This document shows positions 1 to 64,000 of a DNA stretch of 64,000 nucleotides, in pieces. The translations under genes were made by a program, and so were the position numbers. The notes under the pieces are model-generated. The model saw nothing but the letters and a program-made list of their open reading frames with translations. It searched no databases and was not told the DNA's origin. Location: NCBI GenBank assembly GCA_964199315.1, contig OZ116702.1, positions 21,886,001 to 21,950,000 on the forward strand, read 5' to 3'. Position 1 is the first letter of the stretch, and every line of letters starts with the position of its first letter. Source of the DNA: Orbicella franksi (Eukaryota).

Positions 1-262
1 CTCGTTGAGTGGGCAAGACGAACAAAGTCTTGCGCTGTGATTGGCTACCCAAGCGGGCAAGATGACGCTATCTTGCCCTCTCGGGATTACGCGCGTTGTC
101 CCGCAAGAAAAAACTTGTTTTTTATCCCACGCTCGGTCAAGATGGCTGAATGTTGGCCTAGTTCTATTTTGCGTGTTTTTGGACTTCAACTCCGTCTCGG
201 CCCATAAACACTTGGTCAATATCCAGCCATCCTGACCTCACGCTTGGTCAATAACGAATATT
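1..262. mobile_element. Non-autonomous interspersed repeat (partial) in a KMT2C/D intron; family uncertain
   Basis: Internally repetitive (gggcaaga / cttgccc; ttggtcaat twice) and ends ...cacgcttggtcaataac. Resembles a repeat type I recognise from coral genomes; no coding capacity. Confidence 0.55.
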
Positions 263-350
263 TACAGAGGGAGTTGTGGTTTGAACGCTGAATTCAGATC
301 CTTGACCACCCAGAATAATAGATTTTAAACATTTTCCCTTCTCCTTTCAG

Positions 351-2393
351 GGCTTAGGTCTGTTTGCTAACAAAGACATGGAAGCGGTAAGTTTTGTTAC
401 TTTTTGCTCTACCTTGTTGGTTGTTGCTGGCATGGTTGGTAGTTTTCTTTTTTGCTGGCATGGTTGGTATTTCTCTTTGTTCTGCAAGTCCTTTTCCGAT
501 ATGAAGGTGCTAATGATGAATATTGTGTTGCTTGGGCATACAGGGGAGTATGGTGATCGAATATATCGGTTCCATTATCCGAAACGAAGTTGCAAACAGA
601 AGAGAACAAATCTACGAGAAACAGGTAGGTTCATGGAGGATAGTTTTCGTTGCACTCGTGTGTTTCCGTTGCTTGTTTTTTCGCAGCTGGCGCGATTTTT
701 TTCACCCCTTTACCTCGGGTGTTCACCTAGGACATGACGTAGGTCTTTTCTTCGTTAACACTATTTCCACGGTTACTATTTTTTGGGCCAAAAATGTTAT
801 TGCTATTCCCCAAGGAGAGTGTTATCTATGAGGAGAACTTTATAAGTCAGTCTTCAGCTTCGTCAACTTCATTTATTGCTCACTATTTACAAAGTTTACC
901 TTAGCGAGTATTATAAAAATAGATAGAGAAATATTTGTTACATGTGGTTAGGGAAAGACTAAACAGATATGTGCGTGGTAACCATAGTAGCCACTGGTAA
1001 TCGACCTTGGGCTTTAGCAGTGTTTTGTTTGTGTCTGTTGTAGAATCGCGGTGTGTACATGTTCAGAATAGACTCTGATGCTGTGATCGATGCAACAATG
1101 GCTGGGGGACCTGCGCGTTACATCAACCACTCGTGTATGGTAAGTCCTCGCCGTTAATTTATCGCAATCGTCTGCATCGTTGGAAAGAGATAAGGCGTCT
1201 TTTGTGTGCGCAGGTCACAAATTCAGGCGATATTATATATTTTTTTTTACTAACATTAACGGAACATTCTTAATCGCAATACCTTTGTTACTGCATAGCA
1301 TATTTTTACAAGTTCTCTCGAAATTTTGTTTATATCCTCGTAATGCTTGTCACGTCCGTTTGGGAAAATGTTAAATTGACAGGTGTAGAGAGGTTGCCAG
1401 CGGCAACCTAGATCCCCAGCTCTTTCACACGGCCGATTATTTCACCTTCTCTATATGATGCGTGTATATGATCTTTCATATGTTGACTTGTAATAGAAGT
1501 TGCCTTAGTGTTTTAATGTGTTCTTTTTGTATTTTTCTTAGCCAAACTGTGTCGCTGAAGTAGTGACGTTCGAGAAGGAGCAAAAGATTATCATTATTTC
1601 AAACAGAAAGGTTGAAAAAGGAGAAGAGGTAAACATAATTCAACTGAACTAGGGACACTTGACGATATGCAGCTGTGAGTCGATGAAAGCTGCAATCAGA
1701 AAATTGTTTCATAGAAGAAATAAAAAAAAATTGCTTTATTTGTTACTATACTGTTATGGAAACACAAATGTGAGTTTGGAAGAATTCGAAAGAGCCTGGA
1801 AATACTCGGCTGGTATTTCCGCAGCTCTCCTTGTTCTCCTTGACATGTGCTAGCGTTACCATGAGTTAATGGTGGTTTATTGAAAATGTATAATGCAGAT
1901 AGCGTTTGCTATTTTTTAATTACGGCTCGAGAAAAACTGTTTTGTTGTAAACAACGTGACGACTTGACGAGCAACTATTTCAGACGTGTTTCAATTCATC
2001 TCGCATACGATACATGTTCAACCGCAGAGAAGTTTTTTCCTTGTTGGGTTTCCGTCATTTCGAGGTCAAACATGGTTGCCTGTCTTGTCATGGCTCGGAG
2101 CACGTACATGCACTAAGGCAGTTGTTCCCACCTGGCCGTAATTTGTTTTCTTCCCATGGTTCGAATAAATAATTTGCGAATGAACTCGTGTCATTTGGTT
2201 TGCAGAGTTCAACCATCAACATATTCCGCTGAAGTTAAATTTCTTTCTTTTGTTTTCTTTCGCGTCAAGTTCTTATTGAAATTTGTTCCTTGTTTTTCAG
2301 CTTACCTACGATTACAAGTTCGACTTTGAAGATGAGGAAAACAAGATTCCATGTCTCTGCGGCGCGCCCAATTGCCGCAAATGGATGAATTAA
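351..2393 (+). CDS. KMT2C: Histone H3K4 methyltransferase KMT2C/D (MLL3/4, Trr-type): SET and post-SET exons, 5'-partial
   Basis: Exons 351-386, 544-624, 1044-1139, 1542-1628, 2301-2393, all GT-AG and phase 0. They give [130 protein letters not shown], which matches the KMT2C/D C-terminus (YINHSC, YDYKF, CxCGAxNCRKWMN). C versus D paralogy cannot be resolved here. Confidence 0.96.
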
Positions 2394-2800
2394 GACGAGG
2401 GAACATGGTGTTTCTCTCCGAAAATTATTTATCGTTATTTATTTAACGCATTTCCGTTCATGGAATGTTCTACAGTTTTTGGCCGGTACAAATCTAGAAT
2501 TTTCTTACACATAAAGACAGCGAGGAATATTACATTGCATGGTGTATAATCAGTCAAGTTTTAGTTCGCTTTTTGCCCAGCTCCAATAGATAGCAGTTTC
2601 ACACAGGAATAGCTACATTCAGTGAACATATTGAATTCGCTAGTGTTTTCTTTTGTAGTCCAGTATTATAATAATAGTTCCACAGAATGTCCAGAGTTTT
2701 TAAAAAATTTTACACGCTCCAAATGCGTGGCTCATCAAATGGTAGTGTACATAATACAGTATTGCCTGAAGTGAAGTTTTATTGAATATGGAGAAGAAGA

Positions 2801-2880
2801 AATAAATGCGCGAGACAGACCTATTTGCTTGTGAGTTTCAGCGCGTGTTTGTTTTTGTCTGTTTTTATTTTCTTTTTTTT
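2801..2880 (+). terminator. Probable polyadenylation signal of the KMT2C/D gene
   Basis: AATAAA at 2801-2806, ~410 nt after the stop codon, followed by a GT/T-rich downstream tract (~2845-2880). Confidence 0.55.
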
Positions 2881-4872
2881 GATTTGTAACTTGCGAATGG
2901 TCAAGTTATTCGCTGATATATCTGTGTAGACTTGAAGGCTATCTTTTTTTAAGAAATACCAAGGAAACATAATTGACTCTTGTGTTTATACATATCACAA
3001 CAATATCGGCGACAGAAAGGGGCTTCTTTTTTGCTCATTAATTGAAAGCGAGCTGCCTTTAAAAGAAAAAGAGAAAACTTGGCAACTACGGGGGTTCCGA
3101 CTAGTTGGACAGAAAATAAGTGCTCTGAAATATTATTGAAGTAGTGATGGTGGTGTGAGCATCAGTGAATTTGCTTTAACCGGCTTCTTCCAAAGGCTGG
3201 TACGCAGTGTTATGGAATGATCGCGTGTGGTGTTGAATCGAGCTTGTTATTTTGGCACTTCAGCTGGTCTGAGCGTTCAAGCGAATGCGCGCGGTTTAAA
3301 CGCATTAGGTGCTTGCGTGCTCGAAGCATATCACTCCGCCTAATTTTCCGCAGCGAAGCACTTAACGAATGACGGAGATCGGTTAAGATAAGAGCTTCCA
3401 CTTGCGATCGGCGTGCTTTGAAATCATCCCAGGTAACTATTCCTTTCGCGAAGGTCGAATGAAAAATAATTTATCGCCGTGGGCGAAATAACTTGCACAC
3501 GCTCGCGATTTGGTGGTGTTAATAAATTCAGTTCAGCGAGAAGCAGTCGCTAATTATTTTCTTCATAGCGCGCACGAAACAAAAGCATGAAACAAGAGAA
3601 AGGAGGTGCTTAGCAAGAACTGGGAAAAAGCTATTGGTGCTCGACAGGTTAAGTAAGAATGAACATGGGAAAACTGCGCGCGAAACATTGGGAAGATTTC
3701 TCTAGCTTTGACAGAGATCCTCTGGAAAGATGGACAGGTGTCGTTTTTGAAGTACAGCGATATTTGACGTTCCTTAATTTCAGGGCGCCGTATTGACGAA
3801 GATGCATTTTGTTTAAGACAAGATGTCGCCGTACATCTTTTCCAATTATCTTGGACAAGCGATTGACAGACAGGAAAGCGAAGCTTTTTTGTCATGAAAG
3901 CCAAGGACCTCAATTATGTCTTAAGACCTCTGATATGCGTGCACGGAATATAGAATATGTTAGACTCGGGTCTTAAAAATCACTTTTTCCATCTATTACC
4001 TGTTACGTAGAGATACATTTTCACTGTAATTGCAAATTGGGTTTGAGTTTTACGTTGGGCAAAATACATCATTGTGTTTGATTTGAAAAGCTATCTGCTT
4101 GTTTGAAATATCCTTGAAAATCCATCAAAAGACTCTTTTTGCAGCGTGGTTCACGGTAAATTTTAATTTCATAGTATTGTTTCGATTTTAATCTTTTACA
4201 AAACGTGGATATGGCGGACTGCATGAAATTTTTATGTCATCACTCGCGGACTTTTGTTTATACAATTGTACCACCTGCGCCAGCTCCGAAAACCGAAATA
4301 AAAAGTCATTTTTAGGCTCAGTTTACTGACTTTTCAATTCCATATAATGGTATCTGGCGGAAAGTGAAATTATATTAATTTTCCGGGGGAGGTGGCACTT
4401 TATAGAAAGGAGGACCTCCAAATCTTAAATTGGCTAACGGAAAAATGACAGAGGAGATACAACGTATAGTTACCTGATAAATGAACCTTGGCTAAAAAGT
4501 TGGAGTGGGGTTAGAAATAACGGCCGTCGTCGATTAAGTCCTATGTTCCCTATAGTAAAACCGACGCTCGTAAAACCCTGGTCACAGTGGTGTGACTGAC
4601 ACCGTTGTTAACCTCCGGCATATGGTGGGCGGTAAACAGTTTGTTAACAAAAAATCGGAAAAAGTAAAATGCAGCAATAGAGATTATAAGAGCAGGTTTG
4701 ACCAATAAACGGGGACGACAACCCTTGGTTGTGCGAACACGTCCCTTCACCTCTTTTCGCCAAGGTTGTGACCTTTCAGAGACTCCTTTTGACTGTCCTT
4801 CATAAAAAGGTGCCAGAAATTCCACAAATTCCAGTAAATGTTAAGCTTAACAAATTGAATTCATTATTTTAG

Positions 4873-4895
4873 GTTGTTGTTGTTGTTGTTGTTGT
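4873..4895. repeat. (GTT)n microsatellite
   Basis: gttgttgttgttgttgttgttgt, read directly. Confidence 0.95.
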
Positions 4896-7149
4896 CATCC
4901 TACTTGACATCGTGTTTTGCGCTTTTTTTATTCTGGTTCAGATTGTTGTTCTTTTGTTCCATTCAGGAAACGCCTTGTCAATCTACATTGTTTCTCTTCC
5001 ACTTGGAAGGGGACAGCTAACACGGAACGCCTCTCGCGGAGGGGCACGCACTGCGTGAGCTCTGCCGCTGCGGAGTTACGTAACTTTCTAAAAATGTTTT
5101 CCTCTTCGCTTGATTACCTTGTTGGTTACCGAACAAGCCTCCTGGTTCAATTTTGTTTTGTTGTAGTCACGGAGGGAAAGTAATACAAAATTGACACTTA
5201 CATTTGAAAATTTCGCAGCATTGCTTCCAGTTGAACAGTGTAAAGACATGCTATGTCTTTGCCATGCAATTTGTGTGGAGTATGTTTATCATATTTTCAC
5301 GTATTTTCATCACTTAAGTTCTCTGCACTTCAAAAGACTGAGGGAAAACAGTGACACCGGGTCCAAGGTTGCGGAAAACTCTTAATAATTCACGTCAAAG
5401 CTTCCGTAGCTTGTGTGTTGTTTGTTCTTTTGTGTCAACAACAAGAAATCATTAAAGCAAGTGTTGTAGCGGGTTATCAGGCTTTACGTGTACTTGCATC
5501 ATTCTACACTCCATCCCTTCACTCCATCGGACGTTTAGGCTGCATTCCAAGGGCTTCCCTCAATGGCCAAGTTATGTGAAAACGGAAACAGGCACATCCG
5601 GTCTACGTGGCTGAAAATAAAACAATACGACAAAGGGAGACTGCTTGTCGAGTTCTTGGATAGCCATGGAGAGAAAAAGCCTCGATATTGATTTCGACCT
5701 TCCTTTTTTCGACTGTATGCCATATGCACCTTTACAATGAACTTCTTCTTATGTGATAAACCGCCGGCTTTGTGATTTGAGATACTGGATGATATTCGTG
5801 CCCAGCCGCCGGCGCCTGTCCCGTACAAACAAAAGCGAATGCACGCTAGCCAATTTAATGCTTTTGTATGCCTGAAAATTTCAACTTTGTAGAGCTGTTG
5901 TTTTGGCGAAGTAATAAAGTTCTCTGCCGGAACCCACCCTGCCCTCGAGCTCGCAAGACAAATTCTTAGTCCCCCACGGAGCGCGACGAAAATATGGCCG
6001 AAAGCAGACACTCAAATTCCAGACAGACAAACAAGACGGCCAGACGTTAGTATTGGGAACCATAATTGTACCTCCCAGAAAAGCGATTAGACGAGACAAA
6101 TCTGACTTTTGAAATTTTCAGACTACACCTGGAGTGACGCATACGTGCAAGGAGGTCGCGTGACTAAGAGAGCACAGTACAACCGTGTTTTTAAACAACG
6201 CTATCAGAAGCTGCCTACAAAAACACGAACATCGCTTTTGTTGATATTTTACTTCATAATATATAGCCAACTTTGTTGCCCGATGCAAATGTGCAAGGCA
6301 CACCTTAAAGAATAAACAAATGGGGACAGAAGAATTCCATATTTCTCATCGTTTTCAAATTAGATTTTAGCCCCGGTACAAATGAATTTTAGCTTCGAAC
6401 TAACAGATGTAAATATTGGCCCCTAATGATCCAGAACTAATTGAGGCAAAAAATTTCCTTAATTTTTTTGACTTAAGATTAATAAAAAATAATAAAAAGT
6501 CCGATATTATATATGAAACATTTCCAATGGGCCATTTCTTTTCTCCGTCGCTTTTTAGCCGAGCTAAATTCATATTGCTTCAGCTCTCGCCAAGTCACAC
6601 CGTCATTGTTATTCCGATAGCCTTCAAGACTTACGTTGATTAATATGGACGAAAAGAGAATGCGTGGGCGAAAAAAACACATGCTTTAAGAGTGCCAAAT
6701 CACTTGGTTTTTGCTTCTTTTAAGGTGCCGAAACCAGAAGGGAGTGAAATTCAAAGCTTGCCAAAGCTTAGAGGGTAAAATTACCATTTTAATATGGCTT
6801 TCTCCGAGTGGAACACCCGTTAAGCTGGTTTCTTGTTTGCGAAAAAGAAAATTTGGTTTGCAGTAATACGGGACGAATATCATTCGGTAAGCAAAGTAGT
6901 GGGAATCGAGGAACGTTTTTAAAAGTGCAATTTACCGGTTGAAGAGAACGTGGGTAACAAAGTCCGGAACCTTCTAATTCGTACGTGAAAAGCCGTGAAA
7001 ACGTGTCACAACACAGTCGAACCGAGATGGCCCGTTTAGTCTAAGTAAATAACGGATTATTCTATTTGAACAAGTGCTCGGGAGAAACGTGTCTCTTGAT
7101 AATATTTTCGTCCATTTTTTTTCGTGCCTCCAGCCTGAAAGTACCAAGA

Positions 7150-7408
7150 CGAGAAAATACATTGTTTACAATCGCCTTTCAGTCAAAGTGATTGACAGGA
7201 ACGCGTGTAAGGATTAATTGCTATCGTTTTCTGAGTGATGTGATTGGACAAGAGGCTTGCTGTGACATGACCATAGTGGATCGAATCTGAACTTGTTCTG
7301 CGCATATAGAGTTGTTTGGGAAGGAAGGTTCGTGGGATTTTGGCGGAGGGAACCTTCTTGAATTTTGAACTATCGACGATGAAATGAGGACTATCGAAGG
7401 ACAGGGGA
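7150..7408 (+). promoter_or_regulatory. Probable promoter/5' UTR of the MH1-MH1-PHD gene
   Basis: Lies directly upstream of the first in-frame ATG (7409; in-frame TGA at 7385). Contains gattgac and gattgga (inverted CCAAT-like) motifs, and CpG-rich sequence continues into intron 1. Confidence 0.45.
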
Positions 7409-7856
7409 ATGGAGAAAACCTTGGTGCAATCGGCTTCCCCGAAGAGAGGACCGAGCTCTGCCGATGCGAATTTAAGTATCGTGTTAAATCTTATGTGTCA
7501 TACAACTTGCCATCGCCAAGGAGGCGAAACTGAGAAATTTGCAAAGAGAGCCATCGAATCGCTGGTGAAAAAACTTCGAAAGAAGTCTGAAGAGCTCGAC
7601 TCACTGATCACCGCTATCACGACTAAAGGATCCAAGTCGTCAAAATGTGTTACGATTCAGAGAACTCTAGATGGCAGACTTCAAGTTTGTGAGCGCAAGG
7701 GCTTTCCGCATGTGATCTACGCTCGGTTGTGGCGATGGCCCGACATTCAAAAAATGGAGATGAAACATTTGGAGTTTTGCCGATACGGTTATGATTTGAA
7801 GTACGAGAGTGTTTGCGTCAATCCGTATCATTATGAGAGAATTCGCAGTCCAGCCG
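7409..7856 (+). CDS. Exon 1: SMAD4-like MH1 domain #1
   Basis: [38 protein letters not shown]...[34 protein letters not shown]...[10 protein letters not shown] aligns closely with SMAD4/Medea MH1. Phase-1 donor G|GTAAG at 7856/7857. Confidence 0.95.
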
Positions 7857-10800
7857 GTAAGGGTGAATTTTTTTTTCGTTTTTGAAGGTTGTGTGTTGGG
7901 TCAATTGTGTGATGTCATGTAGGGCAAGAGAGACCAAGAGAACGCACGCACAGTACATGAACGTACGTGATGACAAAACTCACACCAACGCTATGATATG
8001 TGACATTTGTTCAGTGCGCAGCGTACTTAACCTGCATAATCTTAGTTAATTCTAGCAAATCACCTAACCAGATATATTTTTTATGTTCGTTCTACCAGGG
8101 AAAATAAAACAGAACTTTTTCTGTAGCATCTCGATCGGGGGTAATATTTTTGTAATTCACTCAATGTTTCCTTCCGACATCTGATCGAATCATTCGACCG
8201 TATTGTCGTAATAGGATCATTCTGACCTTTGGAAAAGCTTACAGCTCTCCAACTTTTCGTCCGATTGCTTCTGCTTGAACATCGTGCGTTCATTCGGTTG
8301 TACATTATTCGCCTCGCGAATTCATTAGCGATAAACTTGTCAAAGAGCGAAATGCAAATTTCCTTGGGAGTGGGCTCGCCAGTGTTTTCCTCTAAGCTTG
8401 GCCATTGTTTGGATAACGAGCCAGCGGCTATTTTGCATTTTTAATTTCTAGTTGAAAGTCGCTTCGGTTTTTGGCCGATTTTTCGCGCGATTTTGCTGCG
8501 AACGCCAGCCAGACTCTGTCTCAGACGGCTTGAGCTCTGAATCACGCCAAATGACTGGCGATCGTTTCGTGTGGGGCAGGAGAATTATTTTGTCTGGGTT
8601 TTGTTTAAGTATTATTGTTGGTTAGTGGTCATTGTCTGGCTGGAACGTTTCTTGTCTGAAAACGTCTGAAATGTCGTCTGCTTTGGCTCTAATTTATTTT
8701 GGGACGTGAATTTATTTTTGTCTAATGCCTTAGCGGGCGCGCGCGCTATTTGGAACCAATTTTTTAGCCAAAAAACACACTGAGAACAGTGAACGTGCTT
8801 CAGTCAAGGAGTAAACAGAATACCTAATTAGTATTCATGAATGCGTCATTTGAATATATTTTTATTTCAGTCTCTTTGGCTGTCTAGACGTTAGCGTGAA
8901 AATTACCGACAGTTCGCGATCAGTTTTGTAAGGGATTACATTCACGCCATGTTTACCAGCGAAAAGCACGCCATGCGTGTTCTCGGCCGAACAGATTTAG
9001 GAGCGCGGAATGCCTTTTGAAATTTAGAATGCCATTTCTGACAACGCTTATTGTTTGTAATTGTGTGTTTGACGTTTAGAGGGTTATTAATTTTGTCGCG
9101 AAATTCTGTTTTTTTTTCGATTGCAAAAAATTGCCTTACTTCGGCTCTTTCTCAAATTGTTTTCGAAATGATTTTTCTCGAACAAGTTACCCGTAGAAAT
9201 TCGAATCATAACTTTGTCGCCATTAATATTTTTCATCTCTTGACAAACAAAACCACAAAAGCCACGTAGGTTGTATTCAAATCGCTTGTTCGGTTTCATG
9301 TCACGTAATTAAAATTAGTGTTCGTTCGCGCGGCACGAAAACGTTTTTTTCTCGGTAAAAGATGCTTATTCGATTTTTGAGATGAAATGTGGTATTTGAA
9401 GTACTTTTGTGCTTCTCATGGCTTACTATCGCTTCAAAATGTTCGATGCGGCGGCTTCTTCTGTTTACATCATTTCTATTTTGAACCCTGGGGGATCAAA
9501 ACCAGCACTGTAGACACACTAGTGGTACAAGTTTTCAATTTATTGTTTGGTATTGTCTTGTTATTTTTCTCATCCGTGTATAGCTATACATCTGAAGCCC
9601 CTAGATAATAAATGTGGCGTGACTTTTGCAATAAAGGATCACATTCCTGATATTGTAAATCTCAAAAGAATGTTCAAATTTGTTGGGGCAAAACAATTGT
9701 TTGTACCCATGACTTGACATTGCCTGTGGGCAAAATAAATTATCTTTAACCTGAATAGTGGTAATTTATTTGCTTTCCCTAGCTTCAAAACCGTGTTTGT
9801 AAGAAATACTTTTGAAACGGTCAATTTTTATTGTGTTTTCCTAGCAATGAGTGTATGCAAAATTATAGAAGTAAAACAAATCAAATGATTCTTTACTGGT
9901 GTTTTTTTTTTTCAGAATGTCAGAATATAATGTCAGAATACTGAGAACATTCGATTTAAGATTACTTTTGAGGTTGTACTTAATACCAGTAAGTTTGAAA
10001 TTGTCTGGGATGAGCAAAAATTTGAGACAGAATTTGTGTGAGAGATCAGTTTTTGACACAAGTGACTGGTTATTTTGCCTGGTTTCAAGCCTTCAAGTAT
10101 ATTGTGACCTGTGATCTCGACACCTACTGATCACGACAATGCAATCCAGGGCAGAACATGTTGTTATGATAAAATCTGGATGAGCGACCTAAAATTGCTT
10201 TGTTTTAGCTTTCAAGAAGGTGGAAAACATTGCTTGTGTTTTGTTTGCATGGGTAGTTATTTTGGATGATTGGATTTTATTGTCGCATAGATGATTTGTG
10301 ACTCATTTTCAAATTCTGTTCAGTATGTGACAGCTTTTATCTTTCAAAAAAGATATGTTTCCTTTCTTTTATTACAGTTAAATAATCTTGGCTACTCTGA
10401 AAGAAACGTACACATTTTTAAATGTCTTCATCTCCTACACTTTACTCACAAATGACTCTGAAAGTCTTGTTGTTGTAACCAATCTGGAATCACATGCATG
10501 AAAGATACATGTAATTTTTTCGTACATTGTCGCTGATATTCAGGTGAACAGAGGTTAGAAAGCTTAAAATTGTGACAGCGTGACAGTCGCGTATAAAGTG
10601 TTACCTCTTGGTGTTCAACTGTGAAAGGTGTGTTCTTTTGTTGAAAAGGAAATAATTTTCCTTTTTGGGAGGGGCAACGTGTATTATTGATTATTTTGTA
10701 CAGGTGGTGAATTTTTTTGCTGCAATTTTCACCTTTTTCTCAGGATCTTGTGAAAGTAAATTTTAGAAAGTTAATTTTGTTATGTCAATTTTGCCCAAAC

Positions 10801-13800
10801 ATTTTGTATTTTTATCAATCAAGGAGTCTTTTGGCCAGTTCAACTTGAAATTTGTGTCATTTTTTGCATGAACGACAACTTTCATATTTTTGTGGAAAGT
10901 GATAATTGTTGTTTTGTAAGTTTTATTAAAATGATCTGAATCTATTGTTCCTTGTAGCTGCTGCTTTTCTTCAGTGGGTTGCTTTTACAGGCGCATTAAA
11001 TCTAAGACACCAACTTAAAGTTTGTGTCACGATACACAGTAGGATAATATTCTTTACACCAGTGTTCTATATATAACGGTACTGTAAGATGTGTTTAGCA
11101 AAAAATATTTGAAAATTTGACTAGGTTGTCCTCTGATTTTACTCATTTGTTCGAAACTACATACACAGTTGTTTAAACAGCAGATTTAACTTGAATACTA
11201 CACGCAAAATCAATATTTGGCTATTTATTATTTTGGCTAAGCCATGTTGTTGCATTCATGTAGAGTGAAGGTAGTTGGTTTCTTGTCATGTAACTTTGAG
11301 CTTTGTGTATTTATAAATCTAACTTCAGAAAACTACACCTTGCTTAATAAGTAGTCCTGTAACATGATTCTCTGTTTACATATGTGTTTATTAGGATAGT
11401 AGAGCGTTTAATCTTTTTGTGTCAGTCATCTTTTTTTACGTACAAATAAATTTTGAGGACATGGAAGTATTGTTTAAGTAGTATTTCATTTGTTCATTTC
11501 AAACAGTAGTGTGTTAAAGTTATCATGTAATGAAGTATAGCTTGGATTAAACAGTACCGTGGTCAGACAGATATATTTCAGCCATAAATATGCTTGTTTG
11601 GAAATATGCGTGTACAGCAGACAAGTGCACCAGACCATTGTAATCGCTGTTATCATTTCTGAGTAGAATAGAGTTTTGTTTGTAATATGTTTAATATGTT
11701 TGGTATGTGTGATATTGGTTGTTGAGCTTGAAAATATGAACGAAGAGACACTACTACATATTAGATCAGAAAAAGCGAGTGAAATATTTAGGCAGCTTGA
11801 ACAGACATTATGGGCATAAACTTTTCATGTCATGTGTCACTGACAATTAAACTTCTGTAGATTCCTCAATCTGTCAGTTTTCTTTTGAAGGGAATTAATG
11901 GTTTTCTGTTAGCTGAAACATATACCAGTTAATTTGATGTAAAGAGCGTTTTGTTAAACATTTCCGCTATAGATGCCTGGGAGCAATTTGAAATGTTCTG
12001 GTGTCAAATGTCAGACTGCGTAGATATCACTTGTTGTTTAAAGTATCAATCTCTTGCTCAAGTTATTTTTAGTTCCAAGAGCAGAACTTACACCTTGCCC
12101 ACTTGTCTAGAATTTTCAGAGCTTTAAGTGAGGCAGTAGTAATTTTTGACAAGTAGTTTTACTCAGACAGCAATGAAAGACATCAGCAAATATTTTGCTC
12201 ATTACTGTCTGAAAGTCAGATGACAAGTGTGTAATTTTAACTGTCAAACCAAGGAGGTTAATAACAATAATACAGTGTATTTTTGTAACATTAATTTACG
12301 TGGGATATTGTTTCAGTTTGCTTCTGATTAGGACTAATGTTTGCAGGCTAATCTCACCTGTAAGTATTGTGACGAGTGTCTTTTTATAGACGGCATGGTT
12401 ATTTTAAGCTCAGACATGAAATCATGAATATATAAATAATGCATGTGTTACACTTGTCTGAACCATATGTTGCATATTCATGCTGTCGGTATCCGTGTCT
12501 GAATTAGTGCGTATCAAAGTCACGTAAAAAGAGTGACAGAAAAAACATTGCATATGATGCATGTTTGAGCCGTGATATCATTACTTCAAAAAGTCTTGCG
12601 TTCTCACATGCTTTTGTTAGGAGATTTGAAAATTGGCAAGTTGTGATTATAGTTAGCTAAATGATACCTTTGATTGGCTAGAGAAGGGAGCATCACATGA
12701 CGACCTTGAAGAGCGTTAGAGTTAAGGAGACCAGACAGGATCTTGTAGTGTATTATATGTAATATTTGGCACGTGAGCAGAATTCAAGCGGAAAATTAAG
12801 CTCTGAATTTGTGGCAATGAATGCATAAAATATGTTACTCACTGTGCGTTCTGGATCACACTGAGAGATTATTTTTGTTCTGTTTTTTTTATTTGTGTGT
12901 GCTTACAATGTACTGTTGCTACCAAATTGATGATTAGATGTTTTGTGGTGATTAAAAAAGAAATTGCGTGGAATATATAATTGCGGTGATCTTGACAACA
13001 CTAGAATGTAGACATTCACTACATCATGGATCAAAATCTTTCTATTTCATGGTGCTTGAATATTGCCAGACAGACAGAGAAACAGTTGCTCTTTTGTCTT
13101 AATTAGAACACTGAATTTGGGTTTTAAAGTTTGTGGCATTGTCTTGTGTAAGAAAATAGCAAGGAAAATGATTCAGGTACATGTTGTTATTTATTTGGAG
13201 GAGTTTGCCTTAGAGTTATGTTGAGAAGCTTCTTGCAACGTTATTAAAATTGTGTTTTTGTTATACTGTTAATGGCAAAGCAAATGTGGTAAAATTACTG
13301 CTATTACAAGTTAAGTATACATGTATAAAATCCATCATAATCTTTCCCCAACACCTCAAATGTACACGTACACAATCTAAGAAACTCTGAGATAAATTGT
13401 TATATCCGCAATCCAAGAACAGAATATGCAAAAGGTAGCATGCACTATAGAGGATCTGTTCTGTGGAACAAGATTCCATTGGAAATCGGGCACCTATCTA
13501 GTCTAAAACTGTTTAAAACCTCACTGAATGGGAAAGATTATTCTTAATGTACTGTAAATTAGAGAAAGTTTTATGACATAGGTTTTTACTGTAGGCTAGT
13601 TAATTAGTTCGTTAGTTAATGTAATGTAATGTTAGTAAATCCATTCCTGTTAATATAGTTAATTTATTCTTTGTAATTTTTTACATGACTCCTAGGTAGA
13701 CCATTTTTATGATAAGATTTTCGTGTTTAAATAAAGATTGATTGATTGATTGATTGATTGATAAGTGCTGGAAAGCAATTTGTGTTATGTTCTTTCAAAT

Positions 13801-16800
13801 CTCTATTTTGTCAGACATATATTTCGTAATTGTGTGCACAAATAATCTGCTGACTCAATCTGTAGGCATATATGAAGTAATCAGGGGTCAACACTAACGG
13901 TAGCCAACTAGCCACAGACTAGTAGAAATTTAGTTTTGGCTAGTAGGTTTTCGATTCCCACTAGCGACTTTGGCTAGTCAACAAAATGAAATTGGCTGAA
14001 CTAGTTTCTGTCTTCTTCAAGGACGACAGACACAAGATGTACACTTTTCTTGGAAACAATGTCAGAATTTCAATGTGGACATATCATGGTACTGGGCATG
14101 TGCTGTTCAGCACGTATGTCTACTTTTCTGTGGTACGTAAACGGGGAACTGAACATGTTAATTTTGTTGAAAGAAATATTTGACAAACAAGACAGCACAC
14201 ATCAGTGCTCTTTTTTGTTACGAAATTTTTTTCATGCGCAAAATAGTGTGGAACTGCAAAAGGATAACATTTCATTTGGCGTAACAATATATCAGTGATA
14301 CGTCGTGGTATGCATACTTACAAACTTACCACTACAGAAATAATTGGATGAGAAAAATTTAGTTCCTTCGACATTTAAATCAGTTGTTTTTGGCAGTCGA
14401 ATTTTGCCAACGACAGTTTAAAGTATTGTTCAGATAGTTGTTTTGCTTTTGAAACATTTCTACGGCATCTGTCTGTGAAGAAGTCTCAACAGTGACATCT
14501 TGGGGGTCTCGCTATTTTTCCAAGGAAGTCTCAGAGAAAACAGAGTTCTGAAAGTCTTTTCGGGAACTGGAGCTTTTTTGAAACTAGTTTAAGTACAGTA
14601 TAATTATCAACATTATGTATTTAAGAGAGTGGCTTGCGTTTTGCTTTCAAGTCTTGCAAATTCTGTTGTTATTGGACCCACCTGAAATTTTCGTGACATG
14701 TTAACTTTGTGAATTTCGCGATTTAAGACTCGCATAAGTGTTGGGAACATAACACATTATGTTACTGTTGACATGCAGTTCTGCGATTGCATTTTTTTTT
14801 ACTTTTGGCATTATTGCACCTTTGATAAAGTCAGTTTACTAAATTCAAAGATCATGTTTAAGTAACATTGCCTGGGAAACAAATTTTGTGTTACTCAAAA
14901 ATGCAAAAAATACAAATTTTTGCAAAATCGCGAATTAAAGTGTCACGAAATATGCGCACCCCCAAATTGCAAAATAAACCTGTTGCGAAAATTTCAGGTA
15001 ATAAGGTTGCCAACCTCAACACTTGGCAAGTTAAAAACTGTTTTTGGCTAGTAACATCTAAGTAGTCACCAGCCACGTGTCTAGGAAGTTGAAAAGTTAG
15101 TGTCGAGCCCTGGGTAAAAAATATCCTTTAGTTAGCGATTCAATTCTGGAGAAGCTGTCAATTGAAACAAACCATGAATCTGTATGATTTGTGATTTCTA
15201 ACAAGTTTCAAAGCAATTGTGTTGTACAAACAAGATATTCACCACAAAAAGCTAGGTCATCTTGTTGCTTGCTCATAGTGTAAAATCATATTTGTAAAGT
15301 AGTCGACAATTTCACAAATTTGGGTAGACAATGTCCAATGATGACTTTTATTTCCAGCACTGCAAGATGCCCATGGAGTGATATGCAAAAGATAATGATA
15401 TTGTAGTAATCTCTTTAGATCTGAACAAAATTTAATCTTTTCATTCCCTAATGCAGCTGCAACTCTTTCTGTGAAAGCAACATCTCCAAACTGTGACAAA
15501 TGTGCATTATCTGTATTAAAAGAAAGCCCGCCTCAGCCAGTAACAACATATGATCAACCAAAGTACCTGGAGGCAGGACCTAGCAACTCAATACCTGGAC
15601 CAAGTAACATTCCATGTTCTGCAGATCCATGTCCTATCATTGTACGCAATTTACTTTGGCATGCTGTTTACAGGCATCAAAGCACTGATGCAGAGAGCTT
15701 CAGTAGACGGGCTATTGAATCCCTGGTGAAGAAACTAAAAAAGAAATTCTTCGAGCTGGACTCACTGATTGTAGCGATAACTTCTAAGGGACGGCAACCG
15801 TCCAAGTGTGTCACTGTGCAAAGGACCATGGATGGAAGGTTGCAAGTCGGGGACAAGAAAGACTTTCCACATGTCATCTATGCTCGCCTCTGGAGATGGC
15901 CTGATGTACACAAGATGGAGATGCGGCATAAAGAATTTTGCCAGAATGGTTATGATACAAAACGCGAAAAAGTTTGTGTTAACCCATATCATTATGAAAG
16001 AGTTCAGCCACCAGGTATGTGAGAAGCAAATGTTTTGCATGTCATATCATGTTACAGATGTACATTACACCTGAAATAAAGGAGTAATTTATAGTCATTT
16101 TCTTATACTTTATGTATTTATTCTTGAGTTGATTATCAAAATTGGCTAAACAAAGAAGGAGCAAAACTTCACCAAAGGTGAAAATGCTTTAGAGAATAAG
16201 GGGGTCTTTGTTTTAGAGTTTTTTTGGTCTTTGTTTTAGAGTTTTGGGGTCTTGGAATCTTAGGGTCTTTGGGTCTTCATTTTAGAGTTTTTGTTTAAGA
16301 GACACCCCATCACTACATAGGGTTTTGAAACATTGTGTAATGTTTATACCTCTCAGCCACCCTCTTAATTGGTATTTTACCATTTTTGCCATTTCTGCTG
16401 GAGACACCCCTCATCGTACAAAAGTGTACCTTTACGACACACACTACTCTTAGAATTTACTAAGTTTTTATTGATTTTTATTCATAACTAGGTTGTTGAC
16501 AATGAAAGTTTTGCAATTGAACAAACTTCTCAAAATTTTTTATTTCATAAGTATATGTAAACCAAAAAATAATTAAGTTACTAAAGGTAATAGTTGCACA
16601 TATGTGATGCAATGCAGATAAAATGTGAACATAATTTGGCAACAAATAGCGATAATGTTTGCAAGTAATAAGTGAAAATGATGATTGAAAACAGATAGTA
16701 ATAATGGTGTCACATTGTCTTTGTCAAATAACAGGTTACCAGTTTCTACCAAAAGCCTTGTTATTTGTACCCTTTGGGTTTAAAACCAGTGTCCTTAAAA

Positions 16801-17787
16801 AACACTGTTTCTTCATCTAAAACCACCAATTTCTCTGGCTAGAGCTCAGTTGATAGTCTTTTAGTGATATTCTTTATATTGTGGAATGCAAAATACATAT
16901 TAGACCAGGTCACCAATATCATAGTTATTTAAAAGGGATGCACGTTTTTTGTGATTTTGTGTCACAAACAATACAAGAAACAAAATACATCATTAGTGGT
17001 CAAATTAACAGATTCCATGTTGTTTCTTTGTTTTTATGGCTTTGTTTCATTATTTAATAGATGAATGAATGACATTCCAACTTGCATGTGTTAACTCATA
17101 TGTGTACATGTTTTCAGCTGTTATCTTGATTGTTCCTTCTTGTTTCAAAAACGTAGACTAGGTTTCATCGCCTTTATAACATGGTAACTTAAAGAGCATG
17201 CAATTAAGTATAAGCTCCCAATATTTGCACTGTTAATTAACATCCTTCATTATTGCTCCCGATGCTAAATGGATCTGCAGGTGTTTTCTGAGCCACCATG
17301 AGGCCTAACACAATAATCTGCTGTGTTTTGTCGCCTTATCAAAATAATACTGATCAACTGTCCATAAATGACCAAGTTGTATTAATTTTGACTTCTTGTA
17401 AAACACTTCAGATTAATATCCCTCTTCTGGATTTTACTCATCTGTCACACTACACTCTTGAAACAGTTTCTTTCCAGTGTGAAAATATAAACTTGTGGCC
17501 TTAATTTATTTGTGTCCATTCCTCCTCCCCCTCTGGAATATCCCTAGGCTCTGAGAAGGAAGCCTTATTCACCTACTGGCATGAAGAGAGATGATGGTGA
17601 TGATGATGATAACCCCACCCCACCCCACCCCTCCAGAATTTGCCATTGTCCTCTTTAGTTGGGGTATCAATATTTTCTGGGTCTACACAATTCTCTGAGT
17701 AGAATCCACTCTCTTTGTTCTAAAACTGGCTTAAAATATATATACATAGAAGGCCGAAACAGTACTGTCTGCAGTTAGTTAGTTATA

Positions 17788-17824
<37 letters not shown>

Positions 17825-20800
17825 GCAGGAGACAGAAGTCAGTATTGTACAATTTTAATTTCTTGTAAGATGATAGAATATGGTTTTTAATTTCAAGTGT
17901 TGCTGTTTTTGTTTTTAGATTGGTTCAGAGCTTCTTTGTATGGAAATTCACATAAATCACATAGCAGTTCAGGTTTGATTTGTTTTTCAAATTTGTTAAC
18001 AAATTTTGATATGGTTAAATTTAATATAAAAACTGGTTGAAAATTTCTGAACTTATATTTAGTGCAGAAATGTGAGCCAATTGGATATCAAATGCAACAT
18101 GGTTTTGTAGCCAGTTTTTGTTAGAAGATACATTTTGGCAATGTTTGCACTTGAAATGAACTGAATCTGTACTTGCCCAATATACTTTACAAATTCAACC
18201 ACTCACAAAACATTCCTGTAAATCAATTTTTCTGGCCATTATTTATGGGTGTGGATGTTGGCATAAACACATTCAAATTTTGTTTGAGGTGTGGAAGAGA
18301 TTTGGTCAGCAAAGGAATGTTTTGTTGTGTATAATGTTTGTAGCTTGAGCATCTTCAGGATACAGGCAAGAATTTATTAATAAGCAAACTGACAGTGTAG
18401 ACAACATGAAAATGTTTTGCAGTAACGTTAAAGCATATACTGATTCCAACTTGGGCATTTCAGATTTTAGCCTTTAATAAATGTTTTTCAACTATGTGCT
18501 ATGTCCATATTTTGTGTGCCTTTTTTAACTTTTTGTTACATTTTTTGTACAAACAGAAGTAGACAGCAGCCATAAGAGTGATGAGGTAAGGAATTCACTT
18601 AGTACATGTTTACAGTCCCAGGTGTTTAGTCCTCAGGGTGCAAGCCTGAATACTTTGGCTATTATTTTTCATCAGGGTTCTGGTATCTTGCTGTGGTTTT
18701 GCTGTTTGCCATAATTTTTACAAATCATCATAACAAAAAAACAGGCACAATTGATGTTGGCCATAGTATCGGACATTGTTGGGGCTTATCCTGATTTTTG
18801 TACCATGAAGTGACAAGGGATATTTCTACTTAGCCCCCTTGGATGGGATGTTAGTCTCCCCAGTGCCAACTTTGTAAGTACCGTTTTATAGACCTGGCTG
18901 GGGAAAGGCACAGTGAGAGTAAAAGTGTCATGTCCAAGAACACAACAAAGTGATCTCTAGCAATGGACCAAACCTGGACCACTTGATCCAGAGTCTAGCA
19001 TGATAACCATTAGGGTATTTCATATTGCCGACCTCGAGAGAAGGATCCAAATATTTTTGCAGTTCTTACACACAGCATTTGTTATTTAATTACTAACACA
19101 GTGCATAATAGAGAGGCATGGTGACCACTTGGTTAGTGCACTTGTCTCCAGATTGAGCAGTGTGGGTTTGAGTCCTGGCCTGGGACATTGTGTTATGTTC
19201 TTGAGCAAGACACTTAACTCACACAGTGCCTCTCTCCACAATGGACTAGCATCCCATCCAAGGGGGAGTAGAAATACTCCTAGTCACTTCACTGAAACTG
19301 GAGATAAGTGCCAGCCTGATGGGCCACTTGGCTTGTCTACAGACTTAGCCTTTACCTTACAGTGCATAATATCTGCAGTGTGTATTCTGTTGACTTAAAG
19401 CTCAGCTTATATGCTCAAAGCTAATGAACCCATCCTTTTTCAGGACACAAATGGAGGATCGTTATCAAATGAAAATAGTTTGGGCGAGAAAAATAATTGT
19501 TTCTGTCCGCATACCAATTCTTCTCAAGGAAGGAAGAGACCAGAAATTCAAGATTCAAGTTTTTTCAACTCCAGATTAAAGCGAAAAGCTGATTTTGATG
19601 GAAACAGGTATTGATTTTCTATTTCTTGTTTGACTAGATTAAGGAAAGTTATGTAAGTGTTTTCATAGCCTGTGAGTGAGTGATTATTTTTAGTCTCTCA
19701 GACTCGCTTAATTGTTTTCGTGATAACATAAAGCAACCATTATAGAATGTATGGCTAAACTCGGACTTAAGGTTCATAGTTTGACAGTTTTTACAGTGCT
19801 GCATGCTGCACTGTACCATTGGCACTTAAGATGACGTTTTGGAATGAGATTATGATAACAAAAACATTTCAAACATATTTTTTGGGTTATGTTTTAATTT
19901 GTCAATAAATTGCAAAACATGAGGGAGGCAGAGTGAACTGCCACCTCTAACAGTCCTTGCACATGGATTAGCCAGTTCAAATAGTGGCCATACGAATTTC
20001 ATCAAAAAGATGTCAAAAAGTGTCAAACATTTAATCAAAACTATTTCAAGTGGGAACATTGTGGCATGCAGCACTTTAACCTTTCATAGCAACATAAATG
20101 AAATAATCAGTTAGCAATATTGAACTCATCAAGCACCAAATTCTTAAGTTATTCTCAAAAGCAATGTGCCACAGTTAGGAGAATGAACATTTCCAGCTTG
20201 TGTTATTTTTTCACTCATAACAGGACAATGTCAGCTTGCTCATCAGTTAGTTACTCTAGTGATAGTGATGAAGATATCGACATTGAAGCAGATTCACCAA
20301 AAAGAACAAAGGTAATGACCAAAAAAAAGATGTTAAAAAACAGTTTTGGTGCCCATCATGTGACCCTTACTTTACAGTGAAATAACCCCAACTGGTATTT
20401 CATTTTGCTTCAAGTGTTACTGAGCTTGTGGAGCCTTGTGGATGGATTCTAGAGATGTTATGATCCATTAGAAAGTGTAACAGCTGGCTATATTTTTGCA
20501 GATAGTTTAATTGAACAAGGTTTTCTTCTTATATTCTTATATTTTTATTATTCTTAGTCTTTTATTCTGATTTTTACAGATTCGTTATTTTATTAGTTAG
20601 TTTATTTTACTCATGCTTTATATATTTCTATGTTTCTTTATTAATTTTTATCGGTGAGATCTTTTAAAACTCATTGTAAAGCACTATTGGATAGTAATAG
20701 AAATAGCGCTATATAAATAAAGTATTAAAATTATTATTATAACAATAATTATGTCACAAACTATTAANNNNNNNNNNNNNNNNNNNNNNNNNNNNNNNNN

Positions 20801-23800
20801 NNNNNNNNNNNNNNNNNNNNNNNNNNNNNNNNNNNNNNNNNNNNNNNNNNNNNNNNNNNNNNNNNNNNNNNNNNNNNNNNNNNNNNNNNNNNNNNTTAAA
20901 ACAATTTTAACTCTTCTTCGAGTACTTAGTTGAATTGTTCCATTCAGTGTTTTAATTTCAGCTTTCTCCAAGTGAAATTTCTGAGAAACGAAGTCCACTT
21001 GCAGTAGATGAGAGATTGAATAATTCTGATGGTACACCAAATTGTGTTTCACAAAGGTGAGTTGTTAGGTGTGCACTATTTATTCTAATGGTGGTATATA
21101 ATTCTCTGGTGTACTTCCTTGTATAAGAATAAGAGCTACGTAGTTCAAGTAGTCTAGTTGTGTTTGAAGTGGCAGTAAGAAAAAGAAAGCCAAGAAAGGG
21201 AAATGAAATGTCTAGAGCATTTATCCATTAACTTTGCACATTGTTTGTATCATTTCAGAGTACGTTGTGCCTTGTGTAACTGTGTGAATAACAGTGTGTT
21301 AGGACAGGGAGACCTGATATGTTTCGGCAGAATATCATCTGGCTTTCAAAGACACTCTAGAAGTCCACAACGACAACAACAGAATGTTACCTCAGCTTAC
21401 CGACACTCTCATTACCCCACTGCTGGTGGTTCACATCCTTCCCAGGGAAGGAAAAGCCCCCGTGATGGAGAGTTTCAAGATCACAGGCAATATTCCTGGA
21501 CATACAGGGCTGAGGCTGCTAACTCAACAGTGCACCTGAGCCCTCAGATCCACGGGGAAGCACCTGGCAGGTACTGACACTTACTACAACATTTCAGCTC
21601 CCACTTTCATGCTTTACACATGAACTAAAGCCTTTTCCATCCCTGCAAATAAATAGTACAGTCTGAGCTGAACCTTTAAAGTCCAGATTCCATGGCAATG
21701 TGGAACATTTCTGCCTCTTGCTGAGGAATGGGGTGCAAACATTCAGACTAAGGGGAGGGGAGGACTCCCATGTGAAAGGTCAGGGATGCTGGTCAGGCAG
21801 CTGGTCCTTCCTAGTGTAGAAATGAGTACTGGCAGATTAGTGGGGAAAAAAATTGGCCCAAATGTTGGGAAGTAATCTGTGATGGAAGAGGGTTTCATTG
21901 CTTTGATACTAGTTGTAATTTACATTAACTTACAAATGCATTTTGTTGGCTGACCCCCAATAAATTGTTCATCACACTTGTTGACCTGTAGTTTGTAGAA
22001 AAGCTCCTGAAAAACTTAAAATGTGATTATGCTTCATTGACTCTCTTAATTCATCTCTTTACATCTTAATTGCACACTAGAATCCCTGATGGAAAATCCA
22101 GCACAATAAACAATTCTACCAACAGCAGGCAGTCACCAGCTCCCCATGAAGATCTTTCCAGTGTTGGGTTTGAAGAGGAGCCAGATCTGGTTGATTTGTG
22201 CAACGTGTCTGGTTATGTATGGGTGCATGATAGGTGTGCGGCATGGACACTGGCCTCCTTAGCAACCAAGTCATCAGTAGAGTTTACAATAGACTTAACA
22301 AGTCAGATTCTATCAAAGGTTTGTTGATGTTACTTGTAGGTTATCTCTAGCTTCAGTTGTGAGTTTCCTTACTCTTTGTACAGCATCATTGTACAGACAG
22401 TACCTATTAGTTTGTGTTTCTGTTTATTCTCATCATCTATCTGCTTTAAACTGTATTGACTTAGTATCTGGAATTAGATGAAGATAAAAAAAGCTTTATG
22501 GTTGAAATGACTTGCCACAAGCATGGGACAAAGAAAAAAAATCTGAGTCTCCAATAGGATTCAAACCCATGACCTCCCAGATACTGGTTGGACACTCTAA
22601 CCACTGAGCTACAGAGAGACTCTTGGTCTGCCAGGCCATTTCATTAGGGGCGCGATCCATTCAACCAAAATTTCCAGAAATTTTGGTCTAAAACTGAATG
22701 GATTGGTTCGGTCCAACTGAAAAAGTTTTGAAAAAGTTGGCCTACCCTTTGGGGTGGACCACTTTTCTTCGTTGGACTGATCCGATTGAAATTGACTGTT
22801 CCGTTTGACCTTTCTGATCCATTCTCAATCTCAGTACCTCGCTGTTCGGTACTTTCGAAGTTCAACATTGAAGAAAACAATTATCATTGCAGCTTTTATG
22901 GATTGTTAACAGCGGATTTATCTGTGTTACTCGTACATCCATGTGCAGTAACAACAGTTGCATAGCTATGTTATGCAGTGTATGTTGTGGCTGTTAAAAA
23001 TCATGAATGGTCTATTTCCCGAGAGAATTTCATTATTGGAAAATAGTTTTTGAAGATCTTTGAACTCAACCGGCAAAAACATGGGAACAGTCTGCTCAAA
23101 ATAACCTCTTATATGGGTTAAATTTCTATGCATGAAATGGCTTACACAATATCATTGAAAAAATTGAAATAGTCATCTAAACTCTAACACAAGCAACAGT
23201 GATCCAACATCTGCCATTTTAAATGAGTGTGAAACTCTTTTTGTGAGTGGAATGAAATGAGCCCTTCTGGACCCGTTGCGATCCATTTGCCCCCAAGAAA
23301 TTTTTGAACCTCAATTTGGTTGAATGGATTGTGCCCTAGGTTCATCTGGGAAACATATCCTGCAACTGCTAGGATCAGCATTGTCAAAAGTGTAGCATGT
23401 GATGAGTGAAAGATTCTTTAAGGCTTTTTTTCTTTTTCCTAATGACTGTACTAGTGTCCCACATAAAAAGTCACACAACTTCTCATTACCGGTATTCTTT
23501 TTTGCAGAAGTGTTCTTTTTGTGGTCGTTTTGGTGCTAGTGTTGTATGTGAGATGTCAGATTGTGGAAGAATATACCACTACCCTTGTGCAATGGCTGCT
23601 AGGACATATCAGGTCAGCACTACATCTTGGCCTAATGATAAGTTAGTCAGATTCAGAATAAAAAGATCCTGTTTTTTTTTGTAACAAAAACTAAAAACCA
23701 AAACAAACAAGTAAAAAACAAAACACAAAAAAGTTCCCATCATCTTGCCATGTGACACACCCATGGTAGATAGTTTGGGATATTTTATTTCAGTTTTTTT

Positions 23801-25514
23801 GTAGAGCATTTTCTTTCTCATAGTTTTTCCTTGCCACCAGGCTTTTAGCCAGAATTTTAGCCAGGGTTTGAAAAGTGGGCATCCAAAATATGCTGTAGGG
23901 ACTTCCCAAAGGAACAAATTATAAAGCAAAATCTGAAAAATAAAACAATTTTTTTTACTAAATGGTTGTCCCCAGGATGGCTGGACACCCATTTGGCTAA
24001 AAGCCTGTTTGCCACCAACCTGTCCAGAAGTTTGCAACATTTGAGAGGTGAAGTGACGGAGAAGCTTATTCTCTCTCTTTTCTCTCATAGTAAAAATTAG
24101 GTTTTGTCATTTGAAGGATCCATCTGGTGTTTTGTTTGTATTGCAGGATATGAAAACTATGAAACTGTACTGTTTGAATCATGAAGATGTTATCAGAAGA
24201 ATAGGTGAGCTGATGAATTACATTCTATCATTGGTGTATCAAAGATAGGAAATGGAGTACATATAAATGGGTGAAAGATTAAAGAGAAAGAGATCTTAGT
24301 TTGTAATTTTACAAACTCTCTGCCAATGTTCTCATTCAAATCCAAATGGTGGAGCTGGAAAATTACAATTAATTTTCTTATGCTGTGTTTGACTTCCAGC
24401 ATTCTGTGACAAATGTCATCAAGGTGGTGAATTATCACAACTGCTACTCTGCACAAAATGTACCTGCCATTATCACAGTTACTGCTGTTCACCTCCTGTT
24501 CGTGCTACAGAGTCTGTCAGGGTGGGCTGGGAATGTGCTCAGTGCAAGTCTTGTCAGGCTTGCAGGTGAGTTTTTAAATACAGTGGAACCCCTATTAAGT
24601 GGCCACCCTCAGGGAAATGGGAGGTGGCTGCATAATACGGGTTGGTGTACCTTGAATATTTTTCACCATCGTGTTAATTTCTTGGTGAACATGGAGTCAC
24701 TTCAAGGCAACATGATAAATGTGTGTTTGAATCTTTTTATCACTCGTCATCTATCTCGGACTCTTATCTGCCGTTGCCTTTTCCAAAACAAAGTTTTTAA
24801 ATTTTGGGTGGCTGTTTAATAGGGGTAAAGACAATAGAAAAACCCTCATCTGGATGACCAGAAGGTGGTTGTGGCTGCTTAATAGAGGTGGCCAGTTAAT
24901 AGGGGTTTTATTCACAGTATTTTACTGACAATAATTTTGGGACTTTGATAACTCACTGCTTAACAAGGGGTGGCTGCTTAATAGTTGGCAGCTTAATAGA
25001 GGTTTGACTGTATGCAATTTAACAGTTACTGGTTTACTATGAATGACGGTATGTTAGATGTGTCTATCTTTGTTGATAGAAAGAGTGCTTTTAGTATTTG
25101 CTCAGCTCAAAGTATGAAGTGCGAGAGATATTTGAACCCTTAGATAAAGCCTTGGTAAGGGGTGCTGAATGGTAAATACGAGACTTTGTGAGAAGGCGAG
25201 ACTAGTAAGCCTCCATCCCGTCGCTCCTGGGGACAAAAGCGTTTTATTTACAATGCCGTTAATGAATGGAACACTTTACCCGATGAAATTAGGAACAGTA
25301 TCAGTATTTTTAATTTTAAAAGTCGAAGTAGGGGTATTTCTTAATTTTTAATTATCATTTTTTTTTTTTTACTGTTTTCTATATTTCTATTAGTACAATG
25401 GTTAAATGTTATTATTATTTTTAATCTACTATTTCTTTAGCTTTTGCAATTTTATTTTTGCAGGGCCCCACTGAAAACCACATGTATGTGAAGTGGGCTC
25501 CCTGTTGAAAGATC

Positions 25515-25580
<66 letters not shown>

Positions 25581-28325
25581 GTATCTTTTCTTTACTAGCC
25601 CAAGACATTTGGCTCTTCAATAATTATTGCAAGACTGAGACTTCAAATTGAATAATTTCACTCTTTAAAATGGATAGCATATATCCTTACAAATGATTTT
25701 TTTTTTATTTTAATCATTTCACAGGCATGGTTCAATTAAAGACAAGCTGCTGATTTGCCGCAGCTGTGACAAGGGTTACCATTCTCTGTGTACAGTACCT
25801 GTGGCTAACTCTACAGAAAAGTTTGGCTGGAAGTGTGAGGTATGTAAGCAGCAGCTGGTGACCAGAATTAAAAGTTGGACTGAAATTCTAAGAACTATAC
25901 AGAGGAAAATTATGTATGAAAACCCCTTGGGAGAAGCAATACCTTAATCTTGAGATCACAAAGGTCATTGGATCATTTCCCCCACACTTTTTGGGCTTCC
26001 TATAAGCTAAGGAAAGGTCTGGAAATGCGAAAACATGGAAAAATAAGCAGTAACATGGAACGACGTTTTAGAGTTGTCATGACACCATTATCAATTTCTA
26101 AATGATTGAAATAAACTGTTACAAATAGTTTCTCTGAGGGTTAGCTAATTCAATTAATTATTTATGCAATGTCACGCAAATAGTTTGGCTTGAATTGAGT
26201 CCAATTGGATGTTTAGAGAAGGTGTAAATTTTCTAATACTAACAGCAACATTTTGTGCACCAGTCAGCCATTTAAACAAGCGAGTGAATGAATGTCATCT
26301 TCCATTGGCAAGCACCCTAGAGACAAACACTTTATTGTCCTCAAAGACCTTGACAAACAGTTTTCCACCCTTAAGAAGATAGTGAAAGAATAGATAATTT
26401 TGATTGTTTTGCGCACAAAATGTTGCTAATTAGATAATTTTCGCCTTTTCTTAACATCCAATTAGACTCAATTTACTTGACTGTTGGTAGGTCAATGCTT
26501 GACCCATTTTGTCTATAATAATCTGTTTTCTTTCTTAACAGAAATGTCGACAGTGCAGGCAGTGTGGAACAAAGAAAACATCACGCTGGCACATTGATTA
26601 CACTTTATGTGACAAGTGCTACCAAAACAAACACAAAACAAGTCGATGTCCTATGTGTAATGAAGAACAGGGCAACCAGAAGGTGATCCAGTGTGATTCA
26701 TGTAGCAGGTACGTATGTACATACAAGTTAGCACAGACCCCAGCTGCTAATTGGGTATCTTATAACTCCGATCTGAAATGTGTCCCCCAGTACTAGGAGG
26801 TTGTTCATTGAAGAAAACCTTCAGACAAAAGTATTTAAAGTTATCTTATTATATTGACATGAGTGTTTTACTGGAAAATTCACCTCTGGTAAAATTGATA
26901 CTGAGTGGTATTTCCCATCCTCACGGGTGAGTATATCGATGGCATCATTTCCCGCTTTTTCACAGTTGTTTAAGGAAACAGTTAGTCTCCCTATATAATA
27001 AAGAGAATATTCTGCTTACCCGCTTGCTTGGTCATAAAATATTGTTTTTACCACTCAAAAATATAATTCATATCTTTGCGGCATTGTGTAGTAACTGCTA
27101 TAATTTCTTTTGTGCCTATTTCTTTTTACTGCGTGCATCAAAGAACAGGCAAAAAACTCCAGTTTTGGAGGCTAATCCTAGAGGCTTACATGTATTTTCC
27201 TACTTAATCAGGGCTGTTGATGTTGTTTCATGTAGGGTGGATCAATCTGTAAAGTGATCTTCATGAAGTGTTTCACATCAACTTGGCATTATTGGACTAA
27301 ATACTGGCTTAGAAACAAACAAGAAACAATATTGTTGTTAAAAAGCTTGGAATGTAATAATGTAAAAAGATTGTATTACACAGTTAGTATCATCCATTGT
27401 CAGAAAACATTTGTACCAAATGTACAAAAAATGTACAACAAGGGCAAAAAAGTCTCCTGCCCTCAGAAACTTGAACCTTGGTGAAGGGTCACCGGAAATG
27501 GGTCCCCAAATTGACAGTGATTTAGTTTTTTATTGATTTTATTCGTATCTTTTTTTCATTTTTCCAATTTATTATTATCCTATTAACAGTTTTTTACACG
27601 GCCCCATAAGCTATATTAGCTTTAAAACCCATCATGTTTAAATAAAAGATGTTGTTGTTGTTATGTAATGTATAACTGATGAAGTGTATGTAAACACCTC
27701 TATGGCACCTGTATTTTTGTTATAAAGTCTTTGTATTGGCCGTAGTAACAAATCGGCCCATTGAGTGGAAAACTAGAAAATATCTAGAATTATCCCTGGA
27801 TCCAAGCAGTTTAATAAGCAAGCAGCAAAATAATTAGAAAATCTCTTTTTTGTTGTCGTTTCAGATGGATTCATACTGTTTGTGATAATATCACTGAAGA
27901 AATCTACAGCAAACTTGAACAAGATAGCAGCATAATCTATGTGTGCAAAATTTGTAGAGAGGAAGTTGAAAATATTAAGAAAGAATGTAGACGAGAGGTA
28001 AGTAGTGATCCTTAACATACATATACACCATGTTGATTCGTGAATTAAAAGAGTGCGTGACTGATTAATCTAGTTATTTTTTTTTTAGATTAAAACAGAT
28101 CCAACAGAGTTGGAAGAAGTATCTCCAGTCACAGCTATGGTTTTATCCCAGGAGAGTTACAAGGGACAGAACACAAGACACAGCTCCGTTGTCACCACCA
28201 GCATGGCTGCCACACCCTTGTGTATGTCGTGGATGACATCAGAGCCTGTCCAGTGGTCTCGTTTACGAATGACCTATTCTTTTGAATATTTCATTATGAA
28301 ACAGTATGGTAAAGTGTTACTTTAG
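7409..28325 (+). CDS. Putative ~988-aa chimeric protein: 2x SMAD4-like MH1 + Ser-rich linker + KMT2C-like ePHD-PHD-PHD-PHD (no MH2, no SET)
   Basis: Sixteen GT-AG exons with mutually compatible phases: 7409-7856, 15457-16014, 17919-17972, 18557-18585, 19444-19607, 20224-20311, 20962-21056, 21259-21570, 22081-22318, 23508-23612, 24147-24204, 24400-24565, 25725-25839, 26542-26708, 27865-27997, 28089-28325. Total 2967 nt with no internal stop. Small linker exons 3-7 are supported only by splice signals and phase, and intron 6 contains an N gap. Confidence 0.72.
8511..8889. promoter_or_regulatory. Cluster of Smad-binding elements (GTCT/AGAC) in intron 1
   Basis: Twelve GTCT/AGAC cores in 379 bp (8511, 8518, 8523, 8592, 8634, 8654, 8664, 8676, 8720, 8870, 8882, 8886). 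Seven are full CAGAC/GTCTG. Includes a perfect GTCTAGAC palindrome (8882-8889) and GGCGC at 8736. Confidence 0.5.
13262..13762 (+). mobile_element. 5'-truncated LINE (L2/CR1-clade) 3' end
   Basis: Encodes ..[52 protein letters not shown] (stop 13545-13547), a typical L2/CR1 ORF2 C-terminus. Followed by an AT-rich 3' UTR, AATAAA and a (GATT)n tail at 13736-13762. Confidence 0.85.
13882..15112. mobile_element. hAT-like non-autonomous TIR element
   Basis: 17-bp TIRs CAGGGGTCAACACTAAC / GTTAGTGTCGAGCCCTG (2 mismatches) and subterminal TGGCTAGT repeats. No clear TSD remains. Confidence 0.65.
14680..14999. mobile_element. MITE nested in the 13882-15112 element
   Basis: Perfect 14-bp inverted repeat ACCTGAAATTTTCG / CGAAAATTTCAGGT, plus internal inverted GTGACA and TTCGCGATTT motifs. 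Confidence 0.65.
15457..16014 (+). CDS. Exon 2: Pro/Ser linker + SMAD4-like MH1 domain #2
   Basis: Polypyrimidine tract plus CAG acceptor at 15456 (phase 1). [14 protein letters not shown]...[34 protein letters not shown]...[14 protein letters not shown]. Phase-1 donor at 16015. No in-frame ATG before the domain, so an upstream coding exon is required. Confidence 0.93.
16200..16310. repeat. Degenerate tandem repeat (ggtctttgttttagagtttt)n, MITE-derived
   Basis: Repeated GGTCTT/TTTTAGAG units ending in GAGACACCCC. Confidence 0.55.
17784..17824. repeat. (TA)n microsatellite followed by poly-T
   Basis: Read directly. Confidence 0.95.
18806..19014 (-). mobile_element. tRNA-derived SINE (minus-strand copy)
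   Basis: Its reverse complement aligns with the 19092-19360 and 58065-58310 copies (tgtgttcttg..acactt..actc.cactgtgcct..catcccatccaagggg..agtagaaata). Confidence 0.75.
19092..19360 (+). mobile_element. tRNA-derived SINE
   Basis: A-box-like tggttagtgc and B-box-like gggtttgagtcctggcc, then the same body as the other copies in this window. Confidence 0.8.
20570..20745 (+). mobile_element. LINE/SINE 3' tail remnant (L2-like)
   Basis: tgtaaagcact...aaatagcgctatataaataaa...(att)n terminal signature. Confidence 0.5.
20768..20895. other. Assembly gap (128 N)
   Basis: Run of N within intron 6 of the MH1-PHD gene model. Confidence 0.99.
21259..27997 (+). CDS. Exons 8-15: KMT2C-type N-terminal zinc-finger cluster (ePHD, PHD2, PHD3, PHD4)
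   Basis: [17 protein letters not shown]...EDLSSVGF...WVHDRCAAW; [47 protein letters not shown]; [94 protein letters not shown]. Collinear with human KMT2C ~aa 130-520 as I recall it (CAFCYCGEKSSLGQGDL, WAHHRCVEW, YHYPCA, CDKGYHTFC, WVHLECD). All zinc ligands are intact. Confidence 0.93.
22500..22640 (-). mobile_element. tRNA-derived SINE
   Basis: On the minus strand: gtagctcagtggttagagtgtcc...ggtcatgggtttgaatcctattggagactcagatttttttctttgtccc, a tRNA-like head with A and B boxes. Confidence 0.75.
22648..23336. mobile_element. PIF/Harbinger-like MITE
   Basis: TIRs GGGCGCGATCCATTCAACCAAA / TTTGGTTGAATGGATTGTGCCC with a 3-bp TAG direct repeat on both sides. Confidence 0.75.
23838..24007. mobile_element. 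hAT-like MITE
   Basis: 14-bp perfect TIR CAGGCTTTTAGCCA / TGGCTAAAAGCCTG and 8-bp TSD cttgccac / tttgccac. Confidence 0.85.
24581..25010. mobile_element. Tc1-mariner/pogo-like MITE
   Basis: TA|CAGT...ACTG|TA termini with repeated GTGGC..CTTAATAG subterminal motifs. A partial sister copy starts at ~47185. Confidence 0.8.
25172..25579 (+). mobile_element. 5'-truncated LINE (L2/CR1-clade) 3' end with (TTA)n tail
   Basis: Encodes [32 protein letters not shown], then a 3' UTR and ~21 TTA units (25516-25579). Confidence 0.8.
26853..27110. mobile_element. Interspersed repeat fragment, family uncertain
   Basis: atattgacatgagtgttttactggaaaat...aattcatatctttgcg resembles a repeat type I recall from coral genomes. 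Related-looking sequence at ~52940-53400. Confidence 0.45.
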
Positions 28326-31300
28326 GGCCAATGTGTTGGAAGTGTTCAAAACTATTGCAAAAGGCAAAATTATGGTCCATTTCTATGGATATTTTGTTTT
28401 TGGAAGAAAAAGATATTTTGCTGTAGTTAGAATATCCATGTCAAACTTTCAGATTGCCACCATAACAAACCTTTTGCTTCTTCTGAAGACAGTTTTGAAT
28501 ACTTTCATTTTTTGATAATTTGGTTTATATGGTGGTTATTGAGCGTCTGTCCCAGAAGCCTTGTTTTGGTAGGGTGCATGTCAAGTAGCAACTAGGAATG
28601 GTGAGTTTATTTGGGTTGAATCATATGGCTGTACGCACAAGATAGACGTTTAGGCAAATTATCTGTTTGCCTTTGAAGTTCTTTATATTGATGGAAGAAT
28701 TCAATCTTGTAAATTGTATATTATATTAAATTATCTGCATGTCATCACTGATATTTAAATATTACAAACATACATACACTGAATTTTCTTAAAGCATTAA
28801 ATCAACTGTCGCAATAAGAGATGTAGTGACAATGCAAAGGAAATCTATAATTTATATACGCAGATATTATTTTCCAGTTCAAAGTGAAATCCCTTGAATT
28901 ACTTCAGATAAAATGCTATTTATTACTATTAATGAATGTCCATTCTGTCAAATACTTGTCGAAGATAAGATGTGACTCTAATCTTTTGAAGATGTTGGTG
29001 AGTTTTCTTGTTGAACATTATCATTTTCGTAAATGAACTTTGGTGTAAATGTAAGTTTTACAGTTGATACTATTACATGTTTTGTCCTGATTAATGTTAG
29101 TCTCAACTTTTTCAGAACAAGTTTCTTGCTTGCTTGCTTGCTTTAACACCAAAAACAATTTTTGCTGCATTACAGAATTTTGAGTTTATTAAATTCATTT
29201 GGTGAGTTACTTATTTTTGATCATGTGGCAGGTTTTCTTTGTATGACAACTTGTCCATTGTAAATCTGTAAGGATGCAAAAATTTATATATTGATGTATA
29301 TACAGATATATGCAGGTACATATATATTCAGTCAGTTTTTATAACTATTGTCATGAGAGATTTTGATTTTGGTAATTTATGTATGTAATCTTTAATTCCT
29401 TTTCTTGGAAGACAAGTAGCACCAAAACAAAGCCTTATATGACACAATTTTTAGCAAGTTTTTTTTCCTGTGATTATTTACCGGTATATGTGGCTTAAAC
29501 TTGTTTTTGGTTCAAGAGATTTTTCAAACCAGGTTGAATTTATTGTCACCTGTTTCATAATAATACTATATTGAATGCAAGACAAAGGACATATTTCAAG
29601 TTTCAACCCAAAGAAGATTTCAAATTTCAAATTTCACCCAAAAATAGATTTAAACCACATGTACATCACTGTTAGTTATTGCTCATGCTCACTATAACCC
29701 ATGAAAAAAATACTGATACCATGTATTCCACCCGAGATTCATATCTTCATGTGATTGGTAGTTGTGTTTGGAAACTGTGACTGAGTAACAGCCAGAGAGA
29801 CTTGTAGGGTTGCTGAACTGGTTTGTCATGGACTGTTTTTGTGCAAATTTCAATTGTTTGTGTGTAGGAAACTCATGAGTGAACAGAGACGTCTATTTTC
29901 TTAGACTACAGGCACATGACTTGTGCAATATGCTGAATACTTTATAACTATGATTTGATGCATGGCCAGAAATCTGCCTTGACAGGTCTGTGCTAGAATA
30001 AAGAAAAACAAACATACCCTTATACTCCTTTAGTTCAAAATTCAAAATGTTTATAAATTATATGTTACAAAGTTATTCAATGCAAGGCCAAAAATTGATG
30101 CAAAGTTTGTCAGATTATAGCTAAGGAAAAAAGCTACTTTTAAGGTAGAAGACTAGATTCTTTTTACTTGCTGAAACTAAACTGATCCATGGTGGTGAAG
30201 CTGGCTATGCATTAAATTACAGATATGGAACTTATTTACTTCTAGAGTGGTGCCTCCTGATAAATACAAAATGTTATTAACCTTCTAGGGCTGGAACCCA
30301 ATTATAATTTTGTTTGGCTACTGTGGTTGAGTCTGTTTTGAGGATTTGTACAAACAGTGATTATTTTTAATACATCCTGATTATAAAATTGTTATAGAGA
30401 AAGTCACCCTCCACTCATTCATACACTTAATTGAATCTATTAAGACTGTTTACACTGAACTGTCAATCTAAAGTAAAAAATTAATTTCATTTTACAGAAA
30501 CTTACCTGTTGAGAAAGAGAAACCTCTATTTTTATTGTTTTCTACGTAATAAGTGGATCAATTAAAATCTTATTTTATACTGCAATATTTGGTCACATGA
30601 TTTTATGTGCCATCTGAGTAATCAACATACATTTGTACTTTGGTTGCACCAAGTTAGTTCCAAGCTTGAAAAACAAATTCTCCCCACTAATTATTGCAGA
30701 TTATCCTTGAAAATATAAGGAGAATTTGATTAGATCAGGCTTGGAATTACATGGTTTTGATCTTTTTTTTTTTTTCTAAGACGTAAGAACTGTGAACAAA
30801 TGCTGGCCACGGTAATTATTTTGAAAATATCTTGATGGCATCTTTACAACACCAGCACTGTTACTTGTATCTAGTAAACGCAGTCTCTCTGACTCTTTTA
30901 TTTGCTCAAGGTGTTTGTAAAATGGCTTGGATTTGTTATTTTGTAAGGCTAACACGGATTTATTCAGGGTGTCTGGTCTGGTAGCCACTTATGTATGTGA
31001 TACCCATTCAACACTAACAAATCAAACCTTGACATATATAATTATATCACAGGTGATCAGGAGTGTATTTATATCTGAAATAGACAAACTTGTATCAAAG
31101 CTGATAAGCTGAACAGAAAATAGTTATTTTTAATATGAAAATTATTGCATGATCTTTATACTTATTTTAAAACACCTGAGATTGCATTTGCTGAAAAGAG
31201 CAGTCTGTATATGAAATATAATATTTATTAAAATAAGTACCAACTCCAAAGTTATGTATTGTGGTACTGTACCACTAGCAGTGGATTTATATCAAACCTT

Positions 31301-33476
31301 TCCCTACTGTAGACAAAACACTGCTTTGCCCTCCCTAGACAGTTGCTTAGTTCTTGCGGTGGCTAATTCCTCCTTGGGAGATGGGAGTTAGTGTATGTAA
31401 ATACCTACAAGTTCGTATCTACTTGGTAAGAATGGGCTCCCGCTATAATTATGGGGGCCTTTTCTATAGAATCGTCGCTGGATATTTTATAACGTATGAA
31501 GTAAGAATTCGAGTGAAATAAACAGCTGTAGACTCAATATATTGGAGCCCTTTGGCAACTCATTTATTGGAACATTAGTGTAGTGAACAACTAGTAAGCC
31601 TTGTGTCAATCATTTGCAGCTATAACAAGACTGCCATATTAAATATAGATTTAACTGTCTCTGGGACCAGCTTGCACCTAAAAACCCCATGTTTTCCATG
31701 TCATTTGTTATGAAACATTAACTGTTCCACAGTGATAAATATATTGTTTGGTAGATGCCATAGATATATAATGTTACATTTAAGCAAAATAAAGGTGACT
31801 GAAATATAATTAAATTGGTTGACTTCTAATGTTTTATGATGATTAATCTGCTGAGCAAGTAGTATTAAACTAATTTATGTTGTTTAGTAGCTTGTAATAT
31901 TTATGAATATGTAAATCAGGTATGTTAAAAACTATCATGAAGCTAACTAATGACCTATTTGATATCAACAGTAAACAATAAAATTTCAGCAATAATTAGT
32001 GACAACATGAAAACATTACCATAACACTATCCTAAAAATATTAGCCTTGTTTGAACCTGACTGAGTAGGCTGTACTTGCACGATGGTGACCTTTTTTTGG
32101 AGATGACTATCAAATTTGATACAAATTGGTCTTTTAAAATGCACTTCCATAAAACATTGTGTGGATCAATAGTTTTTGATTAACATTTCCATTAGGGGGC
32201 AATATTTAAAAGCAGGCTGTTTGGGGTTTTTCAAGTTATTCACTAGACTTGCTCAGGGCCAGCTTAGAATAGCACACTTGCATGATGTCATCATTTGACT
32301 ACAACTACCAGAATCATTTTGTTTCTCCTTTATTATTCAAATTTTAAAACTACAGGGGGGTTAAAATGACAATTGTGCCATATTAGCATGAGTTAAAAAA
32401 ATAATTAAGCATAATGGTAGTTGTAGTGAAATGATGCCATCATGCAAGTTGCCTATTGAGTGCACAATGTACTACAGGTTCAAATTCATTCCACTTTTAA
32501 GGCTAGTGACTAAACAGTTAAGAATTCAAAGTGTAACATGGTAACATTTTTACCACATTTGATTATCGCTGGCCTTGCATTGAAACATGAAAACATATTA
32601 AATTGCTTTGGGCTTTTAATAAGGTAGTATAATTATTGTGCGATGATCCTTAAATCAATTGAAATTTTGTAAATTTGAATAAATGAATGCTGTGCTTAAA
32701 CTGCCTATTGTGTATGTCTTGATTCCTATTTGTTCTGAAACTTAACACTAATTAGAATAAACGTCACAAAGTAACATTTTTTTTTAGATAAAACAGGCTT
32801 TAATCAGTCCTTTGAGATGTCCCCCTTGATTAATGTCTGTTAACTGTCGAAGCATTACTCTTGCTAATGACTTTATTAGCTATGACCTTATTAACTACTA
32901 AAAAGTAATTGACATTCAAATAATTGAAAGCAGGAAATCCCAATAATTATCATGTACCAAGCCACTGAATGTTGTTTCTTTCCTGTTCTGGGGTATTCTA
33001 CACTTCCCACAAGGTTGAAAATTGTGAAGCAACATTGCATTTGGTAAAAGAAACAAACTGGTTTTCTACAGAGTGATTATTGCCCTAGGTGTAGACAAGA
33101 GAAATTTACCTCCAAAAAATTAACAGTAACTTGAGAGTACCCCACTTTACTTCACGCAAAACTGCTCAGAATTGGGGGTGGGAGGGGGGTGGGGTAGGGG
33201 TGGGGGGGGGGGGCAAGGAGTAAGGGAGTTAACTCCTTGAACCATGAAAATCACGAAATGGATGTAGGAGTGAATATTGCTATCATATGACCCCCCAGTA
33301 AGAAATGATATGAACTTGTTGAAAAGACTGCACATAATTTTCAGCACAAAACATCCCCTATACCAGGAGTAATGGTCAAAATACGCAAAGTATGAATTGC
33401 ATTTGGTGCATAATGTAGAAAAATATTGTGGGTTATTCCAGGCTTATCTGCGAGGCCATGTCTGGCTTGTCTTCAT

Positions 33477-42024
<8,548 letters not shown>

Positions 42025-42356
42025 TTTAGTTTCACAATCTGGAAATGTACCGACGGAAACTGGGAACTACCTATGGTGAATGGACAAAAGACCAACCCAA
42101 GTGGGAGAGGGGTCGGTATAACGTGGGTGGTGCAATTTTGTACCTTTTTGCTTTCCACTGTTTTAATAACTTTAGGTAAGTAAGGCTGCAGTTAAACTTT
42201 TCGCATAATCACTGCTATATCTATACCACATGAAGCGTAGGTAAAGCGTAGGTAATATTGTAAAATTTATAGGTCCAGAACTAACGGGTTTACCCCGGGA
42301 CCCAGTCCTCTTCCTCGCCGCACGTTGGAAGAGGATCCCATCCATGTTTTGAGAAA
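42025..42356. promoter_or_regulatory. Bidirectional promoter between PHYHD1 and SOD2
   Basis: Only 332 bp separate the two divergent ATGs. Contains an 11-bp tandem repeat AAGCGTAGGTA x2 (42233-42254). Confidence 0.75.
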
Positions 42357-45300
42357 ATGCTTGCCCGTGGTTGCGAAAGCTTTTGTTCGTTGAAGAAGTT
42401 ATTTCCTGTCGTTGTTGCAGGAGTGACTAGAGCTAAACACACTCTTCCAGATTTACCGTACGATTATAATGCTCTGGAGCCCACAATCAGCGCGGAAATC
42501 ATGCAAATTCATCACCAAAAACACCATGCTACCTATGTGAACAATTTGAATGTTGCCGAGGAGAAGTTTGCCGAGGCTCAAGCAAAAGGTTAGCTGAAAT
42601 CTGATTATTAAATAAATATTCATATATACATTTTATATCTACATTATATAAACATATTTTCTTCTTGGGCCATAGGTTTCAGGGAATCAAAGTTTATCAA
42701 CGAAAGGCCTGCTTCACATCGAACAAAAAGCGATTTTGCACATGTTCATATTGTGGCTTGCTTGTTTTTTATGGTATTAAGTTAAATAATGTATCAGTGG
42801 TGTTTGTCTGGACTTACTGCTAGTACATTTGACTGATAACTGTATTCACAAGCTTTGTTGATCTTTTTTTCCATAATGGCTGTCTTTGAAGTCTTTGAAT
42901 TAACTGGGTGCATGTTGGGAGTGGTAGGAGGGTGGCTGGGGTGGGGGGTCCTTCCATCAATTAAATGGGAAGGTCACTCCAATAGACGTATTTCTTTTTT
43001 GTCAGCGCTAATAAAAACCTTGCACCGAGTTTAGCCACTAACCAAAGTTTCAGCATCCAAATTGTAGGTTTTTCTTGTGAAATTTGCCTCCAAATAGGCC
43101 CAAAATTTGACATCGTTGCCGCCATTTTGAACAGTACTCAGCAGCCAGGCTGCATTTTCATGGTGTCATTCCATCCAAGGGATTTTGCCAATGGCTTCTG
43201 ATAATGAAGCCTTTTAACTACCACTCCAGGTTATGGCTGCTCTTGAGCTGTATTATTTCAAGCCGAACATGCTCCAAACCCCAAAAATGATAGCAGTGAA
43301 GATAGCAAAGTGGATAATTATTGGTTGGAAAAAATACATTTTGCTAACCTTTTGAAGGATGCCAAGTCAGTTGCACGTTTCTCTCGTTCCTGCCAATTTC
43401 GAGTTGGACGGAATGATGTCACAGAAACACGGCCTGGCTGCCAAGTTCAGTTTCAAAATGGTGGCATCCAAAGTCAAATTTTAAGGCTTCTTTCGAGATG
43501 AATTTCTTCAGGATAGCAGGCACTTTAGAGGCTAAAACTTCGGTGATTGGGAAAGCTGAATGTTTACTTGCCATAAGTGGAGACAAAACAGTAAGCTTTT
43601 TGGAGTGACCTTCTCCTGTAAGAATAGGTTTATGTCGTGATAGGTATTTAAAGAATTAGAAAACAAAACTGAAGACCCAAAATGTGGAAAATGACAGTTT
43701 TAATCAATCAGGACCGCATTTTATGCACAGTTTTATTTGATAGGATCACAACAGAATCACAATACTGGAAAGAGCTAAGAGGATAAAAACCATACCTAAA
43801 AATCCTTACCCTCTTCAGTAGCACATACTTACATAGCTGCTAAATGGGACTATCCTTCACTCCCCTAGAGAATGATTCTGAGGTAGAGCAGGAGTAGTAC
43901 TGAACCCTCTTGATTACATTACAAATCACAATTATTTTGTTATTTTTAGAAAAAAAGAGGAATACTTGTTATTTCTAATATAGTACAGATATTGTTTTAT
44001 TTATTCATGTGAGTGTTTTACAAACTTGTCTTCTTTAGTTTTATGTTCACCTATCTCTTTCTTGACTAGATGTCACATAAGACCTCAAACTTGTCTACTA
44101 GCTCCTAGGTATTCTTCGGATAAATAAACTATTGACTCGATTGATGTAATGTGTTTTTGAAATTTTCACTCAATTAACACCAGATTACCTGAGCAAGGTA
44201 CTTCCAGATTTGAAGTCTCCTTATTCCAGAATTTTTTTACAAAACACCAAAAAAACATTTGCCTGGCCACAACACCTCCTTGAAATAAATCATCGTTGGT
44301 AACTCATTGAACTGAACTTCTACTGTATGGACTGTATGATAGTTGTACTTAGCACTGCTGATTCTGTATGCCAGGTGATACAAGTGCCATGATAGCTCTG
44401 CAGCCAGCCCTGAAGTTTAATGGCGGAGGTCATATCAACCATGGAATATTTTGGACAAATCTTTCTCCTAATGGTGGCGGAGAACCGACAGGTATTATGG
44501 AATTATTTTAGCTGCCATTGTGTTATAATTGACGTTAACCGCTTTGCTTATGGTAATATTTGAGGATGATCAATATTTTTCGAATCCAATAACCAACAGA
44601 CCTTTGTAAAATGCATGTGAGGCAATTTCAGGCAATTTTGTAGTTTCACATCACATAAGATTACATTGAAATGCAACTAAGAAAAGTTAACTGCAAAAGG
44701 GCCATTGTTAATTATTAATTAGAAGACACTTGTTGTGATGTAGTGCAAGTCTGATCTGTTCTCTTGTTGTTGATGTTTAACAGCTACATTTCGGCTACAG
44801 TCCCTCATCAATTATCCTCATAAGGGGAACTCTTTCTTCCTTTGTGGTTTAAAATATCCAATTAAAAGTAATTGTTAGATTTTTTACCAACTATGAACCC
44901 CGTATATCATCTACTAAAAACAATGAAACTACTAACCAACGTTTCTGAGTATAGTAAACTTAGCTGTGCCTTGTTGACTTCTTTGAGGTTTAAATACAAA
45001 TCCTGGTCTAATGCAGGTGCCCTGATGGAAGCTATCAAGAAAGACTTTGGTTCATTTGAGAGCTTTAAAGAAAGGTTCAACACAGCAACAATAGCTGTAC
45101 AAGGTTCAGGATGGGGCTGGCTGGTAAGTAAATCAAAGGTTTTTCACGTTACAGTGAATGCTAATTTGAAATTCTGTACTTTCATCTCGCTGTTGATCAA
45201 CCAGTTTTATTATTGATATAGTGTGAATACAGTGACACCTATACATGTACTACCACAGTATTATAAGCAGATACCCACAGAAAACCCATACTAGTGACTT

Positions 45301-48300
45301 CTGGGGCGCAGGGATGGCACAGTGGTTGGAGCACTAACCTCCCGCCAATGTGGCCCAGCTGTGATTCTGGCCCGGTGCCATATGTGGTTGAGTTTGTCAT
45401 TAGATCTTGCCTTACTGCAAGAGTTTTTCTCCAGGTTCCCAGGTTTTCCTCCCTCCATAAAAACCAACATCTCCACATTCAAATTCGACCAGGATAGAGG
45501 ACCTGCATGAAAACCAGCTAAGGCTGATGTGGCTTGCTCTCAAATCTGCTTTAAATGCAGGTTTTGTTCTACAGAACTGAGGAAAGATTTATGAACCCTT
45601 ATCCACTGATCAGCCTGAGTCTTAGCAAAATATCTCCAAAAGACCATGATGAAAATTGGCTGCAAGATGCAAGTGAAGCATACAAAGATAGTGATGAAAT
45701 CTCAGACTGTGGAAAATATCTGCAACCCTGCAGAAAGAATGGGTTGTATGACTAGCCAGGGTTGGGGAAATTATGATATATTTTTTAAAGTTTTTGCAAA
45801 GAGATGAGTCAAGAAAATGTCCTGGGGTATTTGAGAGTTTAAACTCTACATGGCACTCAATAAATTTCTCTAAACCTATTGATAGCTGCCTGAAAATAAG
45901 CTCTTATTAAATCTTACCCCTCCCAGTTCTTAAGAGTCCCTGTCCATAAAAAAATATGGAAAATCACTCGGTTAAGGTCAAAAATTCGATTTCGCTCATA
46001 TTTTTACGGTAGATAGGCTAAGGCATGACAAAAACTACTGGATGGTTTTTTTGGCAAAATATCCTTTTATTTCAAAGAAATATGCAAATTACCAAATTCC
46101 GTTAAAATCGTCCTTTGACGCCCCATTTTATTAAAGAAGTTTGAGAGCCTCACATGCAAAACCACATCATTTTTCTGTCTTTAAAACACTCAAATATTTT
46201 TGTGCAATGTTTAAATGTGTACTGGGTTGATTGTAGGGAATGTTGCGGTGTTTGTTGGGTGCAAAATAATTAAATTTTGAAGACATGTATTTCATTCACT
46301 TAAAAGTACTTCGTAAAAATAATTGATTTTCACCATGTGCGAAACCTTCAAATGGATTAAGCTTCTGGTGGTTGAATTGCAGAAGGATGGTCTACAGATT
46401 CCTGTAAAAATTTCTTTGGGAAAATGATTGTGAGTGGTGCAAAAGCTTTTCAAAGTACGTTAAAAATGCAGATATTTGACCATCCGTCGTCAAACTTCAA
46501 TTTACGGGTTAGACATATATTTTAGCATGCGCCACATGTCTTGAGCTCTATTAAGTTGAAATAGACACAGAGCTGATAATTTCGAAATGTTCTAACCTTA
46601 TTTGCTGTAAAAGGCAGGTCCAAAAGCCGAGTTGACATGTTTCTGTCACCATTCGTCGCACATAAAGCAGTTTGCTTTCGTTTACACAACGTCCGATGTA
46701 CATCCCCAACTGTCAACTTATTTAATGGTCGAATACCACAAATCTATGACCCTCTTTCGACACATATGATCACCACTGTATCTAAGTCAAAAATGGCTGA
46801 TTTGTAGATAGTTGCTTGCTTTGCACTACACCAAAATATTACGTTTGATCATCGTTTGATCTATCGCTGCTTGAATCCTTGCTTGCAGCAGTTCCTTGTT
46901 TGTTCATCACGCAATGCTGTCATCCCATTTTAGGGGGTAGGGTAGGACAATTTCTATCCTAATACGTAAGGCTCCGTAAGGCTTGGAACCACAGGGAGAA
47001 CACAATCTTGTTGAGTAGGAAGAGATTAAATGAAGCAATGAAAAGAATGAATAGTTAACCATTGCCTGTGTTGTCATCTTTTACTAGACCACCGCTACCT
47101 ACACGCCCTGCGTGATACCGTAAACGCTAAATTCGTACCTAGGTCTTTTCGTGCTGTGCAATTATTTTTGGTTTAGATATAATACAGTGGGCTACTCTTG
47201 GGGAAATGGGAGGTGGCCACTTAATAGGGGTTGGCCGCTTAATAGAGGTTAGTATACCTTGAACATTTTTTCACTATCGCGTTATAAATTTAGCTAAATT
47301 TCGTAGTAAACATGGAGTCAATTCACGACAATCATGATAGACGTCATTCTTGGAGACCCAGGGGCAGTTAGTGGGGGTGGGGAAAAAGTCTAAACGGGTC
47401 TTCGCCTGAATTTTTTTCTCACCCGTTTAGACTTTTCCCCGCTCCCACTAACTCCCCCTGGGTCTCCAAGAATGACGTCTATAATGATTGTCTTGAATTG
47501 ACTCCATGTTCACTAACACAACACAGCATTCCCTAAAATCAACCCAGTACACATTTAAACATTGCACAAAAATATTTCAGTGTTTTAAAGATGGAAGAAT
47601 GATGTGGTTTTGCATGCGAGGCTCTTGAACTTCTTTAATAAAATGGTGCGTCAAAGGATGATTTTAACAGAATTTGGTAATTTGTATATTTCTTTGAAAT
47701 AAAAGGAAATTTTGCCAAAAAAACCATCCAGTAATTTTTGTCATGCCCTAGCCTATCTACCATAGGAATATGAGTGAAATCGAATTTTCGACCCTTGCCG
47801 CAAAATTAAGAAGTTGTCTGATTTTTACAGGCAGGCACTCCTAATAGCCTGCAAAAGCAGATGTATTTCTGGCTGTTGCTTGTCTGACCTCTTAAAGAAT
47901 CTGTTACAAAATTTTCTTTTTGCAAAGGTTGAACTCCACTCCCCCTTCCCACCCCCACAACAAAATAAAAAAGAGGGAAAAATTCCAAAGCAGCTCCCAG
48001 ATGTAACAGCAGTAGGAAGAGTGAGAGGAACAGAGAATACTCTTAACCACAGTGATACATTACTAATGAACTAGTAGTAATGGAGATTAATCCAGCAACA
48101 GTTTATTATGATATGTTCTCTGTTTCTCAGGGGTATAACAAGGTTGATAAGCGCCTGGTGATCACTACATGTGCCAATCAGGATCCTCTTCAGGCCAGTA
48201 CAGGTAGTATTACGATATTTATTCATTAAACCCCAGTGAGGGGGGTTTAGGTAAAACTTGAAGTTGTAGTGTCTGGCATATATCAGGACCTGGACATGAG

Positions 48301-50842
48301 TATTTTTTACCTTCTTTGTCTGCCAGTTTTGTTGTCATAAATACATCCATTTCAGTGATTTACAACAAGACTTAACTTGACACTAACAAAACAAGGAAAT
48401 TATGTCTCACAGACTTAAACCACTCAAAGAATTTCATACTCAGTGACTTACTGGAGCACTTGTGAAGTGCATGTATGACAGGCACATAAACTTGTGGTCA
48501 ATCCCTTTTAAAGGTCACAGAATGATATTGACTGACATGCACCTTTTGATCTGTGGGACTTGATTAGCAGACAATACACTTAGGTTCAAACAAACACTGA
48601 ACTTGAAATAGACTCTGACCAGCAACTTGACTAAACAGCAGGGCAATGTGATCTAGGATGTTGTTGCAAAAGGAAAAGTCTATACTAGTGGTAATCAAAG
48701 ATCATGAGTGCGTTCGACACCGTCTCTTTCATATATATACCTTAAATGACTTACCTAGCTGACTTTCTACCTCTGTCTATTGCTAAAATCAACATTTTTC
48801 ATGAACAACCGAGGTTGTACACAGACAGATATAGTGTCAAAGTCCATGCCAGTGAAGAGGTCCCCTGTATAGACTATGATGGCCGATTTGTTGTTCAAAA
48901 TGTTGGGTGACGGTGCCAGTTTCTGTAGACTTGCAAAAATAGTAGGCCTTCAAAATTTCATGTTTTGACGTAAACTCAGCGTGAATTCAAAACGTAAACA
49001 AAAGAACAAGCTTAAACTCTGGCCTGTAAGCAATTTTAAAGCTCCCATTCGATTTGTGTTCATGAAAATCTTCTTGTTTCCCCAGAGGGAAATTTGGATT
49101 CATAATTCAGGCTCTGCGTCTATGCCAAGTTTTGTTTGTTATTTTTAATTTACTTTCAATGACCTGAGACTAAAGGGGACCAGAACAACATAATCATTTA
49201 CATTCATGTAAAATAAATTATCTGTTATTCACTAAGCTGTTTAATTAGGTGAACATTCTTTCTAGGTGTTTGTTTACACACCAACATCTTCTGGTTAAAT
49301 GTGCGGCTTCTGTTTCCATTCATTTAACCCGCTATAACGAGCTAGACAACTCGGTAAGATGGTTCTATAACCGCGAATCATGGCCATATGCCGAGTTACA
49401 CAACTCGTTAAGTTAAAGTGATATATTTTGTGCACAGAAATCAAAGCCAGCAAGGTGAAATGACACATTTCCTCCATCGATTTATTCAACACAAAGCAGT
49501 GTTGGTTTTTAGTCGAAGACAAGACGGTAGACAACAGATCACAACATGTAGCCGAACTGCACCTTTGTGTTCGTCCCAAAAGTCGTATACATTTCGTGAA
49601 GACATCGATAAATCTTAGCTACAAGGTCATTTAATGCCATAACTCTAACTTCAAACTTCAAATACGCAACTTGCCGGTAACAGCAAATAAACACATGGAG
49701 ACACAACGAGAATGGACGTGATGTCATTCGCCCCTGAAGAATTTTTTTTTTTGGGGGGGGGGGGGGGGGGGCAAATTGTTGTCCCCTTATAGATAGATAG
49801 ATACACAGGTCTCAAATTTTTATGCATTATGCGATTAGAACTGTCGAACGCAAAAAGCAGGCTGATCCTGTATGTCAGTGATAACGTTCAGAGAGCATGA
49901 AGTGACTTACTAAGAGTATTATTTTTTGCCCCATCATTAATTATGATTTTACTGCCTACCACCAATAGCCATCCTTTATAGACCTTTGTAGGGTCTATGT
50001 TCTTGATTAACGTGTAGTCAAAGTATTGCTACGTGTATGCTGGTTCAGAGATTTTCTCCCTTCTTTCTGCTCAGTAAAAAAACTATGCCATTCTTGCTCA
50101 TCACTTCGCAACCTTTTTCCACCTCTTCATGGCTTATAAATGACTGGGAAATGGAAAAGACAAAACCTCTGGAACCACCCTGATAAAGCAGTTTGAAAAC
50201 AAAGCCTAGTGTTTACCCTTTACTCCCTGAGAGTGCCAAATGGCTCACAGCATCATAGCTTTGCAAATATTCAAAATACTTTGATGACTTTTTGGTATCA
50301 AAGTTTTCTTGTAAAGAACTGCTCCTTGAAGGCATAAAATTGTGACCCTCTCTTATCTATTTAGCATTCATCTTCACTTAGACTTCAATAATTAATCTGA
50401 CCCTGGGAGTATACCCTTAATGGGAGGAACAAACTACTGATACTCCCGGAATAAATGTTGTATCTTTAGTTCTGTTGTGTTATGTCATGAAGATTGCTGC
50501 CATGATAATATGATTAGTGTAAAGTTTAAGATGCAAAACTTGAGATAAGCAAAATTATTGGTAAGTCAGGTGATTTATGTAAGGACAAACAGTGGCAAAT
50601 AAAGTTGATTGACTTATCAAAATCGTTTACTCAAGAACAAAGAATACTTGAAGCTTTCTTTATTTGTTAATATTACCATGGATTGCTTTCATTCAGGTTT
50701 GGTGCCTCTTCTTGGAATTGATGTGTGGGAGCATGCATATTACCTGCAGTACAAGAATGTACGCCCAGACTATGTGAAGGCCATTCACAAAGTTGTCAAC
50801 TGGGCAAATGTGGCAGAGAGATACGATGCTGCTAAATTATAA
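42357..50842 (+). CDS. SOD2: Mitochondrial manganese superoxide dismutase, 224 aa
   Basis: Exons 42357-42588, 44375-44491, 45017-45123, 48131-48203, 50697-50842 (675 nt). Transit-peptide-like N-terminus, then [70 protein letters not shown]. All four metal ligands and the Mn-type signatures are present. Confidence 0.98.
43030..43560. mobile_element. Old long-TIR MITE in SOD2 intron 1
   Basis: 43101-43170 (aaaatttgac..gccgccattttgaa..gcagccaggc..tcattcc) is the degenerate reverse complement of 43410-43481. Confidence 0.6.
45303..45545 (+). mobile_element. tRNA-derived SINE (second family)
   Basis: gggatggcacagtggttggagcact..cctcccgccaatgtggccc..gattctggccc tRNA-like head, then gttgagtttgt..tttttctccagg..aaaaaccaacat body. 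Confidence 0.8.
45976..47793. mobile_element. Non-autonomous DNA transposon with ~280-bp TIRs (possibly Kolobok-like)
   Basis: 45976-~46255 is the reverse complement of ~47516-47793. TTAA precedes the left GG terminus; the right flank is degenerate. No transposase ORF. Confidence 0.75.
47304..47515. repeat. Near-perfect ~210-bp palindrome (96-bp arms, 21-nt loop)
   Basis: 47304-47399 pairs with 47421-47515. Confidence 0.9.
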
Positions 50843-51083
50843 CATGTCGCTTAATGTGTTTAGGAAGACATTTTTAGTTTGGTGTGAAGTTTGTTATACT
50901 TTGGTGATAAAAAGTCTGTAGTATGTAGTTGTCAGTAGATTTAACATGTTCAAGATGCTGTCAGGTAATGGAGAATAAGGGCAAACAAGGTGTTCTTGTG
51001 CAATATGTTCGCTTAGCATGTAAAAGCAGCCTTTTTTGGTTTTTCAGCCATGTGTATAGCAAGTGATAAAATGGGCTACCTTT

Positions 51084-51391
51084 GGTGCTTACCATTTGAC
51101 AAAAAAATCTGGAAATTTTGGTTGAAAGTCAAATGGAACTGTTCTAGTAATTTTTCAGAAAATCTGTTTGGAAATTGTAGACTACCTCCAGAGGTACCTA
51201 TTCTTTTTCCCCTTTGGAACGGAACGGCAGAAATTTCCTTACCATTTGCTAGAAATTTCCTTACCAGTTTCCTGGTCTCTCCTCAGCCAAATTAGCACCA
51301 TCTTGTTCGGTTGGTTTGCTGATTTTGGAAAAACCCTCACCATTATTCAATGGTCATCCCAACTGGTTCATTCTGACAAATGGTAAGCACC
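51084..51391. mobile_element. MITE downstream of the SOD2 stop (3' UTR region)
   Basis: 15-bp perfect TIR GGTGCTTACCATTTG / CAAATGGTAAGCACC. Confidence 0.8.
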
Positions 51392-52370
51392 CAATGTTAC
51401 TTTATAATTTTACTAACCAGTTCACAAACAAATTTGATTTGTTTTATATACATGTGCATAATCTCTGTCATGTTAAGTAGTTGTCAAAGTAGACCTAACT
51501 ATAAAACTTTACTTACAATGGAAAGTAAGAGAGAAATAAAAGAAGCTAGTGAACATAACTAGAAGTAGCTTTTTGGTGAAAACTTTAAAAAAAAAAGCTC
51601 CATTTGAAAAAACAAACAAACAACAAATATATCAAGACAAACAGGAAGCAAAGTTGTTTTCATTTATACTTGATTAAAAGTAGATAACATTGTTCACTTT
51701 TAACTGGTCTTTTACTGCTAACCCTTGACCCTTGTTTTTTACGCACTTGATACAGCTGTAGGCATAGGACTAGAGCTCAGTCTGAATTTGTTACATGTCA
51801 CAAGCGGCAATTAGGAATGTGTTTAACAAGTATTTGTCTGTGGTTGGCACACTGTAGAGACAATTCATGATACTGGATGAAAATAAAGTGAAATGTTCTC
51901 ATCTATGTCTTTCACTTTGGCATCAATTCACTCGGTCTTTCAGGCTCAATTCGTAAGAAGTTAACAAAATGTTGCATCTTTTGACACATTTAAAATTTTC
52001 ACACAAAGTAAACGGATATTGAAAGGGATTTGGACCCATTAGTTCTCCGACCTCATTTTATTCTTTCTTCACTTTAAAACCGTTCCCTTTAAAAAGTGAA
52101 AAAGAGATTGGCAAACATAGGTTTTTATCTGATTTATTTCATGTGCTAAAAACTGCCACCCTGTACCCTAATAACCCATCCATATAAAACACTTGATAGT
52201 TTTGATCTTCTTTTGAATTTTGTTACTTCTCAATAACGACTCTGTCAACAAGAAAGTTCTTACTGTGGATTTTCCTTTCTTTGTCTTATTATTGCTCATT
52301 ATTGACACTTTCTTGAGATGATTCCAACATTGATTGTCCATCACTGTTAATTTAAGGAAATTAAGTAAAG

Positions 52371-55300
52371 TTAAAGAACAAGTTCTCGGTCTCCTAGAGT
52401 TTCAAAATAGCTATCCACTTTTCCTTTTGACACTGCATCTAGAGTACTTGGCTGCCACTTGGGACTGTTATCTTTGTCCACTAAAACTGAAACAAAATGA
52501 CAAGATTCAACAAGACATGAGATGAAAGGAAATAAAAACTCTCAAACACACATTACATGTTCCCAGCTGCAGGATTAGTTGTTAACCACACATACTTGTA
52601 CCTAGCATAGCAATCAACCTGTCATGTTATTTTCTTACTATCTTGTCAATTAGTAGACACTTGATGTGTTCCACTGGAGATCCACAAATCCTGTTAAGTC
52701 TCCCATTGTTGTCTTTTCACTGATAGAATAATTTCATGCATGGTGCTCTTGAGAGGGGAAATCATTCATTTATTACATAAATTATAGGTTTTGGAATGCT
52801 GTCCTTTTGAGTGTCTACTTGAAAAATCTGACTTCTACTCTGTGTTTCTATAAGTGATAGTCAAATTGGCTGCCCCTCATAAACTATTCTCTCATAGAAA
52901 GCTTGGCCTTGTAGTCAAATTTTTATTAAGATTAGGCAAATGAAATACCAGGTGAGCTTTTGCACAAAAACATGATACCTTCACAATTGAAAATAACTTG
53001 TTATCTTCACACTGGAAAAGCTCACTGTTGCTATGGTTACAAAATAAATTACACTTTCTGCAGTGAAAGTGAAATGGCTTGGTACTTTATTGTGTTTATT
53101 TAAGAAATAGAAAACATGTTCTGTGTTTCTATCAAGTTTTAGTATAAATCCACCAGCATTCTATCATGAATGCCACTCTCTGATTGGCTATGCTACTCAC
53201 TATCTATTCTGTGATAGATAGTGGCATAGCAGTGTTCTCATATTAACAAAATGACGGCTGCTTCTTGGTGTTTTTGAAGTGTCTATGAAGAGGATTTAGA
53301 TAAAGTTTTGGACGTCTAGTAGATTTACACTAAAATAATAAGATTATTTGCTCTCGATTTCTATGGTTGATAGTTGACTTGGGCTGCGCCCTCATCAACT
53401 ATCACAAGTTAGAAATCTCGAGTTCATAATCTTATTGTGTAATAGAAACACAAGTGGAAGTTTGGGAGAATGAGAAATGAGGGTCCACAATAGGGTTCTC
53501 AGATCCCGCTTTCCCGCTAATTTTTTCCTGTTAATCCCGCCATCCCGCCCTTTTTTACTTGGGAATCCCGATCCCGCCCACTTTTCCATAACGTTTTTCT
53601 GTTAATCATTAATTTGTTAAATAATTAACGCAGAAACTTTACAAAAATAAACATTACAGAAAAGATCATGAAAGGCCTATCTGTATGCAATGGGTAGCAG
53701 ATAAGTAACCAGAAATGATTGTTACGTTTCCTTCTTTAAACGTTTCACTGTTTTGTTTTGTTCTTTTTCGACGTATTAGTGAAAGAGAGAGATTGTTCAT
53801 CCCATACTCCTAGTCCTGGTTTTTTAGAAGACAATCAGCTGAATATTTGAAGATGTGTGTTAGTTCGTGCGTCTGACATTCGATCGGGCGCTAGCTCAAT
53901 GGGCCCTAATCCTGTTCTTATGTATCATGTTTTTTAGTTAGACAGGAAGATTTGGTCCGTATCATCTCCATCCATTGAGTTGTACAAACATGCACAATCA
54001 AATTGTTGGAAAAAAAAAGAAAAAATGTTGAGTATCTTAGCAGAACATTAGCCTGCTATTGAACCGAACAGCAGGGCCGAATGTAGACACTCTCCCTAGC
54101 AGGAAGTTCGTTTCCCTGTCATATTCCGAAAAGAAATCGTGCAGAGAATTTCATCTTGTAAAATAAATTATTGTATAAACAGTCGCCACAAAAAAACTCC
54201 CACTCCCGCCTGATGGTCTGTCCCTAAGCCCATGTCGGGAGGAAGAGAGACCCTGGGAATGAGGCTGGTTTTGACATAGAAAGTCTCATGTGCCGTCCAC
54301 GTGTGAAGAATTTGAAACCGGAAATATATATAATATTTTCATATTAATTCTTCTTTTCGCTCTTTGAGGAAAGCATACCTGTTGACACTAACTTTACGTG
54401 CGATTCAAACGAGGTATTTTAAATAATATGCATCTATTTACACATAAACTTTTATTATTAACCACTTCTGTTAACGAGACCATTTCAGAACGATCATAAC
54501 AGTCACAGCATAAAGCAGAGGGCATGAAGGTCATGCCTGATCAGACCAGACACACCGGGAATACATCACAATAAAAGGGCCTACAAGGTCTAAAAAGTTG
54601 AATGCAGCCAACGTTTAAAAAATAAACACACCTAACAGTTTCTTTTAAAGCTTTGAGCGTCCTCACTTTCCGTGAAACCTGTGCTCGGAACTTTTCTTTC
54701 CGAAGGAAGGCATTCCCGCTTGCACCCTTTTCATAATAAATGGCGACCCAAAATATAATGTCGCATACTTCATTTCTGGTTCGTTCGGTAAATTACTGTC
54801 ACCGCTATCCGGAGTGGCCATACTGGCCACAACAAACCACTTAGCGCTCGTAAAAAGGTCGAAAGACGTCAAAGACTAGAAAAACTAGAAAAGATCAGGA
54901 CTGAGAACACTGAGGTCAAGAATACGGAGGCAAATGTCGGAAATGGACAAATGTCATTTATGTCAGAGGCCAACACAAAAGATCACAATAGGACTCAAAG
55001 ACCTCATACTGTCTGATACGTAGGGTAAGCGATAATATTTAATGGGCACAGAGCTGTTGCTATTCTTTACTTGAAACCTGACACAGCTATACGCACAAAA
55101 GGTTTATTTCCGCCAGCTTGCAGTTTTTCCGCTGGTCAACTTATGATGAAGTCACGTTGGAATTGAAATCCCATATCCCGCTCTGTTTCCCTCAACAATC
55201 TCGCATCCCAACCCTATAAAAACACGAAATCCCGCTCACACACGCAACTGAAATTCCCGCTTCCTGCCCCTATTTTCAGCTTAAATCCCGAATATCACTG

Positions 55301-58300
55301 TGAAAAAAAGCCAAATCCCGCATCCTGCCAAACATATTGGGAACCCTCAGAAATGCTGTGGGAACATGAGGTGATAGGTGAGTGTTTCCACAGCTTTTTC
55401 GAGTTCTCCCAAACTTGTTCTCTATTTCTTTTAGAAAATTCTGCAACAAAAAAAGACTTGTCTACTTTGATCATCAACATGTAAATTCTCTATGTTCACA
55501 CCATCTTTACATGATAGAGATACAGAATTTATCTTCTCATGCTGAAAAATATTTCACTTGTTTGCTGCACTCATTCGTGGAACTTTTCAACAGTCGAGAA
55601 ATTTTGTTTCTCTGCGCAGCCATGTAATATACTCTCACTATTTACTTATTTTTTAATATGTAAGCTTTAAATTAATGGCAAGATTGTTGAACAGTTCTTA
55701 CCAGCTCTTATCCCTTCATAAAAATCATTATCCGCCTGCAAACAAACAGAAGTTGATTGTTTTCTAAAATATACTCGTGCAACTTCTCCAAACATGCAAT
55801 ATCACTTTTTAAAGAGTTTTTAAAAAAACTTGCACATTTCTGCAAACAATCTCTAGAGGAATACTCAGATACACAGACTTTTCCTCAGAGGTGGAGAAGA
55901 CAAACTGACCAACTAGTTTCATTTTGCAGACTTGAGACCATCCATTGATGAATAATTCTTTATTAACCTTCCATTCAGTTTGGAAAACATCAGTCACCAT
56001 TTTTAGAGCATGCATGCATGTAGCATGCATTTTTAGATGACTCCACTAAATGAACTATCAGCTCAGTAAGTAATCTGCCATATCACTTAAGTCACAAAAG
56101 GAACAGTTATTTTTCACCAAAATTTTCAATTTCAAACTGGAAATAGGTAGCTTTCCATTGCCAATTAATAATTTTATTGTCATTTCCGAGACTACTGGTT
56201 ATTGACTTTGACATAATCAAGACAATTCCCTTACATGATAATTTTGTTTATTCTTATCAGCTGACTTCTTAACAATACACTGACAAAGTATCGTAAGAAT
56301 TTAATACTGATAATCCTTACGAATTGAAGTATGCTTACCATACACCTCTGGGTTAATCTGTATTCCATCTTTAAACACTCTCCTAGGCTCAAGTTTGCTC
56401 CTTCTTGCAGCTGCCTTAATGTTATCTTCAAAGATATTGGAGACTAGAAAATAAAAAGAAAATCTTATGGTTGATGTACTCATCAATCACTCGTGATCCA
56501 GCAAACACATTTTTCATGTCAACTAAGTAATGAGACAACAAGAAACATTCAAAGTAAGAGTTAAAATTCATTCTTGAACTAATTTATTATAATTATCTAC
56601 CAGTATCGGTGTCAATTTTGTTTTCTGGGGAAGTTTTCTATTCAATGCTGAAAGAAATCGACTCCTCTCGTGTTGCTTTACCACACTCTGTGATTGGTAT
56701 GAAAAACTCTTGCCTTTGATCCAATCAAATGAAAAACCAGACAACCAATCATGACTTGGTGTATTTTCTTCAAGTTCTCATTGTTTTTTCTGTGTTATTT
56801 ATGTTTGTTGCATAATGCCCATTGTTAAGACACTCAATTGAAAATTCTTCTTAGTACCCCTTATTTATGTTCCAGTGCTAACACAAAAACACTTACATCT
56901 GGGTTTTAAAAGCAGCCAGCTTCCAGCAAAAATCAGTGTTTACTCCATGATTTTTACATAACAATCTCTGAGCACATGGTTCATCTCTCACAAAGTCCCA
57001 GCATATATTGCAGTACACAAACTTGCGGTCACACACTCAATGTAACATGTCACACACTCTACACTTAACCTGCTAGGTTATGTCTTATTCTTTAGAAAAG
57101 AGATGGAAAAATCAGCCATATCCAGCAATAATGCTGTCTACATGAACTTCAACACTGTGTGACATCCTTCCTTACAGTCATAATTTTATTTTCTTTATTG
57201 CTCAGGGGAATGGGAGACAGGAATGTAGAATTTAGGACTGCAAATTAATTAATACAAAATTGAAATGACTTAAATTATGTATGAAGTCATCACATCAATT
57301 TGGACTTACCATTTTATTTAAGACCTGAGAACAGAAGAAAAAATATATATTAACTAGAAAACAAAATTCTTGGTTTAAAACAGGTATATCTATAAAATGA
57401 TCATTTTCTAAAATGCTATTTCTATTCATTATAATTAGAAGTATTGGAAGTTTTGTCTTTTCTTATAATAAATAATAAATTGTAAAAATTGGTTAAAGAT
57501 TACTTTAAAACTAATGTTTTTTCTTAAAAGAGGAGCATTTTGTCACTTTAAATGTATTGAAATAAATTATTTTGAGACTTTTCATGTAGAAAGAAAACCA
57601 TGCACAATGGCAACTATCAGCTGAGCACTTCACATGCCTTTTGGTGTCTTATAGGAAACATTTAGCAATGAGACTACTGACATAATTTATGAGCAGCAGT
57701 TGTCTCAAGACAACAAACATTCCTGTATGAAAATTCTAATAAATGAAAGTTGTTCCAAGCCTGAGGCTAATTACTGTCCCACCCTAAGAAAATGGAAACA
57801 TTTACCTCGATTTGTTTCAATGCCCAGTCTGATCCATCTTCCTTCAATGCCTGTAAAATCTCTTCTAAAGTTGGTTTATCAAAGCAGCTATTTGGCAAAT
57901 TACACATTTAATCAATAAAATATTAGAGGCATCACTAGAGGGTGTAGAGGTTGTAAAAACAACCTCTACATTTGACCATTATAATTTTATTTTAACTCCT
58001 AAAGGATGCCAGGATGACATTCAAATAAATGTCTACGTCAAACCAGTAGTCGATACAACCAGAGCTCATCCTAGTTTCTGTAGCATGAAGTGACTAGGAG
58101 TATTCCTACTCCCCCCTGGATGGGATGCTAGTTCATTGCAGGGTCACCCCCAGCATTAAATTCACCGGTACCCATTTCTACAGCTGGGTGGAGAGACGCA
58201 CCGTGAGAGTATTGTCTGGCTGAAGAAAACAATGTAATGATCCCAACCAGGGCTCAGACCCAGACTGCTTGACCCAAAGTCAAGCACACTAACCATTAGG

Positions 58301-61300
58301 CCAGCCCACCTCTGTGACATCCAAATGCCTCTCATTTATTGCCTGTATTTCTCCTTAAATGTGTAACTATCTAAAGTTCCATTGTAATGTTATGAAATTC
58401 TTGAATGAAATGCCATTCAGACTCAACATGAAAACTTTTTCAGCCTTACTCTCTCCATAATTCCTTAGCTAAGGAAGTTATGTTATCATGACTTCATTTA
58501 ACGACATAGGGATCCTCACAGATCAATAAATCTGATATGTATCTCTTCTTAATCAGCTTCTGTAATGACCCTCAAATAACTATTAAGTGTTAAATGTAAT
58601 ATTTACCTACCTATCTATTTTGTGTGTAAATTTTTCTAGTACAAATTGTTTTTGTCCCTCAGAACACTGTAAAGAGATGAATATTTGTTATCTTAGGTCT
58701 TTGTTACCTATACTTCTTTAAGGAATTTCTATGGTTCACAATTAGAGGATTAAAATCTCTACTAGCCAAAGGTAGTCTGGCCTATTCAAATTATAATAAA
58801 CAAACTTACTAGCCCATGCATGTTTTCTGAGAGCATATGATCAACAAAACCCACTATGGACTAGTCTTGTGCTTAAATTAGCCCAGATACATTGTTGCTT
58901 GAACTCAAGATGCAAGAAAAGGGAAGTCCAATAAATGATGGTACACTTTCCTCAATTTTCTGATAATTTTTCAAGAGAAAGTACTGGTGAGGATACTATG
59001 TTTGGCAAAACACAATGTGGGATTGGAACTGGGAAAAGTTCGAAAAGTCTTTGGAAATCTTTGGGACATTCTCGTAAATCTTGGGAAGTCTTCAGCTATG
59101 GTCAAGTCATCTTCCGAAATCCTCATACTCCCAGAACAAAAATCTAATGCCCGCATGTTGGAAAAAGTTGGCAGGTTTATAATAATATTATCAGGTAGTG
59201 TTTGATCTTTCACCTTTCTCTTTGACCTTTTTTTTGGTTCTTACAATTCCAAAAAAATATCCTAATACCTTTTTATCATAATCATCTAACACGTTTTGTA
59301 CATCATTCAGTTGTGGATCACTAAGGTTAAGTAATGATGACTCCAGGTCTGAGAGCTGCAAATCAAACAGGGAAAATGTTACCAGTTTCATCAAACAAAT
59401 TAACCAATTCAGAAAGGGCACTTAAGAAAAAAAATCAATCTTGCAAGGATCTTCAAACAAAAAATAAAACAGCAATTTTAAAGAACATAAAATTTTAAAA
59501 AGAAATGAAATATTTAAAGTTGCATTATTTTATGGCAGACATTGCCTGAAATAAACAGCCACTTGAAATTTGAATAGATATATACATTTATATGATTGAA
59601 AGAACTCAATTTGACAACTTTCCAGTAACTGTATTATTTTAATTTGTGCCTGTGTCCAATTTGAGAAAATCCTTCTCAAGGTCAGGAACTGAGTTGTTTT
59701 CTTTTGAACTTGTCAAACATAATGTTTGTAAAGCTGTGTGGCACAAGTGGTGAACAGTTCATCACACTGCCATACTCTTAGATGCTCAATACAAATAGCT
59801 GGTTTTCAACTATCAAAATTATTGACAAAAATTAGCGAGAAAAATGCAAAAAATATCCCATGTAGGTCATAAGATAATTAAAGATGCTAGCATCCAACGC
59901 CATTGATGCAAACATTATCTGAATGAAAACAATCGAAGCCTTTGACAGCCGAGTGACCTTTTCAGCAATTCAATTACATGGCCTGGCTCAGCTCAGTTAT
60001 CTTTTTTATCACTTTAGTTGCAATGATCGTATGAGTTTGCTCTTGATCTGTTGCTGCAATAGCATCAGCAAGGAGTTTCAGCTTCACGCATTAATCATTG
60101 TTCCAGTCACAGGGATCTTCATTATATCAACAGTAGTTATATTGCTGAATTTACATTTCCCATTTAATTTTGACAATAATTCATTGATAAACACCTTTTC
60201 ACTGGTGACAAAATGAGTGGCCACTCCAGCATGTTTAACATCATAACCTTTTAACCTTTCACCTAAAAGTACATGAATCACATTATATCAGAACAAACTT
60301 GTTAACACGAAGGAGATTTCTGGGTGCAAAGAAAATTTGTATTCCAGGTTTCCCTTTGGGCATACTGTAACTGGGATTTTTGGATCTGTCAGTCATGATT
60401 GATTATGATGACTAAAATTAAAATTAAAGTAAAACAAAATAGGATCTCTTACACTACTTTGGTAATTAAATTTTCTCAGATTTTGCCCCCAAAAAAACTC
60501 CACTTGCCTAAGATAGAACCCACTTGCCTAACTGTAAAATCCACTTATTTAGCCCTGGACCATCAGAAATGACCTTGTTTGTATGCTGAGGTCAGGTATT
60601 TTTGGTTAATAAATCAAATACCAAACCTCAGTAAACAAACAAAGTCACTGGTTATGTGAAGCATCGTCCTGCTAACAAGCCATTATTGCTATCATTATAT
60701 ACTCTGATAAAAATAAAAATAAAAATAAAATAAAAAAATAGCAGCCTTGTTCATGATGTCCAGTTCTTTTAGTAACAAACAGATACTTGTAAGTGAGACT
60801 CTAATGTTTATCTAATTTAATTACAATTGTGGATTCAACAGCTTGTGGTAGTTTTTGCAGGTTTCTAATTTTGTAGATTGGTGGTTTTTGTGTGTGGAAA
60901 GTTTCTTAACAGCGATAATGAAAACCAAAGTAAAAGTGGTGAAAATTAGAACCTACAAAAAGGTGTACAGTAACTCATATGGTACACCACCTATTAAGGT
61001 AGGTTTTTTAAAAATCAGAAGCATGCTAAAAAAGGTGACACAGACTGAAAAATCATCACAATCACTACGAAACAGCTTGCTGAAAAGCTGGCACCTGAAT
61101 TTCCAAACTGAAAATTACTATTTTGTGATACTATTTTGTTTTGACAGAAAGAGGGACCTGGGTCCTTACAAAAGGTCTTCCACTCATTCACTATGAAACT
61201 AATTCTACAATATAAACATTTACTTGTATTTACAGTATACTGTGAACTAATCTTCCATAAAGTTCAGGGTAGGGGCAGGGGACGGGGGGGGGGGGGGATG

Positions 61301-63795
61301 TAATGCTTCCCTGGCCCCCTGGCACGCATTTCTAGATGTAAAAACTAGTAAGTTTGTGGGGTCCCATATTGTCATGACTTTGCAACAGATTCTTGTGAAA
61401 CTTTGCATATATTTGCTTAATTTAGCTGATTTACTGATCTGTCGAGATAGTTTTATGTTTATATGAAAAATACAAAGAATTGTTGATATGATTTGCATGA
61501 CACTGGTAAAGAGGTCCATATTGAATTACTGGCATTACAGGTTTCCTGGTTATTAACCGTGCAGCCATGGGCTGAGCACAGTTCATGTTCTACCCGTGGT
61601 TTTTTTTTTTTCTGTCGGTGACCAGACACAGACCTCCACTTGGCCAACTTTGAATTATGCAATCTGTAATGTTTACTCGCCAAACCTTGTTTCTTCAGGG
61701 TCAACGAAAATCTCAGATTACAAAGTCATGCCGAACTCACGCTTTGCAATAAAATCTCTTCAAAACCCTGACTTCGAAGCGGTACCAGTATATCACTTAA
61801 GCGTTACTAGCTACTGCATATCAGCAGTAGTAAAATCTATTCCTTAACAATCCAGCTTCATCATATTAAAATTTCAACGAAATCGAACAAAACCAGAACT
61901 AAATATAATTAGATTATTTTTGTCACCTTGCTTCATTGCTTAAGTCAACAAAGGAAGCGACAGTCGCCCATAGCCACCGAAACACACGAACATAACACAA
62001 ACCGACGTTTTGGTAAAAAAATCCAGCATTATTGCCTGAGAGCTGAAAATTGAAGAGGAACATCTTTTTCGAACTTTTCTCAGGTTAACTAGACGAAAAA
62101 ATGACCTCGGCGGGCCCCAAAAGAGAACGAAACAAAAAACAGAACGAGACAGTGAGAAGAGCCAATAATTTATTCAATTTGTTCCCCACATGGCCTTTGT
62201 TACGTTCAAGTTAAAAAAAGCTTACTTCTGGATAATTTCAGCCTTACAAGCCAGGAACTGGTCCCAAATTACTTTCGGTATCCTTACAAATGTCCTGACT
62301 CCCATCTCCTAAAGATCTGGCTGCAATTTTTGAACAAATGAACATTTCGCCGATAGCAATCACCATTATGGTGGCTTGCATACTAATTCGCTAACTTTAC
62401 AAAACCCTCCCAAGGGAAGGATATGACGAAAAGAGCTGAAAAATGATGGCCGGAACTAGGGTAATTTTCTCAGCTTCTGGTGTGCCAAGTTTGCTGGAAA
62501 TAGGTTCAAAACCGATTTTTTTTTTCGTTTTTTTTTCTTCAGGTCACTCATGATCCCATATTATGACATGTGCCGGAAGTAATTACGTCATCGGAGATTT
62601 CACAACGGCTACGACTGATGGTGCAATAATACAGGTTGTGTTGATCAAGTGATGTGGTGTCTGCAGTAATCAATGAATCATCAAGGACTGCTTTGGAATG
62701 TGCATTGCATTGCGACTGTAGTGCTACCAAAACAGTTAACTTTTAAAAGTGTGGTTGTAAGATCTTAAAGATCTTCTTGTTGTTTCTAAGTAAGAAAAGT
62801 GGTATTAATCACTGGTAAAATATTTTTTTAGCTCAAATCATTTACCATGGAACAAGGAATAAAAAATATAGTTCTCACCTGATAAAGCAAGATAAAGACC
62901 TAACTTTCCTCTCATTCTGGGTAGCACATACCCTCCACCAACATCAGGAAAGAGACCTTTTAAAGTTGGAAAAGGGTAGAGTTGTTATTCAGAACAGAAT
63001 ACATGGGAAAACTAGCCTTCCAATATTGACACTTATCTAACAACTTCTTTAAATCCGAAGGACTTATTTTAAAATCCATAATTATTTTAGTAACGGGAGC
63101 GGGAATGAATTTGGCATCTGCCATTGTTTGACGTTTCCCTAGTTCTGTGATTGGGTAAAAAACTTGAGCTGCAATGGCCTCCTCTTTTCCTTCACTACCA
63201 AATATGTCAAGCAAGGATGATGCAATCTTTGTCAGCCAACTGATATGTATTCAATCTGGCCATATTATCACGGGTGGGGGGCGGGGGTGGGGGGGGGGGG
63301 GGGAGAGATTTAAAGAGATCATGTACATGTAGTTAGAAAGTAACTACCCGAGTGTCAGTGACCACTCTCTCAGGTCAAATGTACTGGTAATAATGAGGTG
63401 CAGGTAAGGTTGGTTTTTACAAACAGTATTCAAGATCAAAGTCATTTCAGAACACTGCTGAACACTGCACCTGATTCAACCAAGGCACCAGCCAACATGT
63501 TAGTGGTGTGTCAGCCAATGCATTGGTAGTTATGTCAGAAGTAACTTGCTGGCAAGTTGGCAGACACATCTGTTATCTAGATCACATTCATAACCTTTAC
63601 CAAGAGTTGAACCATAGACCTTTCCAACAGAAAGCCATAACCCAACTTTCTATACAACACACAGTCCTGTTATGCTAGTATCATTAGAGGTCTTTTGACT
63701 TACGGTTGTATCATACCTATTGCCGTTTCTGGCATAGCAAATACTGTACGCTCTGTGGCAACTCGGAATCGACCATGGACAGATAAACCAACACC
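52371..63795 (-). CDS. HIBCH: 3-hydroxyisobutyryl-CoA hydrolase, mitochondrial (5'-partial; continues beyond the window)
   Basis: Exons 63717-63795, 62879-62956, 60195-60262, 59269-59355, 58611-58666, 57806-57887, 57310-57324, 56339-56443, 55702-55735, 52371-52486, all in phase. Motifs [36 protein letters not shown] (catalytic Glu/Asp region), [53 protein letters not shown]. Confidence 0.96.
53479..55348. mobile_element. 1.87-kb hAT-like non-autonomous element with a 6-bp TSD
   Basis: TIRs GAGGGTCCACAATA / ATATTGGGAACCCTC, many subterminal ATCCCG(C) repeats at both ends, and AGAAAT duplicated on both flanks. Confidence 0.78.
58065..58310 (-). mobile_element. tRNA-derived SINE (same family as 19092-19360)
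   Basis: gaagtgactaggagtatt..ggatgggatgctagt..ggtggagagacgcaccgtgagagt..cacactaacca aligns as the reverse complement. Confidence 0.8.
61650..62640 (-). promoter_or_regulatory. CpG-rich promoter-like island inside a HIBCH intron
   Basis: Adjacent ETS (CCGGAAGT, 62573-62580) and CRE-like (TTACGTCA, 62583-62590) motifs. Strong minus-strand donor GTAAG at 62225, with CpG-rich sequence extending ~1 kb leftward. Confidence 0.4.
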
Positions 63796-64000
63796 CTGAA
63801 AATAGACATGCAGTCAACTCTAAAAAAATTGAGTTGTCCTTGGCTAATTTTCACATTTTCAGTTCTTGGTCTGGATTGAAACCAGAAGTATCTACTATAC
63901 TTGAGAGTTACATGTACAGGACAGTACTTGTCAATAATTATTATGGCAAGTCCTCACAGAATACTTTGACTGCTTAAGTAAATAGTGCTGTGAAAAATGG

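Follow-up and report, generated by a model that had tools for sequence, protein, structure and literature searches.

What is a protein with two MH1 domains, and where did its second one come from? The question is raised by a window of 64,000 nucleotides of the coral Orbicella franksi (contig OZ116702.1), in which two open frames on the + strand (7409..7885 and 15471..16022) each encode a complete Smad4-type MH1 domain. An earlier note on this DNA had read them as copies of a single SMAD4-derived exon that diverged and then duplicated, giving a covalent dimer that could bind paired SBEs with high avidity.

One gene with two MH1 exons

We found that the MH1 pair forms the first two coding exons of one gene, composed of 16 coding exons (7409-28325) and encoding 988 aa. 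The product carries, in this order, an MH1, a linker of ~55 aa, a second MH1, a disordered linker of ~290 residues, an ePHD with three PHD fingers and a C-terminal motif. Pfam identified the two MH1, the ePHD and the three PHD fingers, but no MH2, SET, FYR or HMG domain in the protein, and a match to MH2 was likewise not found on the contig. Only 3 of the 988 residues differ from the Orbicella faveolata RefSeq entry XP_020624985.1 ("uncharacterized protein"), and all 15 introns are GT-AG and frame-consistent. The features of the gene are the following:

7323..7408, +, 5' UTR, minimum extent (congener contig L016 from 7323, 98% nucleotide identity; L015 from 7316)
7409..7856, +, coding exon 1, start codon and MH1 copy 1 (Pfam MH1 at residues 46-145; phase 1, donor CCG/GTAAGG)
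7496..7525, +, loop 1 of copy 1, [10 protein letters not shown] (10 residues versus 6 in SMAD4, due to the 4-residue insertion of the family)
7676..7699, +, beta-hairpin of copy 1, RLQVCERK (equivalents of SMAD4 R81, Q83 and K88 kept; E at the G86 position)
7857..15456, +, intron 1, 7.6 kb (related-coral transcripts)
15457..16014, +, coding exon 2, inter-domain linker (protein residues 150 to ~203) and MH1 copy 2 (Pfam MH1 at 15705-16004); acceptor ..AATGCAG/CT, donor CAG/GTATGT
15657..15686, +, loop 1 of copy 2, [10 protein letters not shown] (same 4-residue insertion; extra short helical turn in the model)
15837..15860, +, beta-hairpin of copy 2, RLQVGDKK (R/Q/K equivalents kept; D at the G86 position)
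17919..17972, +, coding exon 3 (RNA joints 16014>17919 and 17972>18557; GT-AG, frame)
18557..18585, +, coding exon 4, 29-nt micro-exon (RNA joints on both sides; L016 100%)
19444..19607, +, coding exon 5 (RNA joints, L016 alignment, frame)
20224..20311, +, coding exon 6 (RNA joints, L016 alignment, frame)
20962..21056, +, coding exon 7 (RNA joints 20311>20962 and 21056>21259)
21259..21570, +, coding exon 8, part of the linker with conserved CALCNC..LGQG.LICFGR (RNA joint into 21259; L016)
22081..22318, +, coding exon 9, start of the ePHD (L016 alignment, GT-AG, frame)
23508..23612, +, coding exon 10, ePHD (L016 alignment, frame, Pfam)
24147..24204, +, coding exon 11 (L016 alignment, frame)
24400..24565, +, coding exon 12, PHD (L016 alignment, frame, PHD match)
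25725..25839, +, coding exon 13, PHD (L016 alignment, frame)
26542..26708, +, coding exon 14, PHD (L016 alignment, frame)
27865..27997, +, coding exon 15 (L016 alignment, frame)
28089..28325, +, coding exon 16, C-terminal motif ..[16 protein letters not shown].., conserved out to Hydra, and stop codon (GT-AG, frame)
28326..29677, +, 3' UTR, approximate (L016 aligns to 29677, 88%)

Intron 1 contains a GTCT/AGAC-dense stretch (8511-8889), and an N gap (20768-20895) lies inside the intron before exon 7.

Transcripts of related corals align exon by exon to the window, and a single open frame with both MH1s and the PHD region is found in the contigs P0001 (962 aa on 4,327 nt), L014/L015 and L016/L017. 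In the RNA-seq runs X23 and X24, a GT..AG joint is detectable for each intron from exon 2 to exon 8, while the introns are silent. The gene is therefore expressed. Runs X21 and X22 returned zero reads from it, which indicates that expression is sample-dependent.

The MH1 exons might still end up in separate products, as two genes or alternative first exons, or exon 2 might be mostly skipped, so that the usual protein has one MH1. As the earlier note had stated, exon 2 is symmetric, with phase 1 at either end, and its skipping would preserve the frame. Moreover, the joint between exons 1 and 2 is not among the RNA-seq joints of this species, which cover introns of up to 6 kb, and the loose read ends listed include none at 15457; the support for this splice comes from related-coral transcripts. 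The junction 7856/15457 is present in L014, L015 and L016; in all, full-length contigs of at least four other coral data sets and the 5'-truncated contig P0177 have it. Both MH1 domains are also carried by the RefSeq models of eight species. In this species, exon 2 has an RNA depth of ~10-15 in X23 and X24, and its joint to exon 3 was found in 9 + 9 reads, equal to the later joints. No cluster of read starts occurred in the stretch examined, and the read depth immediately before exon 2 is as expected for an exon that begins at 15457. Finally, the contents of exon 2, linker and copy 2, evolve at dN/dS <=0.05. These data largely refute separate products, which we consider very improbable.

Conserved DNA-reading residues and an acidic hairpin

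Both MH1s match the Pfam domain far over the gathering score (E 3.2e-38 for copy 1, 9.3e-35 for copy 2). They share 64% identity over 139 gap-free residues (BLASTP E 3e-63), and copy 1 matches the human SMAD4 MH1 (chain 5mey) with an E of 1.5e-64. The residues pointed out in the earlier note are in place in both copies: the R, Q and K of the hairpin, the four zinc ligands (within KCVT, EFC(R/Q) and VCVNPYH), the basic helix (VKKLRKK in copy 1, VKKLKKK in copy 2) and the 4-residue insertion in loop 1, where the coral's own SMAD4 reads CHRQGG. The note had also counted KMEM and GYD as shared changes. Both copies of this species do have them, but GYD and the last M are anthozoan-only, parallel changes; in medusozoans, copy 1 reads AFD and KMEL, and copy 2 reads GFD and K(M/I/L)EL.

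In SMAD4, where the roles of the zinc residues and of R81, Q83, K88 and D79 have been described, Asp79 holds Arg81 in place and the backbone of Ala85 touches DNA (PMC5727232). The 22 MH1s compared show no variation at the equivalents of these four residues or at the four zinc ligands. In each of these 22 MH1s, the hairpin position of SMAD4 Gly86 is occupied by E or D, a shared acidic residue that the earlier note does not mention, and Ala85 is replaced by Cys (copy 1) or Gly (copy 2). To judge from the sequence, the acidic residue could lower the affinity for DNA or move the specificity off GTCT/GGCGC. The MH1 copies are the most constrained portion of the protein, with a dN/dS of 0.003-0.005 in both of them versus 0.09 in the PHD region and 0.20 in the linker.

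The model of copy 2 (pLDDT 90.7) superposes at 1.4-1.5 A on closed monomeric SMAD4 MH1-DNA structures, and only at 5-7 A on helix-swapped Smad1/5/8 structures. This fit agrees with the described role of loop 1 length, according to which a long loop 1 gives MH1 monomers (PMC7810915). The model of the tandem MH1-MH1 region is of low confidence (pLDDT 42).

One may ask whether the pair is still mainly a reader of Smad motifs. It could instead recognize another DNA sequence or bind proteins, such as importins or other transcription factors, with the PHD cluster targeting chromatin. The changes at positions 85 and 86 in all 22 MH1s fit such a shift, as does the strong constraint, which is compatible with any conserved interaction and not with DNA binding alone. 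However, the base-contact residues of SMAD4, Asp79 and the zinc site are invariant in both copies across Cnidaria, and the fold of copy 2 is that of a DNA-bound SMAD4 MH1. On this evidence we regard the loss of Smad-motif reading as unlikely.

Origin and age of the duplication

There are seven MH1 exons in this genome, five in the canonical Smad genes and two in the 988-aa gene, with none elsewhere. In maximum likelihood (ML) trees built without the insertion columns, both MH1s lie on the Smad4 side of the R-Smad/Smad4 split (support 100/100) and are sisters of each other in both trees (88/86 and 91/79). As the earlier note had anticipated, the copies are thus sisters with moderate support rather than members of different Smad clades, and the insertion is missing from ordinary SMAD4. 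Of the family MH1s that match at this spacing, 57 out of 57 have the 4-residue insertion, the insert being longer in a few copy 2s of medusozoans; it occurs in none of 157 Smad4-type MH1s, own SMAD4 included.

The two MH1s could also go back to separate recruitments from Smad4-type genes, or one could directly continue an ancestral Smad4, with parallelism or gene conversion accounting for their likeness. Approximately unbiased (AU) tests reject neither copy 1 with SMAD4 (p 0.51) nor copy 2 with SMAD4 (p 0.46), copy 1 is closer to SMAD4 (74% identity) than to copy 2 (66%), and the anthozoan changes L to M in KMEL and F to Y did arise in parallel in both copies. Because of the AU results, the sister relation rests mainly on the insertion, the N-to-M change and the acidic hairpin residue. 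All three are found in both copies and in both cnidarian branches, the insertion having the same length and place, and all three are absent from the 157 Smad4-type MH1s. Together with the ML trees they make an origin without internal duplication improbable. Divergence of one SMAD4-derived exon followed by its duplication is therefore favoured by the trees and these shared changes.

The earlier note had further relied on both MH1 exons ending in phase 1 at the same alignment position. The phase is indeed the same, but the donors are one codon apart (..RSPA/G in copy 1, ..QPP/G in copy 2). A G/GT phase-1 donor follows 7 out of 7 MH1 exons of the genome, at the same position except for copy 1, where it lies one codon later. 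The boundary is hence ancestral rather than specific to the duplication, and carries no weight as an argument for it.

Orthologues with two copies were found in Acropora, Porites, Oculina, Nematostella, Actinia and Hydra, and further ones, grouping with Hydra, among eukprot entries and transcript contigs. The gene is conserved in every cnidarian group sampled, and Anthozoa and Medusozoa are both represented in the copy-1 clade as well as in the copy-2 clade. The presence of both copies in corals, anemones and Hydra places the duplication before crown Cnidaria. We propose that a Smad4-type MH1 exon acquired the loop-1 insertion, the N-to-M change and the acidic hairpin residue, and that the diverged exon would then have been tandem-duplicated before the last common ancestor of living cnidarians.

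A putative bivalent occupant of Smad-type elements

The structure of the gene, its expression and conservation, purifying selection, the retention of key residues and the fold of copy 2 are established. The PHD region is closest to PHD structures of KMT2D and KMT2C (E 5e-29 to 3e-21), and the position of the MH1 pair ahead of a PHD cluster of this type, which the earlier note did not use, alters what its function is likely to be. We propose that the tandem MH1-PHD protein acts as a bivalent, signal-independent occupant of Smad-type elements, and give this whole explanation, origin included, a probability of about 0.6. Judging from its residues and from published structures, each MH1 would be a closed, zinc-stabilised monomer, whose R/Q/K hairpin would read a site of the GTCT or GGC(GC/CG) type. 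The flexible tether would allow the two heads to occupy two nearby sites at variable spacing, making binding bivalent without receptor phosphorylation or an MH2 trimer. That no Smad trimer is involved, as the earlier note had it, fits the lack of MH2, without which the protein is unable to join one in the known way. The PHD cluster may couple DNA binding to histone tails, and the protein may compete with Smad complexes or mark Smad-type elements. If so, Smad target sites may be occupied without TGF-beta/BMP signalling.

Comparison with known systems

The closest known relative of the two heads is the SMAD4 MH1 (3QSV, 5MEY, 5MEZ, 5MF0; Trichoplax 5NM9), with which they share the Pfam domain, R81/Q83/K88, Asp79, the Cys3-His zinc site, the Smad4 side of the tree, the close superposition of the copy-2 model and the place of the phase-1 intron (one codon later in copy 1). 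Unlike SMAD4, they have a loop 1 of 10 residues instead of 6, an acidic position 86 and Met for the Asn of KNEL, and the coral protein has two MH1s per chain and a PHD cluster, without MH2, Smad4 activation domain or trimer interface.

The Nematostella 'smad4-like' gene (NvSmad4-like JQ959583; NV2.15308, 'truncated' smad4-like) is probably the orthologue, since all coral MH1s outside the five Smad genes lie in the 988-aa gene and Nematostella LOC5509135 has the same architecture. Expression of NvSmad4-like lies in the central domain of the blastula and is lowered by dominant-negative TCF (PMC3531958), and a single-cell study plots the gene with the BMP effectors (PMC11846459). Papers treat it as a truncated Smad4, and we found no mention of the two MH1 domains or the PHD cluster in the searchable literature.

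The best matches of the coral ePHD and PHD fingers are the PHD clusters of KMT2C/KMT2D (MLL3/4; 9YL3, 9ATN, 2YSM, 6MLC). Some orthologues are named 'histone-lysine N-methyltransferase 2C-like' by NCBI; we rejected a methyltransferase identity of the coral protein because Pfam finds none of the SET, FYR and HMG domains. Tandem MH1s without MH2 also occur in P0053 (two MH1s and a C2H2 finger) and in P0082 and P0089 (Q-rich N-terminus and two MH1s), predicted proteins encoded on a contig of a JGI environmental sample and on a metagenome scaffold of Tara Oceans. They were rejected as orthologues, as the copies of P0053 group with R-Smads and none of the three has the loop-1 insertion or a PHD.

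Two heads on neighbouring or palindromic sites are likewise found in the helix-swapped MH1 dimers of Smad1/5/8 and in dimers of NFI, whose DNA-binding domain is MH1-like and matches the copy-2 model weakly (TM ~0.5). Those dimers are non-covalent, whereas the coral heads share one chain with a flexible tether, and both their long loop 1 and the model favour closed monomers over a helix swap.

Two MH1 domains in one spliced gene

The + strand has an open frame at 7409..7885 and another at 15471..16022, and one full MH1 domain lies in each. Against the Pfam MH1 profile (PF03165, gathering cut-off 25 bits), copy 1 scores 130.5 bits (E 3.2e-38) and copy 2 scores 119.4 bits (E 9.3e-35), and both MH1 matches of the near-identical RefSeq protein are also above the gathering score. 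The two copies align without gaps over 139 residues with 64% identity, and the human SMAD4 MH1 chain 5mey matches copy 1 with E 1.5e-64, the sole gap being a 4-residue insertion. The two MH1 domains in the window are real and far beyond chance. All the motifs that an earlier note, made by a model from the sequence alone, had listed for the two copies are present where that note had put them. The features are as follows:

7409-28325, + strand: gene of 16 coding exons, encoding 988 residues
7409-7856, + strand: exon 1, with MH1 copy 1
15457-16014, + strand: exon 2, with MH1 copy 2

By using copy 2 as the query in a profile-free search of 1.8 billion proteins, we retrieved P0001, a protein of 962 residues with two MH1 stretches. 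Since it is encoded on a 4327-nt assembled RNA contig, P0001 is the product of a spliced transcript. It clusters with RefSeq models from four Acropora species, and its Pfam architecture consists of MH1, MH1, an ePHD (zf-HC5HC2H) and three PHD fingers. We mapped P0001 and three further transcript contigs to the window and obtained the 16 coding exons from 7409 to 28325. Among the coral transcript contigs, L014 and L015 derive from a more distant coral and L016 from a congener, at 92-98% nucleotide identity. Every mapped transcript contig joins position 7856 exactly to 15457 at the first junction. Each of the 15 introns has GT-AG borders, and no stop codon interrupts the reading frame. The protein of 988 residues is identical to Orbicella faveolata XP_020624985.1 except at 3 positions; that entry carries only the name 'uncharacterized protein LOC110062426'. 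Further downstream, an open frame at 44872-45216 on the + strand reads like an exon of a Fe/Mn superoxide dismutase, and we take the next gene to be probably of the SOD2 type.

Polyadenylated RNA-seq of the species labelled as this organism was mapped across 15301-21300. Exon 2 is covered at a depth of about 10-15 in each of two runs (X23 and X24), and the introns of this interval are silent but for one repeat. The reads support GT..AG joints from 16014 to 17919, 17972 to 18557, 18585 to 19444, 19607 to 20224, 20311 to 20962 and 21056 to 21259. The joint between exons 2 and 3 is carried by 9 reads in X23 and 9 in X24, equal to the later joints, and exon 2 is therefore seldom skipped. No position where many reads begin was reported on 15301-21300, and the depth immediately 5' of exon 2 is consistent with an exon start at 15457. 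For the junction between exons 1 and 2, across an intron of 7.6 kb, the evidence comes from the RefSeq model and from coral transcripts of related species rather than from reads of this species. Two further runs, X21 and X22, returned no reads from the gene. They come from one sample of another study, X23 and X24 being two runs of a single study, and the sampling depth is similar. Expression of the gene may depend on stage or tissue.

Several other sources were discarded. Fourteen runs labelled as metatranscriptomic (X1-X14) were rejected as expression evidence because they contain 58-74% of the words of a mostly intronic stretch, and hence genomic DNA. A protein of Actinostola with one MH1 (P0184) and three of Acropora digitifera and A. 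cervicornis (P0152, P0151 and P0156) were rejected as evidence of isoforms, because they come from gene models that were split or that read through an intron. P0177, a transcript truncated at its 5' end, still has the junction between exons 1 and 2. Between exons 4 and 5, the intron holds a short element (19239-19292) with an RNA depth of about 50-100, compared to about 10-15 in the exons. Loose ends in the hundreds occur there together with several variant letters, and the element has the look of a dispersed repeat with many other transcribed loci. A run of 128 Ns (20768-20895) lies in the intron before exon 7 and touches no exon.

The Smad genes of the coral genome

MH2 is the C-terminal domain through which Smads contact receptors and form trimers. 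Pfam detects no MH2 (PF03166) in P0001 or in P0292, the near-identical RefSeq protein, so that the protein does not qualify as a signalling Smad. Seven MH1 matches are present in the genome, along with five genes that encode an MH2: three R-Smads, one Smad4 and one I-Smad. All six genomic MH2 matches lie on two other contigs (C2 and C9), and none was found on the contig of the window, which is C5 of the 497-Mb assembly. Two of the R-Smad genes are in tandem, about 10 kb apart (C9:29148682-29162040), and the third is back to back with the I-Smad (C2:38431658-38459353).

The earlier note had considered three features as private to the two copies, namely the insertion, KMEM and GYD. The ordinary SMAD4 of this genome indeed lacks all three and reads CHRQGG, KNEL and AFD at the corresponding places. 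The same note had taken the common phase 1 end of the two exons as a sign of internal duplication. The phase is correct, but a phase 1 donor (G/GT, 6-7 residues past NPYHY) is found in all seven MH1 exons of the genome, with the boundary of copy 1 one codon later than the others. The boundary is therefore ancestral, and exon phase shows only that the copied unit was the whole MH1 exon.

Origin of the MH1 pair

The same architecture is found in stony corals (Acropora, Porites lutea, Oculina patagonica and Orbicella faveolata), in sea anemones (Nematostella vectensis, LOC5509135, and Actinia tenebrosa) and in Hydra vulgaris (LOC100199160). Four more family sequences join Hydra in both trees: two eukprot entries, one eukprot transcript model and one assembled RNA contig. 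The next search matches after the family members are already ordinary Smad4. Three unrelated proteins (P0053, P0082 and P0089) resemble this family in having two MH1s and no MH2. P0053, from a contig of a JGI environmental sample, combines R-Smad-like MH1s with a C2H2 finger; P0082 and P0089 have a Q-rich N-terminus and come from a Tara Oceans metagenome scaffold and from ENA contigs, respectively.

We aligned 22 MH1s of the family with Smad4s and R-Smads. The four extra residues occur at the same place in both copies of every species, and in no other Smad of the alignment. Over all fetched proteins, the spacer between helices 1 and 2 measures 12 residues in 157 Smad4-type MH1s and 16 in 57 family MH1s, and is longer than 16 in a few copy 2s of medusozoans. 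The other two private features have a narrower distribution than the insertion. GYD and the last M of KMEM are confined to anthozoans, where both copies have them; in medusozoans, copy 1 reads AFD and KMEL, and copy 2 GFD and K[MIL]EL. These two changes, seen for example at 7751-7795 and 15912-15956, arose in parallel or through an old and short gene conversion, and do not descend from the exon before its duplication.

Trees were built on 129 columns, leaving out those of the insertion. In the first large tree the root was placed on the I-Smad branch, whose great length (about 8) made the root position unreliable, and R-Smads were then used as the outgroup. Copy 1 forms a clade with support of 95/73 and 80/58, copy 2 forms another with 100/99, and each comprises Anthozoa and Medusozoa. 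As the earlier note had expected, the two copies are sisters (88/86 and 91/79) and lie on the Smad4 side of the split from R-Smads (100/100). Their position inside Smad4, which it had also expected, is less firm, as the choice between inside and beside Smad4 has support of only 76/79. Alternative trees in which SMAD4 is joined to copy 1 (p 0.51) or to copy 2 (p 0.46) were not rejected in AU tests, so the 129 columns alone do not settle the branching order. A single diverged exon followed by duplication is favoured because both copies share the insertion, Met for the Asn of KNEL, and the acidic residue at the position of SMAD4 Gly86. Duplication of one diverged MH1 exon before crown Cnidaria is thus a reading supported with moderate strength by these sequence comparisons. 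Identity to the SMAD4 of the genome is 74% for copy 1 and 64% for copy 2; judged by these values, copy 1 is the conservative copy.

DNA-reading residues, fold and constraint

In SMAD4 MH1, Arg81, Gln83 and Lys88 read the bases, and Asp79 positions Arg81 (PMC5727232). The equivalents of all four are unchanged across 22 family MH1s, 11 of each copy, drawn from both Anthozoa and Medusozoa, and so is the Cys3-His zinc site (SMAD4 C71, C115, C127 and H132). At the hairpin tip, the position of Gly86 hosts a conserved acidic residue, E in copy 1 and D or E in copy 2, which the motif list of the earlier note had missed. The adjoining position of Ala85, whose backbone contacts DNA in SMAD4 (PMC5727232), is Cys or Gly. 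These changes may cause the affinity or specificity of the family MH1s to differ from that of Smad4, and the acidic residue shared by both copies may confer a motif preference of its own.

The MH1 fold is supported by a predicted model for copy 2 and by the sequence match to 5mey for copy 1. The AlphaFold2 model of copy 2 (pLDDT 90.7, pTM 0.85) has helix 1, a short extra helical turn inside the insertion, and then helix 2. Its best matches in the PDB are SMAD4 MH1 chains (TM 0.93-0.96 by target, rmsd 1.4-1.5 A). It superposes at 1.4-1.5 A on closed SMAD4 MH1-DNA structures, compared to 5-7 A on the swapped structures of Smad1/5/8. The AlphaFold2 model of the tandem region, built with 21 family sequences, has pLDDT 42 and pTM 0.27 and is unusable for contacts between the domains.

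No other part of the protein is as constrained as the two MH1s, and the comparison with the congener returned zero amino-acid changes in either of them. The MH1-MH1-PHD arrangement has been under very strong constraint since before the divergence of corals, anemones and Hydra.

Table. dN/dS by protein region against a coral transcript, at saturating synonymous distance (dS 0.66-1.95)
Region, dN/dS
MH1 copy 1, 0.005
MH1 copy 2, 0.003
Inter-domain linker, 0.05
PHD region, 0.09
Long linker, 0.20

A possible signal-independent reader of Smad elements

MH1 is the DNA-reading half of Smads, and its weak binding to single sites becomes useful through trimers that MH2 forms only after receptor signalling. 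In the coral protein, the MH1 head is kept twice in one chain, without MH2, and is joined to histone-reading fingers. The 4-residue insertion is in loop 1, between helices 1 and 2, and brings this loop to ten residues. Experiments with chimeras showed that the length of loop 1 sets the oligomeric state of MH1, with four residues (Smad1/5/8) leading to helix-swapped dimers and six or more (Smad3, Smad4 and Smad2) to closed monomers (PMC7810915). The tether between the two MH1s, rich in Ser, Pro and Thr, varies among species: it has about 55 residues here and reaches about 80 in others. The pair would behave as two monomeric heads that act independently and are joined by a flexible tether, and would be suited to groups of Smad motifs with variable spacing rather than to one fixed palindrome. 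Without MH2, the known routes of receptor activation and trimer formation would be closed to the protein. According to Pfam, the PHD region is composed of zf-HC5HC2H and three PHD stretches, forming an ePHD + PHD cluster of the KMT2C/D type. Its closest sequence matches in the PDB are the PHD modules of KMT2D and KMT2C; the SET catalytic domain of these proteins is absent, as Pfam returns only MH1, PHD and ePHD families. This likeness suggests a coupling to histone tails.

Taken together, these features make it plausible that the protein reads Smad elements. In the fuller version of this reading, to which we give roughly three chances in ten, it would be a fixed, signal-independent reader of cnidarian Smad elements. 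Its two Smad4-type heads would bind pairs of motifs at flexible spacing and its PHD cluster would couple them to histone tails, and the protein would decide which BMP/TGF-beta response elements are open or blocked before Smad complexes arrive.

Within intron 1, the 379 nt at 8511-8889 contain 12 GTCT/AGAC motifs, one palindromic GTCTAGAC included. Over the window, the mean is 2.5 (sd 1.8), and 12 is reached in not one of the 1273 sliding windows. The stretch was checked for tandem repeats and none was found. It could be a putative binding site for the product of the gene itself or for Smads.

Papers on Nematostella list a 'truncated smad4-like' gene. In the blastula, NvSmad4-like (JQ959583) is active in the central domain, and its expression goes up with a GSK3 inhibitor and down with dominant-negative TCF (PMC3531958); NV2.15308 is plotted among BMP effectors (PMC11846459; PMC13193452). 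It is probably the same gene as the one of this family, since the family gene is the only MH1 gene of the coral genome besides the canonical Smads. In an earlier survey, Nematostella was credited with only four Smads (PMC3169577). In the searchable literature, queried for two or tandem MH1, for MH1 with PHD and for the locus names, we found no paper on two MH1 domains in one protein or on an MH1-PHD fusion. The gene is already annotated, as uncharacterized only, and its architecture is undescribed in that literature.

If both heads bind DNA, cnidarians would possess a constitutive protein directed to the elements that the effectors of BMP/TGF-beta also recognise, which would bear on how BMP axis patterning is gated in these animals. 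The 'truncated smad4-like' BMP effector of Nematostella would then be a different kind of protein. With this family, the effect of MH1 valency and spacing on the choice of sites could also be tested in a natural case. A signal-independent reader of Smad elements, if true, would represent a layer of pathway control without known bilaterian counterpart.
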